From the IMG/VR virus record IMGVR_UViG_3300027759_006101, positions 62,001-126,000 of that record: 64,000 nt of DNA; one strand, given 5' to 3'. Made by a program: the position numbers and the translations under genes. The notes beneath the pieces were generated by a model. The model worked only from the letters and a program-made list of their open reading frames with translations. It searched no databases and had not been told where the DNA came from. Shown here piece by piece: positions 1 to 64,000 of this stretch; position 1 is the first letter of the stretch; each line of letters begins with the position of its first letter.

Positions 1-42
1 GACTATAATAGTCTGAAGTATTCTGTAAATAGTACATTAGGT

Positions 43-2334
43 ATGGGCTACACCACACTTAACTTACTTTTACGAAAAGGCACAAATCTAAATGAATCTT
101 TAGCTATGTTTGTTTTACGTGGAGATGATATCACGAGATTAGGATATCCATCAAGCGAACAGAGAGATTTGCTCCTTGATCAAATTATAGAGGCTAAACC
201 AGAATTACAATATTTTCAAGATCATACAAGTGTAATCAACTTAATCAGACGTGGTGAAGGAAATTTTTACTTACCGCAAATAGAAGAATATATTTATTCA
301 GGAATTGATGAAAGCAAAGTTTTAGAAGTTCTTTTTAAATTATTGTTACATGGTACTCCACAAGATAAAGTTGCATCATTATTATCTTTACTTCCTAACA
401 AATATAGACTAGCAGTTGCAATAAAAATAGATGAGTACAAAGATTTTGAAAACTTCTCTAAAATTATGGCTTCTAAACTGTATTCAAGCATATCTGAACA
501 TGATTTCAATAGTGAAACTTCTTTTCTTGCAAAATTAAAATCTTTCAAAACTTTTCTTGAACTAATTTACAGTAAAGGAGACGAATGTACTCCGCTTTTC
601 ATACAAATGGGGCTTGCAAAACCTGAAGTTATAATTAGATATTTAGAAAAAAATCCAGAAGACTTTGAAAAATTTTCTGAGGATATTTTAGATAGTCTTG
701 GTGCTGAAGTTAAAAATAAAGTTGTTAAAAATGGTGTTCAAGCAAAAACAAGAATACAAAATGATGGTTTTGCTGCTTTAGAAAAAGCACAATCAGAAAA
801 AGTTATTGAAGTTAAAAAAGCAACTGAAACTTCCCTTAACTGGGCATATGGTAAAAATCCAAATAAAGTGACTGCTCCTAATGGTATGTCTGAAAGTGAG
901 CTCAGACAGAAACAAAAAACAGATGAAGTTTTCGATAAATTTATGATTTCTTACGAAGACCGTATGAAGCAAGAATCACCTTTTGCTGGTGTCAGTGAAG
1001 AAAACATTGAAAAATATTCTGATCAAATGGTCATTATAGAGTTTAGCACTTGGGCTCTCAAAGATTTTATGAGAAGGAATAATATTCCTAAGTTGAAATT
1101 AGGTCCAGTTGATTTCACCGAAGAAAAATGGGGAGGATTATTTGTACCAAGATTTCCAACAAAGGATAGAGGTCCTGTTCCTGCAATCATTATCAAAACA
1201 GATATATGGCAACAATTAGCATATCACAAAGCATTAGCAGAAAATATAGGTATGGATGCTCAGCATTATCTTGAAGCAACAAAAAGACACGAAGTTGCTC
1301 ACGCCTTACAATATCTTCAGTCTGGTGATTTTTCATTGCAAGATTCTGTTGAATTAAATCCAGAATTAACTCCAGAAGAAGCATATATTGCAAACCCGTC
1401 AGAACTTTATGCAAGAGTTCACGGAGATATTCCTTATCTCTCTAAAATATTTGATGCTCATATTGGTAAATTAATGTCAGATCCAAAGATATATCAAGCA
1501 GCCAAAGAACAATGGATACTTGATATTCAAGACGAAATGGTTCACTTAATGTCTGGTGGCACTAACGCCAAAAGATTACTTGAGGATATGGAAACTGGCA
1601 GATTTGGTAGTTACACAACATCTACTGGTCAAACAATAAAATTATCAGATCCTCTTGAAGCAATTAATAAAATGTTGCAACGTCAAAGGAATAGATTAGA
1701 AATGATCTTCCATGAGACATTCCAAATTCAAGGAAGAAGAGATTATAGAAGAGGTTTAATAGGTAAAAAAAATCAACTTGCTAGACAAATTGAATCTTCT
1801 CCAATTGATAGTCCTGAAAGAACAAAATTAGAAAAAGAATTAAAAGAAGTGCAATCAAAATTAGTTGAATCTGGAAAAATGTTAATCTTTGACGTAAAGG
1901 ATGTTACTGAAGGAGTGATCGAAGGATACCTAGCAGATTACTTTGGTAAAATTGCAAAGGCCGTAGCAGATGGTTTGCTCACTACTGATGTTGTAAATCC
2001 AGAAGGTGAAGACAGAGTAAAAGAAAATGCTCTCTTGCGTGAAGATGCAAAAAAACAAGAGCCTCCAACAGCTAGAGATATAAAACAGCATTCAAGATTT
2101 CAAATTGAACAATCAGAACCTATCCCTAGTGGAAGAAAACTTGATGTTATATTGCCAAGGTATAAGGGTGAAGGAATGCCACCTGGAAATTTCCCTGGTT
2201 TTGAAAACGCTGAACAAGATGACAAGCAAGTTGATATTACTATAGAAAGAGAGCAAGAAGAAACAGAAGAAAAGACTGCTAGTGTCTACAACCATAGAAT
2301 ATCAATCAAACAAAAAGTCTTCTCCAAGTATTAA
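43..2334 (+). CDS. Large orphan protein with a zincin-like metallopeptidase motif
   Basis: 763-aa ORF. HEVAH (HExxH) at nt 1288-1302, followed by EEAYIANPSELYAR, the Y..xPxExxAR pattern of phage zincin-like domains. Confidence 0.55.
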   Translation: MGYTTLNLLLRKGTNLNESLAMFVLRGDDITRLGYPSSEQRDLLLDQIIEAKPELQYFQDHTSVINLIRRGEGNFYLPQIEEYIYSGIDESKVLEVLFKLLLHGTPQDKVASLLSLLPNKYRLAVAIKIDEYKDFENFSKIMASKLYSSISEHDFNSETSFLAKLKSFKTFLELIYSKGDECTPLFIQMGLAKPEVIIRYLEKNPEDFEKFSEDILDSLGAEVKNKVVKNGVQAKTRIQNDGFAALEKAQSEKVIEVKKATETSLNWAYGKNPNKVTAPNGMSESELRQKQKTDEVFDKFMISYEDRMKQESPFAGVSEENIEKYSDQMVIIEFSTWALKDFMRRNNIPKLKLGPVDFTEEKWGGLFVPRFPTKDRGPVPAIIIKTDIWQQLAYHKALAENIGMDAQHYLEATKRHEVAHALQYLQSGDFSLQDSVELNPELTPEEAYIANPSELYARVHGDIPYLSKIFDAHIGKLMSDPKIYQAAKEQWILDIQDEMVHLMSGGTNAKRLLEDMETGRFGSYTTSTGQTIKLSDPLEAINKMLQRQRNRLEMIFHETFQIQGRRDYRRGLIGKKNQLARQIESSPIDSPERTKLEKELKEVQSKLVESGKMLIFDVKDVTEGVIEGYLADYFGKIAKAVADGLLTTDVVNPEGEDRVKENALLREDAKKQEPPTARDIKQHSRFQIEQSEPIPSGRKLDVILPRYKGEGMPPGNFPGFENAEQDDKQVDITIEREQEETEEKTASVYNHRISIKQKVFSKY

Positions 2335-2868
2335 CTTCATTTCTTCAAGAGCTTTTGAAAGTCTTTTAGAAAAAGCACCTTGAGTAATCCCTAAAGTTTG
2401 TGCGCATTCTTTTTGGTCTAACCCATCAAAGAAATAGACTTGGATTACTTCTCTATTTTTTTCGCTCAATTGTTCTAAAGCTTGATGTATACAAATTGCA
2501 TTGTCAATTTTATTGAAAGGATCTTGAGCTTCTTCTGGGAAGTAATCATCATTAGATAATTCTTCTTTTGGAAAATATTTATCAGTTGAGTATCTAAATA
2601 AATTGATGTCTATTCTTGTCGATAAGAAATAAGAAAAATAAGATAATTTAGGATCGTATTGTTCAATTAATTTTCTTAAAACAAAAATACAGTCACTTAA
2701 TATATCTTCTCTATGTAATGAAAGGCGAGATTCTTTTTGAATTATTCTTTTTACAGATGAAATAAAAAGTGGCTTATAAAATTCATATAATTCAAAAAGC
2801 GCAGAATCATTTCCAGCTTTGTACTTATATAAAAGCTTATTTATTTCATCGTAATTATTCTCGGCCAT
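2302..2868 (-). CDS. RNA polymerase sigma-70 family factor (ECF-size, regions 2 and 4)
   Basis: Region-2-like YKAGNDSALFELYEFYKP...EQYDPKLSYFSYF. Region-4 HTH ALEQLSEKNREVIQVYFFDGLDQKECAQTLGITQGAFSKRLSKA. Confidence 0.85.
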   Translation of the reverse strand: MAENNYDEINKLLYKYKAGNDSALFELYEFYKPLFISSVKRIIQKESRLSLHREDILSDCIFVLRKLIEQYDPKLSYFSYFLSTRIDINLFRYSTDKYFPKEELSNDDYFPEEAQDPFNKIDNAICIHQALEQLSEKNREVIQVYFFDGLDQKECAQTLGITQGAFSKRLSKALEEMKLILGEDFLFD

Positions 2869-2875
2869 ACAAGAA

Positions 2876-3877
2876 TTATACAGAGGCGAGTTTTGAAATT
2901 AATATTGGCACTGAATGATTGGCAGATCCACTGGTTCTTAAATCAACAATACTGTCAACAAGTAAAGTTATCATTTTTGAATACTGCTCAGAGCTATACA
3001 TATTTTCTTTGCTTGATTGTATGCGAATTCTTATAGGATTTTGAACTTTTACTACAAATGTAGGTTCCTTGTATTCATCATTTAAATACTTACCTAATAT
3101 GTCACGTAACTCAACAATTTCTTGAACTTCTGATAAAGGATGAAATTTTTTATTAGTTTCTGAAATAATAAGCATGAAATTCAGTTGGCTTAATAAAACA
3201 AGTAAGAATCCTTGTTCTCCCATAGAGTCAATAAGAAGATCTATTTTTGTTAAGCAATAATCTAAATTCTTATTCATCAGTTGTTCGATAAATTCGAATA
3301 TGTCGCATTCTTCATTGAAAGAGGCGTTTTGTATGTCACGTAAAAAAATCTTATCTGTGTAGGAAATTATTTTTTCTAATTCCTTAAAAAGAATATCAAT
3401 ATCATAGCAGATAATTTCTTTCTTGCTTCCAGATTGTTTTGATTTTATGCGTAAGACAGGGCATATTTCTAAAAGGTGATTTAAAGTTTCGCCGTTTATA
3501 TTTGCATTGTTTTTCAAAACATAATTATTTATATGACGTTTGAGAGCGTTAGTATCTCCCGCAAGAGGATAGCTACAATCGAAAATCAAGTTATTCTTTT
3601 TGGCTTTAGCTATAAGAGACAATCTTCCATCAAAGCTGTCGTCATCATATAAAATGACGTGTTTTATCCCTAGCTTTTCACTCTTTTCTTGAATAAGTTT
3701 TATGTCTTCATTTGTAATTTTTGTATGGACATATAAATTATCACTATCAAAAAATTTAGAATAGTTATTTATTATTTTATCTACATCATTGTCAAACAGA
3801 AGAACAAGATCAGGGAATTCTTCTCTAATCTTGTTCAGCGATATGGTAGTTGATCCGTAATAAATTCGTGGAAACAT
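2876..3877 (-). CDS. holA: DNA polymerase III delta subunit-like (clamp loader)
   Basis: ELEKIISY and DIFEFIEQLMNKN motifs, about 330 aa, directly after dnaN. Start moved to the ATG at 3877 (MFPRIYYG). Confidence 0.65.
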   Translation of the reverse strand: MFPRIYYGSTTISLNKIREEFPDLVLLFDNDVDKIINNYSKFFDSDNLYVHTKITNEDIKLIQEKSEKLGIKHVILYDDDSFDGRLSLIAKAKKNNLIFDCSYPLAGDTNALKRHINNYVLKNNANINGETLNHLLEICPVLRIKSKQSGSKKEIICYDIDILFKELEKIISYTDKIFLRDIQNASFNEECDIFEFIEQLMNKNLDYCLTKIDLLIDSMGEQGFLLVLLSQLNFMLIISETNKKFHPLSEVQEIVELRDILGKYLNDEYKEPTFVVKVQNPIRIRIQSSKENMYSSEQYSKMITLLVDSIVDLRTSGSANHSVPILISKLASV

Positions 3878-3878
3878 T

Positions 3879-4976
3879 TTAGTCCATTGGAAAAAGGATA
3901 TGCTTGAAATTTTCAGCTTCAAGCATTAACAAAATAAAATCATTATGTTTAATAAAATTGAGTCTTAACTTTTTACCATCTAACAATTCTAAAACTCTGA
4001 TTAGATGAGAAGACACATATGATACGGATAAAACTTCATAATTTTCAACTTCTATGGTATCAACGACAGCATTTTTTTCATTACTTGTTGCTGAAACTAT
4101 AAGCTTATTGATGTCTAAGGTCAAGTTTATCATATGAGAATTGGCAATACTTGATACGAACTTGACACTCTTAACTAATGCATCTTTTTCCAAATCCAGA
4201 GATAAAAAGAAACTATCACTAAAAAACTGATTGAAATTAGAAAATATTTTTTCGTAATTATTCTTCTCAAGACTACAAGAAAGTTCTCCGCCATCCCAAG
4301 TTAAATAAAGTTTATTATTAAAGAGTGAAAAAACGACTCCTGGTATTTTGTCAATATAGTAAAGAATTACATCTGAGATAGTTTTAGAAATCAAGTAAGA
4401 TGACTGCAATTCGTACTTTTTACCAAATACACTTATTCTATGTTTATCAGAAGATTGAGTGTTAATTTTACCATCTTCAAAAAACCAAAGTATAGAAGTA
4501 TAAGGATGTTCATCAAAATCAGGAGCGCATGAAAAAGAAGTCATTTTAATGCTGTGAACAAAATCTTCTACTGTAATTTCCAAAGTTTCTTCATTATTTG
4601 AAAAACTAATTACAAAATTATCTACAGGAACAGTTGCTAAAGATACTCTGGTTTTCTTGTTACCAAATATAAGCAAATTGTCTTCAGGATTGTAAATAAA
4701 TTGAACTTCTTCTGTTGGAAAGTTACTAAGTGCATTAAAAAATGAAGAGATGTCCAATCCAAAAGTACCATTTTCTGTAGATTGAACATTCTTAAGTAAA
4801 AATTTTGAACTGCAGAAATTATTCTCTGACTGGACATAAAGTTTTCCATCAATTGCGTGAAAAATAAGACTACTTGACGCAGCTTTATTCTCACGCATTG
4901 AAAGCTTTGATTTTTCAACTTTATTCAGTAATGCAAAACATACAAGATGCTGTGCCTTATTCAACTTAAATTTCAA
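3879..4976 (-). CDS. dnaN: DNA polymerase III beta sliding clamp
   Basis: About 365 aa with three-domain beta-clamp pattern and SSDKHRIS (=TDGHRLA). TTG start at 4976 overlaps the purA stop (TTGA). Confidence 0.75.
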   Translation of the reverse strand: MKFKLNKAQHLVCFALLNKVEKSKLSMRENKAASSSLIFHAIDGKLYVQSENNFCSSKFLLKNVQSTENGTFGLDISSFFNALSNFPTEEVQFIYNPEDNLLIFGNKKTRVSLATVPVDNFVISFSNNEETLEITVEDFVHSIKMTSFSCAPDFDEHPYTSILWFFEDGKINTQSSDKHRISVFGKKYELQSSYLISKTISDVILYYIDKIPGVVFSLFNNKLYLTWDGGELSCSLEKNNYEKIFSNFNQFFSDSFFLSLDLEKDALVKSVKFVSSIANSHMINLTLDINKLIVSATSNEKNAVVDTIEVENYEVLSVSYVSSHLIRVLELLDGKKLRLNFIKHNDFILLMLEAENFKHILFPMD

Positions 4977-5968
4977 TGTAGTTGTCCTTGGAATTGGATA
5001 AATATACCAGGAAGTACCATACCAACTTCTTTCCAAATATTAGAAACAAATGTATCTTCATTTGCACAAGAAATCAACATATTGTTTTCGTAATAATTCC
5101 AAGCACTGTCAACTTGTCGAAGAACATCCATTTTGTTGACAACAAGCTTAGTGACACCATTCATTTGACAAGCAGTTATAACTTCTTGGATGTTTAGCCA
5201 GTCAATTTGTCTTGGTCGTCCTGTCGTGGCTCCATACTCTTGCCCAATTTCTCTGAGCTGCTCAAATCGCTCGTCATCTTTTTGGTATCCTTTAGCTCCA
5301 ACATAGGTAGAATAACACTTGATAACCCCGATAACATCCCGTACTTGCTTATAATTGAAACCATTATTTAATACTGCTCCTACTCCGGTGTTTGAAGAAG
5401 TGACATAAGGATAATCACCAAAATCAATGTCAAGCCAATATCCTTGAGCACCTTCAGCTAAAAATTTTTTTGGGGAAGAATGAATTAGACTGTACATATC
5501 AACGAGATATGGTGCTAATTCTGGAACATCTTTAGCACGAAGACCTGTACGACCAACTTTGTCTTTATAACAAGGGCCATTTCCAGTTCGAGTTGTTCCA
5601 ATAGTTGTATCTTTGGAATCTTCGTCAATATGTTCTTGAGTAATTATATGGGCGTTTTCTGCAATCTTCAGAAGCGTTGTGTCAAATCCAAATCCTTCAA
5701 GATACGCAAGTTCGTCAAATAATTTTTGCGTATTGATAACACAACCATTACCGATGACACTAGGAATGCCATGCAGAATACCACAAGGAACCAAATGTGT
5801 AACAATTTTCTCTCCATTGAGGTAAATTGTATGACCGGCATTTCCTCCACCGTTAAAACGGACAACGTAGTCATACTCACCTGATGCAGCCATTTGATTG
5901 GCTATTTTGCCTTTTCCTTCATCGCCATACTGCATACCGATAACTACATCAACAATTGAAGTTTCCAT
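4973..5968 (-). CDS. purA: Adenylosuccinate synthetase, compact 331-aa form
   Basis: GMQYGDEGKGK, GGNAGHT, IGTTRTGNGPCYKDK, EGAQG..LDIDFGDYPYVTSS, GATTGRPR. Confidence 0.95.
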   Translation of the reverse strand: METSIVDVVIGMQYGDEGKGKIANQMAASGEYDYVVRFNGGGNAGHTIYLNGEKIVTHLVPCGILHGIPSVIGNGCVINTQKLFDELAYLEGFGFDTTLLKIAENAHIITQEHIDEDSKDTTIGTTRTGNGPCYKDKVGRTGLRAKDVPELAPYLVDMYSLIHSSPKKFLAEGAQGYWLDIDFGDYPYVTSSNTGVGAVLNNGFNYKQVRDVIGVIKCYSTYVGAKGYQKDDERFEQLREIGQEYGATTGRPRQIDWLNIQEVITACQMNGVTKLVVNKMDVLRQVDSAWNYYENNMLISCANEDTFVSNIWKEVGMVLPGIFIQFQGQLH

Positions 5969-6006
5969 ATGCGTATCTTACTACATTGCAAGATTAATGG
6001 CAAGAG

Positions 6007-6630
6007 TTACAATTCTATATCTTTTTCTTCGTCAAAAAACTCTCTATCATCCACACCATTGAATTGAACATCAACGTGGGCATCAGGGAATTTAAGTCTT
6101 ATTTTGCTTATTGCTGCTTCTGTGTCGTAATCTTCTAATGGTAAATTAGTGGTGAAAACAACATCGTGAGAAATTTCTTCAGCATCTTCTTCCTCACTAT
6201 ACATATTCTCTAACCCAGGAATTGAAAGTTGGTCTGTTAGCAATTTGCCTTCTTTGTCAGAACCTTTTGATAGTGCTTTGAAAGATAAAGGGTCCATAAA
6301 GAAGAATTTCCAAACACCATTTTCAGGAAATAATAAAATTTGAGGATAAAGCTCAAAATGCCTTCTTGTTCCTTTGGATCTTTCAACAAGTTGTTCCATA
6401 GGATCTTTTGTTGGATCAACAGTAAACTTTTCATCACCAAGAATATCTATTGGATCTCTTCTTTCTTTTCTTGATTTAGTAAGTACAAAATCTGATAATG
6501 TTTCGGGATTTTTATATACTGTATCAAAGTCCAAATCAGATGGATCTATGGCAAGTTTAGTCAACTTATCTGCCAATTTGTGTCTTCCAATACTGTCTAA
6601 AAAAGAAGCAACTCTTAATAGTATTTGCAT
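6007..6630 (-). CDS. Hypothetical protein with N-terminal helical-hairpin tag
   Basis: 207-aa ORF beginning MQILLRVASFLDSIGRHKLADKLT. Confidence 0.6.
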   Translation of the reverse strand: MQILLRVASFLDSIGRHKLADKLTKLAIDPSDLDFDTVYKNPETLSDFVLTKSRKERRDPIDILGDEKFTVDPTKDPMEQLVERSKGTRRHFELYPQILLFPENGVWKFFFMDPLSFKALSKGSDKEGKLLTDQLSIPGLENMYSEEEDAEEISHDVVFTTNLPLEDYDTEAAISKIRLKFPDAHVDVQFNGVDDREFFDEEKDIEL

Positions 6631-6633
6631 AAT

Positions 6634-7344
6634 CTATTTTTTAGGTAGCTTGTGAGATACATCCTGTTTTTCGTCTTCTTTAAATTGAGTATAGACTTCA
6701 GAAGCTTTTTTTCTAATTCTTGTAAGTGCGTTGTCTACACATTTAGCTGGAACTTGTAGCGTTTGAGAAATTTCTTTGTATGATGAGTTTTGGCCATACT
6801 CAACAAAAATTTCCGCTTCTAATGATGTTAATTTATTTAAAAGCATTGTTGAATTGATTTCAAGTTCTTCTCTTACAATTATATCTTCAACTAGATTGAC
6901 TTCAGGAGATTCATCGAAGGGGTTTTTCTTATCAGGTATGTAATCTCCAAGTGAATGAAAATTGCCATCATCATTTAATATAAATGGAGCATCTAAAGAA
7001 ACTGAATCATTCAACGCTGAATTTTTCATTCTTTTTGCCGATGCTATGGCTGTTGCTAAATGTCTCTTGCAAACAAGATTGACACAAAAGTTTTTAAATG
7101 TAGTGTCTTTGGTGCAATCATAGGAATTTACAGCTTTAAATACACCTAATCTCAATTCTTGCATCACATCTTCTTTATCTCCGCCAACAATAAAAAAGTG
7201 AGGTGCAATTTTCTTGAGATCTGGTTCTACCATCTTGAGCAGTCTTTTAAATGCTGCTTGATTTCCCGCTTTTGCTCTATTTACTAATCTGACTATTCTA
7301 AAATCTTCGGTTGCCATCAAAACTCCCGAAGGCACTTTCTTCAC
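6634..7344 (-). CDS. sigH: SigH (Spo0H)-like RNA polymerase sigma factor
   Basis: FFIVGGDKEDVMQE, TTFKNF, RHLATAIASAKRMKNSALNDSVSLDAP, SYKEIS...KCVDNALTRIRKK. These track B. subtilis SigH (YFLIGADREDIVQE...SYQEIS...KSIDNALQRVKRK). Confidence 0.85.
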   Translation of the reverse strand: MKKVPSGVLMATEDFRIVRLVNRAKAGNQAAFKRLLKMVEPDLKKIAPHFFIVGGDKEDVMQELRLGVFKAVNSYDCTKDTTFKNFCVNLVCKRHLATAIASAKRMKNSALNDSVSLDAPFILNDDGNFHSLGDYIPDKKNPFDESPEVNLVEDIIVREELEINSTMLLNKLTSLEAEIFVEYGQNSSYKEISQTLQVPAKCVDNALTRIRKKASEVYTQFKEDEKQDVSHKLPKK

Positions 7345-7353
7345 TACATCTTT

Positions 7354-8415
7354 TTACGCATTTTCTTTTTCAGCGTATCTTTCAATTGTTTTGAGAACAC
7401 CTGTTGTTGCTACAATGTCCTCAGAAACCGTTTGCCTTATGTCTTTTGTAATGTTATACAGTTGTTCTGCAATATCAATAAGCAACAAAGTATTTACAGA
7501 TCTTGCTATATTTTCTATATCAACATCTCTTTCAACCTTTTTGGTCTTAATAACAACATACCTAAATGCTTCAATGAAATTTTGAGATGTTTCAAGCAGC
7601 AAATTACTTAGGCTTCTACCTTCAGAGTGAGATGCTTGGATAATACGGAAGGCATTAGCATAATTTTTTTGAATTATAGCGTAAGACAAATCAATAGAAA
7701 GTTGTTTGGGTGATCTGTCAAGTAACTCTCTAATATTATCTTCTGATATATCATTCATAGAAGCTTGTTCAAGAATAGAAAGAGCAGTTCTGGCACTTCC
7801 TTCGGCATCAGAAGCAATAAGATTCAATGCTTCATCATCATAAACAAGATTTTCTTTCTCGCAAACTTCACCTAATAATTCAACTAAATTTTGTTTATTC
7901 AATTTTTTCATCAAGAATGTTTGACAACGAGTATGAATAGCACGGAGAATTTTATGTGGGTCAGTTGTGCAAAAGAAAAACTTTACATAACTTGGCGGTT
8001 CTTCAGTAAGCTTGATAAGAGATGTTTGAGCTTGAGTGGTGAGCATCTGAGCTTCATCAAGAATAAAAATCTTATACTTACCTAAAGTTGGAGCAAGACG
8101 TGACAATTGAACAACATTTTCACGTATATGATCAACACCATTGTTTACTGCACAATTAATTTCATAAACATCTGGATGCTCATCGTTCAATACCATTTCT
8201 TTCAAATCAGCTTGTTCACTATTACAAAGAAGATGAGCTGAAGCAACACGAGCAAGAGTTGTCTTACCAGTACCAGGAGGGCCTGCAAAAATATAGGCGT
8301 GAGTAGTCCTATTATTCTTGATCTGTGTCTCAAGAATTTCTGCTGATTTGCTGCCCTTTATGTCTTTAAATGTTTTAGGGCGGTATTTATTGTAATAGCT
8401 TTGACTAATCATCAT
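7354..8415 (-). CDS. dnaX: DNA polymerase III gamma/tau clamp-loader ATPase (short form)
   Basis: YNKYRPKTF, GPPGTGKTT, DVYEIN, ILDEAQML, TRCQ, EGSARTALSILEQ. Confidence 0.92.
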   Translation of the reverse strand: MMISQSYYNKYRPKTFKDIKGSKSAEILETQIKNNRTTHAYIFAGPPGTGKTTLARVASAHLLCNSEQADLKEMVLNDEHPDVYEINCAVNNGVDHIRENVVQLSRLAPTLGKYKIFILDEAQMLTTQAQTSLIKLTEEPPSYVKFFFCTTDPHKILRAIHTRCQTFLMKKLNKQNLVELLGEVCEKENLVYDDEALNLIASDAEGSARTALSILEQASMNDISEDNIRELLDRSPKQLSIDLSYAIIQKNYANAFRIIQASHSEGRSLSNLLLETSQNFIEAFRYVVIKTKKVERDVDIENIARSVNTLLLIDIAEQLYNITKDIRQTVSEDIVATTGVLKTIERYAEKENA

Positions 8416-8887
8416 CTTCCATCGGTAAAATTAAAGGTAAAGCGTGAGAGCCTTCTAACAAAGAAGGCAATCCATCTTTCAGCATCCAATAAGGACCAAT
8501 TCCAGCTCTTACAAAATATTCTGTAATAAACCCATAGTCCTGAACATCGAACGAACGAATTTTACCATCTTGTGAAGGACTGATGGAGTATAAACAACGA
8601 AAAATGATCCATTCTTTTTTAGATTGTTCTAATTCTTCCCATAGATCAGACCACACACCAAGACAATAAATTTTGCCGTTACCAAGAGATTGCAAAATTC
8701 CCCTAGCCCAAGATTGAGTTAGCCCCGACATAATATATGGCGGGGCATTCTTTCCTTTATATCCATCCATTTCTACAAAGTGAACTAAATCTAAATTTAC
8801 ATATCCAATGAATGGATAGTATTTAGAAACTAGTTTTTCTGCAATATCTTTGCATTCTTCGGACTCTATAAATTCTGGTTCACTCAT
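8405..8887 (-). CDS. Phage metallopeptidase-like protein, probably inactive
   Basis: Fits the W..L...K..I.(HEL.H)...DV..F layout, but the HExxH position reads FRCLYS. Confidence 0.4.
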   Translation of the reverse strand: MSEPEFIESEECKDIAEKLVSKYYPFIGYVNLDLVHFVEMDGYKGKNAPPYIMSGLTQSWARGILQSLGNGKIYCLGVWSDLWEELEQSKKEWIIFRCLYSISPSQDGKIRSFDVQDYGFITEYFVRAGIGPYWMLKDGLPSLLEGSHALPLILPMEDDD

Positions 8888-9219
8888 AGCGATAACTGAG
8901 TAACTGCTACAACTTGATTGTTCTCATCACGAATTGCTGATGGTCCTGTATCAACACAGAATACATCTTCACGATCAAATGAAACAAAGTCCATTGTCAC
9001 TCTATTTACAATATAGTAAACTCCATCTTCAGGATCAGGTAGATTTACAATTTTTTCAAAGTGAGTTTCAACAATAGGAATCCCAGTCAAATAAGCAACA
9101 ACTCTTTGCTTTGTCTCTACGTGGCAAGGATTTTCACATCTTGGTAAAGTTGCGTGTCCTGAAATTGTAATATCATGCCCAATAAGATTTACAAACTTCT
9201 TAAATTCTGGATACATCAT
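8884..9219 (-). CDS. Conserved phage hypothetical protein
   Basis: FVNLIGHDITI...LPDPEDGVYYIV...IRDENNQV pattern, recognised from phage proteins. Confidence 0.55.
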   Translation of the reverse strand: MMYPEFKKFVNLIGHDITISGHATLPRCENPCHVETKQRVVAYLTGIPIVETHFEKIVNLPDPEDGVYYIVNRVTMDFVSFDREDVFCVDTGPSAIRDENNQVVAVTQLSL

Positions 9220-9593
9220 AAATCTAAACCTGCTATGCCTTCGTTACGTTTTGGCTGATAAACAAATGCTGATTGGTCTCCATTGGGTCTCAAATCATTA
9301 ATGAGAACTCTAGAACCACCACCAATTCCCATCACCAATTGATCATAAACAATACCAGCATAAGAAAGTTGCTTGACTGTAACATCACGCAAGCTCTCTT
9401 TGCGTCCGGTAGTAAGAATGATCTTGTAGCCTTTACTATCCCATTCACGAACTTTATCTACAGATCCGTAAATAATTTTAGGTTGATATCCGGGCTTTGC
9501 AATTTCAGTTGGGTCACCTTGTTCCCAAAGTGTTCCATCTAAATCACAAAAAATAGTGTAATTCTTTGTGGCTTGATCAATATTATGTTCCAT
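9216..9593 (-). CDS. HAD-superfamily phosphatase (capless)
   Basis: IFCDLDGT motif I, ILTTGR motif II, INDLR motif IV. Confidence 0.8.
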   Translation of the reverse strand: MEHNIDQATKNYTIFCDLDGTLWEQGDPTEIAKPGYQPKIIYGSVDKVREWDSKGYKIILTTGRKESLRDVTVKQLSYAGIVYDQLVMGIGGGSRVLINDLRPNGDQSAFVYQPKRNEGIAGLDL

Positions 9594-10123
9594 TACTTAC
9601 CTGTACTACCTAATCCACCCTTACGAGATGTCTTGTCAGTTTCACCAAATTCTTCTACTTCAACCAATTCGTGAACTGCCAGTTTAGCGACAACCATTTG
9701 GGCAATTCTGTCACCATGCTTGATTGAAAATGGAATCTTATTGTGATTAATAAGAATCACCTTGAGTTCAAAATCTTCCCCATCACCACAATAGTCACTG
9801 TCAATAGTACCTGGAGTATTAAGGACAGTAACACAAAACTTAGCAGCCAAACCAGAACGAGGGCGTATTTGAATTTCATAGCCGTTAGGAATATTTACGT
9901 TCAAACCAGTTGGAACAATCAAAGTTGAATGCGGAGCAATAAGAGTTTGCTCTTCGTATGAGTCCTTAACCCAAGCGCAAAGATCGTAACCAGCAGCACT
10001 TTCTGTTGCTTTTTTTGGAATTACTGCTCCTTCACGAAAAGCCTTAATCTCAACTGTTGCTTTAGGTCCAGTTATATTGCTGGCTCCTTTTCCTGTAACT
10101 TGTCCACTAGCTGATGTAGCCAT
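9593..10123 (-). CDS. dut: Trimeric dUTPase
   Basis: AAGYDL, RPRSGLA, GTIDSDYCG, GDRIAQ, RKGGLGSTG. Confidence 0.95.
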   Translation of the reverse strand: MATSASGQVTGKGASNITGPKATVEIKAFREGAVIPKKATESAAGYDLCAWVKDSYEEQTLIAPHSTLIVPTGLNVNIPNGYEIQIRPRSGLAAKFCVTVLNTPGTIDSDYCGDGEDFELKVILINHNKIPFSIKHGDRIAQMVVAKLAVHELVEVEEFGETDKTSRKGGLGSTGK

Positions 10124-10124
10124 T

Positions 10125-10442
10125 TTAAATACCTTCCTCGTTCTTAATCATATCTGTTGTAATTTCTTCGTCAGTTGGATTGAATACAAGAGACAAAGGC
10201 GTTTCACGATTTTTCAATGCAATCGTAAAATTGATCAATTCTCTTCCTTCTAAATATCTGTCCATTTTAGAAAGTTCTTTTATATCATCTAAACTTAAAA
10301 TAGCAGTATAAACTCTTTCGGACTTTAAATCTTGAAGTTGCAGCCAAATGTATTGAACAATTTTAGGATCGTCTTCAGTACCTTCGTCTTCCTTAAGCAC
10401 TGCATCAAGTATTTTTACTTCTCTAACTGTAGCTTTAGCCAT
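10125..10442 (-). CDS. Hypothetical protein
   Basis: ORF. Start moved to MAKATVRE (ATG at 10442) to avoid overlap with the divergent gene. Confidence 0.55.
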   Translation of the reverse strand: MAKATVREVKILDAVLKEDEGTEDDPKIVQYIWLQLQDLKSERVYTAILSLDDIKELSKMDRYLEGRELINFTIALKNRETPLSLVFNPTDEEITTDMIKNEEGI

Positions 10443-10445
10443 AAA

Positions 10446-10482
10446 AGGATTATATATTGTAAATAGTAAAATGTAAATAGTA
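10446..10482 (+). promoter_or_regulatory. Candidate phage late-type promoter: AGGA-N10-TAAATA plus tandem TGTAAATAGTA
   Basis: AGGA at 10446-49, TAAATA at 10460-65. TGTAAATAGTA occurs at 10458-68 and 10472-82, and also at 24-34 upstream of the first ORF. Confidence 0.4.
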
Positions 10483-10823
10483 TGTGGTACAAATCTGCTC
10501 AAATGACCTTTATGCAATCCCCTGAAACAAATGAGGAATGGTTAAGCAGACATAAGGTTGAAAAAGATGGCGATAAATATGTTTTTTATCACGGGTCTAG
10601 AATAAAATTTACTGAATTAAGAGCAGGCTCATTACTTGCTACATCCCCTCAAGAAGCTGCAGATTTTGGCGATACAAACTTTTTCAACGATAGAAGAAAA
10701 ACTTTAATCATCTACAAAGTTTTAGTTTCTCCCGATGAAATAATCCCAGGCTTTTGGGCAAAAGTTAAAAATAATCATCCTGTAGAAATTTACTATAAAT
10801 TATCAAGAAAAAGTACATCATAG
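10482..10823 (+). CDS. Small protein with ADP-ribosyltransferase-like motifs and an MWY tag
   Basis: Starts MWYKSAQ. YVFYHGS...F...LATSPQEAADF...IYKV resembles the H-G-[ST] / S-T-x-x-x-x-A ART pattern. Confidence 0.4.
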   Translation: MWYKSAQMTFMQSPETNEEWLSRHKVEKDGDKYVFYHGSRIKFTELRAGSLLATSPQEAADFGDTNFFNDRRKTLIIYKVLVSPDEIIPGFWAKVKNNHPVEIYYKLSRKSTS

Positions 10824-10845
10824 TTCACAATAAAGAGAAAAATAA

Positions 10846-12630
10846 ATGTGGTATTCTAAAACAATTTTAGCAGGAATTGAAGATGCGATTGAGGCCTTAA
10901 AAACAAAAGGCGTAAATGAAGAGATAATTAATTTTGTAACCAATCTTCCTGATGATAAAAAAGGTAAAGCTATTGGTGCGTTGAATCAAAATCCTTCTAT
11001 GATGATTGATGATTTGAAAAGTTTATTTCAATCCGGTTATAAGCCCTCAAGTCAAGAAAAGCAACTTGTTAAAGATTATGACCCAAGATTTCAAAGTTGG
11101 GCTTTGTATCAATATAAACTTTTGAGAGCTAATAAACTTACAGACGATCCTAATGACGACAGATGGGAATACAAGCAACCACTATCTGGCTATGCTGGAA
11201 TTAAAGACGATTTAGATGAAATTCACGACTTCTTTAGAGCACACACTTTAGACAATCCTAACTATAATCTTGGAACAAAATCATTCCAAGAAGCTTATGA
11301 TGACTCTGTTGAATGGCACAATGCTATGACAAAAAGAGGATCTGGAAAATTCTATTTACCATTTAAGAGAGATGAATCTGGAAATATAGTTGATGAAAAG
11401 ATTGTTCATAGATACGAAGATGGGTCTATGATGGTCAGAATAGACGATCCTAATGATTTAGATGTCGAAGGCAACTTTATGCATCACTGTGTAGGTTCAT
11501 ATGCAGATAGTGTAAAGTATGGAGACTGTACTATTTATTCCTTGAGAAATAAATATAATCTTCCTCAAGTCACAATTGAAGTAGACAAAAGTGGTGCAGT
11601 AAAACAAATCAAGGGACCAAGTAATAAATCTGTTGAAGATGATGAACAAGTAGAAAAAATTAAAGAATTTTTCGAAGGCAATGACAGTATCAAAAAAGAA
11701 TCTGGAGAAGGAATTGCCCATCAAAGAGCCAGAGATTGGTATCCTGCAGAAACTTATTGGGAAACAGGTCCAAAAGAAATTGGATATTCAATACACGAGT
11801 TTTCTTATGGTCCTTACTTAGCTGATTATGGTGATGGGTACGACAATACTCAATTTTCTCGTTTTGGTATTGGACCGACTGAATTTGACCAAGATGGATT
11901 TGGGAGAAAAAATCTTGAAAATGTTAATATGGATGAGTTAGTCAAAGAAACAACAGAAACGCTTGATAAGGGCTTAAGAGAGAAATACGAGTTAGATGAT
12001 TATAACTTTGAGAGATTAGCAGATATTATAGCAGAAGTTGGATATAATAAACTTGATTTAATGATTGATGATGTCTATGAATCAGAAGAAGATTTTTACA
12101 AGCAACATTCATATTATGTCCATAGATACGAAAATTACGAAGACTATAAAAAACAAAAAGCCCAACAAATACTAAGAAATAATCCATTGTTAGACTTAGT
12201 GTTTAATTTTGCAGAATCATTCAATCAGTTTTCAGAAAGTGTTAGAAATCCATATGACGATAAATATGAGCGTTTTGAAGATGAGAATGAATATGCAAAA
12301 AAAGCATTTGCGAAAATGCAAGATTCTGAATTTAGATTAAAAACAGAAATTGCTAAACAAGTTTATAATAACTATAGAGACAATCCAATAGTACAAAAAT
12401 TTCAAAATAAATTTGGAATGATATTTACTTTACCGGATACTACAGACATTCCTGAGACATACAAAGCACCAATGTCACTATTGACTAATACATACGAAGC
12501 ACCAACTCAACTAAGATTCCAAGATCTTCCAGAAGGTGGATCATTCAATTTAGCAAAGCATAGAAAAAATCAACAACAGAATCTTGAAGATGATAATTTA
12601 AAAATTCCTTTTGAAGATGATTTTGAATAA
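10846..12630 (+). CDS. PcfJ-like domain protein with MWY tag
   Basis: DLDVEGNFMHHCVGSY...IYSLRN....QVTIEV....VKQIKGPSN matches the PcfJ C-terminal pattern. Starts MWYSKTILA. Confidence 0.65.
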   Translation: MWYSKTILAGIEDAIEALKTKGVNEEIINFVTNLPDDKKGKAIGALNQNPSMMIDDLKSLFQSGYKPSSQEKQLVKDYDPRFQSWALYQYKLLRANKLTDDPNDDRWEYKQPLSGYAGIKDDLDEIHDFFRAHTLDNPNYNLGTKSFQEAYDDSVEWHNAMTKRGSGKFYLPFKRDESGNIVDEKIVHRYEDGSMMVRIDDPNDLDVEGNFMHHCVGSYADSVKYGDCTIYSLRNKYNLPQVTIEVDKSGAVKQIKGPSNKSVEDDEQVEKIKEFFEGNDSIKKESGEGIAHQRARDWYPAETYWETGPKEIGYSIHEFSYGPYLADYGDGYDNTQFSRFGIGPTEFDQDGFGRKNLENVNMDELVKETTETLDKGLREKYELDDYNFERLADIIAEVGYNKLDLMIDDVYESEEDFYKQHSYYVHRYENYEDYKKQKAQQILRNNPLLDLVFNFAESFNQFSESVRNPYDDKYERFEDENEYAKKAFAKMQDSEFRLKTEIAKQVYNNYRDNPIVQKFQNKFGMIFTLPDTTDIPETYKAPMSLLTNTYEAPTQLRFQDLPEGGSFNLAKHRKNQQQNLEDDNLKIPFEDDFE

Positions 12631-12636
12631 ATAAAA

Positions 12637-15492
12637 TTAAGTCTTTTTTCTTATCATATAGGTTAGTTTATCTGCTAACCTATATTCTTTTTTAAAATCT
12701 AGTTTTTGAGCAATTTTTAGCATAGATTTAACAGAAGCTAATACATCTTCATCATCTTCATCATCTTCATCATCATATTCATCTTCATCTTCTTCATCAT
12801 CTTCATCATCTTCATCATCTTCATCATCTTCAATGAGGTTTTGTTGATTTTGTGCTTGTGGTTGATATGGCCTGTTATATTGTTCTTGTCTATCTAATTG
12901 AAATTGTCTATATTCTTCCAATTTTTCTCTTGAAATATTTTGGAATAATTCTGGGTTTTGTTGTTTAAATTGAGGTGTAGTATTCATCAAAGGAATATAT
13001 TCTTTGAATAAATGTGGTTTTTGATTTGCAAAAATAGAAATCATACCAGGAGACAAATACTGTCGTGATGATTGTAAGATTTTGATAAAAGTTTGGTCCG
13101 AAAGTTTATTCAAAACCTCTGGATACCAAGAGATTAATGTTTCAAATTTACTCAAATCCCAAAAACTACTACTTAATTTTTCCAAAAGCTCAAATAATAA
13201 ATTTTCATCATTGTTATTACTAATTAAATTAACAATAAAAGTATTTGGCTTAAGAATTACAATACTTCTCCAAGCTTGACCAGAGTCTAAATATTCTCTT
13301 ATATTCTTAAAATATTTTTCATATTCATTAACATTTGTACGATCTAGCACAAAAGTCATCACGTCTTTACGTGCGTGTGACTTTACAATATTTACAAATT
13401 CATCAGAAGAAGATACTTCTTTTGGAAGATAATCAAAAAACATTGATAATCGTTGATATTGTTTGTCAGAATCTTCATCAACTTCATCTTCATCGTAGTT
13501 ATCATCATCTTCGTCACCTATAGGATGTAAAAGATGAATTTTTTTGAAAACACTACCAACTAATTTATCAAAATATTCGATTGATGTTTTCCAGAATTCA
13601 ATATTATTCTTATCATTAGCATTGACATCTGCATAATCATCCATCAAATAAATAATTCTTGTCAAATTATCCAAAATATTTCCAGGTTGAGATGGTGGAA
13701 GATTTTGATAATCTTTATAATCAAGATAATTTGCTTTATCTACTGCTTTGTAAACTATAAATTCAGGATCGTCCTTAAATTTATCAGGAACAATTTTCCA
13801 TAAATCCGACCATTTAGAAAGCTCATTAACATTAAAGAGCATGTCTATATTATATTTTTCATTTCTTGCTCTTTCTAATAATGGTGCTATTGCTTCTGGA
13901 ATTTGCAATAACAATCTTGTATTTTCTAAAGTTGGGTATTTTTTGTATACGCTTTCTATTCCTTTGATAATAGCTAACTTGTTTACAAATTCATCATTGA
14001 AATCTATTTCGGCATTATTATCAGTGTTTTTGAGTCCAATTTGAGGGAGAGCTATAGACCAGTTTTGAGGAAAATTTCTGAATTGCCCCCCTTTTGAAGA
14101 TCTATCTAAAATCTTTTGCTTTACTTCTTCATTATTAGTGTCAATATATTCGAGGAATGCAAAATTAGTATTTGCACCTTGTTCAACACCAGCAAGTTGT
14201 TGTTTTAAATAAGAATTTAGCAATTGTCTGTTTTTGCTAATTCTATCAGTTTGATTTTTTGGAAGAGTCAAACCAGTATTTACATATTGAACAAGAATAT
14301 TGTTTCCACCAGGAGTATCGAAAAGATAATTGAAAATTCTGTCAGGCAAAATCCAACCTGTTCCAATAAATTTAGACAAATATGTTTTTGCATCATCTGT
14401 CTCAACTATAATTTTTGAATACACTTCCTTAGAAGGATCATTGCCAAAAGGAATTTTAGAGACTATACGTTCTTCAGGTAAAATTAATGGATGATAACCA
14501 CGGACTTCATTTACAAAAGGAATAAATTTTCCTCTTTCTTGTAAAAAATATGCGTTATTTTCTTCAGGTGAAAATTTAATTTCAAATTTTCCCTTATCCC
14601 ACATTCTCAAATCTTCTTCAGTAAAGGGACTTTCACGTTTACCGTAAGCATAAGATTTTACATAATGAGATAATTCAGATATCAATCGCTCCTCTGGAGA
14701 TATGGGTTTGTTTTTTAAGATCTTTTCTTCTTTGCCAGTTTCAGGATTAATTGTTCGAGCGTCAATATTTACGCCTTTGCTCTTCAAATATTTAAGATAT
14801 GTTGGAATGTCTCTTCCGGTAATTGTTCGACCTTTGTACTCAAAAGAAATATCTTCAGTTAATTGTGGACCTGTTCTGTTAACTGTATCAGTGATTTTAA
14901 TATCTTTTGAATTATATTGCAATGCTACTTTTCTTACGTTAGATGTAGGAGGATTTTCATCCCAAACAATAAAAAATGTAGCAGCTTGATTACTTCTATA
15001 ACTTTGCCACATATTATTGGGGCCTTTGTAAGCTATACACCAAGAAGTATCAGCAGCTAAATCTTTGCTGTCCTGTGCTTTTTCTACCTTAAATATTTGT
15101 ATACCATCACCAGTCAAGACAGGAGTATGTTCCGAAATATCTGCTTCAGGTTGTACTTCTTGCTTTTTGACTATTGGGAATTTGCCGTGAACAAAATCTA
15201 TTAGCTCTTCTAAATCATTTAATTGATTATCATTTATAACAACAAAACTTTTAGATACTTTGATATTGGCTGGATTTAATTTTTTAATATTAATATATTC
15301 AGTAAGATGGCTAACAATATCATTAATAGCAAATTCATCAGAATCTCTTGCTAACATCCAAGCAGCAATAGGTTTAAAGACAGAACTATAATTATTTACA
15401 ATTTCTTTATAGCTGTTATAATCTTTTCCAACAGACTTGAAAATTGAAATAAATAATTCTTTATTTGCTATTACTATACGATTATTAAACAT
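12637..15492 (-). CDS. Large orphan protein, paralog of 15485-18511, with C-terminal acidic tract and helical-hairpin tag
   Basis: Shared block T[SR]WCI[AG]YKGPNNMWQSYR...FF.V.D.NPPT.N.RKVAL and NPETG.E.ILKNKP. Ends KIAQKLDFKKEYRLADKLT. Confidence 0.7.
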   Translation of the reverse strand: MFNNRIVIANKELFISIFKSVGKDYNSYKEIVNNYSSVFKPIAAWMLARDSDEFAINDIVSHLTEYINIKKLNPANIKVSKSFVVINDNQLNDLEELIDFVHGKFPIVKKQEVQPEADISEHTPVLTGDGIQIFKVEKAQDSKDLAADTSWCIAYKGPNNMWQSYRSNQAATFFIVWDENPPTSNVRKVALQYNSKDIKITDTVNRTGPQLTEDISFEYKGRTITGRDIPTYLKYLKSKGVNIDARTINPETGKEEKILKNKPISPEERLISELSHYVKSYAYGKRESPFTEEDLRMWDKGKFEIKFSPEENNAYFLQERGKFIPFVNEVRGYHPLILPEERIVSKIPFGNDPSKEVYSKIIVETDDAKTYLSKFIGTGWILPDRIFNYLFDTPGGNNILVQYVNTGLTLPKNQTDRISKNRQLLNSYLKQQLAGVEQGANTNFAFLEYIDTNNEEVKQKILDRSSKGGQFRNFPQNWSIALPQIGLKNTDNNAEIDFNDEFVNKLAIIKGIESVYKKYPTLENTRLLLQIPEAIAPLLERARNEKYNIDMLFNVNELSKWSDLWKIVPDKFKDDPEFIVYKAVDKANYLDYKDYQNLPPSQPGNILDNLTRIIYLMDDYADVNANDKNNIEFWKTSIEYFDKLVGSVFKKIHLLHPIGDEDDDNYDEDEVDEDSDKQYQRLSMFFDYLPKEVSSSDEFVNIVKSHARKDVMTFVLDRTNVNEYEKYFKNIREYLDSGQAWRSIVILKPNTFIVNLISNNNDENLLFELLEKLSSSFWDLSKFETLISWYPEVLNKLSDQTFIKILQSSRQYLSPGMISIFANQKPHLFKEYIPLMNTTPQFKQQNPELFQNISREKLEEYRQFQLDRQEQYNRPYQPQAQNQQNLIEDDEDDEDDEDDEEDEDEYDDEDDEDDEDVLASVKSMLKIAQKLDFKKEYRLADKLTYMIRKKT
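12746..12832 (-). repeat. Low-complexity GAT/GAA repeat encoding a poly-D/E tract
   Basis: TCATCTTCA-type iterations on the + strand. Encodes EDDEDDEDDEDDEEDEDEYDDEDDEDDED. Confidence 0.85.
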
Positions 15493-18400
15493 TGTATTTT
15501 CTCAATATATTTGTAAACTTATCTGCTAACTTGTATTGATAATTAAAATCTAATTTCTGTGCTATTTTCACCATTGATTTTACAAAGGCAGTAATAGGTT
15601 CTTCTTCTTCATCTTCTTCAGTTTCTTCTGACGCAAATGGATCAGGTAATTCTTCTTGTGTCCCAGGCGGTGTAGGTCTTTTGCCTTTCATCACTTTGCC
15701 AGTTTCTTCATCAAAATATCCAGTGCCATATTTTGATTTTCTTTCATATGCAAGAATTCTTGGAGCAAGGTTAGGATACATATGAACTAAAGCTGCCCTT
15801 ATTTCTGGCAATATATCCACATAAACATCTCTCTCTAAAATTCTCGTTTCAAAATATTTAGGATAATTTCTTAATAAATGCAATTGATGATTTAAATTTG
15901 GACGATTTCTAAAATAACTAAATATTCCTAAATTATAAAAATTTGGATCTTCTTTTACTTCTGGATAATGATGTGTATATATATCCAAAAATTCTAACAT
16001 AATATCTGGTGTAAAGTTGTTAAATGAATCAATTTCTTCATCACTAAATTTTCTTTTTTCAAGTATTTTTGAGAGGAATTCAAATGCATAACTTCTACCA
16101 CGATATAATACTCTGTAAAATTCAGATCTTACATTTCTTTCACCATCTAGAAATTGATTTATGTAGTCTTCATATAGCCAAGGTGTTTTTTCAATGTCTA
16201 TATTAGACATAAAATTCTTAGCAGAAATGCTGTTCATTCTTCTCTGCAAAAATTCTTTAATTTCAGGATCTTCTAAAAATTCTTGTGGAATAAACTTTAA
16301 AATGTTTGCAAAATCATTTTCACCAAAATTAAGTTCACTACCTATCCAATCAGCAAAATGATCTATATTCTTAAAGAAATTTTTCCAAAAATTTATATCT
16401 TGTATTGCATTTTGAAATTCTTGGATTGCATCTCTGAAATTTTCTTTTGCTTCATCACTCATCTCTAATTCTTCAAACTTCTTAAATAATTTGCCATCAT
16501 TATAAATAGCCCATAATAAAGTTTGATTTGCATTATTAGGAACAATTTCTTCTGGTCTATCTTTGTATGCGTAGTGTGCGTCTTTTAAGATTGTTTGTTC
16601 GTGTTCTTTAAGATCAAATGCAAAATTTATGGTTGGATTATCACTCCAATCAGAATGGTAACTTTCAGTAAATTCGTCATAATTATTAAAAGAAAATTCA
16701 CGCAAAACATCTACATTTTTAATTTGAGAAATTAACGAAAGATCAAATGGATCGTTAGAATTGTAATATTTAACAATTTTTTCGGAAGGTTTTGGACATA
16801 ATATTGAATACTTTACTTCTTCCAATACCCCAAGTTCTTTTGCTTTTTCAAAATCTTCTGCATTGAAACCAGTTGCCATTGCCACTTCTTTGATAAGTGA
16901 TTTATCCCCTGATTGCAATACGACATTTTTCAAATCTTGTTTTGGAAAAGCCGAAGTAAAATCTACTAAATCTTTATCTGTCAATCTATTTTTTGCATAT
17001 AATAAATATAATTCAGGAAATTTAGGATCTTCGAAAATAAAATTTCGTATACCATTTGGAACAAAAGTTTTTACAGTGCTAATATATTTTATCAACAAAT
17101 CTCTGTCGTTTAAATCCAACAATAAATCGGCATCAGCAGTTTCGGCGTATGTTGAACCTGATTGCAAATAGTCTTTTTCAATCAAAGTTTCAAGATAAAT
17201 TCTCAATAAATCTGGTTTTTTTCTTAAGTCTTGTCTAGCAACTTCATTTATACCGCCCTGTTTTTCAATTAATTGTTTAAATAAATCTTTTCTATTTAAG
17301 TTTATTAAATCAATTTGCATAAGAGGGCTAAATCTTCTACCAGCTATAATTTGACTTCTTAAGTATGAAGTAAGTAAATTTTTGTTATTTCTAAAAAATT
17401 GATATTGCGTTTCAGAAAGTTGCAAACCAGTGTTGACATATTTCATCAACAAATCTTCACCACCAACACTTCTAGATAAATATTCTAAAACTTCATCTTT
17501 TACACGTTTGCCTAAACCCATCCATCTCGAAGTATAGAATTTAGCATCAGGGTTATTAAGGATGTACGCAATACCAGATCTATCTGAAATCTCTTCTATA
17601 ATATCTAAACTATTTTTATCTATTCTTTTTATGTCACTATCTTCGCCATTGACTTTAGATTTTCCAGATTGCCATAAAAGAATATCTTCCACACCCAAAG
17701 CAGCTATATAATTGAATGTGCCATTTTGTAATCTTTCTTCTGTAGTTTTGGGTTTGTTCTTGAGAATTAATTCTTCTTGACCAGTTTCGGGATTTTGTCT
17801 TGTTGCCTGTAAATTAATTCCCTTACCAGTCAAGTATTCAGAATATTTATCCCAATCCCATCCATTTGAAAGTTGATGTCCTGTCATATTTGGAATGTCT
17901 GTTAATAAAACATTACCTGAAGCAAAATCAAGAGCAACTTTTCGTTGATTTTCTGTAGGAGGATTATTATCAAAAACTACAAAAAAAGAAGCATCGTGCG
18001 AATCTCTATAAGATTGCCACATATTATTTGGGCCTTTATAGCCGATACACCATCTTGTATCATCACCAACTAATCTTCTACCATCGTTGGCATCATTTAT
18101 CTCAAATATCTTAATGGAATTATCTTTATTTGCTACAACAGGAACATCTTCAATTTCAGTATTTTCAGCCTGTTTTTCAGCTTGCAAAATAGGAAATTGA
18201 GCGTGGATATATTCTGTTAGTTTAATTGCATCATCAAAAACTTTATCGTTTATTTTGACAGCTTTTGCGCCAACTGAATATTTAGTAATTCTTCTTGAGT
18301 CAATATATTTTTGTATAGCTTCAATATATTCATTTGGTTCAATATTACGGGCCAATAACCAAGCAGCAAATACTTGATACTTTTGATCATATTGCTTTAC

Positions 18401-18511
18401 TGTTTCTCTTAAGTCTTGATAATATTCTGCATCTTTGCCCAAATGATTACAAATACCTTGAATATCTTCTTTTATGCCAGCTGTAACAATCCTGAGACTA
18501 TACCTTTTCAT
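15485..18511 (-). CDS. Large orphan protein, paralog of 12637-15492, with C-terminal helical-hairpin tag
   Basis: 1008 aa. N-terminal ~270 aa aligns by eye with its neighbour. Ends KIAQKLDFNYQYKLADKFT. Confidence 0.7.
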   Translation of the reverse strand: MKRYSLRIVTAGIKEDIQGICNHLGKDAEYYQDLRETVKQYDQKYQVFAAWLLARNIEPNEYIEAIQKYIDSRRITKYSVGAKAVKINDKVFDDAIKLTEYIHAQFPILQAEKQAENTEIEDVPVVANKDNSIKIFEINDANDGRRLVGDDTRWCIGYKGPNNMWQSYRDSHDASFFVVFDNNPPTENQRKVALDFASGNVLLTDIPNMTGHQLSNGWDWDKYSEYLTGKGINLQATRQNPETGQEELILKNKPKTTEERLQNGTFNYIAALGVEDILLWQSGKSKVNGEDSDIKRIDKNSLDIIEEISDRSGIAYILNNPDAKFYTSRWMGLGKRVKDEVLEYLSRSVGGEDLLMKYVNTGLQLSETQYQFFRNNKNLLTSYLRSQIIAGRRFSPLMQIDLINLNRKDLFKQLIEKQGGINEVARQDLRKKPDLLRIYLETLIEKDYLQSGSTYAETADADLLLDLNDRDLLIKYISTVKTFVPNGIRNFIFEDPKFPELYLLYAKNRLTDKDLVDFTSAFPKQDLKNVVLQSGDKSLIKEVAMATGFNAEDFEKAKELGVLEEVKYSILCPKPSEKIVKYYNSNDPFDLSLISQIKNVDVLREFSFNNYDEFTESYHSDWSDNPTINFAFDLKEHEQTILKDAHYAYKDRPEEIVPNNANQTLLWAIYNDGKLFKKFEELEMSDEAKENFRDAIQEFQNAIQDINFWKNFFKNIDHFADWIGSELNFGENDFANILKFIPQEFLEDPEIKEFLQRRMNSISAKNFMSNIDIEKTPWLYEDYINQFLDGERNVRSEFYRVLYRGRSYAFEFLSKILEKRKFSDEEIDSFNNFTPDIMLEFLDIYTHHYPEVKEDPNFYNLGIFSYFRNRPNLNHQLHLLRNYPKYFETRILERDVYVDILPEIRAALVHMYPNLAPRILAYERKSKYGTGYFDEETGKVMKGKRPTPPGTQEELPDPFASEETEEDEEEEPITAFVKSMVKIAQKLDFNYQYKLADKFTNILRKYNV

Positions 18512-18598
18512 AACATTTTTATTCCATTATTTAGTATACAGTTTCCTATTTTTAGCTTATCAGAAGGAACAAATAATTCTTGAATCAAATGAATTAGT

Positions 18599-19075
18599 AT
18601 GTGGTACAGAACAGCGCAATCAACTTACGAAATTCATCCAAAGGAAGATCAAGCCAGAAAATACTATGGTATTACTACAAATGCATACAAAGCTGGCTAT
18701 ATATTAAGAGATGGAAAATTTCTTGATTATTCTGAAGGGCAACCTGAAAGAACTTTAGACCATAGAGATATACAAAATATTATGGATGATCCTGAAGAAT
18801 CTAAAGGTGATAGATATTCTGATTATGTTGAACCATTTCTCAATCTAACAGGTGCAATTAGAGCTTCTTATCAAAATGGTGAATGGAGTGTTGACTTTAA
18901 TACAATTCCCACAAGCAATCAAATCAGTGAAATACTAAAATGGGTCATTCCAGGCAAATATTTCCATTATGATATAGAACCGCTTGGAATTAAAAGTTCT
19001 ATAGAAAATGCTAATAAAAGAAAAGTTGAGAATAAGCTTGAGGAAATAAGAAATCTTTTATCAGGTGTAATGTAA
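18599..19075 (+). CDS. Hypothetical protein with MWY tag and a GYILxDG...DHRxI domain
   Basis: Starts MWYRTAQ. YGITT....AGYILRDGKFLDYS......DHRDI...GAIR. Confidence 0.55.
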   Translation: MWYRTAQSTYEIHPKEDQARKYYGITTNAYKAGYILRDGKFLDYSEGQPERTLDHRDIQNIMDDPEESKGDRYSDYVEPFLNLTGAIRASYQNGEWSVDFNTIPTSNQISEILKWVIPGKYFHYDIEPLGIKSSIENANKRKVENKLEEIRNLLSGVM

Positions 19076-19092
19076 TTTCTTAAGTATACAAT

Positions 19093-19125
19093 AAAAAAAA
19101 GAGGGGATTTCTCCCCTCTTTTTTT
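19093..19125. terminator. Bidirectional intrinsic terminator
   Basis: A8-GAGGGGA-TTTC-TCCCCTC-T7 between the convergent 18599 gene and nrdA. Confidence 0.9.
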
Positions 19126-21568
19126 ATGCTCCGCAGCTTTCGCAGTCTGGGTTATCTAGAGAACATACCTTTGCAGTAAAATCGGTAGAATCAAAATCCT
19201 TCATTTGTTCTACTTCTTTGGGTTTTTCTACTTCTTGGATTGATGCACTTGAAAGATCAATTCCAAGCCCCTTTAATGCTTGGGCTTTAGGCTTGACACG
19301 GAGATAATACATTCCAGTCTTCAATCCTAATTTCCAACCAAACATATGAGCAGAAGAAAGCTTGGATGCAGTAGGTTCAGCCATAAACATATTCAATGAT
19401 TGTGACTGATCGATAAAGAATGAACGATCACGAGCCATTTCAAGAATAGACTTTCCCTTCATCTCCCAGACTGTCTTGTAAACTTCTTTAATATCAGTTG
19501 GAATTTCAGGAATGTTTTGTACTGAACCATTCTCATTGAATAACTTTAATCTAACATTGTCACTCCAGATACCAAGGTTGACAAGATCTTCTACAAGATG
19601 CTTGTTGATTACAGCGTATTCACCACTCAAAGTATTACGCTTGTAGAGATTGGTAGTGAAAGGCTCAAAACACTCGTTATTTCCAAGAATTTGAGCTGTT
19701 GAAGCTGTAGGCATTGGGGCAACTAACAAAGAGTTTCTCAAGCCAAATTGCTTGATTTCTTCTTTGAGCGCTGAAAAATCCCACATACCGGAGAGATCAT
19801 TTTCAGTAAGTCCCCAGAGGTCATATTGTAATAAGCCTTGAGATGCTGGAGATCCTTCAAAAGACGAATAAGAGCCATACTTCTTTGCTAAATCCTTAGA
19901 TGCAGTAAGAGCAGCAAAATAAATTGTTTCAAAAATATCTTTGTTCAATTTCTTTGCTTCATCTGATTCAAACGGCAAGCCCATCATAACAAAGGTGTCA
20001 GCTAATCCCTGGACACCTAAGCCAATAGGACGATGCTTGTTATTTGAATTCTTTGTTTCAGGTGTAGGGTAGAAATTTACATCAATAACTTGATTCAAAT
20101 TGACTGTTGCTTGGTAAACAACTTCGTATAAGAATTTGAAATCATATCTGCGTAATTTTTTATCCTTCTCACGAACTTTGCCAGATGGAATGACAACATA
20201 CTTAGGAAGAGCAACAGAAGCAAGATTACATACAGCAATTTCACTCTTGTCCGTATATTCTAGGATTTCTGTGCACAAATTTGAAGATTTGATTGTTCCA
20301 AGATTCTTCTGATTGCTCTTGTAATTACATGCATCCTTGTAAAGCATATAAGGAGTGCCAGTTTCAACTTGTGAATCTAAAATCTTTTCCCACAATTCAC
20401 GAGCCTTGATAGTCTTAAGCGCTTTACCTTCAGCTTCATACTTCTCAAAAAGCTCAGTAAAAGATTTCTTGTCTGGAGAATCGTATGCATCAATTAAACC
20501 TGGAACTTGATCAGGAGAGAATAATGACCAATTACCATCAGCTTCTACTCGCTTCATAAATAAGTCAGGAATCCACATAGCTAAGAATAAATCCCTTGCA
20601 CGTAATTCTTCTTTACCTTGGTTCTTACGAAGTTCAAGAAAATCAAAGATATCTCCGTGCCAAGGCTCAAGATAGACAGCAATTGAACCCTTACGCTTAC
20701 CACCACCTTGATCAACGTAACGAGCAGTTTCATTGAATACCTTGAGCATTGGGATAATGCCATTAGAATATCCATTAGTACCCTTGATGTAACTACCCTT
20801 TGCACGAATCTTGTGGATGTTAATACCAATTCCGCCAGCAGACTGAGAAATTAATGCACAATCTGAAAGTGTCTTGTAAATGCCTGGAATACTGTCATCG
20901 TCAATATCGAGCAAGAAGCAAGATGAAAGTTGAGGACGATTCGTTGAAGCATTGAAAAGAGTTGGTGTAGCGTGTGTGAAAAGGCCTTGTGAAAGCATAT
21001 CGTATGTCTTTTGAACCATTTCCAAATTGTCACGCCAGATACCAACAGCAACTCTCATATAGAGATGTTGTGGAGTTTCTGCTGAGACATTGTCGATTTT
21101 AAGTAAGTAAGATTTGCGTAAAGTCATAAATCCAAAATAATCAAAATTAAAATCTCTATCATGAACAATCATTGCATCAAGTTCTTGAGAGTATTTCTGG
21201 ATGACAGCATAAACTTCATCAGAAATCATTCCAGCACTATCACCAGTCTTTGGATTGATGTACTCGTAGAGCTTCTTAGCAATTACAGAGAAATCTTTTT
21301 CGACATCTTTGTAAAGTGCCGTAATAGCAATACGAGCAGCAAGTTTGCCAAAGTCAGGGTGTACAGTAACCATAGAAGCTGCTGTCTCTGCACTAAGCTG
21401 GTCAAGCTCAGTGCTAGAAACGCCATCATAAAGCCCAGAAACAACTTTGGTGCTTACAATATCGGGATCTACACGCTCATTCAAGCCATATGTCAGCTTC
21501 TTGATACGTGAGGAAATCTTTTCTAATTTTACTGGCTCTTTAGAACCATTACGCTTAAGGATATCCAT
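19124..21568 (-). CDS. nrdA: Ribonucleotide reductase class Ia alpha subunit with ATP cone
   Basis: N-terminal ATP cone, HATPTLFN, QLSSCF, SNLCTE, VCNLAS, PMPTAST, KTGMYYLR, C-terminal CESC. Confidence 0.97.
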   Translation of the reverse strand: MDILKRNGSKEPVKLEKISSRIKKLTYGLNERVDPDIVSTKVVSGLYDGVSSTELDQLSAETAASMVTVHPDFGKLAARIAITALYKDVEKDFSVIAKKLYEYINPKTGDSAGMISDEVYAVIQKYSQELDAMIVHDRDFNFDYFGFMTLRKSYLLKIDNVSAETPQHLYMRVAVGIWRDNLEMVQKTYDMLSQGLFTHATPTLFNASTNRPQLSSCFLLDIDDDSIPGIYKTLSDCALISQSAGGIGINIHKIRAKGSYIKGTNGYSNGIIPMLKVFNETARYVDQGGGKRKGSIAVYLEPWHGDIFDFLELRKNQGKEELRARDLFLAMWIPDLFMKRVEADGNWSLFSPDQVPGLIDAYDSPDKKSFTELFEKYEAEGKALKTIKARELWEKILDSQVETGTPYMLYKDACNYKSNQKNLGTIKSSNLCTEILEYTDKSEIAVCNLASVALPKYVVIPSGKVREKDKKLRRYDFKFLYEVVYQATVNLNQVIDVNFYPTPETKNSNNKHRPIGLGVQGLADTFVMMGLPFESDEAKKLNKDIFETIYFAALTASKDLAKKYGSYSSFEGSPASQGLLQYDLWGLTENDLSGMWDFSALKEEIKQFGLRNSLLVAPMPTASTAQILGNNECFEPFTTNLYKRNTLSGEYAVINKHLVEDLVNLGIWSDNVRLKLFNENGSVQNIPEIPTDIKEVYKTVWEMKGKSILEMARDRSFFIDQSQSLNMFMAEPTASKLSSAHMFGWKLGLKTGMYYLRVKPKAQALKGLGIDLSSASIQEVEKPKEVEQMKDFDSTDFTAKVCSLDNPDCESCGA

Positions 21569-21570
21569 AA

Positions 21571-22527
21571 CTAAAAGTCCTCATCAAATGAAATCTGTTC
21601 TTGAGCTTCGCCAACACCACTCTTTACATAGTCAGCAACACGTTTCTCAAAGAAGTTAGTTTTATTCTGCAGTGCAATGTTAGCCATAAAGTCAAAAGGA
21701 TTCTCAGTATTATAGACCTTTCCTACACCTAAGTCCATAAGGAGGCGATCAGAAACATATTCTAGATACTGCTTCATCAATTCAGAATTCATACCAATCA
21801 AAGAAACAGGCAGTGCTTCAGTGATAAATTCTTTCTCAATTGTAAGAGCCGAATCAATAATTTCAAGAATACGCTCACGAGAAAGCTTGTTCTCAATATG
21901 ATGCTTGTAAAGATGAACTGCGAAGTCTGTATGCAATCCTTCATCACGAGAGATTAATTCGTTTGAGAAAGAAAGACCAGGCATCAAACCACGCTTCTTC
22001 AACCAGAAAATAGAGCAGAAGGAACCGGAAAAGAAAATTCCCTCAACAGCAGCAAAAGCGATAAGACGCTCTACAAAAGACTCTGAACCAATCCATTTGA
22101 GAGCCCATTCTGCTTTCTTTTGAACAGCAGGAACAGTATCAATTGCGTTAAAAAGATGGTTTTGCTCTTCTTTGTCTTTGATATATGTGTCAATAAGAAG
22201 GGAGTATGTCTCGGAGTGGATATTCTCCATCATAATTTGGAAGCCGTAGAAAAATTTAGCTTCTGTGTACTGTACTTCGGCAACAAAATTTTCTGCTAAG
22301 TTTTCATTGACAATTCCATCAGATGCAGCAAAGAATGCCAGAACGTGCTTAACAAAATGTTGCTCTCCTTCATTTAGCTTTTCCCAATCAGTTAGATCTT
22401 GAGCTAGATCAATTTCTTCAGCAGTCCAAAAAACCTGCTGAGCCTTTTTGTAATAATCCCAAATGTCGTGATGTTCGATTGGGAATAAAACGAACCGATT
22501 CTTGTTCTCTTGTAATATCTTTTCCAT
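21571..22527 (-). CDS. nrdB: Ribonucleotide reductase class Ia beta subunit
   Basis: [44 protein letters not shown]. Confidence 0.97.
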
Positions 22528-22541
22528 AATGTTTCGACAAT

Positions 22542-22577
22542 AAAAAATATCTGAAAGTAAACTATCAGATATTTTTT
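22542..22577. terminator. Terminator-like hairpin directly upstream of nrdB
   Basis: AAAAAATATCTGA-N10-TCAGATATTTTTT. Confidence 0.6.
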
Positions 22578-22604
22578 ATCCCTTCCTTTTATTAGTATGA
22601 GGCT

Positions 22605-23042
22605 TTAAGTAAAATTTTGCAACTCTTCTGAGTCTATATTTTTGAGTTTTTGTATTATTACATCTAAATTCTTTTTATATAATCTATTTGCAATCATATA
22701 GTCTAAGAGAGTCTCTCTAATAATTTCAACATCTTCTTCCATACTACCGTCATAAATTTCACTGACTTTTTTATTAAAAGCAGTGTCTATCAAATGTTGA
22801 GCGTCTAGATTATCTGTCTTAAATCCACTTGGGTTCACATCTAATGAGGACAGCACAAAGAAACAATGAATTCCTTTAGCTTGTTCAATCAGAGTTTGCC
22901 AAGACTGGTTAACTGCACTATTTATATTCTGTTTTTTAGAAGAATTTTCCTGAAGATCAACCTTAATATTTCCGTCATTTCTTTTAGAAAAATAATCGGA
23001 TAAGAATTGTTTTTTCTGCTGAAGCCAAGTATATTTGTTCAT
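22605..23042 (-). CDS. Hypothetical protein
   Basis: 145-aa ORF in operon context. Confidence 0.55.
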   Translation of the reverse strand: MNKYTWLQQKKQFLSDYFSKRNDGNIKVDLQENSSKKQNINSAVNQSWQTLIEQAKGIHCFFVLSSLDVNPSGFKTDNLDAQHLIDTAFNKKVSEIYDGSMEEDVEIIRETLLDYMIANRLYKKNLDVIIQKLKNIDSEELQNFT

Positions 23043-23044
23043 AT

Positions 23045-23431
23045 CTATAGGGCAAATTTTATATCAATTGCAAAGATTCTTGTAGATATTCCCTTAGTTT
23101 TTTTTCCAGCAACTTCTGCATGATATTCTGACTGTCTGCACACTAATACAGATCCATTTGTAAGGCTTTCAACTTCTCTACTTGCAAGCCTAAAAGCAGA
23201 CATTACAGAATTGAGAGCAGTAGGACCAACACTTAAAATTCTGACATATTCATGATCTTTCAAAACGTGCAAAATGCTTCTACTTAAACCTACAGGATCG
23301 GTTGGCCTTCTACTAGGGTCTTCACTGTTAGGATCTCCTCCTCGGGCCTTTAAGATTCTAGGGTCGTTAATTTTATTCTTTGATTTATCATTTGTTGCAA
23401 TAGTGCTAACAGGATCTTCTAACTTTTCCAT
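23045..23431 (-). CDS. spoVS: SpoVS-like protein (Alba-like fold)
   Basis: ILK...DPVGLSRSILHVLKDHEYVRILSVGPTALNSVMSAFRLA...LVC...EVAGKKTKGI parallels SpoVS ILKV...PNSVAGALAGVLRERGAAEIQAIGAGALNQAVKAVAIA...LIC...IDGEERTAI. Confidence 0.7.
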   Translation of the reverse strand: MEKLEDPVSTIATNDKSKNKINDPRILKARGGDPNSEDPSRRPTDPVGLSRSILHVLKDHEYVRILSVGPTALNSVMSAFRLASREVESLTNGSVLVCRQSEYHAEVAGKKTKGISTRIFAIDIKFAL

Positions 23432-23433
23432 TT

Positions 23434-24408
23434 TTAATTTTCCTCTAAGCCAATAATTGATAATTTTGACTTAATATTTTCTACAGCGTTATTGAACTCT
23501 ATAGCAGTGCAATTGTATAATTTTGAATCAAACTTCAATTTAGACGAACCGTTCAAAATATTGTTAATAATTTTTGTTTCGACATCAGACATTGTCAAGT
23601 TTAATAAATCATTTACTTTATTTGAATCTTTGATATTGTCGTAATAACAAACATCTTCATTTTCATCTTCCTCGGACATATAAACACTTAAAGCCCTTGG
23701 AGAAACTGTCTGATGGTTAGGATGCAACTCATTGAACTTTTGAAATAACATACTCGAGTGCTTTGAAAGAATATGTTTTTTAATTACGGCAGTTCTTTTT
23801 TCAATCATACATTTTTCACAAGCGCCATCAACTTTATCTTTACAATCATCTGAACAATCATATGATCTTGGCATTTTGTGATTTTTACAAAAAGGACATC
23901 TTTCTAAATCTTCTAAAATAATCCCTGTGTTCTTTAAGTGATCCCAAAGAATATGATGATGATGATTGAGGATATGAGTGGAAAGTGGATTTACCCATTT
24001 TTCACAAATTGGGCATTTTTGAGTTGGATTTCTTTTACCAGCATTGTCAGCTTTTACTAAGTTGATATAGTTATGCTGAAGCGCTCCAATAAAATAATTT
24101 TTGAATTCACCACTACCGCCATATCTAGAAATTTTTCTAGTATTGCGTGGTTTCCAATTTGATAAAACATTGCAGAATATTTTAATATAATCTGAGGCAA
24201 AATCTTCTTGAGAGTCGTACAAATAATGATACTGACTCCACCACTCTTGCATGTGTAAATAAGGAGGATAGAGCTTACAAACTTCTTTGTATCCTCTATC
24301 TATCTTCCATTTATTTCCGGTTAATAAAGAATCTTGATAACGAAGTATTGCCTTTTCTAAGTTTTCTTGATTTTTCAACTTAATTTGTTTTGTAATATCC
24401 TGTTCCAC
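23434..24408 (-). CDS. Sigma-factor-like protein with inserted Cys/His zinc-finger region
   Basis: Region-2-like DFASDYIKIFCNVLSNW...EFKNYF...YINLVK...KR, then CPICEKWVNPLSTHILNHH, CPFC..H, C..C, HILSKH, then a degenerate region-4-like end. Confidence 0.45.
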   Translation of the reverse strand: MEQDITKQIKLKNQENLEKAILRYQDSLLTGNKWKIDRGYKEVCKLYPPYLHMQEWWSQYHYLYDSQEDFASDYIKIFCNVLSNWKPRNTRKISRYGGSGEFKNYFIGALQHNYINLVKADNAGKRNPTQKCPICEKWVNPLSTHILNHHHHILWDHLKNTGIILEDLERCPFCKNHKMPRSYDCSDDCKDKVDGACEKCMIEKRTAVIKKHILSKHSSMLFQKFNELHPNHQTVSPRALSVYMSEEDENEDVCYYDNIKDSNKVNDLLNLTMSDVETKIINNILNGSSKLKFDSKLYNCTAIEFNNAVENIKSKLSIIGLEEN

Positions 24409-24459
24409 AGTAGAACTCCTGAATATTACAATTATACTTTAATAACTTTAAAAGTAAAC

Positions 24460-26250
24460 TTATGCTGATTTTATATCTTCTATTATCATCACCAGATTAT
24501 TATTACCAGACCAGTTATCAAGTTCAAGGGTGTAAACTACGTCAACTTTATCGCCTGGTTTGAATTCGTTACAAATATATCCACGTCTCCAAGCATTAGC
24601 AGAAACCCAAGTCTTTTCACCATTTGACAACTTAAGCTTAGCGTGTTTGCCTTGTGTAAGAGATTTAGCTTCAACAAGAGTCATATTCTTAGTGATGAAT
24701 ATTGGATTATGGTTTCCACTTCCAAAAGGAGATATTTTCGATAGATGAACATATGTTTTTATATTCAAATCACTAAAAGGCATACGAGCATCAATATCAA
24801 TAATTTTCTCACTACTTGGTTCACCTAATTTATCTTGAGCATAATTATTTAATGCTTTTCTCATTGCTGGAATATTGTCTATCGGAAGTTCAAAACCAGC
24901 AGCAAAAGCATGACCTCCACAAACAGTACTACCATCTGCTCTTTTCTTAAATAATTTCCAAGCTTCTTCTGACTTAAGAGCATCCAAGATATTAAAATCT
25001 CGAGTAGAACGACAAGAGCCTTTAGCATATCCATCTTTTTTAAATGAACAAACCAGAGTAGGCTTATTGTACATTTCTGCAATTTTGCCAGCAATAAGAC
25101 CAATCAATCCTGGGTGCCAATCTTCTTCACCCAAAATCAATATATGCTCTTTCTCTAAATCAAAATTTCTCTCAACAAAATCAATTGCCTGTTGAGTAGC
25201 TTTTTCTTGCTGTTCTTGGCGGCGAGTGTTAGCGTTGTTCATCTGCTTGGCTAGATTAGCTGCTGTAATGTCATCTTTTGAAAGCATCAAGCTCAAAGCA
25301 GTGCCAGCATCAGCAAGTCTACCTATGGCATTGATTCTTGGGCCAATTTGAAAGCCAATAGTCGTGGGAGTAACATCTTTTACTCCAGCTATACGAAGAA
25401 GTTCTTTGATTCCAGGTTTGTTACTGTTTGAAAGAATTGAACAGCCATAATTTACAATAACTCTGTTCTCATCAATCATTGGGGCAACGTCAGCAACAGT
25501 GCCTAATGCTGCAAATTCAATAAGTTCATCAACAAATTCATAAACATTAAGTTTACGATAACGGGCTAATCCGAGCATCAATTTAAAAGCAATTCCACAA
25601 CCAGCCAAATAATCAAATGGATAGCGCTCAAAACTATCTTTCTTATGTGACTTAAAATGCTCTCCTGGATAGAAAGGATCGTCTCTGTTAGGATTGACTA
25701 CTGCCATTGCTTCAGGCAACGATCCATCTTCACTAGGATGATGGTGATCAGTAATAATCAAGTCAAGATTTTTCTCTTTTGCATATGCCCCAGTTTCAAA
25801 AGCAACAATTCCACAGTCAACACTCATAAGAAGAGTTGCACCAGAAGCCAAAGCCTGATCGACAGAATGAATCTTGATATCGTATCCATCTTCCATCCTA
25901 TGAGGGACTTTGTATTCTATATTTGCTCCCATTTTTTCAAGAGCAGTAACAACAATAGCCGTAGAAGTAATTCCATCTACGTCATAATCTCCCCAGACAA
26001 ATATTTTCTCTCCAGAGTCAATTGCTTTACTTATGCGTTTTATAGCTATGTCAGCATCAGGCAAAGACATTGGGTTGTGAAGTTTTTTGATTTTCAAGTC
26101 AAGGAATTGCTCAGCTTTTTTCACTGAATCAATACCACGAGTCATCATAACTTGAGCAATTGACAATGGCACTTCAAGTTCACAGGCAAGTTCTTTGACT
26201 GAACTCATATCACAACTACGCATTTTCCAAACTGTTTCTATTTTATCCAT
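24460..26250 (-). CDS. recJ: Single-stranded DNA exonuclease RecJ
   Basis: GDYDVDGITS, RMEDGY, VDCG, ITDHH (DHH), GTVADV, GPRINAIGR, GSCRS, GGHAFAAG, PFGSGNHNP. Confidence 0.95.
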   Translation of the reverse strand: MDKIETVWKMRSCDMSSVKELACELEVPLSIAQVMMTRGIDSVKKAEQFLDLKIKKLHNPMSLPDADIAIKRISKAIDSGEKIFVWGDYDVDGITSTAIVVTALEKMGANIEYKVPHRMEDGYDIKIHSVDQALASGATLLMSVDCGIVAFETGAYAKEKNLDLIITDHHHPSEDGSLPEAMAVVNPNRDDPFYPGEHFKSHKKDSFERYPFDYLAGCGIAFKLMLGLARYRKLNVYEFVDELIEFAALGTVADVAPMIDENRVIVNYGCSILSNSNKPGIKELLRIAGVKDVTPTTIGFQIGPRINAIGRLADAGTALSLMLSKDDITAANLAKQMNNANTRRQEQQEKATQQAIDFVERNFDLEKEHILILGEEDWHPGLIGLIAGKIAEMYNKPTLVCSFKKDGYAKGSCRSTRDFNILDALKSEEAWKLFKKRADGSTVCGGHAFAAGFELPIDNIPAMRKALNNYAQDKLGEPSSEKIIDIDARMPFSDLNIKTYVHLSKISPFGSGNHNPIFITKNMTLVEAKSLTQGKHAKLKLSNGEKTWVSANAWRRGYICNEFKPGDKVDVVYTLELDNWSGNNNLVMIIEDIKSA

Positions 26251-27007
26251 TGTTTTTTCTTATGATTATCTTATCTCTGCCCAATTCAATAGTTTCTAAA
26301 ATTACTTCATCTAATTTTGATAATGAGTTGTTTCTAGCAAGATCGTCTGGGTCCATACCATCACACAAATAAATACTAATTACATTTATTTGAAGATTTT
26401 TTATTGTTTCAATTGCTTTCTCTGTAGCTATTCTTCCAGGGTAATCACCATCCATCAATAAACAGATATTATCGCAATACCTTGAGGCTAGTGCTACTTG
26501 ACATTCATGTAGAGATGTGCCACATATAGCAGCAACATTTTCTATGCCTTTATCATACAATGAATAGACATCAAAATATCCTTCGGTTAATATGATGTAA
26601 TTTTTTTCTCTAGCTTTGTCTTTTGCTACATCAAGAAAAAATAAATTTCTATTTTTTTGATAAGGTTCATTAATCCATTTTCCTCTTTTCCACTTATCAA
26701 TTCTATCTTGGCATTTAGCAGGTTCATTGCCAAAGCTATTCCACATTGCTTCGATAGTTATCTCTTCTAATTCTGGAATTTGTCTACCAGCTAAAGCAAT
26801 AATTTCTCCGTATACATTTTTTATAGGAACAATTAATCTACCTTTTAGATAAGGAAAACTATATCTAGAGAACGGAGGACAAAAAGCTACCAATTTGTTT
26901 TCAGTAATCTTTTCTGAAAGATGTCTAGTTTTAAAATATTCTTGAACAACTTTATTTTCATCATAGTTGCGCAAAAATTGATTGTAGTTCAATTCAAAGC
27001 TGTTCAT
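26243..27007 (-). CDS. dnaG: DnaG primase catalytic core (TOPRIM) without its zinc-binding domain
   Basis: RLIVPI...IIALAGR, TEGYFDV, AAICGTSL, LMDGDYPGRIA, GMDPDD. Start moved to the ATG at 27007. Confidence 0.85.
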   Translation of the reverse strand: MNSFELNYNQFLRNYDENKVVQEYFKTRHLSEKITENKLVAFCPPFSRYSFPYLKGRLIVPIKNVYGEIIALAGRQIPELEEITIEAMWNSFGNEPAKCQDRIDKWKRGKWINEPYQKNRNLFFLDVAKDKAREKNYIILTEGYFDVYSLYDKGIENVAAICGTSLHECQVALASRYCDNICLLMDGDYPGRIATEKAIETIKNLQINVISIYLCDGMDPDDLARNNSLSKLDEVILETIELGRDKIIIRKNNG

Positions 27008-27085
27008 CAAACAAATTGTATCATTAAAGGTAAGAATAATCATCTACAAAGAAATAAAGAATATCATTTTATTCAAGGTTTAAGA

Positions 27086-28456
27086 ATGGATAAATTTCAG
27101 AAACTTTCACAATTATCAAAAGAAATACAAATTTTAGAGACTGCAGGTAAAATTAAGGCAGCAGAAGTCCTTCATAAAAAATTCATCAAGGAATCACAAT
27201 ATATGATGCCACAAATGATGCCTATGATGATGATGCCTCAAATGATGCCTCAAATGATGCCTCAAATGATGCCTCAAATGATGATGGCAAGACCAACAGC
27301 TACTGTCGCTCCAGCTGCAGTAGCTAGACCAGTTGTCAATCAAACTCCAACTTCGGCACCTACACCAGTAGTTGCTCCAACTCCAGTACAGCAAGGGCAG
27401 ACAGGGCAAACTGGGCAAGTTACGCCTCCTGCTCAATCTACGACACCTCCTACTACACAGCCACCTGTAGTAAACCCACCTGTGACAACTCCTCCTCCTA
27501 TGCCTATTGATAAAGTTAAGAGACAATACGGTGATGGTCAATCAAAAAATGAAGAGTTGCAATATCTTGATAAAGAGAAAAGAAGACTAGAAGAATTAGG
27601 TTACAATGATCCCAAAAGCCCCTTTTATCAACAGTATCTGACTATTATTGGTATGATAAATAGAAATAAAGGCGGCTCAATAATCAAAAAGAGTGAAAAT
27701 ATGAACAAATTACAAAAGTTAGCACAATTAAATAAAGATATTGAATTATTAGAAAACGCTGGAAAGTTCAAAGCAGCTGAAATTTTACAAAAGAAATTAC
27801 TTAAAGAAGCACAAACTTTTGGTTATGGTGACACAAGTAGTAATTTTGATGCTCCTGGATATTCTGGACCAAGACAAGATATGCCTGACACATATGCAAA
27901 CGTAGAACTTAATGAACAAATAAGACAGAATTTAAGAAATAATAAACAACAAAATCCTTCAACTCAAACATCAAATCCTACTGAGTCTGATACAGCTAAT
28001 GTAAATGCTTTCAATGAAGGTATGTATGGTCAAATAAACCCTTTATCTTCAACTTCACAGCTTGATTACAAGACATTAATCAACCAAGCAAAAAATTACA
28101 TTGCGAGTGGTGATATGAATACAGCTGCTCAAATTAAGCAGCAAGCATTAAATTCTAGTATGACTCCTCAACAAAAAGCAGCGTTTCAACAGCAATACAA
28201 CACTATAGTTCAAAATTATTCCAATACAGCTAATAACCCTGAAGCATTTCAGTCGCAAGAAAATGCTCAGAATGCAATCGCTAAAGCTGCTCAATCACTG
28301 GGCATAAACACAAATGATCCACAAGCAATAAGAAAGAATGAATTAAAACTGAGAAGCAAATTACAGCAAATGGGATTACTAAAAGATAAAAATGTCCAAA
28401 GTTTACTAAGACAAATTTCTTTAAGAGGTTACTATATACAGAACCCTAATAAGTAA
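27086..28456 (+). CDS. Low-complexity orphan protein made of two tagged modules
   Basis: MDKFQKLSQLSKEIQILETAGKIKAAE (27086) is repeated as MNKLQKLAQLNKDIELLENAGKFKAAE (27701). M/P/Q/T-rich. Start moved to the ATG at 27086. Confidence 0.65.
   Translation: MDKFQKLSQLSKEIQILETAGKIKAAEVLHKKFIKESQYMMPQMMPMMMMPQMMPQMMPQMMPQMMMARPTATVAPAAVARPVVNQTPTSAPTPVVAPTPVQQGQTGQTGQVTPPAQSTTPPTTQPPVVNPPVTTPPPMPIDKVKRQYGDGQSKNEELQYLDKEKRRLEELGYNDPKSPFYQQYLTIIGMINRNKGGSIIKKSENMNKLQKLAQLNKDIELLENAGKFKAAEILQKKLLKEAQTFGYGDTSSNFDAPGYSGPRQDMPDTYANVELNEQIRQNLRNNKQQNPSTQTSNPTESDTANVNAFNEGMYGQINPLSSTSQLDYKTLINQAKNYIASGDMNTAAQIKQQALNSSMTPQQKAAFQQQYNTIVQNYSNTANNPEAFQSQENAQNAIAKAAQSLGINTNDPQAIRKNELKLRSKLQQMGLLKDKNVQSLLRQISLRGYYIQNPNK
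27203..27286 (+). repeat. 12-bp tandem repeat ATGATGCCTCAA encoding (MMPQ)n
   Basis: Four near-perfect consecutive units plus degenerate flanking units. Confidence 0.9.
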
Positions 28457-28457
28457 T

Positions 28458-28485
28458 AAAAAACCCCTCTTTCGAGGGGTTTTTT
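28458..28485. terminator. Bidirectional intrinsic terminator
   Basis: A6-CCCCTC-TTTC-GAGGGG-T6 between convergent genes. Confidence 0.9.
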
Positions 28486-28487
28486 AT

Positions 28488-29705
28488 TTAGTCTAACATT
28501 TCTTTTGCTGCAATATCAAAAGTAATTCCACCATCATCGTCATCGTCATCGATATCAATGTCGTCAGAAGATGGGCCTTTACTAATTGCTTCAACAAGAT
28601 CGGTAAGTGGTTTTCCAACTACTTTCAAGCGACCACAGATAAATTCAAATGCTGTAGTAGAATTATCATTACGAGTGCGCTTTTCAGGAGCTGGTTGAGT
28701 CATCAAAAGTTTACAGAATTCATATGCATCTTTAGATTCAATTACTTCTCCAGTGTCAATGTTCGTGTAAATAAACTTCTTACGAACCTCTTTGACGTAT
28801 TCAAATCCCTTAGCCTTAGCCTTATAGAGAAATTCATCAACAGGATTAGTAGTTTCATCATCAGTGAACATAATCTTGAATTCACCAGTGACACCAGGCT
28901 GACCATATCGAGTCTTCATAACAAGAACTTTGCTCTTGCCACCAATTACGACATCTTTACCTTCTGCATCTTTCTTGGTAACTTGTCCAGCAGCCCCATT
29001 AATCTTATTGATCCACAGACGCATATGAGTAAAGTAGTTCATAGCATTACCGCCAGAAGCAGTTTTTGCCATTGTCCCAGGCATTACTCCAGCACCCATA
29101 TAGAGCTGATTGATAAGTACAACAATAGTGCCCGATGCAGCAGTTTTAGCAGTTAAATCTTTGGTTAATCTTTTTACAAATCGTGCATGTAGTCCAATAG
29201 TCTGAACTTGCTCCATAGATTTTACTAATTCGTCATTTGGTATCATTGCTGAAATAGAGTCAACAATAATGACAGAATAGTCTCCTGTCTCAACCATAAA
29301 TTTGAGCAATTCACCATATTTTTCTGCGGATCCAACATTTTCAACAAGCAAAAGTTGAGCAGTGTTGACACCACAAGATAAAGCACGTAAAGGATAATAT
29401 GAATTCTCAACATTGAAGAAAGCACACTTCTTACCCAATTTTTGAGCTTCAGCAATTAACTTGTAACCAAGCCAAGTTTTGCCAGATTGTGATTCACCAC
29501 AAAATTCAATCAATGTACCAGCAGGAATTCCCATACCTGCACCAAGGATTGAATCAACTTCAAAAACACCTGTAGGAATAAATTCAATATTCTCTACATC
29601 ACCAGACTTAACACACTTCTCGTCAATTCCAAGTGCTTTAAGTTTTTGCTTTAGTAAACGCTCTTGATCTTTATCAATAGCTTCGTTTAGTTCTTTTCTA
29701 GCCAT
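28488..29705 (-). CDS. recA: RecA/UvsX recombinase
   Basis: IPTG...DSILG, GESQSGKT, IIVDSISAM, VVLINQ, SGGNAMNYF. Confidence 0.93.
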   Translation of the reverse strand: MARKELNEAIDKDQERLLKQKLKALGIDEKCVKSGDVENIEFIPTGVFEVDSILGAGMGIPAGTLIEFCGESQSGKTWLGYKLIAEAQKLGKKCAFFNVENSYYPLRALSCGVNTAQLLLVENVGSAEKYGELLKFMVETGDYSVIIVDSISAMIPNDELVKSMEQVQTIGLHARFVKRLTKDLTAKTAASGTIVVLINQLYMGAGVMPGTMAKTASGGNAMNYFTHMRLWINKINGAAGQVTKKDAEGKDVVIGGKSKVLVMKTRYGQPGVTGEFKIMFTDDETTNPVDEFLYKAKAKGFEYVKEVRKKFIYTNIDTGEVIESKDAYEFCKLLMTQPAPEKRTRNDNSTTAFEFICGRLKVVGKPLTDLVEAISKGPSSDDIDIDDDDDDGGITFDIAAKEMLD

Positions 29706-29716
29706 GATTTATCCTC

Positions 29717-29745
29717 AAAAAGGGATGGAATAAATCCATCCCTTT
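29717..29745. terminator. Hairpin between the ssb-like gene and recA, abutting the recA RBS
   Basis: AAAAGGGATGGA-N5-TCCATCCCTTTT. On the minus strand it is followed immediately by GAGGATAAATC-ATG. Confidence 0.7.
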
Positions 29746-29751
29746 TATCAA

Positions 29752-30735
29752 TTACTTAGTGCCCATCCAACCTAATGACAATTCATCATCAGAATCATCA
29801 TCATTTTCATCCTCATCAAAGACAGGTTTTGACACAGGCTTTTTCTTAGGCTCAGGAGCAGGAACTGACACTTCATCTTGATCTTCATCCACAGCAACAG
29901 GTGGTTTTACAGAGTAAGAAGATTTTACTGGAGCTTCAGGAACTTCAATATTTTCACCACGAGGAGGTGTAAATTTGAAAATCCTATCTAATGGATAACC
30001 ATAAGCAAAGAAATCTTCCCACTTTGGCATATTAGAATCATTCTTCCTATCTGCCTCGTAACCAAGACGCTCACGCTCTAAATCAGCAACTGAAGGTTCG
30101 CCTGCTTTACGTAAAAGCTCAACCATCTCATCAGTGATATAAGTTGGTTTACCCTCAAAATATAGAGTGTAATCAACAGAAAGAGGAGGCTCTTTGCCAG
30201 TAGCAGCAGCAGTAATCTTTACACAAGGAGAATTTCGGGTGCCATAATGACGGCCATCACCATCTTCATTTTCCTGATCTTCGTAATTCTGAATGGTTTG
30301 TTCAGCAACACGATTGAAGATGCTCTTACCTTTCTTGAGAATCTTAACTTCCCAGGTACCATCTTCTTGCTTTTCAAGAACATTCTGAGCATATTGAACA
30401 TTTCCAATATAACCCATTTTCTTCCAAGGACATTGAGAAACGTCATCGTTGCCAATTCGATTGAATGACTTGTTAAGATGAGCATCTGGAAATGGAATCT
30501 TCATAGTCTTTCCACGAAGTGAAGGATCATTGCCTGGGTTTGGAACATACACTTTATCAGTATATTCGATGAACATATAAGGGTCGCCAATGAGCTTTAG
30601 ACGGCGAACAACCTTAGGTGAATCTTTGACTGAAAGATTTACAAGAATATCTTGCAAACGAGGAAATGAGTTGCGAGGTGCAGAGCTGGCTGCTTGTTGT
30701 GCAACCATCTGAGATGCTGAAACACGTTTAATCAT
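29752..30735 (-). CDS. Phage single-stranded DNA-binding protein (gp32-like)
   Basis: CPW...QYAQNV...VKIL..GKSIF core and acidic C-terminal tail (DEDENDDDSDDE...W), next to recA. GGAG RBS supports the start at 30735. Confidence 0.55.
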   Translation of the reverse strand: MIKRVSASQMVAQQAASSAPRNSFPRLQDILVNLSVKDSPKVVRRLKLIGDPYMFIEYTDKVYVPNPGNDPSLRGKTMKIPFPDAHLNKSFNRIGNDDVSQCPWKKMGYIGNVQYAQNVLEKQEDGTWEVKILKKGKSIFNRVAEQTIQNYEDQENEDGDGRHYGTRNSPCVKITAAATGKEPPLSVDYTLYFEGKPTYITDEMVELLRKAGEPSVADLERERLGYEADRKNDSNMPKWEDFFAYGYPLDRIFKFTPPRGENIEVPEAPVKSSYSVKPPVAVDEDQDEVSVPAPEPKKKPVSKPVFDEDENDDDSDDELSLGWMGTK

Positions 30736-30819
30736 AATTTTCTCCAATTGGGCTCTTCCGTCCCACACTTATAAGTTTACTTTGAATTTTTGGCTTTAGC
30801 AATAAGATTTTCAAAAAAA

Positions 30820-31596
30820 TTAAATTCTTGAATTTCTAGTCCGAACTGTAGCCTGATTCCTATTTATAGGAGTTTTATCTTTCGAAAAAAGATTGGACAT
30901 ACCCTCTTGATTGAAGGAATGATTGATTCTTGAAAGCGCTTGATGCTCTCGTAAAATTCTGTCCATTTGACTTGCTGCAAATTCAATATTTTTTAGATAA
31001 TGCTCCAAATATGTTAGCAGCCTTTTGGAGTTTGTCATCGGAATGACAAATGGGTGAACAGTGAAAGCAGCATTTGCTTCTTTATCTTTCGCTGTTCCTG
31101 ATGATAATCTGATAGCCATTTCTCTAAGATTTTTATGTGCTTGAGAAATCATTTCATAATGTGCATAAACTACAGAAATTATTTCTGTCAATCTGTTTCT
31201 ATATTGAACTTGTAATGCATATGAAGCAGAAAATGATTCAAAATCATAGTCATCTTTAGTAGGAATTGCAATATCCCATTTTCTAACTTCATTTCTAATC
31301 TCAAGTTCATCATAAATTGGCAAAAGACTAATAGCATCTTGCCAATTTTGCACTTCTTTAGCAAAACTTTCTTCGCTAATACCTTTGAGACGACTAACTA
31401 AATCTTTGGAAAAGTTAGGATCTTGCCAGGAAATACTTTCTGGCATAGGAGCCCAATCTAAATTAGCTACAAGGATAGAATTTTCTTCATCATATCCCTC
31501 TTCGCCCTCAGACTTAATGACAAAATCTTCATTGGCGTAGTCTGCATAATCATCAAAATCTAAATCTTCCATAGCATCCTCAATCGAATAATTCAT
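30820..31596 (-). CDS. Hypothetical helical protein, possible UvsY-like recombination mediator
   Basis: Long amphipathic helices with the SGTAKDKEANA motif. Position next to the ssb-like gene and recA. Confidence 0.35.
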   Translation of the reverse strand: MNYSIEDAMEDLDFDDYADYANEDFVIKSEGEEGYDEENSILVANLDWAPMPESISWQDPNFSKDLVSRLKGISEESFAKEVQNWQDAISLLPIYDELEIRNEVRKWDIAIPTKDDYDFESFSASYALQVQYRNRLTEIISVVYAHYEMISQAHKNLREMAIRLSSGTAKDKEANAAFTVHPFVIPMTNSKRLLTYLEHYLKNIEFAASQMDRILREHQALSRINHSFNQEGMSNLFSKDKTPINRNQATVRTRNSRI

Positions 31597-34500
31597 CGCT
31601 CAAAAGGTGATTGGAAACTCTTGCAGTGTTTAATTGTTTCTTTTCACCACTTACAATACTATCATAGGACATTGAGTTTTTTTCAGCAAGTTTTCTTAAT
31701 CTTAAGGCTTGTTTTTCCTCACGAGATCTATCTAAAACTAACTGGTCCCAATGTAAAAGAAAATCTTCTACATACTCAAATTCATCAGCATCAGGCAAAC
31801 AGCACAAAGCATTAGCTTCAGCTAGTGCAGCAACAGTGCCTCTATTAGGTCTTGCTCTGTAACAAAAATCTTTAATGTCTTCATAAGGCTGGCTTTCAAC
31901 AATTTCAACTGATCTTGTTCCAACTCCTTTGATAGTCGATAATGGAAGTAAAATTTCACCTTTTTTATTGACACTTGTCTCAACACCAGACTCATTAATG
32001 TTTGGGTTTTTGATAGGTATTCTTTCCATATCGCATTCTCTTCTTAAGACTGCAACTTTATCTTCATCAAGCCTATCAATTTGTATACAAGCAGCAAGCC
32101 ACTCAGAAGGGTAATAATTACGCAAATAAGCTGTGTAGTATGATAAAAGTGCATATGAGCAAGCGTGTGACCTATTGAAAGCATATCCTCCGAATTTTGC
32201 CATCAATGCAAGAACTTCATCAATCACTTCTTTAGATATTCCGTTTTCAGCACTTTTAGAAGCAAATAAACTACAAACCTCATCAAAATCCTTGCCAGAT
32301 TTTTTAGAAATAGCTTTGCGTAATTTGTCTACTTGCTGCCAAGTAAAGCCTGCCATATCACGAGCCAAAAACATTGCTTGCTCCTGATACACCATAATTC
32401 CGTATGTCACTGAAAGATGTTTTTCAATAATGGGATGAGCATATTGAATTGTTTCAGGATGCCTTTTACCTTCAGCATACTGTGGAATATAATCCATAGG
32501 ACCTGGACGATAAAGTGCTGCAACAGCAATTAAATCTTCAACACTAGAGGCATTGACATCTCGTAAAGCTTGTTGCATTCCTTTAGAAGCAAATTGAAAA
32601 ACTGAAGCTGTTTTACCTTTCGCATAAATATTCTTGAAAATCTTCTGGTCATCAAGATTTATTTTTTTGAAATCGATTTCTTTATTGTGAAGTCGTTTGA
32701 TATGTTGCAAACACAAAGAAACTTGCTGGAATGCTGCTAAGCCCAAAAAGTCATATTTTACAAGGCCTACACGTTCTACATTCTTCATATCGTATGCAGA
32801 ACACAAGTTGCCTTTTGAGTTTTCGATAGGTGCGTGATAAGAAATTGGTTCTGAAGATACAAGCACTCCAGAAGCGTGGACACCAAAGTTAGAAATAGTT
32901 CCAACTAAATGAATTGCATTATCAATTTCAGGTTTCCATTTCCTGTAGTACATCTTGAAATCTTCATTTTCAATAAGAGTATCTTCAATAGTAGAGCCTG
33001 GTTTTTTAGAAATCAATGCAGAGATATTTAGTGCCTGGTTATGAAAATCATCAGGATATTTTGCCTGAAATCTTTCGGATGATTTTAGACAACCAACAAC
33101 AGCGGCTTTTGCACCATATCTTCCCCAAGTACCAATTTGCGCAACGTGGTCATCACCAAAACGGTCTTTGGTCCAATCAATAACTTCTGAACGCCTAGAA
33201 TCGTCAATATCTGTATCAACGTCAGGAAGAGCAGCAACTTTAGAGACAATTAAACCAGACTCAGGCTTTTCATCAGTTATTCCTAATATATGAGCGGTCC
33301 AAAGTTGTGATTCATTCGTTTGGGTTTTTATGCCTAATTTAGCTAAACCATAAATATACGAAGACAAGCCTTGATTCTCTAATACCCACAATTCTTTTTC
33401 GATATCAGGTTCATACTTTTGATATTGCGGAAAATGCTCAAGCCACTTTTGAGTGTACTTCTTGAGTTTTTTAGTGTATGGAATTTGTTCTTGATCACCA
33501 TATTCAGAAAGAAATTGTGAATGTGGGAACTCAGAAATATCAATCTTGTATTGAGTGCCTCTTCCAGGATTCAAAAAACGTTCAAACATCAAGTTCCAGC
33601 GAACAGGATCTACATTGCAAACTTCAAGACAAAAGTTCACTAAAGAACCTACCCCAGAACCACGAATTCCAAAGTGAATATTCTTTTGTTTTAAGAATTC
33701 AACCATTTCTCTTTGAATTAAAAAATAGTCTGTAACACCCATATACCAAATTTGTTTAAGTTCATAATTCAAACGTTCAAGATATGTTCTATTAAATAGA
33801 CCGGCAGCTTTCAAACCATTCAAGCACAAGTAAGCAAGATACGCCTCATTATCTTTATGATAAGGAAGCTTTGAATTCTTAAATGCAGCAAATTCTGGAT
33901 TAGTGACTGGTACTTTTGCCGATGGTAATAAGTGAGGTACATCAAGCTTGAAAAAATCTTCCACCATCTCTGATATAAGTACAGAATTCTTCAAAGCTTC
34001 AGGAACTTGAGCACCAAATATTTTATGCATTTCATCATAAGACTTCAGATAAAATTGATGGCTGCCGTAAGCTTCTTTCTTACCGCCACCTTTTCTGTCA
34101 GTCCTAGAGTCACGTTGATCCCTCATTTGAATTAAGACATCGTGAATAGTCCAGTCTAATTTATCTAAATAATGAACATCATTTGAAGCGACCAATGGCA
34201 CATCAAACTTTTTAGCAACATTAAGTAAATGCTGCATATTGTGTTTTTGTTCTTCTATTCCATGATATTGAAGTTCAACAAAATATCTATTGCCAAAAAC
34301 ATTCTTGAAACGTGACGCAATTTTATTTGACTGTTCTAAATCTTCCTTGATTATAGATTGATTAAGTTCAGATGCTAAGCAGCCAGATAAAGCAATCACA
34401 CCTTCACTATGCTTTTCGATGCATCCCCAGTCTACACGAGGAGAGTAATGAAAAGCATCAGGATCATTACCAATAGCAGATAACGCTAATAAATTTTTAT

Positions 34501-34819
34501 ATCCTGTTTCATTTTGAGCAAGAAGGGTTAGGTGATTGAGTTTCTTTCGACGACCATCTTCTGTCTTGCTTTTATCAAAACGATCTTCACAAGTGTAAAC
34601 CTCAATTCCAACAATTGGTTTGATAGTTTCGTAGTCACATTTAACACGGCAAGCTTCAACAAATTCTACTGCTCCACCAAGTTTTCCGTGGTCAGTAATT
34701 GCAGTAGCTCTAAAGCCCATTTCTCGTGCTTTAAGGGCGTATTTAGCAGGAGTAGGAAGTGCGTCTTGTATTGAAAAATGTGTGTGTGCGTGAAGATGCA
34801 CAAAATCTTTATTACTCAT
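31580..34819 (-). CDS. dnaE: DNA polymerase III alpha subunit
   Basis: PHP domain (HLHAHTHFS, TDHG, SNDVHY), FERFLNP, LPDVDTD, HASGV, KYDFLGL, YQEQ, YAFNRSHA, HhH IKGVG. Start moved to MSNKDF (34819). Confidence 0.95.
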   Translation of the reverse strand: MSNKDFVHLHAHTHFSIQDALPTPAKYALKAREMGFRATAITDHGKLGGAVEFVEACRVKCDYETIKPIVGIEVYTCEDRFDKSKTEDGRRKKLNHLTLLAQNETGYKNLLALSAIGNDPDAFHYSPRVDWGCIEKHSEGVIALSGCLASELNQSIIKEDLEQSNKIASRFKNVFGNRYFVELQYHGIEEQKHNMQHLLNVAKKFDVPLVASNDVHYLDKLDWTIHDVLIQMRDQRDSRTDRKGGGKKEAYGSHQFYLKSYDEMHKIFGAQVPEALKNSVLISEMVEDFFKLDVPHLLPSAKVPVTNPEFAAFKNSKLPYHKDNEAYLAYLCLNGLKAAGLFNRTYLERLNYELKQIWYMGVTDYFLIQREMVEFLKQKNIHFGIRGSGVGSLVNFCLEVCNVDPVRWNLMFERFLNPGRGTQYKIDISEFPHSQFLSEYGDQEQIPYTKKLKKYTQKWLEHFPQYQKYEPDIEKELWVLENQGLSSYIYGLAKLGIKTQTNESQLWTAHILGITDEKPESGLIVSKVAALPDVDTDIDDSRRSEVIDWTKDRFGDDHVAQIGTWGRYGAKAAVVGCLKSSERFQAKYPDDFHNQALNISALISKKPGSTIEDTLIENEDFKMYYRKWKPEIDNAIHLVGTISNFGVHASGVLVSSEPISYHAPIENSKGNLCSAYDMKNVERVGLVKYDFLGLAAFQQVSLCLQHIKRLHNKEIDFKKINLDDQKIFKNIYAKGKTASVFQFASKGMQQALRDVNASSVEDLIAVAALYRPGPMDYIPQYAEGKRHPETIQYAHPIIEKHLSVTYGIMVYQEQAMFLARDMAGFTWQQVDKLRKAISKKSGKDFDEVCSLFASKSAENGISKEVIDEVLALMAKFGGYAFNRSHACSYALLSYYTAYLRNYYPSEWLAACIQIDRLDEDKVAVLRRECDMERIPIKNPNINESGVETSVNKKGEILLPLSTIKGVGTRSVEIVESQPYEDIKDFCYRARPNRGTVAALAEANALCCLPDADEFEYVEDFLLHWDQLVLDRSREEKQALRLRKLAEKNSMSYDSIVSGEKKQLNTARVSNHLLSDELFD

Positions 34820-34860
34820 AACAATCCATTCTATAAGCGCCGTCAAAGACAGTCATTCAC

Positions 34861-35679
34861 TTATACGTAAGAGGACATCGTTTTATTATTATCAGATGTC
34901 AAACATCCATTTTTTGTATCATACTTCTTCTTGCTTAAATTGGCAAGAATACACTTATCAATTTCCCTCAGACATTTAGGCCTATACTTAAAAGGCAATC
35001 TATCCAGTCCATACAAATGGTAAGAATTGGGTATTTGCTTTATCAGTAAAAAACCATCTTCTTTTTTTATAATGCGAAGATTATACGGATGATTGTCATT
35101 AATAATTATTTTTGTAAGATTTTCTCTTTTTTGATCAAAAGACAATATTTCATAATTTTTCTTAGTCTTTACTAAGTTGCAATTATTCAAAGCATTCCTG
35201 ATTGAAGATTCACTAATATATAAAAATTTTTCTAATGAACTAATACTAATGGGAGAATCATTTTCATATCTAGCGGCAAAAATTGAAATGTAAAGCTCTT
35301 TGACATTTTTGGTACTAAAACCATCAATTACCGACAATGGGATTGCTACAGGTTTAGACCTAGTTACATTCGGATTTAGTCTGGATACTATTTTAGAAAT
35401 AGAAAAAAGACAAATCTTTTTATTTCTGATTTGTCCGTGAGGTTTTGTCCAATATAAATCTATTCCTAGTTTAAGTTTTTCATAAACAAACTTTGACTTA
35501 TAATTGAAAAGTTTTGTGCAGATATTAAGTAATTCCTTAACTTCAATTATGCCAGAACCATTGATATCAACTAATTTTGCAACATTCCAAATAGTAAAAA
35601 TATCGCACTCATTCTGTTTGATAATTTCTGGCAATAACTCAGGATTTACTATAAATGTTTTCTTAATCATCTTCTGCAA
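34861..35679 (-). CDS. Hypothetical protein, possibly winged-helix DNA-binding
   Basis: 272 aa, basic. SPISISSLEKFLYISESSIRNAL is HTH-like. Confidence 0.45.
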   Translation of the reverse strand: MQKMIKKTFIVNPELLPEIIKQNECDIFTIWNVAKLVDINGSGIIEVKELLNICTKLFNYKSKFVYEKLKLGIDLYWTKPHGQIRNKKICLFSISKIVSRLNPNVTRSKPVAIPLSVIDGFSTKNVKELYISIFAARYENDSPISISSLEKFLYISESSIRNALNNCNLVKTKKNYEILSFDQKRENLTKIIINDNHPYNLRIIKKEDGFLLIKQIPNSYHLYGLDRLPFKYRPKCLREIDKCILANLSKKKYDTKNGCLTSDNNKTMSSYV

Positions 35680-35890
35680 ATTTTTCTAATTCTCGATTTA
35701 TACCAGAAGTTAATATATATTTATAAATTGATTCTTCAGTTAAATCTGGGAATGCTGTTATCATTATTTGCCTTAATAGTAACATTTTTTTAGCAGCAGA
35801 ACCAGTCAAAATTAAATTGACCGCAACTTCATCAGAAATATCTTTTAGTGATTCTTTAATTTGATTAAGATTGAAATTTGGTTTTAGCAT
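35663..35890 (-). CDS. Hypothetical protein
   Basis: 75-aa ORF overlapping both neighbours. Confidence 0.5.
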   Translation of the reverse strand: MLKPNFNLNQIKESLKDISDEVAVNLILTGSAAKKMLLLRQIMITAFPDLTEESIYKYILTSGINRELEKFAEDD

Positions 35891-36522
35891 AATTTTAACT
35901 CTTTCGCTTTTTCAGATGACAAATTATTAAACTTCTTCCATTCATTACGAATTTTAGTATAATTTTTTTCAATGATTAGTTTATCCATCATTTTATAATA
36001 ATCTTCTGTCCAAGATAATATATCAGAATTAAAATTAAACTTTCTTTCAAACAGTTTTATCTTTTCAGCCATCAAAACTAAAAAATTACCTTCATCCATA
36101 CCACCAGGAAAATTATCAGAATTTTCGTTTCTTACTAAATAAGTTTTTATGGAATCTGAAAGTTCATTGACTAAAGACTTGAGCTCTAAATCAGAAGTTT
36201 CTACATCTAATTTAGCAAAGACAGAAATCTTTTGTATTGCCTCAATGAAGTTAAGATTCTCAACTTCTTGAACTAAACTTATTAAGTCACCCTTAGCATT
36301 ACATCCAAAGCAGTTGTAATTGTTGTCTTTTATGTTAACACCAAAAGATGGGCTTGAATCTTCGTGATTTGGCAAAGGGCAATTAGTATTAGCCCAGTCA
36401 CTACCATTTGAAAAGCTAAATTCACTCCCATAACAATCTTCCATAAACTCAACAATATTTGTGTTTTTGTTGAGTTTATCAATAAAAGAGCGAGTAATTT
36501 TTTCTTTCAAGACAGCATCCAA
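35884..36522 (-). CDS. Stand-alone CHC2 zinc-binding domain of primase plus helical C-terminus
   Basis: CPLPNHEDSSPSF....YNCFGC...GDLISLVQEVENLNFIEAIQKI. Confidence 0.85.
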   Translation of the reverse strand: MDAVLKEKITRSFIDKLNKNTNIVEFMEDCYGSEFSFSNGSDWANTNCPLPNHEDSSPSFGVNIKDNNYNCFGCNAKGDLISLVQEVENLNFIEAIQKISVFAKLDVETSDLELKSLVNELSDSIKTYLVRNENSDNFPGGMDEGNFLVLMAEKIKLFERKFNFNSDILSWTEDYYKMMDKLIIEKNYTKIRNEWKKFNNLSSEKAKELKLC

Positions 36523-38078
36523 TCTGAAACATCTAATTCTTCATCATTAGACATATCTATCTTCGCAATTTCTTCTTCGTCTATTTCTTTATTGTCAAAC
36601 ATTTCTTCAGAGTTGAAAGCATTAGTTTTGTCTTTGATTGGTGTTTTATCACTTGTTTCCTTGACTATTTTATTGCCTGTAGCTACTCCGTGAAGTCCCA
36701 TAATCTGCTGTTGTTCTTCTTCGTCAATTTCTTCAACTTTGTTGAATATACTATTGAGTCTGACAGGAAATGGATGAAACCAAGCATCACGCATTTTTAC
36801 AGGATGTAATACACAATAGCCTAAATCACGATTAGGCTCCATAGCGATAGCATAAGTACAAAGGTGCATCAAATTTTGACCACCTGAAGCTGCTGCTTGA
36901 TCATAACTCATAAACTTATTTGCGTCTTTAGATTTTCTAGAGTCACGAATAGTTTCTCTGTTAATCTGCTGTGCTGTAATTACTGGAATGTTATATCTTT
37001 TAGCAAGCAAGAATAATCCCTGAACAGCTTTTGATTGATTTTCCCAATCTTTTGAGCCATTAGGTGCATTTCTTACAGTCATATTTCCAATATAGTCAAC
37101 CACTAAAAGATCTGGTTTACCTTTTGTAGCAATAAGTTCTCGAATTTTTGAATCAATATAATCTGGAGTAGGATCTTCCATATTGACATCATATTCAAAA
37201 TATGGTCCTTGCTCTTGTTTTTTCAAGCCTTCTATAATTGTTTTAAGCTCGTCTTTTGATAAATTTGTACCTTTGATTTGATCATAAGGAATTTCAAAAC
37301 TCAATGCTATATGGCGTAACATACAAAGCCAAGCATTCATTTCAAAGGACATATATAGAACTTTTTTCCCACAAATCTTATTAGCGTGTAAAGCTGAATT
37401 AAGCATCATCACGGATTTACCTCCAGATGATGGCGCAAGAAAAACTACAATCTGTCCAGGCATCCATCCAAAAGTTTTATTGTCTATATTGGAAATGCCA
37501 CAATTGATACCCTTAAATAATTCAGGACTGTTAAGTCTCTTATTGTATTCATTTTCAAAGAATGTACTAGATTCAGTAACGTCAAAACTTTGCTTTTCGT
37601 TTACATAATCTAACAATTCATTATTGATCGATGCTAAACTGTTTTCGATAACATTAATAGCTTCTTTGATAGTATTGGTTTTAAGTTTACTAGCACTCTC
37701 TTGCAGTGAGCTTGAAAATATTTTTAAAGCTTGTCTATTTTTAAGTTGACTAGTAATTTCATAAAAATTATTTTCGTCTACATCGCAATCTTCTAGCAAT
37801 GACCACAAAGAAAAAAACTTCTTCCTATGACCAGACGGAATTTTCTTAGAATCAAGTGTGGACTCTAAGACTAAATCAGTAAATAAAGAATTGCTTACTT
37901 TCCAATAATCCATAATAAATGTGAATAATTGCTTAGAGTAAGAAATTATGTCACCATCTGCTTGAAATTCAAAATGCTCATCAGTTATATTTTTTGAAAG
38001 CAAACTTTCCATACACTTGAAGCTTTTAGTAATAGAGGCTAAGCAGTAAATTTCTAAATTTTTATTATCTAATTTCAT
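36507..38078 (-). CDS. dnaB: Replicative helicase DnaB-like
   Basis: GISNID..TFG, APSSGGKS Walker A, LYMSFEM, LLVVDYI, ITAQQINR. Confidence 0.88.
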   Translation of the reverse strand: MKLDNKNLEIYCLASITKSFKCMESLLSKNITDEHFEFQADGDIISYSKQLFTFIMDYWKVSNSLFTDLVLESTLDSKKIPSGHRKKFFSLWSLLEDCDVDENNFYEITSQLKNRQALKIFSSSLQESASKLKTNTIKEAINVIENSLASINNELLDYVNEKQSFDVTESSTFFENEYNKRLNSPELFKGINCGISNIDNKTFGWMPGQIVVFLAPSSGGKSVMMLNSALHANKICGKKVLYMSFEMNAWLCMLRHIALSFEIPYDQIKGTNLSKDELKTIIEGLKKQEQGPYFEYDVNMEDPTPDYIDSKIRELIATKGKPDLLVVDYIGNMTVRNAPNGSKDWENQSKAVQGLFLLAKRYNIPVITAQQINRETIRDSRKSKDANKFMSYDQAAASGGQNLMHLCTYAIAMEPNRDLGYCVLHPVKMRDAWFHPFPVRLNSIFNKVEEIDEEEQQQIMGLHGVATGNKIVKETSDKTPIKDKTNAFNSEEMFDNKEIDEEEIAKIDMSNDEELDVSDWMLS

Positions 38079-38875
38079 CTTATATGCGGCAATCTAATTG
38101 ACAAACAATTGGTGACTAAAGAATTCCATCCAGAGCCAGAACTAATATTTGAAGTGCTTCCTAATACCATTAAAAAAATGGGTTTGCCAGAATTGAGTCT
38201 TGATTTGGCAAGTCTGTCCAAATTTTGAACAAAGTGAGGATGCGTGTAGCTATATTGTTCGATGCCATCTATAACAATAAAATCTAAGTTTTTGAATTCA
38301 TCATTGATAATTTCAAATTGTTCTTTTTTATCAAAGTCAGTAATGATGCTTATAAGGTCTGACCACTCGTAATATTTAGCAGTAAGATTTTTTCTAATTG
38401 CAGCCTGGACTAAGACAGAAGCAATAAATGTTTTTCCACTGCCACTTTTTCCATCAAAAAGTATAGAATGCAGCTTTGAAACAAGATTGCCAGAGTGTCT
38501 AATTTTGGGACATTCGTTATCTGCAATTAACTGCAATTTCTTTTCGTAAAACTTAAGAATTGTAAAAACTCTTTCACTTACTTGTTCTTCAGCTCCCAAA
38601 TCTTTACCAGCAGAATCAGTTCTCGTGTTCCAATCATCTAAAGTTTTGCCTATGTATAGCAATGGAACATTAGATTTACGATAGACGCTTTTGTAAAATC
38701 TTTCTTTTTCACAAGAACATAATACAGCTTTATCATTCTCAGATTTTGTATATCCTGTGTAGTTACAAAGAACGCAGCCTTTGCCTTCACTCATACGACG
38801 TAGTTTGTCTTTTTCGTTTAAGTTTTTAGTTGTGCGTTCTAAACCAAGTATTTCATCAAATGACACATCAGACAC
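38075..38875 (-). CDS. dnaC: DnaC/DnaI-like helicase loader ATPase
   Basis: N-terminal C..C...G....CSC zinc motif, GKSGSGKTF, FIVIDGI. Adjacent to dnaB. Confidence 0.7.
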   Translation of the reverse strand: MSDVSFDEILGLERTTKNLNEKDKLRRMSEGKGCVLCNYTGYTKSENDKAVLCSCEKERFYKSVYRKSNVPLLYIGKTLDDWNTRTDSAGKDLGAEEQVSERVFTILKFYEKKLQLIADNECPKIRHSGNLVSKLHSILFDGKSGSGKTFIASVLVQAAIRKNLTAKYYEWSDLISIITDFDKKEQFEIINDEFKNLDFIVIDGIEQYSYTHPHFVQNLDRLAKSRLNSGKPIFLMVLGSTSNISSGSGWNSLVTNCLSIRLPHIR

Positions 38876-40479
38876 TATAAATCATCCTCATCATTATTAT
38901 ATCTTCTTAAATCAGAATTACCATTACTAGCATTTCTAGCTCTTTCAGAAGCCCAAGCTCTCAGCAATTCAATTTCTTCTTTCATAAGTTTGGATATAGG
39001 TACAGATTCTTTCAAGGACTGAAGTATATCATAGGTTGTAATGTCTCTTTTATTATCACTAAAAGCTTCATACAATGCACTTTCTATAGCAGCTTCGATT
39101 TCAGCTCCAGTGTATGATTCGGATACATCTGACAATTTATCTAAGTCATAATGTTTTGGATTTCTAGCTCTTTTTTGAAGATGTATTTCAAAAATTATTC
39201 TTCTCTCAGAAAACTTAGGCAAATCAACAAAAAATATTTCATCAAATCTGCCTTTTCTTAAGAGCTCTGGAGGAAGTGTTGTTACATCATTGGCAGTAGC
39301 AACAACAAATACAGGCTCTTTTCTGTCTTGCATCCAAGTAAGCCAAGAGCCTAAAACTCTACTAGTAGTTCCGCCATCAGTTGAAGAAGATGCTCTACTT
39401 CCTGACATACCTTTATCAATTTCATCGCACCACAATATGCAGGGAGCAACACTTTCGGCAACCTTAAACACCTGACGCATATTTTGTTCAGAGCTTCCTA
39501 CAAGCCCTGAAAAAACTTTGCCCATATCCAGTCTTAGCAATGGGAAATTCCAAAATGAAGAAATTCCCTTAGCAAATAGAGACTTTCCAGCTCCTTGAAT
39601 TCCTACAAGTAAAATGCCCTTAGGATTACTAGGTAAGCCATATTCGACTGCTTCTCTTGAAAAAGCATCTTTACGCTTACTTAACCATATTTTCAAGCCT
39701 TCAAGACCACCAATACTATCCATATTGATACTCTCATCAATCCAGTCTAGAAGACCTGATTTCTTGATGATGTCTCTTTTTTGTTGAGATATAGTTTCAG
39801 GCAATAGAGAGGAATGCTTAATCATACAATATGTGCAAACTTGTTCACACTCAGACAAAGTAAGACCACGAAATGAATTTATAATATTGTCCTTCTCTTC
39901 ATTACTATAAGTTGTTTTGAATTTAGCAGACAAATCAGCTCGTTTACTTGCTCTTTCAAGCAAATTATTGATTTTTGTATTTATCTCAAACTTGGTTGGC
40001 AATGGGAAATCAATTAATGGCACAATCTTTTCAAGGTCATTAGGTAATTCTAAGACTGACGAAAGAATAATGATTGCTTTATTTTGGACAGTGAATTCAT
40101 TCGTAAGATTTTTGAGATGTCTTATGATTTTAATTTCTACTTGTCCCTTATAATTTCCAGACCCAAAAAATTTATTAAAGTCTTTAAGAACTAAAATACA
40201 AAATTTGTTTTTAGGAACAATTAAGTTTTGAAACCAAGAAAGAACTTCAGATTGGTCTAATTGTTTTTCAACTTCTTTTGTAGGCAAAAATTCAGGAAAA
40301 GTAGATTCTAATCCTGAAACAACGTCCCACTTTATAAGATCCCACGAAGTATCAGCTTTAGAACACATTTGCTCTAAAGCTGACAATACTCTGTTTTCCT
40401 CTTGAGAAACGATATAAATAACGGTTCTTTTGGACCTTACAAGAAGTTCAATTTCTTCTAACGTACTTATGCTATCCAT
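38875..40479 (-). CDS. Ycf46-like AAA+ ATPase
   Basis: IGGLEGLK.WL, GILLVGIQGAGKS, PLLRLDMG, LVGSSE, WCDEIDK, ATAN...LPPELLRKGRFDE. Confidence 0.85.
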   Translation of the reverse strand: MDSISTLEEIELLVRSKRTVIYIVSQEENRVLSALEQMCSKADTSWDLIKWDVVSGLESTFPEFLPTKEVEKQLDQSEVLSWFQNLIVPKNKFCILVLKDFNKFFGSGNYKGQVEIKIIRHLKNLTNEFTVQNKAIIILSSVLELPNDLEKIVPLIDFPLPTKFEINTKINNLLERASKRADLSAKFKTTYSNEEKDNIINSFRGLTLSECEQVCTYCMIKHSSLLPETISQQKRDIIKKSGLLDWIDESINMDSIGGLEGLKIWLSKRKDAFSREAVEYGLPSNPKGILLVGIQGAGKSLFAKGISSFWNFPLLRLDMGKVFSGLVGSSEQNMRQVFKVAESVAPCILWCDEIDKGMSGSRASSSTDGGTTSRVLGSWLTWMQDRKEPVFVVATANDVTTLPPELLRKGRFDEIFFVDLPKFSERRIIFEIHLQKRARNPKHYDLDKLSDVSESYTGAEIEAAIESALYEAFSDNKRDITTYDILQSLKESVPISKLMKEEIELLRAWASERARNASNGNSDLRRYNNDEDDL

Positions 40480-41296
40480 TTAGGAACATTTCAATTTTAA
40501 ATCTTGGTTGTCCTGGGTAATCATCAGAGCGCCACCAAATTTCATTCTTAAATTTTGCTATATCTTGTTGAAATAAATTGCGCCAATCAAGAAGTTTGAA
40601 ATCTGAAGGGTAAGGTGAACGTGAAATAGATTTTTGGATAATGTCACTGAGTAGTTTTTTCTCTTGTGCGTTTCCCTTAGACATTTGAATAAATAAATTC
40701 TTCAATCCATTAGTTAAGTCTTGATCGTTAACTTTTTTGTATTTAGCATAATATGTGCTTGCTATTGGAATGCCATACTTGCTAAATAATTCCTTAGACT
40801 TACCCTCGGATGCTAATAGATGAACTTCTGGGAAAATATCTATAAGTGAAACAGAAGAATTTGACTTGATGACATCTTGAAAAAATCTATTTAAAAGATT
40901 AGGAAATTCAGCAAGTAAAAAATGGCCTGCTCTTTGCAAAACAATATTTTTATTTAAGAAACACCAATCAATAAATTTCTTGGTCCACTCATTCTTATCA
41001 AGATTATTTTCGGCCATAAAGTCCATAATGATATTGATTATTTTGTTGTCAGAAGTGTAAGTAATTTTGTATGCACCATCAAAAACTCTTTTATATTCTT
41101 GAGCAAAATAATCAGAGAAATGCTTAGGTGTCCAAAGTGCAACATCTTCTGGAATGTCTTTTGTTTTTACGGGTACAGTCTTTTTTCTTTGCCTTTTGTT
41201 AGCATTGAAAGGATTTGACAATTCACTTTGAAGAGGAACGTGTTGCATATAAATCGCCTTTACAAACTCAAATGTCGGATCGCTAACTGGTTTCAA
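40472..41296 (-). CDS. Hypothetical protein in the replication cluster
   Basis: 274-aa ORF overlapping both neighbours. Confidence 0.55.
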   Translation of the reverse strand: MKPVSDPTFEFVKAIYMQHVPLQSELSNPFNANKRQRKKTVPVKTKDIPEDVALWTPKHFSDYFAQEYKRVFDGAYKITYTSDNKIINIIMDFMAENNLDKNEWTKKFIDWCFLNKNIVLQRAGHFLLAEFPNLLNRFFQDVIKSNSSVSLIDIFPEVHLLASEGKSKELFSKYGIPIASTYYAKYKKVNDQDLTNGLKNLFIQMSKGNAQEKKLLSDIIQKSISRSPYPSDFKLLDWRNLFQQDIAKFKNEIWWRSDDYPGQPRFKIEMFLNG

Positions 41297-42018
41297 GGTA
41301 TACCCACCGTTTCATCTTCAAGCCCAAAATTTTGCATTTCTAAAATTTCTTCATGAGAAACTGATTTAATTTTTGCTATTCCATCTTCTTTGAAAGTCAA
41401 ATAGTTGACACTTGAAATCAATGAAAATTTGTCCGCAGAGTGTGATATCAATATAACTTGCAAATCCAATTCATCTATGTATGATTTCAAAAAAGCAAGC
41501 ATATTTGCCATTACAACATCTTTTGAAACAGCTGCTAAAGCTTCATCAAATATATAAATGCCTTTGTAGTCATTGTAAGTACCAAAAGCTATACGCAAAA
41601 GTACACTAATAATTTCCTGAAGACCACCACCATTAGAGCCCTTAATAGGTCTCATTACTCTTTTGCCATTGATGGTTTTTTCAATACAAGGCAAGATTGA
41701 AAATTGGCCAGAAAAGTCATCATCTTTAGAGTGAATTTCTTTTATCTCAAAAGAAAAGACATAATCATCACCATAAATTTTTTGGATAGCGCTTGTTAAT
41801 ATCTCTTCAATTGATGCAAGAGCTTTGAGACGAGTATCAGAAGCTCTTTGCCTTAAGAAAATTTGAGCTTTTTTTGTATTGCCCTTTTTATTCTCAAGAT
41901 TTTTTAAGTTATTTTCTTGCTCAGTTAATATGTTCTGTAAAGTATTACGTTCCGATTCCTGACCAATCAAATGTCTTTCAATCTTATTAATTTCTTTTTT
42001 TATTTCAGAAAATTCCAA
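41293..42018 (-). CDS. sbcC: SbcC/Rad50 C-terminal half (coiled coil, signature, Walker B)
   Basis: GSNGGG signature, IFDEA Walker B, ILISH switch. Confidence 0.8.
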   Translation of the reverse strand: MEFSEIKKEINKIERHLIGQESERNTLQNILTEQENNLKNLENKKGNTKKAQIFLRQRASDTRLKALASIEEILTSAIQKIYGDDYVFSFEIKEIHSKDDDFSGQFSILPCIEKTINGKRVMRPIKGSNGGGLQEIISVLLRIAFGTYNDYKGIYIFDEALAAVSKDVVMANMLAFLKSYIDELDLQVILISHSADKFSLISSVNYLTFKEDGIAKIKSVSHEEILEMQNFGLEDETVGIP

Positions 42019-42019
42019 G

Positions 42020-42274
42020 CTAATCTCCTTGCAATTCTTCTAATTTAACTTCTATTTCTGATAATTTAGATTCTAAGTCAGTTTGCTTTCTGACAATAAG
42101 AGACTTTAATTCTTTTGGCTGGCAGTTATAATCAGTTTCACATTTTTGCACCAATTTATCGTGCTCAATCTTATACTTATTCAATTGCTCAGTAAGCAAT
42201 TGAACTCTTCCCTCAGCAGCTGATTTTTTTGATTTAAGTGCTTCAATTTGATCTAAAATTTCTTGTGCCGTCAT
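42020..42274 (-). CDS. Small coiled-coil protein
   Basis: 84-aa heptad pattern, between sbcD and the sbcC C-half. Confidence 0.6.
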   Translation of the reverse strand: MTAQEILDQIEALKSKKSAAEGRVQLLTEQLNKYKIEHDKLVQKCETDYNCQPKELKSLIVRKQTDLESKLSEIEVKLEELQGD

Positions 42275-43257
42275 TGTGTATTTACCTTTCTGACTGCTTC
42301 AACTGCTATTTCTGCAATATCATCAGAAACATCAGCTTTTTTAGCCATATCCTTAAGAGCCACCAGTTTATCATCAAGAGAAGTAAATTGCCAAGAGTGA
42401 GTTCTCATACTAGCAACTTTGAACTTAAATTCTTGAGTGTCTGATTTTTGTTCTTTAGCGATTTGAATTTCTTCCAATTTAAATACCTGATCGTAAGGCA
42501 ATGCAGATTTGAGTTTATAATATTCTTCGGAAATAATATCCCCATCCAAAGAATATTCTAATAATAATATTTGAATGTCTTTTTTCAAATTATCTTTAGA
42601 GGCTGAATATCTACTAATTGCACCAGGATTTATGAAGCGTTTTCCGTCACTTCTAACTTGCTCCATTGCGTGATGTATGTGACCTGAAATAACTAAGTTA
42701 GTATTTGGATGTAATGGAGTATTTTCAAATAAGAAAGTAAATTCTTCAAATCTATCTAAAGCTGTTGATATAGAAGCATGACAAACCCATATGATAGCCG
42801 AGGATGATGTCAAATAGCCCTCTTTTATATCCTTATCTAAGCTTGCGGTGTAATGAGCAAAAGATATACCTAGAGATGGTTCATAGCCTGTTTTGATTAG
42901 ATATCCAGCGTTTATTAGAGTACCTAAAGTTGTTTTTTCTAAATTACAAGAACTATCTAAATCGTGATTGCCTACACACACATAAATTGGAAATGACCAA
43001 GAGATATTTCCATTAGGCACACCCTTGAGAATGTCTAATGTTTGATTGCGTAATAATGGACCTACTTCATATGATTCGAATAAATCCCCGAGCAAAACAA
43101 CAGCATCAAGTTTTCGTTCTTCAGCTAACAATAAACACTCAGTCAGCTTTTTTTTGATTGCTTCACAATAATTATCAAGTCTGTTTTTTGGCTGTCTATC
43201 TGATAAATGAATATCGCCAATAAACATAACTCTCTTTGTTTTTATTTCGTTTTTCAT
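42271..43257 (-). CDS. sbcD: SbcD/Mre11 metallophosphoesterase nuclease
   Basis: GDIHL, LGDLF, VGNHD, SGHIH, NPG. Start at 43257 forms an ATGA overlap. Confidence 0.88.
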   Translation of the reverse strand: MKNEIKTKRVMFIGDIHLSDRQPKNRLDNYCEAIKKKLTECLLLAEERKLDAVVLLGDLFESYEVGPLLRNQTLDILKGVPNGNISWSFPIYVCVGNHDLDSSCNLEKTTLGTLINAGYLIKTGYEPSLGISFAHYTASLDKDIKEGYLTSSSAIIWVCHASISTALDRFEEFTFLFENTPLHPNTNLVISGHIHHAMEQVRSDGKRFINPGAISRYSASKDNLKKDIQILLLEYSLDGDIISEEYYKLKSALPYDQVFKLEEIQIAKEQKSDTQEFKFKVASMRTHSWQFTSLDDKLVALKDMAKKADVSDDIAEIAVEAVRKVNTQ

Positions 43258-44381
43258 ACAGGTTTTCCACAAGTATCACATAAGTCAAAATTTTCAGAAA
43301 GATATTTTTTCAAACGCTCAATCTCTTTGTTGCTTTCTAAAATAATTTTGTTTTCATCAGACGTGTTTTTTTCAGTTTCGCTAATACTATCAGATACTTC
43401 TTGCAAACATTCTTTAAGTTCATTAGCTAGAGTGTATTCTAATTGAAGTTTCACAGATTCTGAAATTAAGTTACCAATGGTTCCTTCAGAAATTTCAAAA
43501 TATTTTTCGTATTGCTTTTTGGACTTGAAAAAATTATCTCTTGCTTTAGAAATTTCTTCAATCATTTTCAATCCATCTTCTATATCACTGAATGAGTCTT
43601 CCAAAAGTGGTATAGATTCTGAGAAAAAATTAATTAGTACGCTCGTATGATTTATTTCATTTTTGCAGTCTCTAACTCTATTGATTAAGGTTGCAATATC
43701 ATTGAAAAAAGATTTGGCATCGTGTATGTATGTTTCACAATCTTGATATTTATTTATCAAATCATTTAGTTTTTCTAAACTTTCTAGCTTTTCATCAAGT
43801 CCTTCAAAAGGTTCTAATTTCTTTTTTGTATTTTCGATTTCAGTATTTGCTCTTTTAATATCACCAGAAATTTTATTTATATCAGAACCTAAATTTGATG
43901 CAGCTTCTTCTAAATCGTGAATGCCTAATAATCTGGAAATTTCCTTTGGTAGAGCTTCGTCGCTTAGATTGATAAGGAAAAGTTTATCTTCTTGATTGGC
44001 AAAAGAAAGAGCGCCAGTTGAAGTTTTAGGAATGTGACCGAGAAAGTCTAATGCTTCTTGTGGAAATTGTTTAGAGAATCTTGAATGTTTTTGTAATTCT
44101 TTACCAGCATATTGGAATTCAAGCTCATTAGTATCGCCCTTGATTCTTTTGTAGTAATCACCATTTTTAAAATTTATAGTGATTTGAGCGTTCTTTTGTC
44201 CATCTCTTACATCTTGTTTTCTAAAGATATCAAGAAATGCTGTTGAGAGGGATCTGAATAATCCAGATTTGCCACTATCGGAGCTTCCTGTTATCAAATT
44301 CAAACCTGGATATAGTTTGATGTGAGTATCTTGGTGATTTTGAAAATCCTGTATGCGTATTGATTCTATATGCCTATTCAT
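43254..44381 (-). CDS. sbcC: SbcC/Rad50 N-terminal half ending in a zinc hook
   Basis: IQDFQNH, NLITGSSDSGKS Walker A, FANQ Q-loop, coiled coil, terminal CDTCGKPV. Confidence 0.82.
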   Translation of the reverse strand: MNRHIESIRIQDFQNHQDTHIKLYPGLNLITGSSDSGKSGLFRSLSTAFLDIFRKQDVRDGQKNAQITINFKNGDYYKRIKGDTNELEFQYAGKELQKHSRFSKQFPQEALDFLGHIPKTSTGALSFANQEDKLFLINLSDEALPKEISRLLGIHDLEEAASNLGSDINKISGDIKRANTEIENTKKKLEPFEGLDEKLESLEKLNDLINKYQDCETYIHDAKSFFNDIATLINRVRDCKNEINHTSVLINFFSESIPLLEDSFSDIEDGLKMIEEISKARDNFFKSKKQYEKYFEISEGTIGNLISESVKLQLEYTLANELKECLQEVSDSISETEKNTSDENKIILESNKEIERLKKYLSENFDLCDTCGKPV

Positions 44382-44746
44382 CGCAAAATTATTGTAGACA
44401 AAATATCTGGAAAATGCAAGTCAACAAAGTTAGATCTTGCCCTTAATATGCTAGAATTAACTTGAGTAACATCTGGAATTTCGATTTTGTACAGCTCTGC
44501 TTTATTAATCTTTATGGGAGAATTTTCTAAAGAGCAGCATTTAGATGATTTGCCATTGTGTATTTTATTGCAAGACATACAAGTAAAGTCATTGCTTCTA
44601 AAATGTGGAATGAAATATTGGACACTATAATTAATTTCTATCTTCTTAAATCGAATATAAGAACTGCCAGAAAAATCTTTATTAGTGCTGCAAATCTTAC
44701 GAAAGCTTGTTCCACTACATTCTACCAATATCGTTGCTGGAACCAT
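44378..44746 (-). CDS. Cys-rich hypothetical protein (start uncertain)
   Basis: CMSC..H....KCC motif. The long ORF overlaps a divergent gene, so a conservative ATG was chosen. Confidence 0.35.
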   Translation of the reverse strand: MVPATILVECSGTSFRKICSTNKDFSGSSYIRFKKIEINYSVQYFIPHFRSNDFTCMSCNKIHNGKSSKCCSLENSPIKINKAELYKIEIPDVTQVNSSILRARSNFVDLHFPDILSTIILR

Positions 44747-44864
44747 TATAGAATAATCTTTTGTAAAAACAAGTTTAGTATCTGACAAAATTCCTGGGCT
44801 GGCTAAGCATCCTAAAATTTCGTTATTTGATATTATGAATCTGTGCAGAGATGGCAAAAGCATT

Positions 44865-45062
44865 ATGAAAATAAATATAGACAGGGATATGTTGTTAACT
44901 GAATTATACGATTTACGGTCAGTTTTGGCTGAAGCATCATTAATTTCGGATGAGGCTAGAGTTGGCAAAGAAAAATTAGACAAAATTATAAATCTAATTA
45001 CAAATTGTCCTCAAGCTGAAGGCAACTCATCATATCCTAAGCCAAAGTTAAGGAGAGGGTAA
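44865..45062 (+). CDS. Hypothetical protein
   Basis: MKINIDRD... start. Stop overlaps the next ATG (TAATG). Confidence 0.5.
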   Translation: MKINIDRDMLLTELYDLRSVLAEASLISDEARVGKEKLDKIINLITNCPQAEGNSSYPKPKLRRG

Positions 45063-45301
45063 TGACACAGAATAGACTTAATGATTTGAATGAAAAAATA
45101 GAGAAAGAAACTATTTCTCTAAATGAAGTAGCTGAAATTTGTAGCGCTGCTTTAGAATCTTCCAGCAAGCATTCTAAAGATATCAAGAATATGCTTAAGA
45201 GTTTCGAAGAAAAATTATGTTCTTTAGAACAAAAAATCCAAGAATTAGAAGATAAATCTAATCTTGGATTTAGTGTAATTTTAGAAGATGAGGAAGACTA
45301 A
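45062..45301 (+). CDS. Small coiled-coil protein
   Basis: 79 aa with heptad pattern. Confidence 0.5.
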   Translation: MTQNRLNDLNEKIEKETISLNEVAEICSAALESSSKHSKDIKNMLKSFEEKLCSLEQKIQELEDKSNLGFSVILEDEED

Positions 45302-45765
45302 ACTTCCTCATCTCTAGTTTTAATTCTGACTACAAAAGGCTGGTCTGTTTCATAACTCGCCCAAGTATTAGAATCCAATTGATATACATCTGAGGATCCT
45401 GTATATGGACAAACAATATTGATATCGTCATCCATACTTTCGATAACTAAGTTTACAACTGCAATCCTATCTCTAATTTTTCTGTCAGTTGCTTCATTTG
45501 ATGTTGAGTCATAATCACTATCAATAAGCCCCAAAGAACGCTCACCTTCTTCTGTAAGGTCTTCATCATCAAAGTCATCTAATAAATCAATGTCATCAAT
45601 AGGCACTTCTATTTCTAACATTTGACCATCTTTCTCTACTAAAACAGTGTGAGTTTTCATATTGTGATAAGTATTATCAACATCCATCAATTCTGCTAAA
45701 GCTTCTTCTGATTGACGCTTAGCAGTAAGTTCATCTACTATAATGCCTTCTGTTTTTCTTTCCAT
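45298..45765 (-). CDS. Acidic hypothetical protein
   Basis: 155-aa ORF with CPYTGSSDVYQ near the C-terminus. Confidence 0.55.
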   Translation of the reverse strand: MERKTEGIIVDELTAKRQSEEALAELMDVDNTYHNMKTHTVLVEKDGQMLEIEVPIDDIDLLDDFDDEDLTEEGERSLGLIDSDYDSTSNEATDRKIRDRIAVVNLVIESMDDDINIVCPYTGSSDVYQLDSNTWASYETDQPFVVRIKTRDEEV

Positions 45766-45772
45766 AATATTC

Positions 45773-46618
45773 CTATGCCATATTATCAGTAAAATAATTT
45801 TTTAGTTGAAAATCTAATCTTATTGGGTAGTTCAATCCACCTAAAGGAATGAACGTAAATGTTTCAGCTTTGTTTTTTTCAACATAGACTGACAACACTT
45901 CATAAGTTTTTTTAGCTGGTAATAGTTTTGTCGTATGTATTATACCTCTATGAGAAAAAACAAGTATACCTTTTCCACCCCTTGGGGAAAATGAAAGTTT
46001 CAAAATTCCAGTCTGTTTTGGATATACTTGAATATTTATATTAGAGCCATACTGTCCATCAACTTTACCATCAATAATTTCACCAATATTAAAACTATTT
46101 TTTTGATCTAATGATAATGCAAAATTTTTATTTATTTCATAGTCAAGCTGATAAACATCTAGGCTATTTATTTTATTATTTTCATTACCGATTTTGCATA
46201 TGACATTTGTTCCCTTTTCAATTTCTCCTTCAAAAATTCCAGAAATAGTTTCTTCTGGTTCTAAGACAGAATATATATTAAGAAATGTGAATATGACAGG
46301 ATTTGTAAAAAAATTTTTTACCGCAAAAGCTCCTGCATATTCTGGGCTATTATGAGAACTAAATGATTTTTTCAGATTCTTTATTTTTTTATCTGATGTC
46401 ATATAAAATTTCTGATTTTTGTCAGTCCCATTTTTGTAATGGACAAAGTATCGAACTTTAGAATTACTTGTATATTTTTTTTGATGAAGTATTCCAGAGA
46501 TTTTAACTGTTTCGGGGTTATTCAAGTATAATAAATAATTATTATCCAAAGAATATAAAGATAATAGCAATACGACTATCGCCTTTACAGATAAGAAAAG
46601 TTTGTGAGTTAACGCCAT
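45773..46618 (-). CDS. Hypothetical protein with N-terminal hydrophobic signal or anchor
   Basis: MALTHKLFLSVKAIVVLLLSLYSL, then beta-rich sequence. Confidence 0.5.
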   Translation of the reverse strand: MALTHKLFLSVKAIVVLLLSLYSLDNNYLLYLNNPETVKISGILHQKKYTSNSKVRYFVHYKNGTDKNQKFYMTSDKKIKNLKKSFSSHNSPEYAGAFAVKNFFTNPVIFTFLNIYSVLEPEETISGIFEGEIEKGTNVICKIGNENNKINSLDVYQLDYEINKNFALSLDQKNSFNIGEIIDGKVDGQYGSNINIQVYPKQTGILKLSFSPRGGKGILVFSHRGIIHTTKLLPAKKTYEVLSVYVEKNKAETFTFIPLGGLNYPIRLDFQLKNYFTDNMA

Positions 46619-46724
46619 TGTTTCCTCCCTTAAGAATAACCTAACACACAATTATTTATTCTATATTGTAGGAGCAGAAACTTAGGGAGAAGAAAAAATA
46701 GATATATCACTTTCGAGTTCAACT

Positions 46725-49271
46725 ATGTTTAATTTCAAAAATTTCAAAACTGCCGCTGATTTAACAAAGAAAATCAATCCTCAAGACATTCCAGGAGCCA
46801 CTATTGAACAAAAGGCTGCCTATATTTCTGAGTACTTAGATAAAGAAATTGGCGAAAGATTAAAGTCTGGTGAAATAGACATTGATACCGCTTACAAACT
46901 TTTATCAGAGACTAAAGTTACTGGTGTTGCTGCAGACTTAGATTTTCTTGAAAAATATCGTTTCAACATTGCTCAATTACTTCAACAAGCAAGTTTTATA
47001 AAATCTGAAATGAGTGACACAGGATTAAATGTTGAACAAATTTCACAGTTGATTCTTAAGAAACTTCTGGAAAGAGTAAATCAAGTTTTTATTCCTGAAC
47101 TAGTTGAGCTTAACAGAACTGCTAAAAGGTCATCTGAAGAAGTTTTAAGACTGCTTTCAAACCTTACAACATACGAAGAGCCTGAACAAATCTCATCTAT
47201 CAAATTGTTTATTTCAAGAGAAATTGAACGTGAAATAAATGAAATAGTAAATGAATTCAAAGATATTAGAGAAAGAGCATTGAAGATTCGAGACTTCAAT
47301 GATTCCGATCTTTTGATTATGCTCACTCACACTCCCGTTGAATCTTTAAAAGTAATTTTTCCAGATAGAAGAAAAACAGGCGATACTCCATTACCGTCCA
47401 AATTTAATGATCCTGAAGTAGTAAGACAAGTAGAATTTGCCAACGATGAAGTTCAAAAGTTAGCAAGAAAAGTTACTTTAAAAGGCGATGCAGGATGGGC
47501 TAAAGTATTGGGTCTTTCTGAAAAATTACCTCAGGAAGAACTTGAAAAATGGAAGCGTTTGATTGAACATCCAATAAAGTTTAATCTTTATGAGATTGTA
47601 AAGAATGCTGGTTTGATGAGTGCTGGTTTAAGTGAAGACAGAACAGAAAAACCAGAAGCTGTAAGAAATGCAGGATTCAGAAATCCTGTGTTGAGAGAGA
47701 GATACTATTCTGTGTTTAGACCACAGTTAGATCCATCTACGGGTAGACCATTCTTATCAGAATCCGAAATGAGATATATGGATGAAAAATTTGGTGGTAA
47801 ATCTCCAAGTGAATTACCATTTGATATAGACGATAGATTAAACTTCATCAAAAGATCGCAGTCTGGTCTCAGAAATAAATATACCCTAGACAGACTGTAC
47901 GAATTTATTTCAGAAGGTTATGATGGGCAACAACTTAAGACCTTAGTCTTATCTAACAATATACCATTAGATCAAGCAGGATTGGCTATTCAGTTTTATT
48001 TTAGAGTAATTTGCAAAAGCGACAGAGACTTGTTCTTGAGAGACTTACGAACTTTGGGCCTTGAAGAACATTATGGCGCTTTGTCTGAAGTTGGATTAGA
48101 AGTAGACGAAAGTTATGAAGCTGTGAGATTAACTGTCAACTCCAATCAAGAATACAAAATAATCAAAGTTTTAAGAAATGAATTTGGCATTGATGCAGTA
48201 CCTTTTCCTGTTTTGATTCCTGTTCCTACTGACTGTCCAACAAATACTGAAAATTTTGACATCGACTTTATGATATTTGTAGATGTATTAGATTACATTG
48301 ACCCAGAAACATTTCAGCCAAAGATTACTCAAAAGGCAGTTTTTGTCGGAGAATATTTTGGCTTTAACAGTGACAAAGAAAAAGAGATAGTAGATAGGGG
48401 GCGTCCTTGGGTCACTCCTGAAGGAAAAGTTTTCACACCGGCACCTAAGATTAGTACAGTCACAGGAGAAGTCTTAAAAAGATATTCTCCATTAGAGCCT
48501 GGTAAAAAATCTAGAGAAGGCCATATTTACGACTTGAAGACTATGTGGAAAAAGTTTACTTATAACACAGTCTCTCACATAATGGGCGCAGATGCATTAT
48601 ATTTTGATGATGCTGACTTAAAAATTCCTTATAAGTCAATTGCTCAAAAGTTAGATGATAAGGACATTATTTACAATTATTCTGGCTGTTCAAATGCTAA
48701 TGACTTATGTAAGGCTAAAAAGATGATTGAAAACAGCACTGCATTTGAATTAAAAGAAAACTTAAATAATCCAGAATATCATCAAAGAAATGTTTATAAT
48801 GAAAAAAATAAATGTATTAGGCTTGTTGACAGTATTGTTATAAACTTCAAATTTCAAAAAGTATTGCGCAGAGTAAAAAAAGAATTTATTGGAAAAAGTG
48901 GATTTGATAGACAAACAATGTTCTTTCACAGAGAGTATATGGACTCTCTACGTAATAATGTTCAGAATGCGCTTAGAATATTAAGCAGTAATAAAGCTAG
49001 TATGCAAGAAAAACTTTCAGCTCAACAAGCCATAGAAAGAAATCAAGCTGAAATGAGAAGCTTAGAATATTCACCTCTTTATGCATTCAAACAAAGATAC
49101 GAAGAATTGCTAAAACAACCTGAAATTGCTGGAACTCTGAATCAATTAAATCAATTAAGAGAAGCAATTTTAAGTGAAGATGTAGAGCCAACTCTTAGCA
49201 ATGTTAGAGGATTGATGTTGCAAATTGATGAGGGAATTTTTGGTTTTGTGCCTAATCCTGAACAATCATAA
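46725..49271 (+). CDS. Large tagged orphan protein with a central PD-(D/E)XK-like nuclease pattern
   Basis: Starts MFNFKNFKTA. Internal NSNQEYKIIKVL....GI...IDFMI...VGEYFG...Y..K..WK..Y. Confidence 0.5.
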   Translation: MFNFKNFKTAADLTKKINPQDIPGATIEQKAAYISEYLDKEIGERLKSGEIDIDTAYKLLSETKVTGVAADLDFLEKYRFNIAQLLQQASFIKSEMSDTGLNVEQISQLILKKLLERVNQVFIPELVELNRTAKRSSEEVLRLLSNLTTYEEPEQISSIKLFISREIEREINEIVNEFKDIRERALKIRDFNDSDLLIMLTHTPVESLKVIFPDRRKTGDTPLPSKFNDPEVVRQVEFANDEVQKLARKVTLKGDAGWAKVLGLSEKLPQEELEKWKRLIEHPIKFNLYEIVKNAGLMSAGLSEDRTEKPEAVRNAGFRNPVLRERYYSVFRPQLDPSTGRPFLSESEMRYMDEKFGGKSPSELPFDIDDRLNFIKRSQSGLRNKYTLDRLYEFISEGYDGQQLKTLVLSNNIPLDQAGLAIQFYFRVICKSDRDLFLRDLRTLGLEEHYGALSEVGLEVDESYEAVRLTVNSNQEYKIIKVLRNEFGIDAVPFPVLIPVPTDCPTNTENFDIDFMIFVDVLDYIDPETFQPKITQKAVFVGEYFGFNSDKEKEIVDRGRPWVTPEGKVFTPAPKISTVTGEVLKRYSPLEPGKKSREGHIYDLKTMWKKFTYNTVSHIMGADALYFDDADLKIPYKSIAQKLDDKDIIYNYSGCSNANDLCKAKKMIENSTAFELKENLNNPEYHQRNVYNEKNKCIRLVDSIVINFKFQKVLRRVKKEFIGKSGFDRQTMFFHREYMDSLRNNVQNALRILSSNKASMQEKLSAQQAIERNQAEMRSLEYSPLYAFKQRYEELLKQPEIAGTLNQLNQLREAILSEDVEPTLSNVRGLMLQIDEGIFGFVPNPEQS

Positions 49272-49273
49272 AA

Positions 49274-50197
49274 ATGGGAATTTATACTTCTACTCATATT
49301 GGTAAATGGCATTGGCTAAAATATGACGGCTATGCAATATTGACAGAGCAATTTTCTAGTCAAATTCAAAGAGCAATTCAGCCAAAGAAATTACTTATGG
49401 GTGATGGTGGAACTCACGTAATATCTCATAATGGAATTGAAAATACTGTATCTCTTCAGTCCAGCGTATTACTTAGAAATAGCCTTAGAGATTCTTTTAA
49501 GGGGCCAAACAATAATGATGGGCAATTGCATATTGTTGAAGCTCCTATGCAATCATCTTATTTATATAGAGATGTCTTTGATTTACTGATATCTGATTTT
49601 GAAAGAATCAGAGCATTTATAATTACATTTAATCCATACAATAATAGAACTTATGGCACTGGAATAGGTTCAAGAAATTTATTAACTTCTGCTTCTATCA
49701 ATATTTCTAATGGCGTTACTTGTTCACTAAATTACAATTGTTTGTTTGATCAGTTTGTTGAAATACAATTTGCAGATGTTTTCCCAACCAATTATGATTT
49801 TTTAGCCAGAACTGCTAAGAACTACGACTGTAAATTCTTTGTAACTGATGATCCAACAACATCATATAAAATTCTTTCTGCAGACATAAATATTAGTGTG
49901 AATTACAGCAAGATTTATCTAATAAATCAAGAATCAGAGTATCCATTATATGGACCAGAGACATATGATGTTTCTGGAACATTAAAAATACCTGCGCAAA
50001 ACTGGTACACAATTAGAAACTTTTTCAACGCAACCAACAATCGGCAAATGATAGCTAAAAAGGTTAACTTCTCTATTTTAGTAGGCACAAGATATTTAAG
50101 ATTAGGGCAAGTATTAGTTGAAGATAAAGTGGAATTCTCAATGTCTGATGGATTGATGACAGCTACAATTTCTTTCAAGGGTTTTGCGAGATTATAA
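49274..50197 (+). CDS. Beta-rich structural protein, possible tail-tube-like; paralog of 50197-51141
   Basis: Two-repeat beta-rich layout, similar to its neighbour at the N-terminus and C-terminus (ISFKGFAR / VSFQAFVR). Confidence 0.35.
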   Translation: MGIYTSTHIGKWHWLKYDGYAILTEQFSSQIQRAIQPKKLLMGDGGTHVISHNGIENTVSLQSSVLLRNSLRDSFKGPNNNDGQLHIVEAPMQSSYLYRDVFDLLISDFERIRAFIITFNPYNNRTYGTGIGSRNLLTSASINISNGVTCSLNYNCLFDQFVEIQFADVFPTNYDFLARTAKNYDCKFFVTDDPTTSYKILSADINISVNYSKIYLINQESEYPLYGPETYDVSGTLKIPAQNWYTIRNFFNATNNRQMIAKKVNFSILVGTRYLRLGQVLVEDKVEFSMSDGLMTATISFKGFARL

Positions 50198-51141
50198 TGC
50201 CAATTTTATCAACAGAATTATTAGCGAATTACTACACTCTTCTTTTGAATGGCAAAAGATATATTCTTGATTCTTGGAATGAGAATATGCAACAAGATGT
50301 TTCCGAAAAATCTTTTATTCAAGGAGACATTGGATCAAGAATAGTTGAGTTTTCTAATCCATTTCATCAAGCAACAATGAATGGGCCAATATTGATTCTT
50401 AAAGATTTAGATGCTGAATTAGATTATGCAGGAAATCAAAATCAAACTCTTAGAGATCAACCTACTGGTCTTTACGATATATACGACTTGATCATAGACA
50501 ACTTAAATACTATTTCAAGACCACTTGTAAATAATAGCAATGAATATATTGCACCAGAACTGCTACCCTTTTTTTTAGACAGTGCAACCATTTCCCTTAA
50601 TTCATCCGAAGTTAGTACTACTGCGACTATGACAAGTATCTATCCTAGAGGATTTATGGCAGATGACTTCTCGCTTACAACTCCTTCAACTGGCTATAAA
50701 CTCTACGGAGAAACTAGAATTATGGGAAGATTTGTAAAATTTTGGGATTTTAGATTAAGATTGTTTGGTGATCATTACGCTATGACTCAAGCAACAATTA
50801 ATGTAAAAGTAGTTTCTGAAAAAGTTACAAATATTGGAAATAATTTTACTAATGGAAACGTCACTCCTGATTTCATAATTACTGGATATTCTATATCAGG
50901 GGATGCAATGATTTCTATTTCCACACAACAATTACAAAGTTTAAGGTTATATCAAGGCCCAGGATATTTTAGTGTTTTTCAAAATTCAATAGGCTTGGGT
51001 TTGATTGACAATTATCGAGGCAATAGAGTTTTTGATTTTGGTAGTTTCTTAGTTCCTCCAAGAGTTGAATTTGATATGCGTTCAGGTCAATTAAATCAAG
51101 CACGAGTTTCATTTCAAGCATTTGTACGTCGGTCTTATTAA
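50197..51141 (+). CDS. Beta-rich structural protein, possible tail-tube-like; paralog of 49274-50197
   Basis: TAATG coupling with the upstream gene. FIQGDIG vs LLMGDGG, ATINVKV vs ADINISV, SISGDA vs DVSGTL. Confidence 0.35.
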   Translation: MPILSTELLANYYTLLLNGKRYILDSWNENMQQDVSEKSFIQGDIGSRIVEFSNPFHQATMNGPILILKDLDAELDYAGNQNQTLRDQPTGLYDIYDLIIDNLNTISRPLVNNSNEYIAPELLPFFLDSATISLNSSEVSTTATMTSIYPRGFMADDFSLTTPSTGYKLYGETRIMGRFVKFWDFRLRLFGDHYAMTQATINVKVVSEKVTNIGNNFTNGNVTPDFIITGYSISGDAMISISTQQLQSLRLYQGPGYFSVFQNSIGLGLIDNYRGNRVFDFGSFLVPPRVEFDMRSGQLNQARVSFQAFVRRSY

Positions 51142-51156
51142 TGTACAAGTCTTGAT

Positions 51157-51657
51157 ATGGACGAAATATTAAGATTTACAATTCCTGGCAATCCTGTTAC
51201 TAAAAAAACCCATCAAAGAATTATGCGTGTTGGTGGATATCCTCGCATTTTTCCCTCAAAACAATACGAAGAGTATGAGAAATATTGTAGATCTTATTGT
51301 TTGGATGTTTGGAAAAATCAAGGCAAAGAACCTATTAAATATGGTGTTGCAATTCAAATTAAAGTTTGGCTTTCTCGATGGATTCTTCCAGATCACGTTG
51401 GTATTTTGCAGTCTATTGGTGACATTCTAGAAAAATGGAGTGTTATTGATAATGATAAATATATTCATTGGACTGACACTGATGCAAATAATGTCCGTGA
51501 GCATTGGTTCCAAGGTATAGATAAGGAAAATCCAAGAATAGAAATAACAATCTTTCGCTTTAAACATCTTTACGAAGACTACACCCAGGAAAAAGATGAA
51601 AAAGAAGCTGCAAAGTTAGAAAGAAAAAAAATTAGAGAAAGCAAAAAAACTGGATAA
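51157..51657 (+). CDS. rusA: RusA-like Holliday junction resolvase
   Basis: FTIPGNPVTKK, PD......IGDIL....IDND..I, DKENPRIEITI. Confidence 0.75.
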   Translation: MDEILRFTIPGNPVTKKTHQRIMRVGGYPRIFPSKQYEEYEKYCRSYCLDVWKNQGKEPIKYGVAIQIKVWLSRWILPDHVGILQSIGDILEKWSVIDNDKYIHWTDTDANNVREHWFQGIDKENPRIEITIFRFKHLYEDYTQEKDEKEAAKLERKKIRESKKTG

Positions 51658-51662
51658 TAAAA

Positions 51663-51935
51663 ATGATTATTATAGTAAATTTCGGAGTCAATGAAGACTT
51701 TTCCGAAACACCTCTATTAGATAATTTGTGGCAAACACTTTCAGTATGTAAATATTTTGAATCTTTGCCTGAACTTTGGAAATTAAATGATTTATATTCT
51801 GATAGTGTCTGTAAATATTTAGATATTAGAAAAACTCAATTAATTTACACAAGGCTTTGGGGAATTGATATCGATCAATCTAATAATGTTGGTCTAATTG
51901 CAAAAGAAAAATTCTATCCATTAATTAAGACATAA
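51663..51935 (+). CDS. Hypothetical protein
   Basis: 90-aa ORF followed by a terminator. Confidence 0.5.
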   Translation: MIIIVNFGVNEDFSETPLLDNLWQTLSVCKYFESLPELWKLNDLYSDSVCKYLDIRKTQLIYTRLWGIDIDQSNNVGLIAKEKFYPLIKT

Positions 51936-51964
51936 AAAAAAGCAGACAAAAGTCTGCTTTTTTT
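51934..51964. terminator. Bidirectional intrinsic terminator
   Basis: A8-GCAGAC-AAAA-GTCTGC-T7 between convergent genes. Confidence 0.9.
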
Positions 51965-51979
51965 ATTTAGAAAAGAACC

Positions 51980-52312
51980 TTATGCATTTGGAACAATGAA
52001 GTGAGGCTCAGAATCTACAATTGTAAACTCTCCGGCAATTCCAAGAGGAGTTACAATTTCTCGCATTCGCTCTTGGAGAGCTGATGAATTCTCATTCAAA
52101 GCTTCATTAAGAGCATTGAGTTGTTGCTGAGCTTGTTGCAACTGGGATGCATATTGCTGAGCAACATTGACAAATTCAAGAACATCAGCCTTCTGAGCCT
52201 TAAGCTCAAGCAATGACTGGCGCATAGAAACCAACTCTAAATACTCATCGTGAGTAATTGTAGGGCGCTCTTCGCTTACTTCGACTTCTGAGTCAACTGC
52301 ATTTTCATCCAT
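51980..52312 (-). CDS. Coiled-coil hypothetical protein
   Basis: 110 aa with a Q/L heptad run. Confidence 0.55.
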   Translation of the reverse strand: MDENAVDSEVEVSEERPTITHDEYLELVSMRQSLLELKAQKADVLEFVNVAQQYASQLQQAQQQLNALNEALNENSSALQERMREIVTPLGIAGEFTIVDSEPHFIVPNA

Positions 52313-52437
52313 TTGTTATATAACCTCGAGATCAATTGATCAAATTTATGTTACCTGATTTTTTTGTAAATGTAAACTTGTTTTTTGTATTTTTTTCAGG
52401 TATGATCGACATGTATGTTTATACAGAAAGTTGAAAT

Positions 52438-53127
52438 ATGAAAACAATTTTGCTTAGCCCGTCCGATTTAGCGTTCTTATATGAAGAAAGTCACTGGGGG
52501 TTTTATCAAAAGTACACTTCAGGTATCAAAAGACCTCCAGTCATTATACCCAAAGTTTTTACTACTATAGATGTTCTCACTAAGTTGACATTCTTGAACA
52601 AGAGTATGGTCAATTTTGACTCATCATTTCCTGATGCTTTACTTGTAGACGCTGACAAATGGGTTAAGAGCAAGTCTATTAGCAATCCAGATTATCCTGA
52701 TATCGAAATTTGTGTCAGGGGTAAAATTGATGGTTTATTGCGCTATTCTGATATGTCTCACAGTGTCATCGATTTCAAAACCTGTGAGATTAATGAGATA
52801 ACATTAGCCAAATACATCAGGCAATTGTCTTGTTATGCATACGCTTTGAGATACCCAAACTCTTCAATAGATTATTCAGTTTCTGTGAATGAAAAAATTG
52901 GATTGTTTGTTTTTCAACCCAATTCCTTTGATGTGACTCAAGAAGGAGCTGCGAATTTAAGTGGAGACTTCAAATATATCGAATACACCTGGGATGAAGA
53001 TGATTTTGTAGAATACATTAGAAATAAAATTATCCCTTTACTGGCTGGAAAAGAACCTGAGCCTAAAGAAAGTGATCCTTGTTGGGCTTATCTCAAGCAA
53101 TTTGGATTTGCTTACGAGGAAGAATAA
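52438..53127 (+). CDS. PD-(D/E)XK (RecB-like) nuclease
   Basis: RGKIDGLL...VIDFKT...QLSCYAYAL. Confidence 0.8.
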   Translation: MKTILLSPSDLAFLYEESHWGFYQKYTSGIKRPPVIIPKVFTTIDVLTKLTFLNKSMVNFDSSFPDALLVDADKWVKSKSISNPDYPDIEICVRGKIDGLLRYSDMSHSVIDFKTCEINEITLAKYIRQLSCYAYALRYPNSSIDYSVSVNEKIGLFVFQPNSFDVTQEGAANLSGDFKYIEYTWDEDDFVEYIRNKIIPLLAGKEPEPKESDPCWAYLKQFGFAYEEE

Positions 53128-53132
53128 TTTAG

Positions 53133-53166
53133 AAAAGAGAATTGAAACTATATCAATTCTCTTTTT
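53133..53166. terminator. Intrinsic terminator-like hairpin
   Basis: AAAAGAGAATTGA-N7-TCAATTCTCTTTT-T after the nuclease stop. Confidence 0.75.
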
Positions 53167-53183
53167 GTTATAATTTATTTAGT

Positions 53184-54053
53184 ATGAAAACGACAACCAA
53201 AATTACATATAACCACAAACTTGCTCAATCTAAAGAAAGTTGGGAAACAAATTTCTTAAGTAAAATCAATAACGCTAATTCACTGTTATATTTAGCAGCT
53301 ATCAAATCAAATAATTATGCTAAGATAGATGATAAATATTACACAGAAGAAAACAAGCCAAAAATTTTATCAACTTTGGATGGCATTGTTAGCGCACCTT
53401 ACAACCAAAGATTTCACAAAGTATTTGAAACATTTTTAGCAGAAGCTAAAGCTAAACTTGATAGTAAAATTGCTGGAAATGCATCTGCAACTCAGTCAAC
53501 AAAACAGCAGCCAGCTCAACAACAGCAACAACCAGGTGTCGCAGTAAGTCAAACCCCAGATGGCAAAACTAAGTTTACTTCTAGTGTTCAAACATACGAA
53601 GGCGATCAAATAAGAGATATCTTTGCTAAAGCTCAACTTATTTTAGATAACGATCCTCAGCAGTTTAGACAGCTTTGGCCAGGATTGAGGAAACAGGTTG
53701 TTGCTCTTTGGCAGTATACTGACGATAATGAAAAAATTGAGTTTAATTCACAATTAAGAAATTTTGATCTAAAAATAAACTTGATGAATAATCCTCAAGG
53801 CGGAGACACTACATCAAGAGGTACTTTCTTCGCATACAGGTTTGAAGATCTAGTCCCTCAATTATATAACGCTCTTAGAATGAATGATGTCACGCAGGCT
53901 AATGATGTTGTCTCTAAAATTCAAGTATTGCGTGATAAAGACCCTCGTTATGAGCCATATATTACTGAAAGCAGAAAGTTGAATTTAGATATTTCCAGGT
54001 ATAATGGAAGAAATATAGGCACTGATGCTGCTAAAGTTAACACTATCAGATAA
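53184..54053 (+). CDS. Hypothetical protein with tag-like N-terminus
   Basis: The track start lies inside the terminator. ATG at 53184 (TAGT-ATG context) gives MKTTTKITYNHKLAQ. Confidence 0.55.
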   Translation: MKTTTKITYNHKLAQSKESWETNFLSKINNANSLLYLAAIKSNNYAKIDDKYYTEENKPKILSTLDGIVSAPYNQRFHKVFETFLAEAKAKLDSKIAGNASATQSTKQQPAQQQQQPGVAVSQTPDGKTKFTSSVQTYEGDQIRDIFAKAQLILDNDPQQFRQLWPGLRKQVVALWQYTDDNEKIEFNSQLRNFDLKINLMNNPQGGDTTSRGTFFAYRFEDLVPQLYNALRMNDVTQANDVVSKIQVLRDKDPRYEPYITESRKLNLDISRYNGRNIGTDAAKVNTIR

Positions 54054-54241
54054 TGCCTAAGCCAGTTGACGATTTAGTCAAAACTTTATTAGACGACCCA
54101 GATTTTTACCCCAAAAAAGGTACAGATGATAGGGAATCTACCGCTTGGGCAATTGCTTATTCACAATATAATAAAAATAAGAAAAGAAAAAAGAAGTCTT
54201 TTAATATGAAAGACTATCGTACAGCACAAAAACCAGACTAA
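54053..54241 (+). CDS. Small basic protein, ChaB-like AWAIA motif
   Basis: MPKPVDDLV...RESTAWAIAYSQ. Ends SFNMKDYRTAQKPD. Confidence 0.45.
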   Translation: MPKPVDDLVKTLLDDPDFYPKKGTDDRESTAWAIAYSQYNKNKKRKKKSFNMKDYRTAQKPD

Positions 54242-54253
54242 GTCTGGTTTTTT
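54228..54253. terminator. Intrinsic terminator
   Basis: AAAAACCAGAC-TAA-GTCTGGTTTTTT, with the stop codon in the loop. Confidence 0.8.
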
Positions 54254-54268
54254 ATTTATAATACCCTT

Positions 54269-54976
54269 ATGAGTACACTTTCAATTATTATGCTTACTAA
54301 TACTGTCAATGAAGATATCTTCAAGATGACTCAATACGCTTTAGATTCCTTGAATCAATCAATTGGTTCAGAAAATTTCAACGTAGTTTTAGTAGAGTCT
54401 AACAAAGAACATAATTGGAATTATAATCACGTTAATTTTTATTTGAAGCCTACCGTTGATTTTAATTACAATACCTATCTCAATATTGCTATAGAAAACT
54501 GTGATTCAGACTATATATGTATTTCAAATAATGACGTAAATTTTCACAAAGACTGGTGGCAAAAATTAGAAAAAGCTATGATAAGCAAAAATCTTGATAC
54601 AGCTTCTCCTAGATCGCCAACCGAACAAAAAGGCATCGTCCCTCACGCAGAAATCAAACACAGATATACGCCTGATTGTGTAATTAGGGAAGGATTTGAA
54701 TTAATTGTAAATTTTTGTGGTTGGTGCTGGGTGATGAAAAGGGAAGTAAAAGACTGGCTCTTTCCTTTAGATGAACAATTCTCATTTTTCTTTCAAGATA
54801 ACGATGTTATTATGAGATTAAAACAAAAGGGCTGCAAGCACGGACTAGTAGGTGGTTCTAAAGTTAATCATTTTGGTCAATCTTCTCACGGAATTTTTAA
54901 ATCTAGGGAAGACTGGTACAAAAATACATTTGGATTGGAAAAAGCATTTATAGAAAAATGGAGGAACTATTTATAG
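54269..54976 (+). CDS. Glycosyltransferase, family 2-like (GT-A)
   Basis: LSIIMLT, FNYNTYLNIAI, ICISNNDV (DXD-like), LDEQFSFFFQDND, VNHFG. Confidence 0.8.
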   Translation: MSTLSIIMLTNTVNEDIFKMTQYALDSLNQSIGSENFNVVLVESNKEHNWNYNHVNFYLKPTVDFNYNTYLNIAIENCDSDYICISNNDVNFHKDWWQKLEKAMISKNLDTASPRSPTEQKGIVPHAEIKHRYTPDCVIREGFELIVNFCGWCWVMKREVKDWLFPLDEQFSFFFQDNDVIMRLKQKGCKHGLVGGSKVNHFGQSSHGIFKSREDWYKNTFGLEKAFIEKWRNYL

Positions 54977-54990
54977 TTCCTCCATTTTGT

Positions 54991-55920
54991 TTACTTTGTG
55001 TGCAGTTTGATTTCTTTAAGGAAATGCTCGGAATTCTTGACTGTAGTATTATATCTAAGTAAATGTTCCATCATTTCATTTTGGAAATACTCGTAATTCT
55101 TATCAAGCCACTTTGGATCGTTCTTCTCGAAAAATGCAACCTTTGTCCATAGTGCTTTTGGAGCTCGCATCATTACATATCTTGGGCAGTGTGGAATCTC
55201 CTCAAAAAGAGGAACGCATCCATTAGCCATAATTTCATAATGACGCATACAGTCCCAACCAGCCTTCTTAGTTGTACGAGCGTATTTTGAAAATTTATAA
55301 TCCTGGTAGTACTCTACTTCTGTATTGTAAACATAAGTATTTTTGTTTCTTGGATCAATATATGCAATTCTTCTCTCTTTCTTTGCACCACTAGAGACTT
55401 TTCCAGTAGGCATTGCAAATTGAATTGGAAGAACATTCTTCATATGCTCTTGCAAATGAGCTTGCTTTTGATCTGGATACAACTCTCTCTTAAAATAAAT
55501 TGTCTCATCCTTGATTCTATCGTGGAATAAGTTTGTATCTTCACCATCAACATAAATGATTTGCTTCTTGTCATAAGTATCTAAAACAAGCTGCAAATGA
55601 TCCTGACATCGCCAAATGCTTCCATAAACGACAAGATCAAAAAATTTATTTTTAATCTTTCTGATGATATCTTCTCTATCAGTATTGTCTGAGGTGAGGT
55701 TTCTGCAAATAGTAAAACCCTTACCATATTCTGTTGCAAATTGATCATCTGAATAGTCAGAATACAAATGGTGTCGTTTATTACAATCTACAACATCGTC
55801 GCCATGCAATTCCTTAAGGCCCAAAAGCAAACAGTCATCTTGATAGTCTGTAAGCCAAGGGAATTGTGGAGACCTTTGATTGCCAGAGATATATAAAATT
55901 TTCATAAAGATATTGTACAC
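54991..55920 (-). CDS. Putative glycosyltransferase (GT-B-like C-terminus)
   Basis: IIYVDGED, YFKREL, KKAGWDCMRHYEIMANGCVP. Confidence 0.6.
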   Translation of the reverse strand: MYNIFMKILYISGNQRSPQFPWLTDYQDDCLLLGLKELHGDDVVDCNKRHHLYSDYSDDQFATEYGKGFTICRNLTSDNTDREDIIRKIKNKFFDLVVYGSIWRCQDHLQLVLDTYDKKQIIYVDGEDTNLFHDRIKDETIYFKRELYPDQKQAHLQEHMKNVLPIQFAMPTGKVSSGAKKERRIAYIDPRNKNTYVYNTEVEYYQDYKFSKYARTTKKAGWDCMRHYEIMANGCVPLFEEIPHCPRYVMMRAPKALWTKVAFFEKNDPKWLDKNYEYFQNEMMEHLLRYNTTVKNSEHFLKEIKLHTK

Positions 55921-55932
55921 TCCAAAGCAAAA

Positions 55933-56487
55933 TTAAGCTCTTACTTCAATTGTACATTTTATATCAACTTCGTAATCTATGCAAACAAGAATCAATCTTT
56001 CTAAAATTTTTAAGTTGTTTATCATTACAAGATTAGTCGGATCAGGATTCGATATAGAAATTAACTCTAATGCGTTTTGTATTTTTTTACTCATCACAAA
56101 CGGATTATAAGATTTATTTTTCATCAAATCTAATATAAACATCATTGGTAAAATATATTCAGATGAGATTTCTACTTTGTTTTTGGTGCTTGATAAATCG
56201 CAAGCAAAAATTTGAAATGAATAAGAAACTAACTCACTATCTTTGATTATATATTCCTTGCAGTATTCATGATCAAAATTTAACTCATATTCAAAATTAT
56301 TATCTTTCAATATACTAAGCCATTGTTCTAAAGTTCTTCGATTGTTTAATTCAATTAAATCTCCTAAAAGAGTTATCATAATTGAATTGTAATTAGGAGG
56401 AGAACTAATTTGGCCTTTCCATAAAATAAATTTTGGATCTACTTGAGTGACAGTATAAGGTTCAAAAATAAGTGAGGTGTAACTCAT
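55933..56487 (-). CDS. Hypothetical protein
   Basis: 184-aa ORF. Confidence 0.5.
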   Translation of the reverse strand: MSYTSLIFEPYTVTQVDPKFILWKGQISSPPNYNSIMITLLGDLIELNNRRTLEQWLSILKDNNFEYELNFDHEYCKEYIIKDSELVSYSFQIFACDLSSTKNKVEISSEYILPMMFILDLMKNKSYNPFVMSKKIQNALELISISNPDPTNLVMINNLKILERLILVCIDYEVDIKCTIEVRA

Positions 56488-56502
56488 ATATTTATTTTAC
56501 AT

Positions 56503-56967
56503 TTAAGAAATTATTTTTTCATAAGTCTCAAAAAATTCTTGAGCTGCTATCCTGTAAACTTCTTGATATGAAGGAGACGGAGAAACTATATAATCCCCAG
56601 TTTTTAGGGTCATTAATCTGCCCCATTTAGCTACAAATTCTAATTCTGAGCCATAGTATCTACAAGCTATAATTTTGCCCTTAGGAATATATACTGCGCC
56701 ATTTTCATAAAAGTAGAAAAATTTGTATCTACTAAAAAGCATATCACAAGGAACAATATATTCTTCTTGACATTCAGTATGCAAATTCTTAACTACAAAA
56801 TCCCCTTCTTTTGCATAATTTGTAGTTTCCAGGCCATCAGCAGTCCAAGTCTCTATATATTGATTTAAAGTGGCAGGATAGGCATAAATTAAACAAGTCT
56901 TGTAATATTCTTGCCCATTATCTCTTATTTCAGGAAAAAAATAAGAGTATGCTTCCTGTTGTGTCAT
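56503..56967 (-). CDS. PGDYG-family-like protein (two repeats)
   Basis: AKEGDFVV...Y.V....F..RY and WG..M.LKTGDYIV...Y.I....F.ETY repeats. Confidence 0.6.
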   Translation of the reverse strand: MTQQEAYSYFFPEIRDNGQEYYKTCLIYAYPATLNQYIETWTADGLETTNYAKEGDFVVKNLHTECQEEYIVPCDMLFSRYKFFYFYENGAVYIPKGKIIACRYYGSELEFVAKWGRLMTLKTGDYIVSPSPSYQEVYRIAAQEFFETYEKIIS

Positions 56968-57056
56968 CAAAGATCGCTTATTTTTGATTCAAGAGAATAT
57001 AAACTTGTTTCAGCTTCATCTTTGGAAATTGCTAATTTTATTCTTGAGTACCACAT
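56967..57056 (-). CDS. 29-aa micro-ORF with MWY tag (not in the ORF track)
   Basis: Hand translation MWYSRIKLAISKDEAETSLYSLESKISDL*. The TGA overlaps the ATG of the downstream gene. Confidence 0.55.
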   Translation of the reverse strand: MWYSRIKLAISKDEAETSLYSLESKISDL

Positions 57057-57154
57057 AACTTTTATATACTAGTTTGTTTCTTAATAACCCTAACAGAAGG
57101 AAAAAGGATTTGTTATTTTATAATAAATACTATATCTCTGTTTAGGATTTGTGT

Positions 57155-58252
57155 ATGTACAATAATCGAAACTATAAATTTTCTCAAAAATCAGTTGATG
57201 AAGGATTAGCTAATTTAAAAGATTACTTTCAGGGCGCAGGTGCAAAAACTGTTGAATCAACTGAAGCGCTTGCAATTTTGAGCAAAAATGGATTTAATGA
57301 TTTCCCTTCATTTACCAAAGGTCTACAAAACGGAGAAGCTAATGCTATAACTGCTGCAAAAGAACTATCAGAAAAAGTCTATGGAATAGCAAGTTATTTA
57401 TTGCCGTTCTACGCTGGAGATAGAGCTGTATCAACCATATTAAATAAAACAAATCCAAGAATAAATCCAACTACCAAAGTAAAGCTTCCATTTGAGCCAC
57501 CAACAAAAGGTGGTCCAGGATTACTTAAGAATATTGGCCTTGGAATGGCCGGAACTTTAGGCGCAGAAGGCGTTATGAGTGTTGCTGAAAATCTTAAAGG
57601 GGATTTGGCAATTTATAAAGACTATTTAGGTGATTATAATAAGGATTTAAATGCAATTCTTGAACAATATCCAAAAAATGAAGACATCAGCATACTTGTA
57701 GATTTGTTGAAAACTAAAGGACAAAAAGGTCTAAAAATTATTGAAGATGCAAAAAATCAAGTTGTTTCTAATAGAAAACGATATAAAATTGCAATCAAAG
57801 GCGAAGCTAATATTGGATCATACTTACATCAATTCTTATCTGGTGCAGCTGGTGGTGCAGCTGCTACAAAAACCTGGCAAGGCGCTCTTATAAGTGGCTT
57901 AGGAGATATGGCTTACGATATTGGCAAAGACGTTTATCATAATTTGCAAGACACTGATTATAAAGCTACAGCATATGCAGCAGAAGTTGTTGAAAAAGTA
58001 GAAAGTATGGCAAACCAAGTAGAAAAATATGACAGAGAGTTTGCTAATGATTTGAGAAATACTGCAATGCAATTTGAAGCCTGGTTTAGAAAAAATATTT
58101 ATAAAGTTTCAGAAAATAAATTAAACCCAGATTCCTGGAGAAATTATTTAGAAAAAAATGTATTTAATAAAAAAGACGAGTTAGAAGAAGTAGCAGATAC
58201 TTATCAAATGGATGAATATTTGAGATTAAAAAAAATGAATAAGGATATATAG
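57155..58252 (+). CDS. Hypothetical protein with Gly/Ala-rich membrane-like helices
   Basis: AGGA RBS before the ATG at 57155 (MYNNRNYKFSQ). GLGMAGTLGAEG and SGAAGGAAAT...GALISGLG glycine-zipper-like segments. Confidence 0.55.
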   Translation: MYNNRNYKFSQKSVDEGLANLKDYFQGAGAKTVESTEALAILSKNGFNDFPSFTKGLQNGEANAITAAKELSEKVYGIASYLLPFYAGDRAVSTILNKTNPRINPTTKVKLPFEPPTKGGPGLLKNIGLGMAGTLGAEGVMSVAENLKGDLAIYKDYLGDYNKDLNAILEQYPKNEDISILVDLLKTKGQKGLKIIEDAKNQVVSNRKRYKIAIKGEANIGSYLHQFLSGAAGGAAATKTWQGALISGLGDMAYDIGKDVYHNLQDTDYKATAYAAEVVEKVESMANQVEKYDREFANDLRNTAMQFEAWFRKNIYKVSENKLNPDSWRNYLEKNVFNKKDELEEVADTYQMDEYLRLKKMNKDI

Positions 58253-58254
58253 AT

Positions 58255-59652
58255 ATGTCATTTACTGGATTAATAAAACAAGCACAACTAGCAGATAAAG
58301 TTGGAAATTATAAGTTAGCAGATATTTTGACTAACAGATTGATCAAAATCGCTAAAACTTCTCCTGTAAAAGTTTTTTTAGATGCACTGGACTTAAAAAA
58401 AGTAGTTGTTGATGCTGTAGGTGGTGCTAAAAAAACTATTGCACAAGTAGCTCAAAAATCAACATCAGACTTAATTTTATTATATTCAAAGCCTGCTGGC
58501 AAAGCTGAAGCCTTAAAAATCATAGATGAACTTGCCCTTCCAGTTAGAACTAAAGCTTCATTGATTAGAAAATTAGATTCAGGCGATGACAAAGCAATTG
58601 AACAGCTGAATAAAATTTTTACTGCTAAATATCAAGCGATGGCTGATGCTGGTTACAAAGTTGAAACCAAACTAGATCCTAAACTAGAACCTAAACCAGA
58701 AACCAAACTAGAGCCTAAGCCTGATGAATCAACTATTATAACAAGGTTAGACGAAATCACAAAGACTTTCAAGGGTAATAAAGAAGAATTAGTGGCAGAG
58801 CTCAAAAAGTTAGGGTTTACAGATGATGAAATAAAGGCAGCTGGAATTATTAAAGCTGATGGAGGACTAAACATTGTTAATGTCAACAAGCTTATCAACA
58901 ATGCATCTCCTGAAAGAGTTGTAGAATTAGAATTAAATGCTAGTACAATAAATATTGGCGGAAGAGCAACATCTTTAAGCGGTATGGTTTACGCTCAGTT
59001 AGCAGACTTACTAAGAAGAACTGATTTAAATCCTGCGGACCAAACGAAGATTATTAATAAAATTAAAATTCAATTGAGAAAAGATCCTAATTTGGTTGTT
59101 GACGAAGATTTAAGAAGATATTTCTCAGTTGAATTCCATTCACCGAGACCTCCAAAGCCTGACGCTCCAAAACCTGACGCTTCAAAACCTGACGCTCCAA
59201 CTACTCCAGGTTCTACTGCTGATGAGATAGCTGAAGGTGCATCCAATACTGGTAAAAAACCAAAAGACTGGAAAGCTTGGGCAATGCTTTTAGGAATTCC
59301 GGCACTATTAGCATTAGGATGGACCGTGTATAATGGTAAAATCGTCAATAAAGATACAGGTAAACCTATATCTGATGAGGAAGGAAACGGAGCTATGAAT
59401 AGGGCGGGTGCGGGAACAGGAGCAGGGACTGGAAAGTTCGACTCTAAAATGTACGATGATCGTATGAAAACAACTCCCAATCAACAAATGATGAAAGGTA
59501 ATAAACCTCAAGAGTTTGTTAATGCAAATAAAGACAAATACAAAACACAAAGAGAATTTTATAATGCAGCTCTAGCAGCTGGAGATGAAAACTTCGCAAA
59601 TAGTGTTATTGCTCTTGTTAAAAAAGATATGTCTTTGGACATTGAAAAGTAA
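58255..59652 (+). CDS. Hypothetical membrane protein with N-terminal helical-hairpin tag
   Basis: LIKQAQLADKVGNYKLADILT, PKPE and KPDA repeats, transmembrane segment WAMLLGIPALLALGW. Confidence 0.6.
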   Translation: MSFTGLIKQAQLADKVGNYKLADILTNRLIKIAKTSPVKVFLDALDLKKVVVDAVGGAKKTIAQVAQKSTSDLILLYSKPAGKAEALKIIDELALPVRTKASLIRKLDSGDDKAIEQLNKIFTAKYQAMADAGYKVETKLDPKLEPKPETKLEPKPDESTIITRLDEITKTFKGNKEELVAELKKLGFTDDEIKAAGIIKADGGLNIVNVNKLINNASPERVVELELNASTINIGGRATSLSGMVYAQLADLLRRTDLNPADQTKIINKIKIQLRKDPNLVVDEDLRRYFSVEFHSPRPPKPDAPKPDASKPDAPTTPGSTADEIAEGASNTGKKPKDWKAWAMLLGIPALLALGWTVYNGKIVNKDTGKPISDEEGNGAMNRAGAGTGAGTGKFDSKMYDDRMKTTPNQQMMKGNKPQEFVNANKDKYKTQREFYNAALAAGDENFANSVIALVKKDMSLDIEK

Positions 59653-59665
59653 GATTCAAATTAAC

Positions 59666-59698
59666 AAAAAAAAGACCCTGATTACTCAGGGTCTTTTT
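59666..59698. terminator. Bidirectional intrinsic terminator
   Basis: A8-GACCCTGA-TTAC-TCAGGGTC-T5 between convergent genes. Confidence 0.9.
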
Positions 59699-60257
59699 CG
59701 TTAAAATCAAATTTCTGCTGTCCAGTAATTATTTCATCTAAAGTTTTACTATTATCAATTCCGTAGAGAAAAATACGCTTCAAAGAATCTAATTCTTTTT
59801 TTGACAAATCAAGCTTTAAATGAATAACAAGATTATTGAAATTTTCTTCAATTTCATCAGGAGTAAATATAGCATTATGAAGAGCAAACATTCCGCTTGA
59901 ATATCCTAAACCATATACCTCAGGACCAAAATCAAATTTATCATATAATAAGCCTCTGTATGAGCCTTTATGATTAAAATAATTTTCATATATGGTGTTA
60001 GTTATATGATAGAACAAAAGATGCTTAGTATCTGTATCTAATGTTTCAAAATATTCTTTAGCTTTTTTCTTATAATCTAATTCTGCGTTTACTTCAGCCT
60101 CAAGAAATTGTTGATACTCTTCTGATTTTAAATATTCAGAATATGATTTATAAGTTTTGCCATTCTTTTCAACTGGATTAGGATTCTTCACCATTGGATT
60201 ACCTGTACTTTCTCTTATTGAATCTTCTTTACGTTGTCTAATTTCTTCCCAAGTCAT
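59682..60257 (-). CDS. Hypothetical protein
   Basis: 191-aa ORF. Confidence 0.55.
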   Translation of the reverse strand: MTWEEIRQRKEDSIRESTGNPMVKNPNPVEKNGKTYKSYSEYLKSEEYQQFLEAEVNAELDYKKKAKEYFETLDTDTKHLLFYHITNTIYENYFNHKGSYRGLLYDKFDFGPEVYGLGYSSGMFALHNAIFTPDEIEENFNNLVIHLKLDLSKKELDSLKRIFLYGIDNSKTLDEIITGQQKFDFNEKDPE

Positions 60258-60258
60258 A

Positions 60259-60480
60259 TTAATCTTTTACAGGAGTAATATGAATGCACTGAGCTTCTTC
60301 TTTCCTCAATGCAATGTGACTTTCTCTACAGTTTACAACCATCATATCTGTGTGTTGTTTGTTCAAAATTTTAATCTCACAGCCAGGATTGAAACCTAAT
60401 TCAGAAAGTCTTAATCTGACAGTTCCGCAAATTGATTCAATCCTATAAGTTTCACCAGCAGAACCATCAAATAATGTCAT
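60259..60480 (-). CDS. feoA: FeoA-domain protein
   Basis: L....GE..RI..I....RLRLSELGFNPG.EI.IL......VV......IALRKEEA..I.I. Confidence 0.8.
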   Translation of the reverse strand: MTLFDGSAGETYRIESICGTVRLRLSELGFNPGCEIKILNKQHTDMMVVNCRESHIALRKEEAQCIHITPVKD

Positions 60481-60481
60481 C

Positions 60482-60937
60482 TCACCACCACAATTCAAAC
60501 CAAAGTTTAGAAAGATATTCTACCGCTAACTTCACATCATCAGTAAGTTTTTTTCTTTCTTCAATATCTACTGAATTGAAATATTTATCAGAAACATAAT
60601 AATTTTCAAAAGCTTGAATGATAAATCTCAATTTTTCATCATAAGATTCTTCAGTCTCGCCAATAGGAATACCATTATTTACTTCAATAAATCTTTTTAA
60701 TCTAGGAATTATGAATAATGCCATAGTGCGATCCATATGCCAAGTTTCAGTGTCGTCAAATCCTCTTTCAAATCTTTGTTGACGATACTGCTCTTTTTTC
60801 ACAAGATCTTTTTCATAAACATCATCAGATACACTAAAACAAATATTATTTAGTCCCTCTGGCTTTATAGATAATTGCAAGTAGTCTTTTGATTTCTTCT
60901 GGGTCGATTTTGATTCTTTTTGGCTCATCTTTATCAC
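60482..60937 (-). CDS. Conserved phage hypothetical protein
   Basis: QRFERGFDDTETW..D.T.A.FI.PRLKRF pattern, recognised from phage proteins. Confidence 0.55.
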   Translation of the reverse strand: MIKMSQKESKSTQKKSKDYLQLSIKPEGLNNICFSVSDDVYEKDLVKKEQYRQQRFERGFDDTETWHMDRTMALFIIPRLKRFIEVNNGIPIGETEESYDEKLRFIIQAFENYYVSDKYFNSVDIEERKKLTDDVKLAVEYLSKLWFELWW

Positions 60938-60960
60938 TCATTTCAATTCCATTATAACAT

Positions 60961-60989
60961 AAAAAAGAAGGCTTTGCAGCCTTCTTTTT
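60961..60989. terminator. Intrinsic terminator
   Basis: A6-GAAGGCT-TTGC-AGCCTTC-T5. Confidence 0.85.
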
Positions 60990-61230
60990 ATTTACTGAAT
61001 TCTTGAAAATATGGACAAGTTTGAAATCCAGCACCATCTCTCACCCAGCCATTGCCTTTACACTTTTCTTTACCTTTTCCCAAGCACTCACAAACTCCAA
61101 TAGGCTTGCCATTTCTGATAATCATATAATCAATTTTAGCTTGCTCTTCTGGCGTAAGGTCAAGAAATTCAGCAATTGATCCAACACGAAATCCAGCTTC
61201 TTCTAAATGCTTCTTCTTATCATCAGTCAT
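60988..61230 (-). CDS. Small protein: XRE/antitoxin-like N-terminal peptide plus Cys-rich C-terminus
   Basis: KKKHLEEAGFRVGSIAEFLDLTPEE, then CEC......C......CP. Confidence 0.45.
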   Translation of the reverse strand: MTDDKKKHLEEAGFRVGSIAEFLDLTPEEQAKIDYMIIRNGKPIGVCECLGKGKEKCKGNGWVRDGAGFQTCPYFQEFSK

Positions 61231-61642
61231 CAATATCTTCTTCTTCATCCTCTAGTTCATCTGCCATCAAAACAGCAGATAAATCTTCAGGGACATTATC
61301 TACAGTATAGCCTTTTTCATCAATTGATTCTGTATCATAAGAGTCTAATTGATCAAGCCAATCTCGATAATCATCATAAGTGTCATCAAATGCTTCTTGT
61401 AAAGTATCAAAATCGAGTGTGTATTCTTTTTTGTAGAACTTCATTGCTTTATCAAAAATTCCACAGTCTGAATCAATCTCAAGATAAGCATAACCATCTT
61501 CATTAAGTGGTTCTTTGCCATTGCCTAAATAAGAATATTCTGAAATTGCATCAAAAATATTCAAACTATCAAGTAAATCTAAACTTACTTTCCAGTAGTC
61601 ATGTCGATAACAGTCAATTGCTTGAACAATAATTTTTTCCAT
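61223..61642 (-). CDS. Acidic hypothetical protein
   Basis: 139-aa ORF containing YLEIDSDC. Confidence 0.5.
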   Translation of the reverse strand: MEKIIVQAIDCYRHDYWKVSLDLLDSLNIFDAISEYSYLGNGKEPLNEDGYAYLEIDSDCGIFDKAMKFYKKEYTLDFDTLQEAFDDTYDDYRDWLDQLDSYDTESIDEKGYTVDNVPEDLSAVLMADELEDEEEDIDD

Positions 61643-61648
61643 AATTAT

Positions 61649-61810
61649 TTATTTCCCTTTTTGGCTATTTTTAATGAGCTTGCTTATAATCTTAACTAGC
61701 AAGGCTATAATTACGCCAGGTATTGCAACTAAAACAACTAAAATAAAAGGTCCGAAAGGAATCAAAAGCATAGCAGCTGTGTTGAGAAAATCTTCATCAA
61801 ATGCATTCAT
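61649..61810 (-). CDS. 53-aa membrane peptide (not in the ORF track)
   Basis: AAGGAGG RBS, then MNAFDEDFLNTAAMLLIPFGPFILVVLVAIPGVIIALLVKIISKLIKNSQKGK*. Confidence 0.6.
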   Translation of the reverse strand: MNAFDEDFLNTAAMLLIPFGPFILVVLVAIPGVIIALLVKIISKLIKNSQKGK

Positions 61811-61812
61811 AA

Positions 61813-62055
61813 TTATTCCTCCTTATCTTCTTCAGTATCCCAATAATCAATGTCCCAATCATCAGCAATTAGATCACTGGGGTATAAATCAAGAGTCAAA
61901 GACCATAATTCATACCTGCTTTCAATGTCATCCGGAAAACGTACAAGCACAAAACAAATTTCATCTTTGTCGTAATACATATATTTTTGTTCCCAGGAAG
62001 TTCTTGTGATTGGCTTGCCTTCCATTAAAGAATCTAATACTTCAGTGAATTTCAT
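61813..62055 (-). CDS. DUF2829/Tad2-like protein
   Basis: MKFTEVLDSLMEGKPITRTSW...DLIADDW. Confidence 0.65.
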   Translation of the reverse strand: MKFTEVLDSLMEGKPITRTSWEQKYMYYDKDEICFVLVRFPDDIESRYELWSLTLDLYPSDLIADDWDIDYWDTEEDKEE

Positions 62056-62266
62056 CTACTATCTCCCAATCATCTTCAAGAAAATCACCACTATCAAGAG
62101 CATCAAAAATACTAACATAGCTCTCAAATTTAGGATCATTTGGAACATATTCTGGGACTTCTTTGACATCAGAAAAATAAGCCCTGCACTTTATATCAGG
62201 CTCCCAAGATTTTCGCCTTAATGTAAAGCCATCTTCTAATTTATCTAATGCTTCTTTACCAGTCAT
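62042..62266 (-). CDS. DUF2829/Tad2-like protein
   Basis: MTGKEALDKLEDGFTLRRKSW...DFLEDDWEIV. Confidence 0.6.
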   Translation of the reverse strand: MTGKEALDKLEDGFTLRRKSWEPDIKCRAYFSDVKEVPEYVPNDPKFESYVSIFDALDSGDFLEDDWEIVDEIH

Positions 62267-62481
62267 TCTTCAATAACTTTCTTAAAAATATATTTTGCTT
62301 TCATTGGCAAAATAAGATATTGAACTGTAAGCCATTCTGTGACGCCTGATTTATGTTTTACTTTATTTTGAATTTCGTTATCTTTAACACGCCAAGCTGT
62401 AACGTTTGTACCGTCATCAATAGCTAAATAATATCCATCATTTAGTTTTTCAACAACATCAATAGGGATAGGTAGGCTCAT
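62263..62481 (-). CDS. Hypothetical protein, possibly a degenerate DUF2829-like copy
   Basis: DVVEKLNDG resembles the family N-terminus, but the C-terminal DW motif is missing. Confidence 0.4.
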   Translation of the reverse strand: MSLPIPIDVVEKLNDGYYLAIDDGTNVTAWRVKDNEIQNKVKHKSGVTEWLTVQYLILPMKAKYIFKKVIEE

Positions 62482-62737
62482 TTTGTTTCCTGAAAGTTTC
62501 TCTTACATTTTTATCCCAAAGTAATTCAGACGCAAAACCAATAGTACCAGAATCAAAATGAACCCAGACAGTTTTACCATCATCAGATAGACTTACTTCA
62601 ATAATATCATCTTTATCGTATTGAAATTCTTCACAAAAAATAGATGCTATTTCGTGTAAATATTTTCTGAATCTGACAAAACTATAGATACGACCCTTAA
62701 CATATTCTTCACTATAAATTCTTTGATCAGTTTGCAT
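62459..62737 (-). CDS. Hypothetical protein
   Basis: 92-aa ORF in a coupled gene run. Confidence 0.5.
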   Translation of the reverse strand: MQTDQRIYSEEYVKGRIYSFVRFRKYLHEIASIFCEEFQYDKDDIIEVSLSDDGKTVWVHFDSGTIGFASELLWDKNVRETFRKQNEPTYPY

Positions 62738-62915
62738 AAGTGTACCTAACCAGTAAACTAACGATAAATAATAACAAAGATATAATAATTAAGAGCTTAG
62801 TATTCATTTCAATAAAAGATTTGTCTTTTTCGAAAATAATTTTCCACACTCCAGCCATAAAGTAACCAACTAAAATAAAACATATAAAAGATAATGCTAA
62901 TAAAAGAATAGTCAT
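62727..62915 (-). CDS. Small two-helix membrane protein
   Basis: Two hydrophobic stretches. First gene after the sigma70-type promoter. Confidence 0.55.
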   Translation of the reverse strand: MTILLLALSFICFILVGYFMAGVWKIIFEKDKSFIEMNTKLLIIISLLLFIVSLLVRYTYAN

Positions 62916-62918
62916 AAA

Positions 62919-62961
62919 AAAATCCCTATAAACAGTATACTGCCTATAAGGATTTTGTCAA
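62919..62961 (-). promoter_or_regulatory. Sigma70-type promoter overlapped by an imperfect palindrome
   Basis: Minus strand TTGACA (62961-56), N16, TATACT (62939-34). Palindrome AAAATCC.TATA..CAGTATACTG..TATA.GGATTTT at 62919-62956. Confidence 0.75.
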
Positions 62962-62972
62962 GAAAATATATT

Positions 62973-63161
62973 TTAGACAAGTTGCCAAGTGTCTACTTTT
63001 ACATCTTCATCATTTAGATTTTTCTGCACCCAATTTGAGTTGCTGTCAAATTTCTTCATAATCTTGTTATCTTCAAACTTTATATAAACAAAATCAGAAT
63101 TTACAGGTCTTTTTGCAACAGAGCCATTCTTCACAGAAACCCACACATCATAAAAAGTCAT
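62973..63161 (-). CDS. Divergent DUF2829/Tad2-like protein
   Basis: MTFYDVWVSVKNGSVAKRP...EDVKVDTWQLV. Confidence 0.5.
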   Translation of the reverse strand: MTFYDVWVSVKNGSVAKRPVNSDFVYIKFEDNKIMKKFDSNSNWVQKNLNDEDVKVDTWQLV

Positions 63162-63202
63162 TTGTATCCACCTCTATTAGTATATTTTCAGAACAACACC
63201 TA

Positions 63203-63970
63203 CTAACCTTTCCTGTGTTCTTCTTGTATTTTATTTACTTCAGCTACAACATCCACAACTTCCCAATCATCAGCAATTAAATCTAAATAAATAATTTTAC
63301 CATATCTAGAATATTTACCGACACCCCAATCAGGATGCCAACTTTTACGTCTAATTGTTTTTCCCGCATTTAAATCGTCCAAAACATCTTTGAATGATTT
63401 ACTCTGCACCACCACCCAATCCTCAGCAAAAAGATCTACTGTGGTTATTGTAGATTCAGCATGGTCATATTTTTTAGGAAATAATGTAAGACTAGGATTG
63501 CCTTCTCTTGACATCATTTTGCCGTGCTCCAACATTTTTACAGCCCAATTAATATCTCTTTTAAGTTCTATATTATTTGTCTTAAGAAAACTATCAAAGC
63601 TACTTCCTATATGTTTATTCTCAACAGCATAAGGTAAATAATCTTCACCTAGATCTAAAGTATATGGGAAATTAGTCTTATCCAACTTAGCAGCTTTCCA
63701 AGTTTTGTCTTTATTTTGATGATGTGTAAAGTCTTTAACTTCAGCACCCCATTGTTTGGTTTCATAATAATATTTGTATGTCTTACCATTTACATAAGCA
63801 AAACCATACATTTGCCAGTTTGTACCATTTGAACGAGGATCTTCTTCTGCTAATAAACCATGGTAAATGTAGCATTCATGTTTTTGCATCATATCCATAG
63901 CAGCTGGAGTGTTATATTCACAATTTTCAATATTGCAATCGTAAATTTTACTCACACCCTTGACATTCAT
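63203..63970 (-). CDS. Multi-domain protein with two tandem DUF2829/Tad2-like domains
   Basis: INWAVKMLEHGKMMSR...DLFAEDW (63404-63559) and SFKDVLDDLNAGKTIRRKSW...DLIADDW (63251-63403), preceded by KHIGSSFDSFL. Confidence 0.6.
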   Translation of the reverse strand: MNVKGVSKIYDCNIENCEYNTPAAMDMMQKHECYIYHGLLAEEDPRSNGTNWQMYGFAYVNGKTYKYYYETKQWGAEVKDFTHHQNKDKTWKAAKLDKTNFPYTLDLGEDYLPYAVENKHIGSSFDSFLKTNNIELKRDINWAVKMLEHGKMMSREGNPSLTLFPKKYDHAESTITTVDLFAEDWVVVQSKSFKDVLDDLNAGKTIRRKSWHPDWGVGKYSRYGKIIYLDLIADDWEVVDVVAEVNKIQEEHRKG

Positions 63971-64000
63971 ACTTTTACCTGTACGCTTCTCAAACTCACG

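What the first reader, a model, noticed from the sequence alone, without database searches (positions are those of the whole stretch)
23434..24408. Sigma-like protein with zinc fingers spliced between region 2 and region 4
Seen: the N-terminal half follows the sigma region-2 pattern and parallels the SigH-like protein (D...I.....V..[WY]...K....FKN[YF]......A.KR). It is followed by CPIC-x10-HILNHH, CPFC..H, additional Cys pairs and HILSKH, then a D/E-rich region-3-like segment and a weak region-4-like end. Inference: an unusual sigma or sigma-derived activator that uses C2H2-like fingers for promoter recognition. I know no described sigma with this layout.
Basis: inference. Interest (0 to 1): 0.7.

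Follow-up and report, generated by a model that had tools for sequence, protein, structure and literature searches.

The report
Phage sigma factor carrying zinc fingers
A conserved gene of a group of uncultured giant phages most likely encodes a very divergent RNA-polymerase sigma factor in which a compact two-zinc-finger domain sits where sigma region 3 normally lies, a layout I found described for no sigma factor.

Summary
The ORF is real: window 23434-24408, minus strand, 324 aa, GTG start behind an AGGAG and a conserved TTTAC[AT]-N16/17-TATAAT promoter. C132/C135/H145/H150 and C171/C174/H212/H217 are invariant in 29 homologues down to 37% identity.

No Pfam, PHROG or PDB sequence search names it. 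Six independent weak-to-moderate lines agree on a sigma-70-type layout:
- predicted fold (sigma-2 at residues ~12-126, sigma-4 at ~263-320);
- profile-profile alignment to two bona fide sigma families of the same phage, in one register (P 5e-4 and 3e-3);
- sub-threshold Sigma70_r2/r4 hits in remote relatives;
- language-model neighbours;
- sigma chains filling the top of three fold libraries;
- a predicted complex with the beta' clamp helices through the region-2.2-like helix (0.66 against 0.00 for controls).

The 100-residue zinc module folds confidently but matches no known fold. It is followed by an acidic disordered linker.

The family is confined to huge-phage contigs and always lies RecJ -> this gene -> SpoVS-like gene.

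That the fingers read promoter DNA is untested, and their near-neutral charge does not favour it. Verdict: a new variant of a known kind. Interest is moderate to high.

The parts
23434..24408 (-). Whole ORF, 324 aa (P0001) plus stop codon. This is the sigma-like protein with the inserted zinc module.
   Evidence: It has 107 homologue clusters and 36 IMG/VR loci.
24431..24458 (-). Promoter-like site of the gene itself: TTTACT (24453-24458), a 16-nt spacer, then TATAAT (24431-24436).
   Evidence: Sequence read. TTTACA-N17-TATAAT stands at the same place in relatives with 59-93% identity.
24416..24420 (-). AGGAG, resembling a Shine-Dalgarno site, 7 nt before the GTG start at 24406-24408.
   Evidence: GGAG or GGAGG is conserved before a GTG start in relatives.
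24031..24375 (-). Residues 12-126: sigma region 1.2/2-like helical domain.
   Evidence: VIA-align matches: SigW Z 7.4 (rmsd 2.6, 90 residues), SigI6 7.8, SigA sigma-2 7.1, T4 gp55 chain 6.5. hhalign P 4.8e-4 and 3.1e-3 to genuine phage sigma families. Language-model neighbours: 65 of 100 in the Sigma70_r2 set.
24157..24210 (-). Residues 67-84: region-2.2-like helix (QEDFASDYIKIFCNVLSN), the predicted contact with the beta' clamp helices.
   Evidence: complex prediction: target residues 65-83 and 28-41 touch beta' 292-319. D69, F70 and F78 are invariant.
24031..24156 (-). Residues 85-126: the most conserved stretch of the family. It comprises the basic loop WKPRxxRxxSRYxGSGE and the helix FKNYFIGALQHNYINLVKA..KR. 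It lies where sigma regions 2.3/2.4 read and melt the -10 element.
   Evidence: Invariant residues W85, P87, R91, S94, G98, G100, F102, F106, L110, N116, K119, R126. Mean net charge is +2.7 for the loop and +3.9 for the helix. The DNA role is inferred.
23929..24021 (-). Residues 130-160: zinc finger 1, with ligands C132, C135, H145 and H150. A beta hairpin plus helix is predicted.
   Evidence: zf-Di19 or C2H2 profiles match weakly in 14 and 8 of 29 members.
23725..23904 (-). Residues 169-228: zinc finger 2, with ligands C171, C174, H212 and H217, followed by two helices.
   Evidence: In the shortest relatives this finger is also C-x2-C-x8/9-H-x4-H.
23806..23862 (-). Residues 183-201: optional cysteine-rich insert inside finger 2 (C185, C189, C197, C200). 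Possibly a third metal site.
   Evidence: Present in 14 to 22 of 29 members and absent in the short forms. Metal binding is inferred only.
23623..23703 (-). Residues 236-262: acidic, disordered linker.
   Evidence: pLDDT below 50 at residues 237-261. Net charge is -6 here and -4.9 on average over the family.
23449..23622 (-). Residues 263-320: sigma region-4-like helical domain with an acidic 'recognition' helix.
   Evidence: VIA-align Z 6.1 to SigA region 4 (6ono_B, model residues 262-324). A second, collinear hhalign hit with P 0.04. Charge.
23437..23466 (-). Residues 315-324: conserved C-terminal tail, KLSIIGLEEN (family consensus KM[ST]LxGLEG).
   Evidence: Its function is unknown. The clamp-binding idea was not tested.
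23045..23431 (-). Downstream partner gene, 128 aa, SpoVS-like. It starts 2 nt after the target's stop codon.
   Evidence: Pfam SpoVS E 0.074 and PHROG 'sporulation protein' E 0.0075. It is found immediately downstream of the target in every IMG/VR locus. The neighbours of two remote relatives (P0147, P0165) are clear SpoVS (E 2.8e-56 for P0147's); P0134 is followed by an RNA-ligase gene instead.
24460..26250 (-). Upstream neighbour: RecJ-like exonuclease. This is conserved context, not part of the protein.

Best explanation
The gene encodes a highly divergent phage sigma factor of the sigma-70 superfamily. It redirects the host's core RNA polymerase.

Proposed roles by segment:
- Residues ~12-126 are a sigma-2 domain. 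The helix at 67-84 docks on the beta' clamp helices. The very conserved basic loop and helix at 85-126 handle the -10-like element.
- Residues ~128-230 are a compact module held by two invariant Cys2His2 sites, with an optional third cysteine-rich site. It occupies the place of sigma-3.
- Residues 236-262 are an acidic, disordered linker that would run through the RNA exit path as sigma 3.2 and ECF linkers do.
- Residues 263-320 are a sigma-4-like domain that would sit on the beta flap.

Timing. The gene has its own promoter of sigma-A consensus type and lies in the replication module. I therefore infer that it is made early and switches on a later gene class.

Zinc module. Its most likely job is to act as a rigid substitute for sigma-3. 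It would contact either spacer or extended -10 DNA, or an RNAP or partner surface.

What is shown and what is inferred. Shown in silico: the folds, the conservation, the synteny and a predicted beta' interface. Inferred: zinc binding, core binding in reality, promoter specificity and timing.
For: 1. Fold. The AF2 model has mean pLDDT 81.8.
- An unbiased VIA-align search of 48,161 chains puts sigma factors on top: SigB Z 8.6 over residues 14-323, SigI6 7.8, SigW sigma-2 7.4 at rmsd 2.6, SigA sigma-2 7.1, sigma-32 6.9, T4 gp55 chain 6.5, SigA region 4 at Z 6.1 for residues 262-324.
- About 34 of Foldseek's first 35 PDB hits are sigma chains.
- About 24 of the first 30 Swiss-Prot models are sigma factors.
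- Phage sigma factors lead in BFVD.

2. Profile-profile comparison.
- The family alignment A2 against the Pfam-positive ECF-like sigma family of the same phage (A3) gives P 4.8e-4 for regions 1.2-2.2. A second, collinear hit for region 4 has P 0.04.
- Against the SigH-like family (A5) the result is P 3.1e-3 in the same register, including FKN[YF].
- As a yardstick, the two genuine families score only P 1.5e-5 against each other.

3. Remote relatives found by a profile search of 1.84 billion proteins.
- P0165 hits Sigma70_r2 (E 1e-3).
- P0166 hits Sigma70_r4_2 (E 0.01) at the expected ends.

4. PDB sequence search with A2: S. aureus SigB, E 0.03.

5. Language-model neighbours: 43 of 100 named hits carry Sigma70_r2. 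For residues 1-130 the figure is 65 of 100.

6. Predicted complex with Flavobacterium johnsoniae beta' residues 150-420.
- Score 0.66, best of 3 controls 0.00.
- The mark was reached by 58 of 80 solved complexes and 2 of 110 mismatched pairs.
- The runs agree in at least 87% of contacts, and the partner's pLDDT is at least 77.
- The contacts are target residues 28-41 and 65-83 with a beta' helical hairpin at 292-319.

7. The phage needs host RNAP. There is no RNAP beta profile hit and no DFDGD motif in the 358 kb held. It carries four ordinary sigma genes.

8. The gene has its own conserved promoter and a Shine-Dalgarno-like site.
Against: - No curated profile reaches its threshold for any of the 29 members.
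- Every single structural or profile score is middling: Z 6-8.6, Foldseek E 0.05-3, hhalign probability 10-32%.
- The complex predictor may pass from memory of solved sigma/beta' complexes. A pass therefore shows likeness, not binding. The host and its beta' are unknown.
- The sigma-4-like recognition helix is acidic in zinc-bearing members (-2 to -5). The fingers are near neutral. Canonical -35 reading is therefore doubtful, and a DNA role for the fingers is unsupported.
- No promoter motif could be assigned.
- The constant position inside the replication and recombination gene block would also fit a replication protein.
Confidence: 0.7

Rival explanations
1. It is a sigma mimic that binds the beta' clamp helices but does not initiate transcription. 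It would act as a decoy, an anti-host-sigma factor or an RNAP modifier that shuts off or retargets host transcription.
For: - The sigma-4-like recognition helix is acidic and the fingers are near neutral.
- The phage already has four ordinary sigma factors.
- The predicted beta' interface fits a competitor as well as a sigma.
Against: - The best-conserved and most basic part is the loop and helix at residues 85-126. This is where sigma reads and melts the -10 element. A mere blocker would not need it.
- The full collinear sigma-2...linker...sigma-4 layout is kept over large sequence distances.
Confidence: 0.12
2. It is a replication or recombination accessory protein, for example an origin-, primer- or ssDNA-binding factor built on zinc fingers. 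On this view its N-terminal helical bundle only resembles sigma-2.
For: - The gene is always embedded in RecA - primase - nuclease (RecJ or PD-(D/E)XK) - target - SpoVS-like. This holds even for relatives with less than 25% identity.
- Helical bundles give middling Z scores easily (tool note).
- No curated sigma profile passes.
Against: - Six independent methods converge on sigma, in the same register.
- The complex with beta' scored 0.66 against 0.00 for the controls.
- A C-terminal domain matches sigma-4.
- Phage regulators often sit inside replication modules.
Confidence: 0.1
3. It is a true sigma, but the zinc module is a regulatory switch rather than a structural or DNA-reading part. The module would be a metal or redox sensor, or a docking site for a partner such as the SpoVS-like neighbour.
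For: - Known sigma factors with cysteine-rich parts use them as sensors. Examples are CorE-type ECF238, with a CxC in the linker plus a C-terminal Cys-rich domain (PMC8999054), and OrbS (PMC9023288).
- The module is not basic.
- The gene pair with SpoVS-like is conserved.
Against: - Cys2His2 sites with invariant ligands and a confident compact fold (pLDDT 88, pTM 0.75) look structural.
- The ZAS motif HxxxCxxC is absent.
- The Zn-less relatives P0165, P0168 and P0175 have strongly basic C-terminal domains instead (+11 to +16). This hints at a trade-off in DNA contacts rather than in sensing.
Confidence: 0.2

Closest known systems
Group 4 (ECF) sigma factors, e.g. B. subtilis SigW, E. coli sigma-E
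   Same: - Two helical domains, sigma-2 and sigma-4, joined by a flexible acidic linker, with no sigma-1.1.
- The best single-domain structural fit is SigW sigma-2: rmsd 2.6 A over 90 residues.
- The pattern D-x-ED-[F]...W/F...P then F-x-x-[YW]-[FL]...N...K/R resembles ECF regions 2.1-2.4.
   Different: - About 136 residues lie between the two domains. ECF Hub allows at most 50 (PMC7826278).
- No Sigma70_r2 or Sigma70_r4 Pfam hit.
- The loop before the region-2.3-like helix is 17 residues long.
- A folded zinc domain sits in the linker.
Group 3 sigma factors (SigB, SigF, sigma-32, FliA)
   Same: - Overall length and three-part order.
- The best whole-chain matches are S. aureus SigB (Z 8.6) and Streptomyces SigF or B. 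subtilis SigB models.
- SigB is also the only sigma found by sequence in the PDB (E 0.03).
   Different: The middle domain is not the three-helix sigma-3. On its own it matches nothing: VIA best Z 3.2, Foldseek E above 1.
T4 late-transcription set: gp55 (sigma-2-like) + gp33 (sigma-4-like, acidic, non-DNA-binding) + gp45 clamp
   Same: - A phage sigma remote from Pfam models. The gp55 chain 7d7d_F matches at Z 6.5 with the highest identity among the sigma-2 hits (16%).
- An acidic flap-type C-terminal domain and a conserved hydrophobic C-terminal tail.
- The phage encodes its own clamp and clamp loader.
   Different: - One polypeptide instead of two, and it carries a zinc module.
- The phage clamp is of the bacterial beta type.
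- Clamp binding was not tested.
- Details of the T4 system are from my own knowledge, not from a tool.
Sigma factors with cysteine-rich parts: CorE-type ECF238, OrbS, and ECF48/52/53 with fused ZAS domains
   Same: Metal-ligand motifs inside a sigma polypeptide (PMC8999054, PMC9023288).
   Different: - In those proteins the parts are C-terminal extensions or a bare CxC in the linker, and they act as sensors or anti-sigma domains.
[quoted passage not shown]
- HxxxCxxC is absent here.
C2H2-type fingers: Pfam zf-Di19 and zf-C2H2_4; prokaryotic Ros/MucR
   Same: - CPxC...H-x4-H ligands, with a beta hairpin plus helix predicted for finger 1.
- zf-Di19 is the commonest weak hit, in 14 of 29 members. 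It reaches its cut-off in the remote relative P0147 (27.6 bits against 27.5).
   Different: - The knuckle-to-His spacing is 9 residues, not 12.
- The two fingers pack into one globule.
- Finger 2 can carry a 28-residue cysteine-rich insert.
- The Ros structure matches only at Z 2.5.

Membership tests
sigma-70 superfamily | Sigma-2 helical fold in the N-terminal half | tested here: met
   This rests on a predicted structure only. Residues 11-126 align to many sigma-2 structures, for example SigW (Z 7.4, rmsd 2.6), SigI6, SigA, SigC, RpoS and sigma-E.
sigma-70 superfamily | Significant match to the curated profiles Sigma70_r2 (PF04542) and Sigma70_r4 or r4_2 (PF04545, PF08281) | tested here: not met
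   None of 29 members matches, even at E up to 10. Only remote relatives come near: P0165 with 19.3 bits against a cut-off of 24, and P0166 with 16 bits against 25.7.
sigma-70 superfamily | Profile-profile homology to bona fide sigma families, collinear for regions 2 and 4 | tested here: inconclusive
   hhalign gives P 4.8e-4 (region 2) and 0.04 (region 4) against A3, and P 3.1e-3 against A5. Probabilities are 32% and 10%. The genuine-against-genuine control gives P 1.5e-5.
sigma-70 superfamily | Region 2.2 helix binds the beta' clamp coiled-coil of core RNAP | tested here: met
   Tested in silico only. ipSAE was 0.66 and the best of 3 controls 0.00. The mark was reached by 58 of 80 solved complexes and 2 of 110 mismatched pairs. 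The runs agree in at least 87% of contacts, and the partner's pLDDT is at least 77. Helix 65-83 contacts beta' 292-319. The pass may reflect memory of solved complexes. I did not align the beta' residue numbers to the E. coli clamp helices.
sigma-70 superfamily | C-terminal sigma-4 helix-turn-helix that binds the beta flap and the -35 element | tested here: inconclusive
   The fold matches SigA region 4 at Z 6.1, but also OmpR-type DNA-binding domains. The recognition helix is acidic in this clade.
sigma-70 superfamily | Confers promoter-specific initiation on core RNAP | not testable with these tools
   This needs biochemistry. A motif search gave no assignable promoter class.
ECF (group 4) sigma as defined by ECF Hub | [quoted passage not shown] | tested here: not met
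   About 136 residues separate the two domains and neither has a Pfam hit. The definition is taken from PMC7826278.
T4 gp55-type late sigma | Sigma-2-only protein with a C-terminal sliding-clamp-binding tail, working with gp33 | not tested
   There is a structural match to the gp55 chain at Z 6.5 and a conserved tail. The protein has its own sigma-4-like domain.
Classical C2H2 zinc finger | C-x2-4-C-x12-H-x3-5-H ligands on a beta-beta-alpha unit | tested here: inconclusive
   The ligands are invariant but the spacing is x9. A beta hairpin plus helix is predicted. The zf-Di19 and zf-C2H2_4 hits are sub-threshold in this clade. No structural match was found. Zinc content was not measured.
ZAS anti-sigma domain | H-x3-C-x2-C motif | tested here: not met
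   The motif is absent from P0001 and present in only 1 of 29 members.

The most novel reading that the evidence does not exclude
This would be a natural single-chain late sigma in which a double Cys2His2 domain has replaced sigma-3. On this reading the zinc domain, not the acidic sigma-4, supplies the upstream promoter contact. The factor would be tied to replication, as in T4, through its conserved C-terminal tail and the phage's own beta clamp and/or the SpoVS-like partner. It would then be one polypeptide doing the work of gp55 plus gp33, with a zinc-finger DNA reader. That would be a new way for a sigma to recognise promoters.
Probability: 0.15. Interest if true: 0.85.

Novelty: new variant of a known kind. 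Interest (0 to 1): 0.62.

Why it matters
Sigma factors are among the best-catalogued bacterial proteins, and their domain grammar (1.1, 2, 3, 4) is taken as fixed. The known additions are N- or C-terminal sensor extensions.

- A conserved family with a folded zinc-finger domain in the sigma-3 position would widen that grammar.
- It would also give a natural precedent for sigma/zinc-finger chimeras, which synthetic biology so far builds by hand.
- It shows that profile-based annotation misses regulators of huge phages: 107 clusters, none of them named.
- The constant pairing with a SpoVS-like gene inside the replisome block points to an unstudied regulatory unit. This unit may couple transcription to replication in phages that carry a bacterial-type Pol III replisome.

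Tried and rejected
- tblastn of the protein against 50,697 GenBank phage records found no match.
- Pfam and PHROG scans of the protein gave nothing meaningful.
- hmmsearch of PDB sequences with the close-family alignment A1 found nothing. With A2, SigB ties with a bromodomain at E 0.03, so this line is weak taken alone.
- hhalign against single sigma sequences was too weak to use.
- BLASTP against the SigH-like protein was not significant.
- Fold searches with the zinc module alone gave no credible match in PDB by Foldseek, by VIA-align wide search, or in the AFDB clusters. I therefore do not call it sigma-3, Ros-like or any named fold.
I repeated it with A1.
- Promoter hunt. 8-mer enrichment recovered only a promoter class of sigma-A type. 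A dyad search with 5-mers and gaps of 12-20 gave nothing above shuffled sequences. No promoter can therefore be assigned to this factor.
- Clamp-binding tail idea. Only one other ORF of the genome ends in a similar tail (G000 52631-53497...LSMLGLGN). It has no Pfam hit and no likeness to the family. The idea stays a speculation.
- Own phage RNAP. There is no RNAP beta profile hit and no DFDGD motif. The two large unannotated ORFs in the window have no PHROG or Pfam hit. I rejected a phage RNAP as the partner, with the caveat that the record is estimated 89% complete.
Full report
**What is there**

The finding's coordinates hold one ORF on the minus strand, 23434-24408, of 324 aa (P0001). It starts with GTG at 24406-24408. 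AGGAG lies 7 nt upstream, and TTTACT-N16-TATAAT stands in the 51-nt gap after recJ. In relatives with 59-93% identity the same gap holds TTTACA-N17-TATAAT, GGAG(G) and a GTG start. The gene therefore has its own promoter of sigma-A consensus type.

The window is bases 62001-126000 of a 358-kb IMG/VR virus record. The record has about 33% G+C.

- CPIC 132-135 and HILNHH 145-150.
- CPFC 171-174 and HILSKH 212-217.
- Extra cysteines at 185, 189, 197 and 200.
- SEEDENED at 245-252.

**Conservation and distribution**

A word-indexed search of 5.8 billion proteins found 107 clusters. None carries a Pfam domain in the family itself, and none has a name beyond 'hypothetical'.

In 29 sequences with 37-93% identity, the eight ligands C132/C135/H145/H150 and C171/C174/H212/H217 are invariant. 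So is a long stretch, W85-P87-R91-S94-G98-G100-F102...N116-K119-R126. The four extra cysteines occur in only 14 to 22 of the 29.

An exhaustive profile search of 1.84 billion representatives widened the family to 72 proteins. In the shortest forms both fingers read C-x2-C-x8/9-H-x4-H. The cysteine-rich piece in the window's protein is therefore an insert inside finger 2.

Distribution:
- IMG/VR holds 36 loci on contigs of 21 to 479 kb. Seven contigs exceed 260 kb.
- Among 185,579 species genomes only two short contigs of one MAG match. They carry the same phage genes.
- GenBank phages have no homologue.

**Context**

The order recJ -> target -> SpoVS-like gene is kept in every IMG/VR locus that reaches far enough.
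- At 47% identity the wider block is Pol III alpha - RecA - primase - RecJ - target - SpoVS-like - RNR.
- Three relatives below 27% identity still show RecA and/or primase, then a nuclease or an unnamed gene, then the target. A clear SpoVS gene follows in two of the three (P0147 and P0165; in P0147's locus Pfam E 2.8e-56). P0134 is followed by an RNA-ligase gene instead.
- The phage encodes a bacterial-type replisome: Pol III alpha with PHP domain, beta clamp, clamp loader, DnaB, DnaG-type primase.
- It has four ordinary sigma-70-family genes with Sigma70_r2 and Sigma70_r4_2 hits.
- It has no RNAP beta profile hit and no DFDGD motif.

It must therefore use the host's core polymerase.

**Is it a sigma?**

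No curated profile says so. The close-family profile finds nothing among PDB sequences. The case rests on convergence of independent, individually modest results.

(a) Fold.
- The AF2 model built on the alignment has mean pLDDT 81.8. The only low stretch is 237-261.
- A Foldseek-independent scan of 48,161 PDB chains ranks S. aureus SigB first (Z 8.6, residues 14-323).
- It then lists sigma-2 domains of SigI6, SigW (rmsd 2.6 A over 90 residues), SigA, ShbA, sigma-32, pro-sigma-K, the T4 gp55 chain, SigC, RpoS and sigma-E.
- SigA region 4 matches residues 262-324 at Z 6.1.
- The other rows at similar Z are two-helix hairpins that match only residues 1-48.
- Foldseek's lists are filled with sigma chains in PDB, Swiss-Prot models and BFVD, although E-values stay between 0.05 and 3.

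(b) Profile-profile comparison.
- The wide family alignment A2 aligns to the ECF-like sigma family of the same phage (A3) with P 4.8e-4 over regions 1.2-2.2.
- In a second, collinear alignment it matches that family's region 4 with P 0.04.
- It aligns to the SigH-like family (A5) with P 3.1e-3.
- The two genuine families reach only P 1.5e-5 with each other at this alignment depth.

(c) Remote relatives hit Sigma70_r2 (P0165, E 1e-3) and Sigma70_r4_2 (P0166, E 0.01) at the expected ends.

(d) A PDB sequence search with A2 finds SigB at E 0.03. This ties with an unrelated bromodomain.

(e) Language-model neighbours are mostly sigma clusters.

(f) A complex prediction of residues 1-130 with Flavobacterium johnsoniae beta' residues 150-420 passed.
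- Score 0.66, best of 3 controls 0.00.
- The mark was reached by 58 of 80 solved complexes and 2 of 110 mismatched pairs.
- The runs agree in at least 87% of contacts, and the partner's pLDDT is at least 77.
- The interface uses residues 28-41 and the helix at 65-83. That helix is the one aligned to region 2.2 of real sigma factors.
- The beta' side is a helical hairpin at 292-319.

This pass may partly be memory of solved holoenzymes, and the true host is unknown. I read it as 'the model treats this domain as a sigma-2 that fits the clamp helices', not as proof of binding.

**The middle and the end**

- Residues 124-238, folded alone with 38 homologues, give a confident compact model (pLDDT 88, pTM 0.75). 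It has a hairpin plus helix for finger 1 and two long helices after finger 2.
- The module matches nothing: VIA best Z 3.2, Foldseek E above 1 in PDB and in 2.3 million AFDB clusters. A scatter of C2H2 proteins appears among the insignificant rows.
- By sequence, zf-Di19 is the commonest weak hit (14 of 29 members). It reaches its cut-off in remote relatives.
- The module is thus a new packing of two C2H2-like sites, not sigma-3.
- The following 27 residues are acidic (-6) and disordered.

Charges by domain:
- The sigma-2 loop and helix are basic (means +2.7 and +3.9).
- The fingers are near neutral (means -0.9 and +1.6).
- The sigma-4-like domain and its last helix are acidic in zinc-bearing members.
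- In the three zinc-less relatives (P0165, P0168, P0175) the C-terminal domain is strongly basic (+11 to +16).

This inverse pattern suggests that upstream DNA contacts were re-allotted when the zinc module arose. It does not show that the fingers took them over.

**Mechanism proposed**

- The gene is made early from a sigma-A-type promoter.
- The protein binds host core through the helix at 67-84.
- It reads and melts a -10-like element with residues 85-126.
- It places the zinc module where sigma-3 sits.
- It threads the acidic linker through the exit path.
- It seats the sigma-4-like domain on the flap.

Steps shown in silico are the folds, the conservation, the synteny and the beta' interface. 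All else is inference. I give this 0.7.

The rivals are a non-initiating sigma mimic (0.12) and a replication accessory protein with a look-alike bundle (0.10). Within the sigma reading, a sensor or docking role for the zinc module rather than a structural or DNA role gets 0.2.

**Comparison with what is known**

[quoted passage not shown] This protein fails both tests.
- Group 3 sigma factors have sigma-3, which is absent here.
- Sigma factors with cysteine-rich parts (CorE/ECF238, OrbS, ZAS-fused ECF48/52/53; PMC8999054, PMC9023288) carry them as C-terminal sensors or as a bare CxC.
- A survey of 224 jumbo phages describes minimal and RpoD-like phage sigma factors and gp33. It mentions zinc ribbons only as separate proteins (PMC7824862).
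- Three full-text searches found no sigma with C2H2 fingers.

I therefore rate it a new variant of a known kind.

**Limits**

- Every score is moderate.
- The coordinates of the models could not be inspected for ligand geometry.
- The host is unknown.
- No promoter could be assigned.
- The clamp-tail idea was not tested.

Noticed in passing
G000 bases ~154,000-198,000 (outside the window); one instance in the window upstream of ORF 60482-60937(-): A promoter class of sigma-A consensus type, TTGAC(A)/TTGCA - N17 - TGnTATA(A/C)T, lies before about 20 small genes. The -10 element often ends only 6-8 nt before the ATG, so these early transcripts may be leaderless. Together with the GGAG sites, this argues for a host whose primary sigma reads TTGACA/TATAAT. 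By my own knowledge that is not typical of Bacteroidota, although the RNR genes look flavobacterial-phage-like.
   Followed up: partly
window 23045-23431 (-): A SpoVS-like gene of 128 aa, with a low-complexity N-terminus of about 40 residues, starts 2 nt after the target's stop codon. It is kept next to the target in every IMG/VR locus and in two of three remote relatives checked, and it is more conserved than the target (43-94% against 39-93%). It is possibly a functional partner.
   Followed up: partly
window 2302-2868 (-) and its family (alignment A3): This Pfam-positive ECF-like phage sigma ends in a conserved L-G-E-D-F-L-F/x tail. From memory, that is reminiscent of the clamp-binding tails of T4 gp55 and gp33. 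The target family has its own conserved tail, KM[ST]LxGLEG. This may hint at clamp-coupled transcription in a phage with its own beta clamp.
   Followed up: partly
window 3879-5036, 7354-8415, 26243-27043, 31580-34846, 36507-38078 (all -): The phage carries a full bacterial-type replisome: beta clamp, clamp-loader ATPase, DnaG-type primase lacking the zinc-binding N-terminus, Pol III alpha with PHP domain, and DnaB. It also has RecA, RecJ, class I RNR, dUTPase and a shortened adenylosuccinate synthetase (4973-5968).
   Followed up: partly
window 12637-15492 (-) and 15485-18511 (-): Two overlapping large ORFs of 951 and 1008 aa have no Pfam or PHROG match at all.
   Followed up: no
window 26921-28456 (+): This 511-aa ORF lies on the opposite strand to its neighbours and overlaps the start of the primase gene. 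It contains a run of (P)QMM repeats, a proline/threonine-rich stretch, and a twice-repeated segment KLQKL(A/S)QL(S/N)K(E/D)I..LE.AGK.KAAE.L.KK. It could be a real low-complexity protein or an ORF artefact.
   Followed up: no
L046, L047 (JALRHN010000152.1 and JALRHN010000253.1, MAG 'Candidatus Kapaibacterium sp. MYJ.27'): These are the only 'cellular' genome hits of the family. They are 5.1-kb and 2.1-kb contigs carrying recJ - target - SpoVS-like - RNR beta at 58-80% identity. They are most likely phage contigs binned into a MAG, or a host hint.
   Followed up: partly
remote relatives P0165, P0168, P0175 (no window coordinates): These zinc-less members of the wider family keep the N-terminal domain and, where checked (P0165), the position before a SpoVS gene. 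They have no Cys/His ligands and a strongly basic C-terminal domain. They may be the ancestral or alternative form, and are useful for dating the insertion of the zinc module.
   Followed up: partly

Follow-up and report, generated by a model that had tools for sequence, protein, structure and literature searches.

A DnaG-type primase divided between two distant genes of a huge phage, with a predicted interface between the zinc-binding and catalytic subunits

In the window analyzed here, a stretch of 64,000 nucleotides from the 358-kb record of a huge uncultivated phage, a DnaG-type primase is encoded as two separate open reading frames (ORFs) that lie about 9 kb (8.9 kb) apart. One ORF encodes a catalytic core and the other a CHC2 zinc-binding domain followed by helices. 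The phage probably makes a heterodimeric primase from these two subunits, with the helical bundle of the zinc subunit docking on the TOPRIM domain of the core. The genes of the region are as follows.

26243–27007, minus strand: catalytic core gene, a DnaG-type RNA-polymerase core of 254 aa
28488–34846, minus strand: conserved genes between the primase halves (from the ORF list and the Pfam families on orthologues), including the next four
28488–29705, minus strand: RecA-like gene
29752–30768, minus strand: second gene without known function
30820–31596, minus strand: gene without known function
31580–34846, minus strand: DnaE-type Pol III alpha
35884–36510, minus strand: zinc-finger/adaptor subunit gene, 208 aa from TTG 36510 (212 aa if from TTG 36522)
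36507–38078, minus strand: DnaB-like replicative helicase, 523 aa (Pfam DnaB_C, 5e-24; phrog_19, 1.8e-46)
38075–38875, minus strand: DnaC/IstB-like helicase loader (Pfam IstB_IS21, 3.6e-6; phrog_50, 1.8e-16)

The zinc-subunit gene lies directly downstream of dnaB and overlaps it, and the loader gene overlaps dnaB by 4 nt. The core gene is flanked by recA and recJ, with an overlap of 8 nt between its stop and the recJ start, and the adjacency of RecA and core is kept even in a relative of 25% identity. Each of the two primase genes occurs once in the 358-kb record, which has one DnaG-type zinc domain and one TOPRIM core. No AEP, PrimPol or other primase type, and hence no alternative partner gene of the kind that the original prediction had named as a threat to its proposal, was found in this record; as it is an estimated 89% complete, the missing part might encode a further primase. 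The helicase-binding domain of DnaG (PF08278) had no match anywhere in the record.

The core ORF spans 26243–27043 on the minus strand. We prefer the start at ATG 27007 because about 80 homologous clusters are 251–254 aa long. The protein matches Pfam Toprim_2 (1.7e-15), DNAG_N only weakly, and the DnaG sequences in the PDB at 1.6e-23. The AF2 model of the core has a pLDDT of 94 and superposes on bacterial DnaG RNA-polymerase domains with TM scores of 0.65–0.72 (including 2au3, 4edg and 1dde). In a Foldseek search the top hits were all DnaG polymerase domains, with 2au3 at an E value of 2.6e-17 and TM 0.71. The core consists of the N-terminal subdomain and TOPRIM, with the full set of catalytic motifs. 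Invariant residues include R75, W111, N113, E142-G-Y-x-D146, D186-x-D188 and D219-P-D221; among them, the TOPRIM acidic residues (E142, D186/D188 and D219/D221) are invariant across 24 sequences. The primase-specific motifs G74-R75 and K110-W-I-N-E-P115 are conserved. The core-family profile aligns to E. coli DnaG residues 136–225 and 234–365; the match from residue 136 indicates that the core begins at the start of the catalytic domain. At the other end, the protein stops 56–80 residues short of the solved RNA-polymerase-domain constructs, which implies that the C-terminal helical subdomain is also absent. The core thus lacks three parts of DnaG: the zinc domain, the C-terminal helical subdomain and the helicase-binding domain. 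One addition interrupts the fold:

26687–26776, minus strand: two-helix insertion, core residues 78–107, seen as a gap in the alignment with Aquifex and E. coli DnaG

This insertion of about 26 aa lies between the AGRQ and KWINEP motifs and forms helices 78–92 and 96–107 in the AF2 model. It is specific to the core family, lies outside the interface predicted below, and is missing in a distant standalone core (P0117).

The ORF at 35884–36522 on the minus strand matches Pfam Zn_ribbon_DnaG (1.2e-17) over residues 10–109. If read from TTG 36522, it overlaps dnaB by 16 nt. The start is more likely TTG 36510, which gives a TTGA start/stop overlap with dnaB, because the homologues and the Atlas record start there. 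There are 35 homologous clusters of about 207–210 aa. The protein can be divided into three parts.

36208–36507, minus strand: CHC2 zinc-binding domain, residues 6–105 (212-aa numbering), defined by its ligands and the 1d0q/2au3 fold
36094–36195, minus strand: long helix 110–131 and a loop with invariant P139-G140 (AF2 pLDDT about 69–79)
35899–36093, minus strand: C-terminal three-helix bundle, residues 144–208 (AF2 pLDDT 87–96)

The zinc ligands C48, H53, C71 and C74 are invariant among the homologues, and the model of the zinc domain superposes on 1d0q with a Z score of 13.4 (rmsd 3.2 over 102 residues) and on 2au3 with a Z score of 12.8. Roughly 100 residues of helices follow in the AF2 model (110–131, 144–161, 166–184 and 188–208), and the long helix with its P139-G140 loop would serve as a tether that joins the zinc domain to the bundle. 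The bundle had no Pfam match; its profile hit only unrelated PDB proteins at E values of 0.13 or worse, and structural matches were generic helical bundles with Z scores of 7.6 or less. Comparison with the C-terminal parts of the E. coli and three phage primases (hmmsearch, hhalign) gave E values of 0.2 or worse. We therefore rejected the assignment of the bundle as a DnaG helicase-binding or DnaB N-terminal-like fold, for which no sequence or fold similarity was found. A profile search among 1.84 billion proteins returned 44 representative proteins. Barring short fragments and one spurious weak match, all are standalone proteins made of a zinc domain plus the bundle; TOPRIM was found in none of the 10 that were scanned, and the remaining ones do not have the length to accommodate a core. 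The bundle defines a previously unnamed domain family of 44 representative clusters. Four of its residues (E159, Y176, D180 and W195) are invariant across the deep family.

Both halves match phrog_6444 in non-overlapping parts, the zinc protein at 4–104 and the core at 201–365, and the zinc-protein profile aligns with residues 4–97 of E. coli DnaG. The break between the genes falls precisely within the flexible linker that joins the zinc and polymerase domains in ordinary DnaG. The architecture read originally from the letters of the window is thereby upheld: two intact ORFs about 9 kb apart, one a core that starts at the catalytic subdomain (E. coli DnaG 136–365), carries an insertion after AGR (predicted at about 30 aa and found to be about 26) and ends without a helicase-binding region, the other a CHC2 finger with helices whose gene overlaps dnaB, with the helical part measuring about 100 residues.

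The conservation of the split that the original prediction called for was seen in 12 further contigs (L003, L004, L005, L007, L022 and L024 to L030), where the genes again run in the order DnaC-like, DnaB, zinc protein, DnaE, RecA, core while the identity of the zinc subunit falls to about 29–33%. In these relatives the zinc gene overlaps dnaB by 4–16 nt or follows it after a 3-nt gap; it is translationally coupled to dnaB in all of them. The two subunits co-occur in all 13 genomes that cover both positions. Both are under purifying selection (dN 0.053 and dS 0.75 for the core; dN 0.14 and saturated dS for the zinc subunit). Four relatives carry an intein at the fourth zinc ligand, which also counts for the heterodimer, as inteins tend to occupy conserved sites of important genes.

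These observations leave only a very slight chance that the split is unreal at the protein level, through decay, mis-assembly, joining by a split intein or frameshifting. Inteins do occur in this family, but the one in the four relatives is contiguous and lies inside the zinc domain, away from the gene break. The directly adjacent halves of mycobacteriophage D29 (see below) could in principle be joined, but here at least seven conserved genes span the 9 kb between the halves, both of which are unbroken and show purifying selection in 13 genomes. Trans-splicing by a split intein, as in cyanobacterial DnaE, was rejected, as no N-intein or C-intein was found at the break: the zinc protein ends in an all-helical bundle and not in a β-rich Hint fold, and the core opens directly with the polymerase domain.

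The two proteins could also be functionally unrelated, with the core priming alone or acting as a repair or nuclease factor and the zinc protein as a helicase or origin accessory; we regard this as improbable. The surroundings of the core gene, between recA and recJ with the recJ overlap and the persistent RecA adjacency, are compatible with such a role, and PHROGs includes families in which the zinc domain stands alone (phrog_360, phrog_18097 and phrog_11992). Isolated T7 polymerase domains can make dinucleotides, which also counts for this reading. The core, however, retains the full DnaG motif set and the primase N-terminal subdomain, and the DnaG primases that have been studied need the zinc domain for template-specific initiation (PMC2978363, PMC10359460). 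The co-occurrence in 13 of 13 genomes and a specific, high-confidence interface with clean controls, described next, also speak against unrelated functions.

We predicted the complex from three chains, the zinc subunit, the core and a monomer of the DnaB N-terminal domain, with alignments of our own in one job. The ipSAE between core and zinc subunit was 0.81, 0.82 and 0.82 in three runs, and the best of three controls reached 0.01. In the calibration of the tool, 58 of 80 solved complexes reached the ipSAE mark, as did 2 of 110 mismatched pairs; these counts apply only roughly here because we supplied our own alignments and three chains. The runs share at least 46% of contacts, and the partner pLDDT is at least 76. 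In the predicted interface, bundle residues 144–184 face core residues 65–66, 117, 120, 133, 168–179 and 205–207, so that the docking site on the core is the TOPRIM domain. Three of the four invariant bundle residues (E159, Y176 and D180) lie in this interface, and core R176, which is invariant and non-catalytic, is predicted to touch Y176 of the bundle. Interface positions are only marginally better conserved than the remaining ones (permutation p 0.06 in the bundle, 0.38 in the core), and covariation between the halves over 12 paired genomes was not significant. The high score might echo the packing of the C-terminal helical subdomain in the solved DnaG structures. Together with the sole zinc domain, the sole core and their co-occurrence, the score of 0.82 against 0.01 supports the two-subunit primase that had been proposed for this window.

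The N-terminal domain of DnaB, offered as a single monomer, made no confident contact in the model, in which a site formed by a dimer would be invisible; with this tool, lack of support does not count as evidence against binding. The suggested joint modeling of zinc protein, core and DnaB has given a predicted contact with the core and none with the DnaB N-terminal monomer. The helical domain had been cast as a module on the helicase side, and in this respect the model differs from the proposal, as it has the domain gripping the core and not the DnaB N-terminal domain. An arrangement closer to that proposal, in which no stable heterodimer forms, both halves sit separately on the DnaB hexamer, the bundle is a helicase-binding module and the zinc domain acts in trans only there, like E. 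coli DnaG or T4 gp61, seems to us unlikely, though less so than unrelated functions. It would fit the translational coupling of the zinc gene to dnaB in all relatives, the separate helicase-interacting motifs of the T4 zinc and polymerase domains (PMC10359460) and the documented trans action between separate primases (PMC2978363). In the three-chain model, however, the bundle binds the core and not the monomeric DnaB domain, and the ipSAE falls to 0.01 once the core is exchanged and the DnaB domain kept. The bundle also has no similarity to the helicase-binding domains of DnaG.

In the preferred heterodimer, the core and the zinc subunit are predicted by the structure model to bind physically, and the two would synthesize primers jointly. 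The catalytic subunit (254 aa) would be a minimal, catalytically intact RNA-polymerase core; the second subunit (208 aa) would present its CHC2 domain, then the long helix, then the three-helix bundle. The CHC2 domain of DnaG primases recognizes the template start site and holds the 5′ end of the primer. Docking of the bundle on TOPRIM, at core helix 168–179 and nearby residues, would provide a non-covalent tether substituting for the lost covalent linker, and would thereby bring the active site of the partner subunit within reach of the zinc domain. As to how the pair reaches the DnaB helicase, a T4-like route seems most likely, in which the zinc domain, the core or both touch the helicase; we favor it because the zinc subunit is translationally coupled to dnaB, and an association of this subunit with the helicase is plausible. 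It is about an even bet whether the arrangement holds more widely, that is, whether a broad clade of uncultivated large phages with a bacterial-type replisome has a natively heterodimeric DnaG in which the bundle fastens the zinc domain to TOPRIM and not to the N-terminus of the polymerase domain.

Several aspects of the cooperation between the zinc and catalytic domains of DnaG are still argued (cis versus trans action, the choice of start site and the measurement of primer length), and much of the evidence so far has come from engineered truncations and chimeras. A native two-protein primase with a defined predicted interface would permit tests using natural components, with a mutable tether, variable stoichiometry and zinc subunits swapped among relatives. 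If this is true, the cooperation could for the first time be studied in a natural system with separable parts, and fastening on the TOPRIM side would alter the geometry of the tether, on which start-site choice and primer length are believed to depend. For annotation, a “primase” of about 250 aa and a distant “CHC2 zinc finger protein” of about 208 aa in large phages would be one enzyme.

The bacterial DnaG proteins (E. coli, Aquifex and S. aureus; 1dd9, 2au3, 4edg and 1d0q) share with the phage pair the CHC2 ribbon, the polymerase fold and the catalytic motifs. As with bacterial DnaG, there is a DnaB-type helicase and a DnaC-like loader, here encoded nearby. Canonical DnaG is one chain with zinc, polymerase and helicase-binding domains, whereas here there are two genes and no helicase-binding domain; the phage core lacks the C-terminal helical subdomain and has the 26-aa insertion, and the phage zinc domain continues into a three-helix bundle for which no equivalent was detected in DnaG.

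Among natural systems, the nearest precedent for a divided DnaG-type primase is the gp58/gp57 pair of mycobacteriophage D29 (Cluster A), whose zinc domain and TOPRIM are encoded by two different ORFs, both annotated as DNA primase. D29 gp58 (129 aa) matches Zn_ribbon_DnaG (4.3e-14), and gp57 (152 aa) matches Toprim_2 (4.2e-7) and gave no match to the primase N-terminal subdomain. Only 1 nt separates these adjacent genes, which are far smaller than the halves described here; the roughly 50 residues after the zinc ribbon of gp58 are too short for the bundle. Our literature search found no biochemical study of this pair.

T4 gp61, which matches both of our models, likewise has zinc and polymerase domains without a bacterial-type helicase-binding domain. 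It binds the helicase through a motif in the zinc domain, its zinc and polymerase domains bind separate dimers of the helicase N-terminal domain, and primer length has been suggested to be set by the length of its linker (PMC10359460). Its two domains are joined in one chain by a covalent linker of 18 residues, whereas the link here would be the predicted non-covalent contact between bundle and TOPRIM. PMC2978363, with reference to Corn et al. 2005, describes E. coli and S. aureus DnaG and T7 gp4 as primases in which the polymerase domain of one molecule is served by the zinc domain of a different one. Such trans action is known between full-length subunits or in engineered chimeras, whereas in these phages the separation of the two domains is native and conserved.

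The window covers bases 62001–126000 of its source record, a linear viral sequence of 358,269 bp with a GC content of about 32% and an estimated CheckV completeness of 89%. Close cultured relatives were not found, and the best matches in phage collections reached 27–35% identity (tblastn). A replication block on the minus strand spans 23–41 kb of the window. Its genes, in the order of transcription, are:

38875–40479 (−), AAA+ ATPase, the first of the block
38075–38875 (−), DnaC/IstB-like loader
36507–38078 (−), DnaB helicase
35884–36522 (−), CHC2 zinc protein, followed by two genes of no assigned function
31580–34846 (−), DnaE-type Pol III alpha subunit, followed by two genes of no assigned function
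28488–29705 (−), RecA-like protein, followed by a plus-strand insert
26243–27043 (−), open reading frame of the TOPRIM core
24460–26250 (−), RecJ, with a class I ribonucleotide reductase further on

Other recognizable genes in the window are:

10846–12630 (+), PcfJ-like protein
19124–22527 (−), large and small subunits of the class I ribonucleotide reductase
43254–44381 (−), SMC/AAA_23-type ATPase

Several open reading frames of 750–1000 residues (43–2334, 12637–15492, 15485–18511 and 46725–49271) matched no Pfam family. The window gave no tRNA genes, and the promoter and terminator scan gave counts at the level of chance.

The sole plus-strand gene of the block (26921–28456, probable start near 27086) encodes a low-complexity protein rich in Met, Pro and Gln, in which a motif of about 38 residues is present twice; no family match was found for it. 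A hairpin with a T-run at 28466–28479, 3′ of its stop codon, is terminator-like. Homologous inserts are seen between recA and the core in four related contigs (L003, L005, L007 and L008) and are absent from L004, L013 and L022. The C-terminal 85 or so residues of DnaB (36507–36770, −) form a long acidic tail of low complexity that has an aromatic residue close to its end. It may resemble the acidic tail through which the C-terminus of T7 gp4 contacts the polymerase. The two genes conserved between DnaE and RecA (29752–30768 and 30820–31596, both −) have no Pfam or PHROG match and may be unrecognised parts of the replisome. The first of them ends in a strongly acidic tail, as on single-strand-binding proteins.

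The core protein matches Toprim_2 in Pfam at 1.7e-15 and DNAG_N weakly, and it covers positions 201–365 of phrog_6444, a phage primase family of 577 positions. Around 80 homologous clusters are 251–254 residues long, so the start was assigned, in line with the original prediction, to the ATG at 27007 and not to the upstream ATG at 27043, giving a protein of 254 residues. The best structural matches of its AF2 model (pLDDT 94) are all RNA-polymerase domains of DnaG (2au3, E 2.6e-17 and TM 0.71; 4edg; 1dde), and the next are T7 gp4, Twinkle and T4 gp61. The primase motifs G74-R75, K110-W-I-N-E-P, E142-G-Y-x-D, D186-x-D188 and D219-P-D221 are invariant in the family. The family profile aligns to residues 136–225 and 234–365 of E. 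coli DnaG; the core thus begins at the start of the polymerase domain, as had been proposed from the sequence, and ends just past TOPRIM. Solved polymerase-domain constructs extend 56–80 residues beyond this end. This stretch is the C-terminal helical subdomain, which the core therefore lacks. PF08278, the helicase-binding domain, is found nowhere in the record, in agreement with the original prediction that the core has no such C-terminal region. The predicted insertion of about 30 residues was also borne out: residues 78–107 form two helices, where E. coli DnaG has about nine residues.

The zinc protein is encoded by a separate gene that overlaps dnaB, and the reading of its product as a CHC2 finger followed by helices held up. 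It matches Zn_ribbon_DnaG at 1.2e-17 and positions 4–104 of phrog_6444, the family that is also matched by the core. The start is likely the TTG at 36510, where start codon and dnaB stop overlap in the sequence TTGA. The zinc ligands (C48, H53, C71 and C74) are all invariant. In the model (pLDDT 86), the zinc domain comprises residues 6–105 and superposes on 1d0q (Z 13.4, rmsd 3.2, 102 aligned residues). It is followed by a long helix (110–131), a loop with an invariant P139-G140, and a bundle of three helices (144–208).

Both Pfam searches of the genome and our own profiles run against all six-frame open reading frames showed that the zinc domain and the DnaG-type TOPRIM core each occur exactly once in the record. 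The record, estimated to be 89% complete, gave no match to a PrimPol or AEP primase. Conservation of the split in relatives had been suggested as a check, and the same separation is present in all 12 further contigs that span both positions (L003, L004, L005, L007, L022 and L024 to L030). The order is DnaC-like protein, DnaB, zinc protein, two small genes, DnaE, two genes, RecA, core and usually RecJ. This order holds in L024 and L025, whose zinc protein is about 29–33% identical, and its downstream part is kept in L013 (core 40% identical), a contig that begins at DnaE. A distant standalone core of 25% identity (P0117) is encoded directly after recA on a 5-kb contig (L021:950–1747). Because P0117 adjoins recA yet has no two-helix insertion, the RecA–core adjacency is older than the 26-residue insertion. 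Both genes are under purifying selection; the core has a dN of 0.053 against a dS of 0.75 in the closest pair, and the zinc protein, including its C-terminal half, has a dN of 0.14 with dS saturated. Decay or misassembly of a split gene was set aside on the strength of this selection and of the 12 contigs. Trans-splicing of the two halves was likewise discounted, as the break shows no Hint fold: the zinc protein has a helical end, and the core opens with the polymerase domain.

The bundle had no match in Pfam, and its profile had none among PDB sequences at E below 0.1. One origin considered for it was a displaced part of DnaG, either the C-terminal helical subdomain or the helicase-binding domain. 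Neither hmmsearch nor hhalign showed similarity to the C-terminal portions of E. coli DnaG or of three phage primases, and weak matches to the helicase-binding regions of E. coli DnaG and a Helicobacter bizzozeronii prophage primase (E 0.65–0.8) are at the level of chance. ESM Atlas features gave no lead (the top score of 0.89 fell short of the usable mark), and a VIA-align structure search, wide and with a second look, returned generic helical matches only (Z 7.6 or less). No sequence or structure comparison gave a usable signal for either origin, and we do not claim the fold as new.

A length-independent profile search of 1.84 billion representatives gave 44 matches to the bundle at the cut-off of E 1e-3. 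Most are proteins of 187–256 residues that end in the bundle, or fragments thereof; four are about 600 residues long, and one of 695 residues (E 1.5e-4) is spurious. All nine true family members that were scanned contain Zn_ribbon_DnaG and none contains TOPRIM, and the remaining matches have no room for a core. The bundle thus forms a domain family that was seen nowhere but behind standalone zinc domains of the primase type. The four long matches (P0142, P0134, P0137 and P0146) are zinc-plus-bundle proteins of divergent relatives and carry a LAGLIDADG-type intein of about 390 residues. It ends in HN and interrupts the second zinc knuckle, after the C-F-G and immediately ahead of the fourth ligand, a cysteine that serves as the +1 residue. 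The gene of P0142 (L025:6229–8073) is in the usual position after dnaB. The zinc protein gene in the window has no intein.

A complex was predicted from three chains, each with an alignment of our own: the core, DnaB residues 1–190 and the zinc protein, which served as scored partner. The ipSAE values were 0.81, 0.82 and 0.82, and the best of three controls gave 0.01. Of 80 solved complexes in the calibration, 58 reach the mark, as do 2 of 110 mismatched pairs; this guide is rough for three chains and our own alignments. The runs share at least 46% of contacts, with a partner pLDDT of at least 76. In the confident interface, bundle residues 144–184 pack against core residues 65–66, 117, 120, 133, 168–179 and 205–207, most of them within TOPRIM. 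Replacement of the core, with the DnaB domain retained, lowered the score to 0.01; the predicted partner is therefore the core and not the helicase domain. The model supports binding of the two proteins without showing it. If the bundle occupies the place of the canonical C-terminal helical subdomain, as in 1dd9 or 2au3, the split would be a relocation of that domain, and part of the high score could stem from known structures with this packing. Together with the single copies and the conserved separation, the model favors the two-subunit primase of the original prediction. That prediction also had the zinc and helical domains stay with the helicase and recruit a free core. The recruiting half of that proposal gains from the docking of the bundle on the core (ipSAE 0.82). 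The half that concerns the helicase does not, as the model gives no contact with the DnaB N-terminal domain; this domain was monomeric, so that any site made by its dimer would be invisible, and the result is no evidence against binding.

The deep family has four invariant bundle residues (E159, Y176, D180 and W195), and three of them are in the predicted interface. The invariant, non-catalytic R176 of the core is predicted to touch Y176, and R133 to touch E159. The 133/159 pair is R/E in eight genomes and R/S or R/L in two; in the two genomes where core 133 is hydrophobic, bundle 159 is hydrophobic too (I/L and M/I). This pattern is only suggestive (one-sided Fisher approximately 0.09, with genomes that are not independent). 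Conservation of the interface is marginal or not significant, and mutual information between core and bundle over 12 paired genomes was uninformative. These hints carry little weight.

We propose that the break in an ancestral gene fell within the flexible linker joining the zinc and polymerase domains. The helix and bundle of the zinc half would clamp onto TOPRIM and restore the tether, and the zinc domain, on its helix and loop of about 35 residues, could then extend to the active site of the core with which it is paired. The two proteins would bind, as modeled, and probably prime jointly. For the T4 primase, the linker length has been proposed as a measuring tape for primer length, and the zinc and polymerase domains each have their own helicase-interacting motif (PMC10359460). 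By analogy with the T4 linker, the tether might affect primer length here, and a T4-like route to DnaB would fit the tight coupling of the zinc gene and dnaB in every genome.

In the literature searched, outside subscription journals, we found no account of a DnaG primase that naturally consists of two subunits, including in a global survey of viral replication genes (PMC4889955), nor of DnaG halves that are far apart throughout a clade and joined by a dedicated adaptor domain. Zinc domains that act in trans on other polymerase domains are established for bacterial primases (PMC2978363), and standalone zinc-domain families are already present in PHROGs. Mycobacteriophage D29 has two adjacent genes, 57 and 58, which are both annotated as DNA primase and lie 1 nt apart (L012:5270–6119). 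No study of their products as one enzyme was found in the literature searched, and gp57 had no match to the primase N-terminal subdomain. We confirmed here that gp58 (129 residues) is a zinc ribbon and gp57 (152 residues) a TOPRIM protein.

What the first reader, a model, noticed from the sequence alone, without database searches (positions are those of the whole stretch)
33230..33556. About 105-aa insertion in DnaE just before the catalytic DxD that looks like a degenerate internal duplication
Seen: canonical DnaE has FERFLNPERxSMPDID, but here 109 codons separate NPGRG from LPDVDTD. The insert re-runs the preceding segment: YEPDIEKELWVLENQGLSSY vs YLERLNYELKQIWYMGVTDY, and NESQLWTAHILGITDEKP vs the canonical GSLVAYALGITDIDP. 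No intein motifs are present. Inference: a duplicated palm-adjacent subdomain, or a relic of re-fusion of a split dnaE, positioned to alter the active-site surroundings.
Basis: partly seen in the sequence, partly recalled or inferred. Interest (0 to 1): 0.6.

Follow-up and report, generated by a model that had tools for sequence, protein, structure and literature searches.

The report
Duplicated palm subdomain inside phage DnaE
The replicative DNA polymerase of this 358-kb phage carries an extra, well-conserved 109-residue domain just before its catalytic aspartates; the domain is a decayed second copy of the neighbouring nucleotide-binding part of the enzyme and lies where related phages have the polymerase gene cut into two genes.

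Summary
Window 33230-33556 (minus strand) is residues 431-539 of a 1088-aa DnaE (31580-34846). These 109 residues have no counterpart in solved Taq, E. coli or M. tuberculosis DnaE, where about 3 residues link the FERFLNPER helix to the PDxD strand.

Unrelated windows score 15.4 or less and column shuffles 16.8 or less. The insert folds alone with high confidence (pLDDT 91), and its best structural matches among 48,161 chains are all C-family polymerases.

At least 120 metagenomic protein clusters share the insert; no deposited phage record does. In relatives, dnaE is two genes, without inteins. The N gene has PHP, the GS-motif copy and a short tail. The C gene starts with the decayed copy, then DxD. 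The window's insert equals that tail plus that head, so it is the seam of a polymerase found both fused and split.

The first copy keeps the canonical position and the insert is an appendage. Its function, and whether fusion or fission came first, are unresolved. I rate it a new variant of a known kind, of moderate interest.

The parts
31580..34846 (-). dnaE-like gene (C-family DNA polymerase alpha), 1088 codons from the TTG. The real start is probably the ATG at 34819 (residue 10, MSNKDF), where the homologues begin.
34262..34798 (-). PHP domain (residues 17-195)
   Evidence: Pfam PF02811, E 1.4e-39
33557..33814 (-). Copy 1: the canonical N-terminal (nucleotide-binding) palm segment, residues 345-430. 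It has the invariant RGSGVGS motif and the FERFLNPGRG helix.
   Evidence: It aligns to Taq 383-458. It is the most conserved block of the protein (0.77). It superposes on solved DnaE together with the rest of the palm.
33230..33556 (-). The 109-residue insert (residues 431-539), an independently folding helical domain on a two-stranded stalk
   Evidence: (pLDDT 91, pTM 0.83)
33491..33556 (-). First part of the insert (residues 431-452). It is homologous to the C-terminal tails of the N-half proteins of split dnaE relatives (QYKIDISEFP against RYKLEFPEFP and similar).
33479..33508 (-). Loop (residues 447-456) that corresponds to the break point in split relatives: their N gene ends and their C gene starts here
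   Evidence: junction DNA
33257..33433 (-). Copy 2: the degenerate duplicate of the palm N segment (residues 472-530). It lacks the GS motif and the FERFLNPER helix. E485, W487, N511 and P528 are invariant or nearly invariant in the family.
   Evidence: hhalign E 4e-9; controls; BLASTP of the homologous heads; fold matches; conservation
33209..33229 (-). LPDVDTD (residues 540-546): the strand with the two catalytic aspartates, D542 and D544
32750..32752 (-). D699 in KYDFLGL, invariant. By my recollection of the E. coli structure it is the counterpart of the third catalytic aspartate.
   Evidence: Invariant column; the assignment rests on background knowledge.
32240..32713 (-). Finger domain (residues 712-869)
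   Evidence: PF17657, E 7e-47
31796..32020 (-). Helix-hairpin-helix domain (residues 943-1017)
   Evidence: PF14579, E 5.7e-14

Best explanation
The insert is a conserved, folded, non-catalytic domain that arose by duplication of the N-terminal (nucleotide-binding) helical subdomain of the DnaE palm.

The first copy (residues 345-430) keeps the GS motif and the canonical position against the DxD sheet, so it does the catalytic work. The second copy (about residues 472-530) has lost the GS motif and the last helix. It hangs off the chain between the FERFLNPGR helix and the DxD strand on a short two-stranded stalk.

The duplication created a seam at which this phage polymerase exists in two states. 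Relatives encode two polypeptides. The N half carries PHP, copy 1 and a short tail. The C half carries copy 2 as its head, followed by DxD, thumb, fingers and HhH. These halves are predicted to reassemble into the ordinary DnaE fold without inteins. In the window's clade the two halves are one ORF, and the insert equals tail plus head.

Shown here: the insert is real, it is conserved, it is homologous to the palm N segment, it is equivalent to the tail and head of split relatives, and copy 1 sits in the canonical place in the models.

Inferred: (a) the order of events, which I judge most likely to be a partial tandem duplication in an unsplit gene followed by repeated fission, with the window's clade ancestrally fused; (b) that the domain is kept for a structural or assembly role at the seam rather than for catalysis.
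For: Insert boundaries come from the PDB alignment. The insert is conserved in 129 clusters at 37-99% identity and has invariant residues.

AlphaFold2 of the insert alone gives pLDDT 91.2 and pTM 0.83, with five helices and paired terminal strands. Foldseek's best PDB hits are DnaE and PolC only: 7pu7_A has prob 0.98, TMq 0.50 and E 0.13. In the VIA-align wide search the top 7 of 48,161 chains are all C-family polymerases. The compact alignments cover model 20-115 against Mtb DnaE1 304-417 (Z 5.4, rmsd 3.6, 94 aligned) and E. coli 276-397 (Z 5.1).

hhalign of the insert-plus-head profile against the canonical palm N profile gives 96%, E 4e-9, score 48.1 over 59 columns. Unrelated windows score 15.4 or less, shuffles 16.8 or less, and the protein's own window 330-419 scores 35.8.

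Head-only BLASTP hits canonical DnaE just upstream of DxD, with P0148 at E 2e-11 and 17 further heads at E<=0.02. Pfam PF07733 covers C-piece P0150 residues 6-253 as profile 3-260 in one stretch. tblastn of P0141:1-260 aligns from residue 14 to unsplit Streptomyces phage DnaE in one piece.

Split genes were verified on contigs with their N partners. Their junctions have Shine-Dalgarno-like (purine-rich) stretches, by my reading of the DNA, followed by ATG. The tails align to the start of the insert.

The model of P0001 296-720 (pLDDT 91, pTM 0.82) superposes on Taq, Mtb and E. coli DnaE over 287-292 of 425 residues at rmsd 2.1-2.9, Z up to 27. That is everything but the insert.

The complex model of N half P0177 with C half P0135:1-440 scores ipSAE 0.86 against a best control of 0.00. 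That mark was reached by 51 of 78 solved complexes and 2 of 108 mismatched pairs. The runs agree in at least 78% of contacts and the partner pLDDT is at least 75. Copy 1 (residues 374-432) touches the DxD strand (81-89).

In the tree the window sits in an all-fused clade (100), sister (99) to a clade with both fused and split members.
Against: Within the close family alone, the similarity of the insert to copy 1 is no better than to unrelated windows, and BLASTP self-comparison finds nothing. The homology therefore rests on intermediates.

The fold Z-scores (4.4-5.4 for the compact alignments) are in the range the tool warns can arise by chance for helical domains, and Foldseek's E-values exceed 0.1.

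The complex pass may reflect memory of contiguous DnaE structures. It did not place the head (1-80) or the tail (433-450) in confident contacts, so an assembly role for the insert is not supported by it.

The backbone of the tree is unresolved and comes from a quick search, so the order of duplication, fission and fusion is not established. No coordinates were available to locate the insert relative to DNA or dNTP.
Confidence: 0.75

Rival explanations
1. Re-fusion relic. The ancestor of the window's clade had dnaE as two overlapping genes, for example after whole-gene duplication and complementary truncation. Loss of the stop codon fused them, leaving tail plus head as an internal insert.
For: The insert is collinear with N-tail plus C-head. 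In L007 the two ORFs are in the same frame and separated only by TAG plus one codon, so a single mutation would fuse them. Fused and split sisters occur repeatedly: P0128/P0137 and P0132/P0131/P0135, each at support 100. Split forms are spread widely over the tree. An overlap between pieces is what duplication-degeneration fission predicts.
Against: In the 36-row clade that holds the window, 34 rows are fused and the 2 split rows are nested. Parsimony there needs 1 fission against 3 fusions. The deeper branching is unresolved and only quick support values are available.
Confidence: 0.3
2. The insert is an unrelated domain captured from elsewhere, and the resemblance to the palm segment is convergent or due to chance.
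For: There is no BLASTP self-match and no Pfam family. The family-only profile match is at background level. The fold Z-scores are modest.
Against: The hhalign E of 4e-9 has clean controls. The heads form a graded series reaching BLASTP E 2e-11 against canonical DnaE at exactly the expected position. All top structural hits are C-family polymerases. A profile search of 1.84 billion proteins found the domain only in DnaE contexts or short fragments.
Confidence: 0.05
3. A remnant of an intein or intron that is removed from the protein or the RNA.
For: DnaE genes often host inteins, and some family members carry inteins elsewhere in the protein (PF14890 in P0039, P0040, P0086 and others).
Against: There are no Hint or intein hits at E<=10. 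By my reading, the sequence has no Cys or Ser at the start and no His-Asn at the end. There is no Rfam intron. The stretch is in frame and conserved as protein across more than 100 clusters, with pLDDT 91.
Confidence: 0.02

Closest known systems
Canonical DnaE (DNA polymerase III alpha; Taq 2hpi/3e0d, E. coli 2hnh/5fku, M. tuberculosis 5lew/7pu7) and the unsplit DnaE of cultured phages (Streptomyces, Rhizobium, Pseudomonas, Geobacillus and Moorella phages)
   Same: PHP, palm with GS motif and DxD, thumb, fingers and HhH are all present and superpose.
   Different: None of them has anything between NPER and PDxD. The window has a 109-residue extra domain there. The window's protein also shows no OB or tau-binding C-terminal domain in Pfam.
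Split minimal DNA polymerase III alpha of group 2.2 jumbo phages (Iyer et al. 2021, PMC7824862)
   Same: A phage C-family polymerase divided, without inteins, between the N-terminal NTP-binding subdomain and the C-terminal Mg2+- and DNA-binding subdomain. This is topologically the same seam.
   Different: That form is minimal: none of the other Pol III alpha domains, distantly located genes, and it accompanies a family B polymerase. Here the enzyme is full length, it is the only PF07733 match in the genome, it is fused in the window, and the seam carries a duplicated copy of the NTP-binding subdomain, which that paper does not describe in the passages I read.
Cyanobacterial and metagenomic split dnaE with split inteins (Wu et al. 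1998; Caspi et al. 2003; Dassa et al. 2009, PMC2677866)
   Same: dnaE is encoded as two genes whose products form one polymerase.
   Different: Those halves are joined by trans-splicing inteins. The cyanobacterial site lies far downstream of the palm by my recollection, and the sites of the metagenomic loci were not compared. The split relatives found here have no intein at the seam (sequences) and overlap by a duplicated segment.
Rossellomorea phage phiT1 DnaE (PV767480.1 gp20/gp18)
   Same: A cultured phage with dnaE annotated as two genes.
   Different: The N piece there is 573 aa, a 49-aa ORF lies between the pieces, and the break is at another place. No head domain was examined.

Membership tests
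C-family DNA polymerase, DnaE type | N-terminal PHP domain | tested here: met
   PF02811, E 1.4e-39, residues 17-195
C-family DNA polymerase, DnaE type | Pol-beta-like palm with a GS nucleotide-binding motif and the DxD catalytic strand plus a third Asp | tested here: met
   R395, G396, S397, D542, D544 and D699 are invariant. The palm aligns to Taq and superposes at Z 25-27.
C-family DNA polymerase, DnaE type | Finger and (HhH)2 domains | tested here: met
   PF17657, E 7e-47; PF14579, E 5.7e-14
C-family DNA polymerase, DnaE type | OB fold and tau-binding C-terminal domain of DnaE1 | tested here: not met
   No Pfam OB domain in P0001, and the protein ends about 70 residues after HhH. Some split relatives do have an OB domain (P0160). 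This is not required for the C family as a whole.
C-family DNA polymerase, DnaE type | Polymerase activity, clamp binding | not testable with these tools
   Needs biochemistry.
Intein | Hint-fold splicing blocks, Cys/Ser at the N end, His-Asn plus a nucleophile at the C end | tested here: not met
   No Pfam hit at E<=10. The insert begins TQYK and ends VAA followed by L.
Internal duplicate of the DnaE palm N subdomain | Significant profile similarity to the segment before DxD, in a collinear register | tested here: met
   hhalign 96%, E 4e-9, against controls of 16.8 or less; BLASTP of the heads, E down to 2e-11
Internal duplicate of the DnaE palm N subdomain | Same fold as the palm N helices | tested here: inconclusive
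   The top 7 of 48,161 chains are C-family polymerases, but Z is only 4.4-5.4 for the compact alignments and the Foldseek E is 0.13.
Split (two-gene) non-intein dnaE | N and C halves encoded as separate ORFs | tested here: not met
   The window's gene is one uninterrupted ORF. Relatives on L003, L004, L006 and L007 are split.
Split minimal Pol III alpha of group 2.2 jumbo phages (Iyer et al. 2021) | Minimal catalytic module without PHP, two distant genes, alongside a family B polymerase | tested here: not met
   PHP is present and the gene is fused. Whether a family B polymerase exists in the genome was not searched.

The most novel reading that the evidence does not exclude
The decayed second copy of the nucleotide-binding subdomain might be more than a scar. 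It could be a functional pseudo-subdomain that can occupy, or compete for, the catalytic sheet. In split phages it would act as a built-in placeholder that keeps the C half folded until the N half docks. In fused phages it would act as a switch or partner-binding platform next to the active site. That would make this lineage a natural example of an intein-free, self-assembling two-piece replicative polymerase built by overlap duplication.
Probability: 0.12. Interest if true: 0.75.

Novelty: new variant of a known kind. Interest (0 to 1): 0.55.

Why it matters
C-family polymerases are regarded as architecturally conservative, and surveys of bacterial DnaE that I read (PMC3919608, PMC12926913) do not mention an insert or duplication at this position.

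This is a large, uncultured phage lineage of at least 120 clusters, several on contigs of 200-600 kb. In it the palm carries a second, decayed copy of its nucleotide-binding half, and the same seam is found fused or split into two genes in close relatives.

It offers a natural case for three questions: how an essential enzyme can be broken into two genes without inteins, how a duplicated overlap may ease that transition, and how much extra mass the polymerase tolerates next to the catalytic aspartates. It also gives annotators a marker: C-terminal dnaE ORFs that begin with this head domain are halves of a two-gene polymerase, not truncated genes.

Tried and rejected
- BLASTP of the insert against residues 300-429 found nothing.
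- Pfam on the insert gave only noise at E>0.1.
- hhalign using only the close family scored 16.1. Unrelated windows scored 16-19, so this test gave no support.
- tblastn of the insert alone against 50,697 phage records found no match at E<=1.
- The AU test on the 68-row PMSF tree did not finish in three runs. I replaced it with a 45-row LG+G4 test. That test gave p-AU 0.118, so a single origin of insert-bearing forms is neither rejected nor shown.
- The complex model did not put the head or the tail in confident contacts. The idea that tail and head form the inter-subunit clamp is therefore left without support.
- An in-frame TAG in L007 raised the possibility of stop-codon recoding. I rejected it because TAG ends 3 of 13 genes there, and a GGAGG stretch (read by eye) followed by ATG follows the stop.
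- Intein and intron readings were rejected.
- Three full-text searches, followed by term look-ups in six of the listed papers, found no description of this duplication.
- The sequencing-read tools were not used.
Full report
**Setting.** The window is bases 62001-126000 of a 358,269-base IMG/VR virus record, about 32% G+C. The finding lies in an ORF on the minus strand, 31580-34846, which translates to P0001 (1088 aa). Homologues begin at the Met ten codons in, so the real start is probably the ATG at 34819. Pfam finds PHP, DNA_pol3_alpha in two stretches, the finger domain and HHH_6. It is the only PF07733 match in the genome. The gene sits in a replication module, all on the minus strand:
- ribonucleotide reductase
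- RecJ
- a Toprim primase core
- RecA
- DnaE
- a DnaG zinc-ribbon ORF
- DnaB
- an IstB-like ATPase (possibly a helicase loader)
- SbcCD-like genes

**The observation.** phmmer against PDB aligns P0001 355-429 to Taq DnaE 383-458 and P0001 539-1042 to Taq 460-972. Residues 431-539 lie between NPGRG (426-430) and LPDVDTD (540-546). They have no counterpart in Taq, E. coli or M. tuberculosis DnaE. These 109 codons are exactly window 33230-33556. Ten deposited DnaE sequences (nine from phage records, one Salmonella) that I extracted go from NPER (GBK1: DVTR) to PDxD in about 3 residues. The insert has no Pfam hit, intein families included, at E<=10, and the region has no Rfam hit.

**The insert is a conserved, folded domain.**
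- A word-indexed search scoring only residues 420-550 found 129 protein clusters with the insert, at 99% down to 37% identity. Nearly all are 1050-1130 aa, and several sit on contigs of 200-600 kb.
- In a 100-sequence alignment, E485, N511 and P528 are invariant. Q432, Y433, W487, L489, E490, Q492 and G522 are nearly so.
- Mean consensus frequency is 0.52 for the insert and 0.60 for its C-terminal part. The catalytic domains score 0.65-0.77 and the C-terminal tail 0.36.
- AlphaFold2 folds the insert plus 7 flanking residues on each side at pLDDT 91.2 and pTM 0.83. The model has helices at P0001 442-449, 455-471, 473-491, 495-504 and 516-520. It also has strands at 432-433 and 534-536; their position at the two ends of the insert suggests a two-stranded stalk, but I had no coordinates to confirm that they pair.
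- No deposited phage record matches the insert by tblastn at E<=1.

**Is it a duplicate of the preceding segment?** The simple tests fail. BLASTP self-comparison finds nothing. A profile built only from the close family matches the preceding segment at score 16.1, and unrelated windows reach 16-19.

The picture changes with relatives found by an exhaustive profile search of 1.84 billion proteins. Many proteins of 550-940 aa begin, at residues 2-8, with a domain matching profile positions about 36-116 of the insert. That domain is followed at once by PDxDxDF. I call this the head. The evidence that the head and the insert are copies of the palm N segment is:
- A joint profile of 31 inserts and 25 heads, compared with a profile of the canonical segment before DxD, gives hhalign probability 96%, E 4e-9 and score 48.1 over 59 columns. 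The canonical profile was built from four deposited DnaE sequences, copy 1 of the family and three N-half proteins.
- The controls are clean. Unrelated 90-residue windows of the protein score 15.4 or less. Thirty column shuffles score 16.8 or less. The protein's own window 330-419 scores 35.8, E 1.4e-6.
- Head-only BLASTP against ten canonical DnaE sequences hits the stretch just upstream of DxD. P0148 reaches E 2e-11 (33% identity over 84 residues), 17 further heads reach E<=0.02, and the window's own insert reaches E 0.015 in the right place.
- Pfam's DnaE palm profile covers P0150 residues 6-253 as profile positions 3-260 in one stretch.
- tblastn of P0141:1-260 aligns from residue 14 to unsplit Streptomyces phage DnaE in one piece.

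Fold evidence agrees but is weaker. Foldseek's only PDB hits are DnaE and PolC; the best, 7pu7_A, has probability 0.98, TMq 0.50 and E 0.13. In an exhaustive VIA-align search the top 7 of 48,161 chains are all C-family polymerases. The compact alignments cover model 20-115 against Mtb DnaE1 304-417 (Z 5.4, rmsd 3.6, 94 residues), E. coli 276-397 (Z 5.1) and Taq 292-457 (Z 4.4). The tool warns that such Z values alone are not significant for helical domains.

Compared with copy 1, copy 2 lacks the GPGRGS loop and the FERFLNPER helix.

**Link to split dnaE.** I checked the genomic context of four of these C-terminal proteins.
- On L003 and L004 (contigs of 75 and 165 kb), a 445-aa ORF with PHP plus the N part of the palm lies 3.7 kb upstream of the 834-aa C-piece. 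Six genes lie between them.
- On L006 and L007, the N gene (496 and 450 aa) directly precedes the C gene.
- On the P0131 contig, a large ORF directly precedes the C gene. It runs to the contig end and was not identified.
- The junctions read AAGAGGAAT-TAA-T-ATG (L006) and GGAGGG-TAG-AGA-ATG (L007). Each has a purine-rich, Shine-Dalgarno-like stretch (my reading of the DNA) ahead of the ATG. TAG is an ordinary stop in L007, ending 3 of 13 genes.
- L007 has the same gene neighbourhood as the window: DnaB, a DnaG zinc ribbon, DnaE, RecA and a separate Toprim gene.
- The N proteins end with the canonical copy, then NxGR, then a 15-20-residue tail that aligns with the first residues of the window's insert.

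So the window's insert equals N-tail plus C-head. The break point in the relatives falls in the loop at residues 447-456. There are no inteins at this seam. Inteins detected in some members lie elsewhere in the protein.

**Which copy does the work?** The model of P0001 296-720 (pLDDT 91.1, pTM 0.82) superposes on DnaE over 287-292 of its 425 residues. The matches are Taq 3e0d_A (Z 24.8, rmsd 2.1), Mtb 5lew (Z 27.0) and E. coli 271-576. That is essentially everything except the 109-residue insert, so copy 1 sits in the canonical place.

A complex model of the split pair P0177 plus P0135:1-440 scored ipSAE 0.86 against a best control of 0.00. That mark was reached by 51 of 78 solved complexes and 2 of 108 mismatched pairs. 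The runs agree in at least 78% of contacts and the partner pLDDT is at least 75. In it, N-half residues 374-432 (copy 1) lie against C-half residues 81-89 (the DxD strand). The head (1-80) and the tail (433-450) are not among the confident contacts. Because contiguous DnaE structures are solved, this pass shows likeness to the ordinary fold, not measured binding. It gives no support to the idea that tail and head form the clamp between subunits.

**Order of events.** I built a quick maximum-likelihood tree of the region from DxD onward, with 68 rows.
- The window falls in a clade of 31 fused sequences (support 100).
- That clade is sister (99) to a clade with fused P0117, P0126 and P0132 and split P0131 and P0135. 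Within this 36-row group, one fission is more parsimonious than three fusions.
- Elsewhere, fused and split sisters occur (P0128/P0137, support 100).
- Other split clades mix with canonical DnaE on an unresolved backbone.
- Well-supported branches force at least three changes between the fused and split states.
- An AU test does not reject holding all canonical sequences together (p 0.118). A single origin of the duplication is therefore compatible with the data but not shown.

I favour duplication in an unsplit gene followed by repeated fission (about 0.5) over a split ancestor followed by fusion (about 0.3). This remains open.

**Comparison with what is known.** Iyer et al. 2021 (PMC7824862) described a minimal Pol III alpha in group 2.2 jumbo phages that is split into NTP-binding and Mg2+/DNA-binding proteins. 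That is topologically the same seam, but the enzyme is minimal (none of the other Pol III alpha domains), its genes are distant, and it accompanies a family B polymerase. Cyanobacterial and metagenomic split dnaE genes use split inteins (PMC2677866); the cyanobacterial site lies elsewhere by my recollection, and I did not compare the metagenomic sites. Surveys of bacterial C-family polymerases (PMC3919608, PMC12926913) mention no insert or duplication at this place. I found no paper describing the duplicated head, but the library does not hold every journal.

**Verdict.** The insert is a degenerate internal duplicate of the palm's nucleotide-binding subdomain, and it marks the seam of a phage DnaE lineage that exists both fused and as two genes. 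Function is the weak point. The domain is conserved and confidently folded but lacks catalytic motifs, and I could not locate it in space. I rate it a new variant of a known kind, with interest 0.55.

Noticed in passing
window 35884-36522 (-) and 26243-27043 (-): The DnaG primase appears to be split into two genes about 9 kb apart. A 212-aa ORF has only the CHC2 zinc ribbon, and a 266-aa ORF has DNAG_N plus Toprim. The same arrangement is seen on relative L007 (1994-2602 and 11901-12788).
   Followed up: partly
window 34819-34846 (-): The ORF opens at a TTG, but homologues begin at the ATG nine codons downstream (MSNKDF). The annotated start should probably be 34819.
   Followed up: partly
window 31580-31800 (-), C-terminus of P0001: The DnaE shows no OB or tau-binding domain in Pfam (about 70 residues follow the helix-hairpin-helix match), and the last 68 residues are poorly conserved (0.36). 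Some split relatives, such as P0160, do carry an OB fold.
   Followed up: no
homologues P0039, P0040, P0086, P0088, P0110, P0116, P0117, P0150, P0170, P0171: Several members of the family (1390-1570 aa, or long C-pieces) carry intein domains (PF14890, PF14528) at other positions in the polymerase. Inteins and the intein-free seam therefore coexist in this lineage.
   Followed up: no
L007 5985-6005: The N and C dnaE ORFs are in the same reading frame and separated only by TAG plus one codon. A GGAGG stretch (read by eye) lies inside the end of the N gene. A single base change would fuse them, and read-through was not excluded.
   Followed up: partly
L008 (Rossellomorea phage phiT1, PV767480.1) 1501-4783: A cultured phage whose DnaE is annotated as two genes (573 and 469 aa) with a 49-aa ORF between them. 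The break is at a different position from the seam studied here.
   Followed up: no
P0046: An insert-bearing DnaE is recorded on a 1.36-Mb contig named as an Armatimonadetes MAG. This could be a prophage, a misbinned phage or a bacterial copy, and was not examined.
   Followed up: no
window 19124-44381 (-): This is a long co-oriented replication and nucleotide-metabolism module. It holds class I ribonucleotide reductase large and small subunits, RecJ, RecA, DnaB, an IstB-like ATPase (possibly a helicase loader), an AAA ATPase and SbcCD-like genes. No tRNA genes occur in the whole window.
   Followed up: partly
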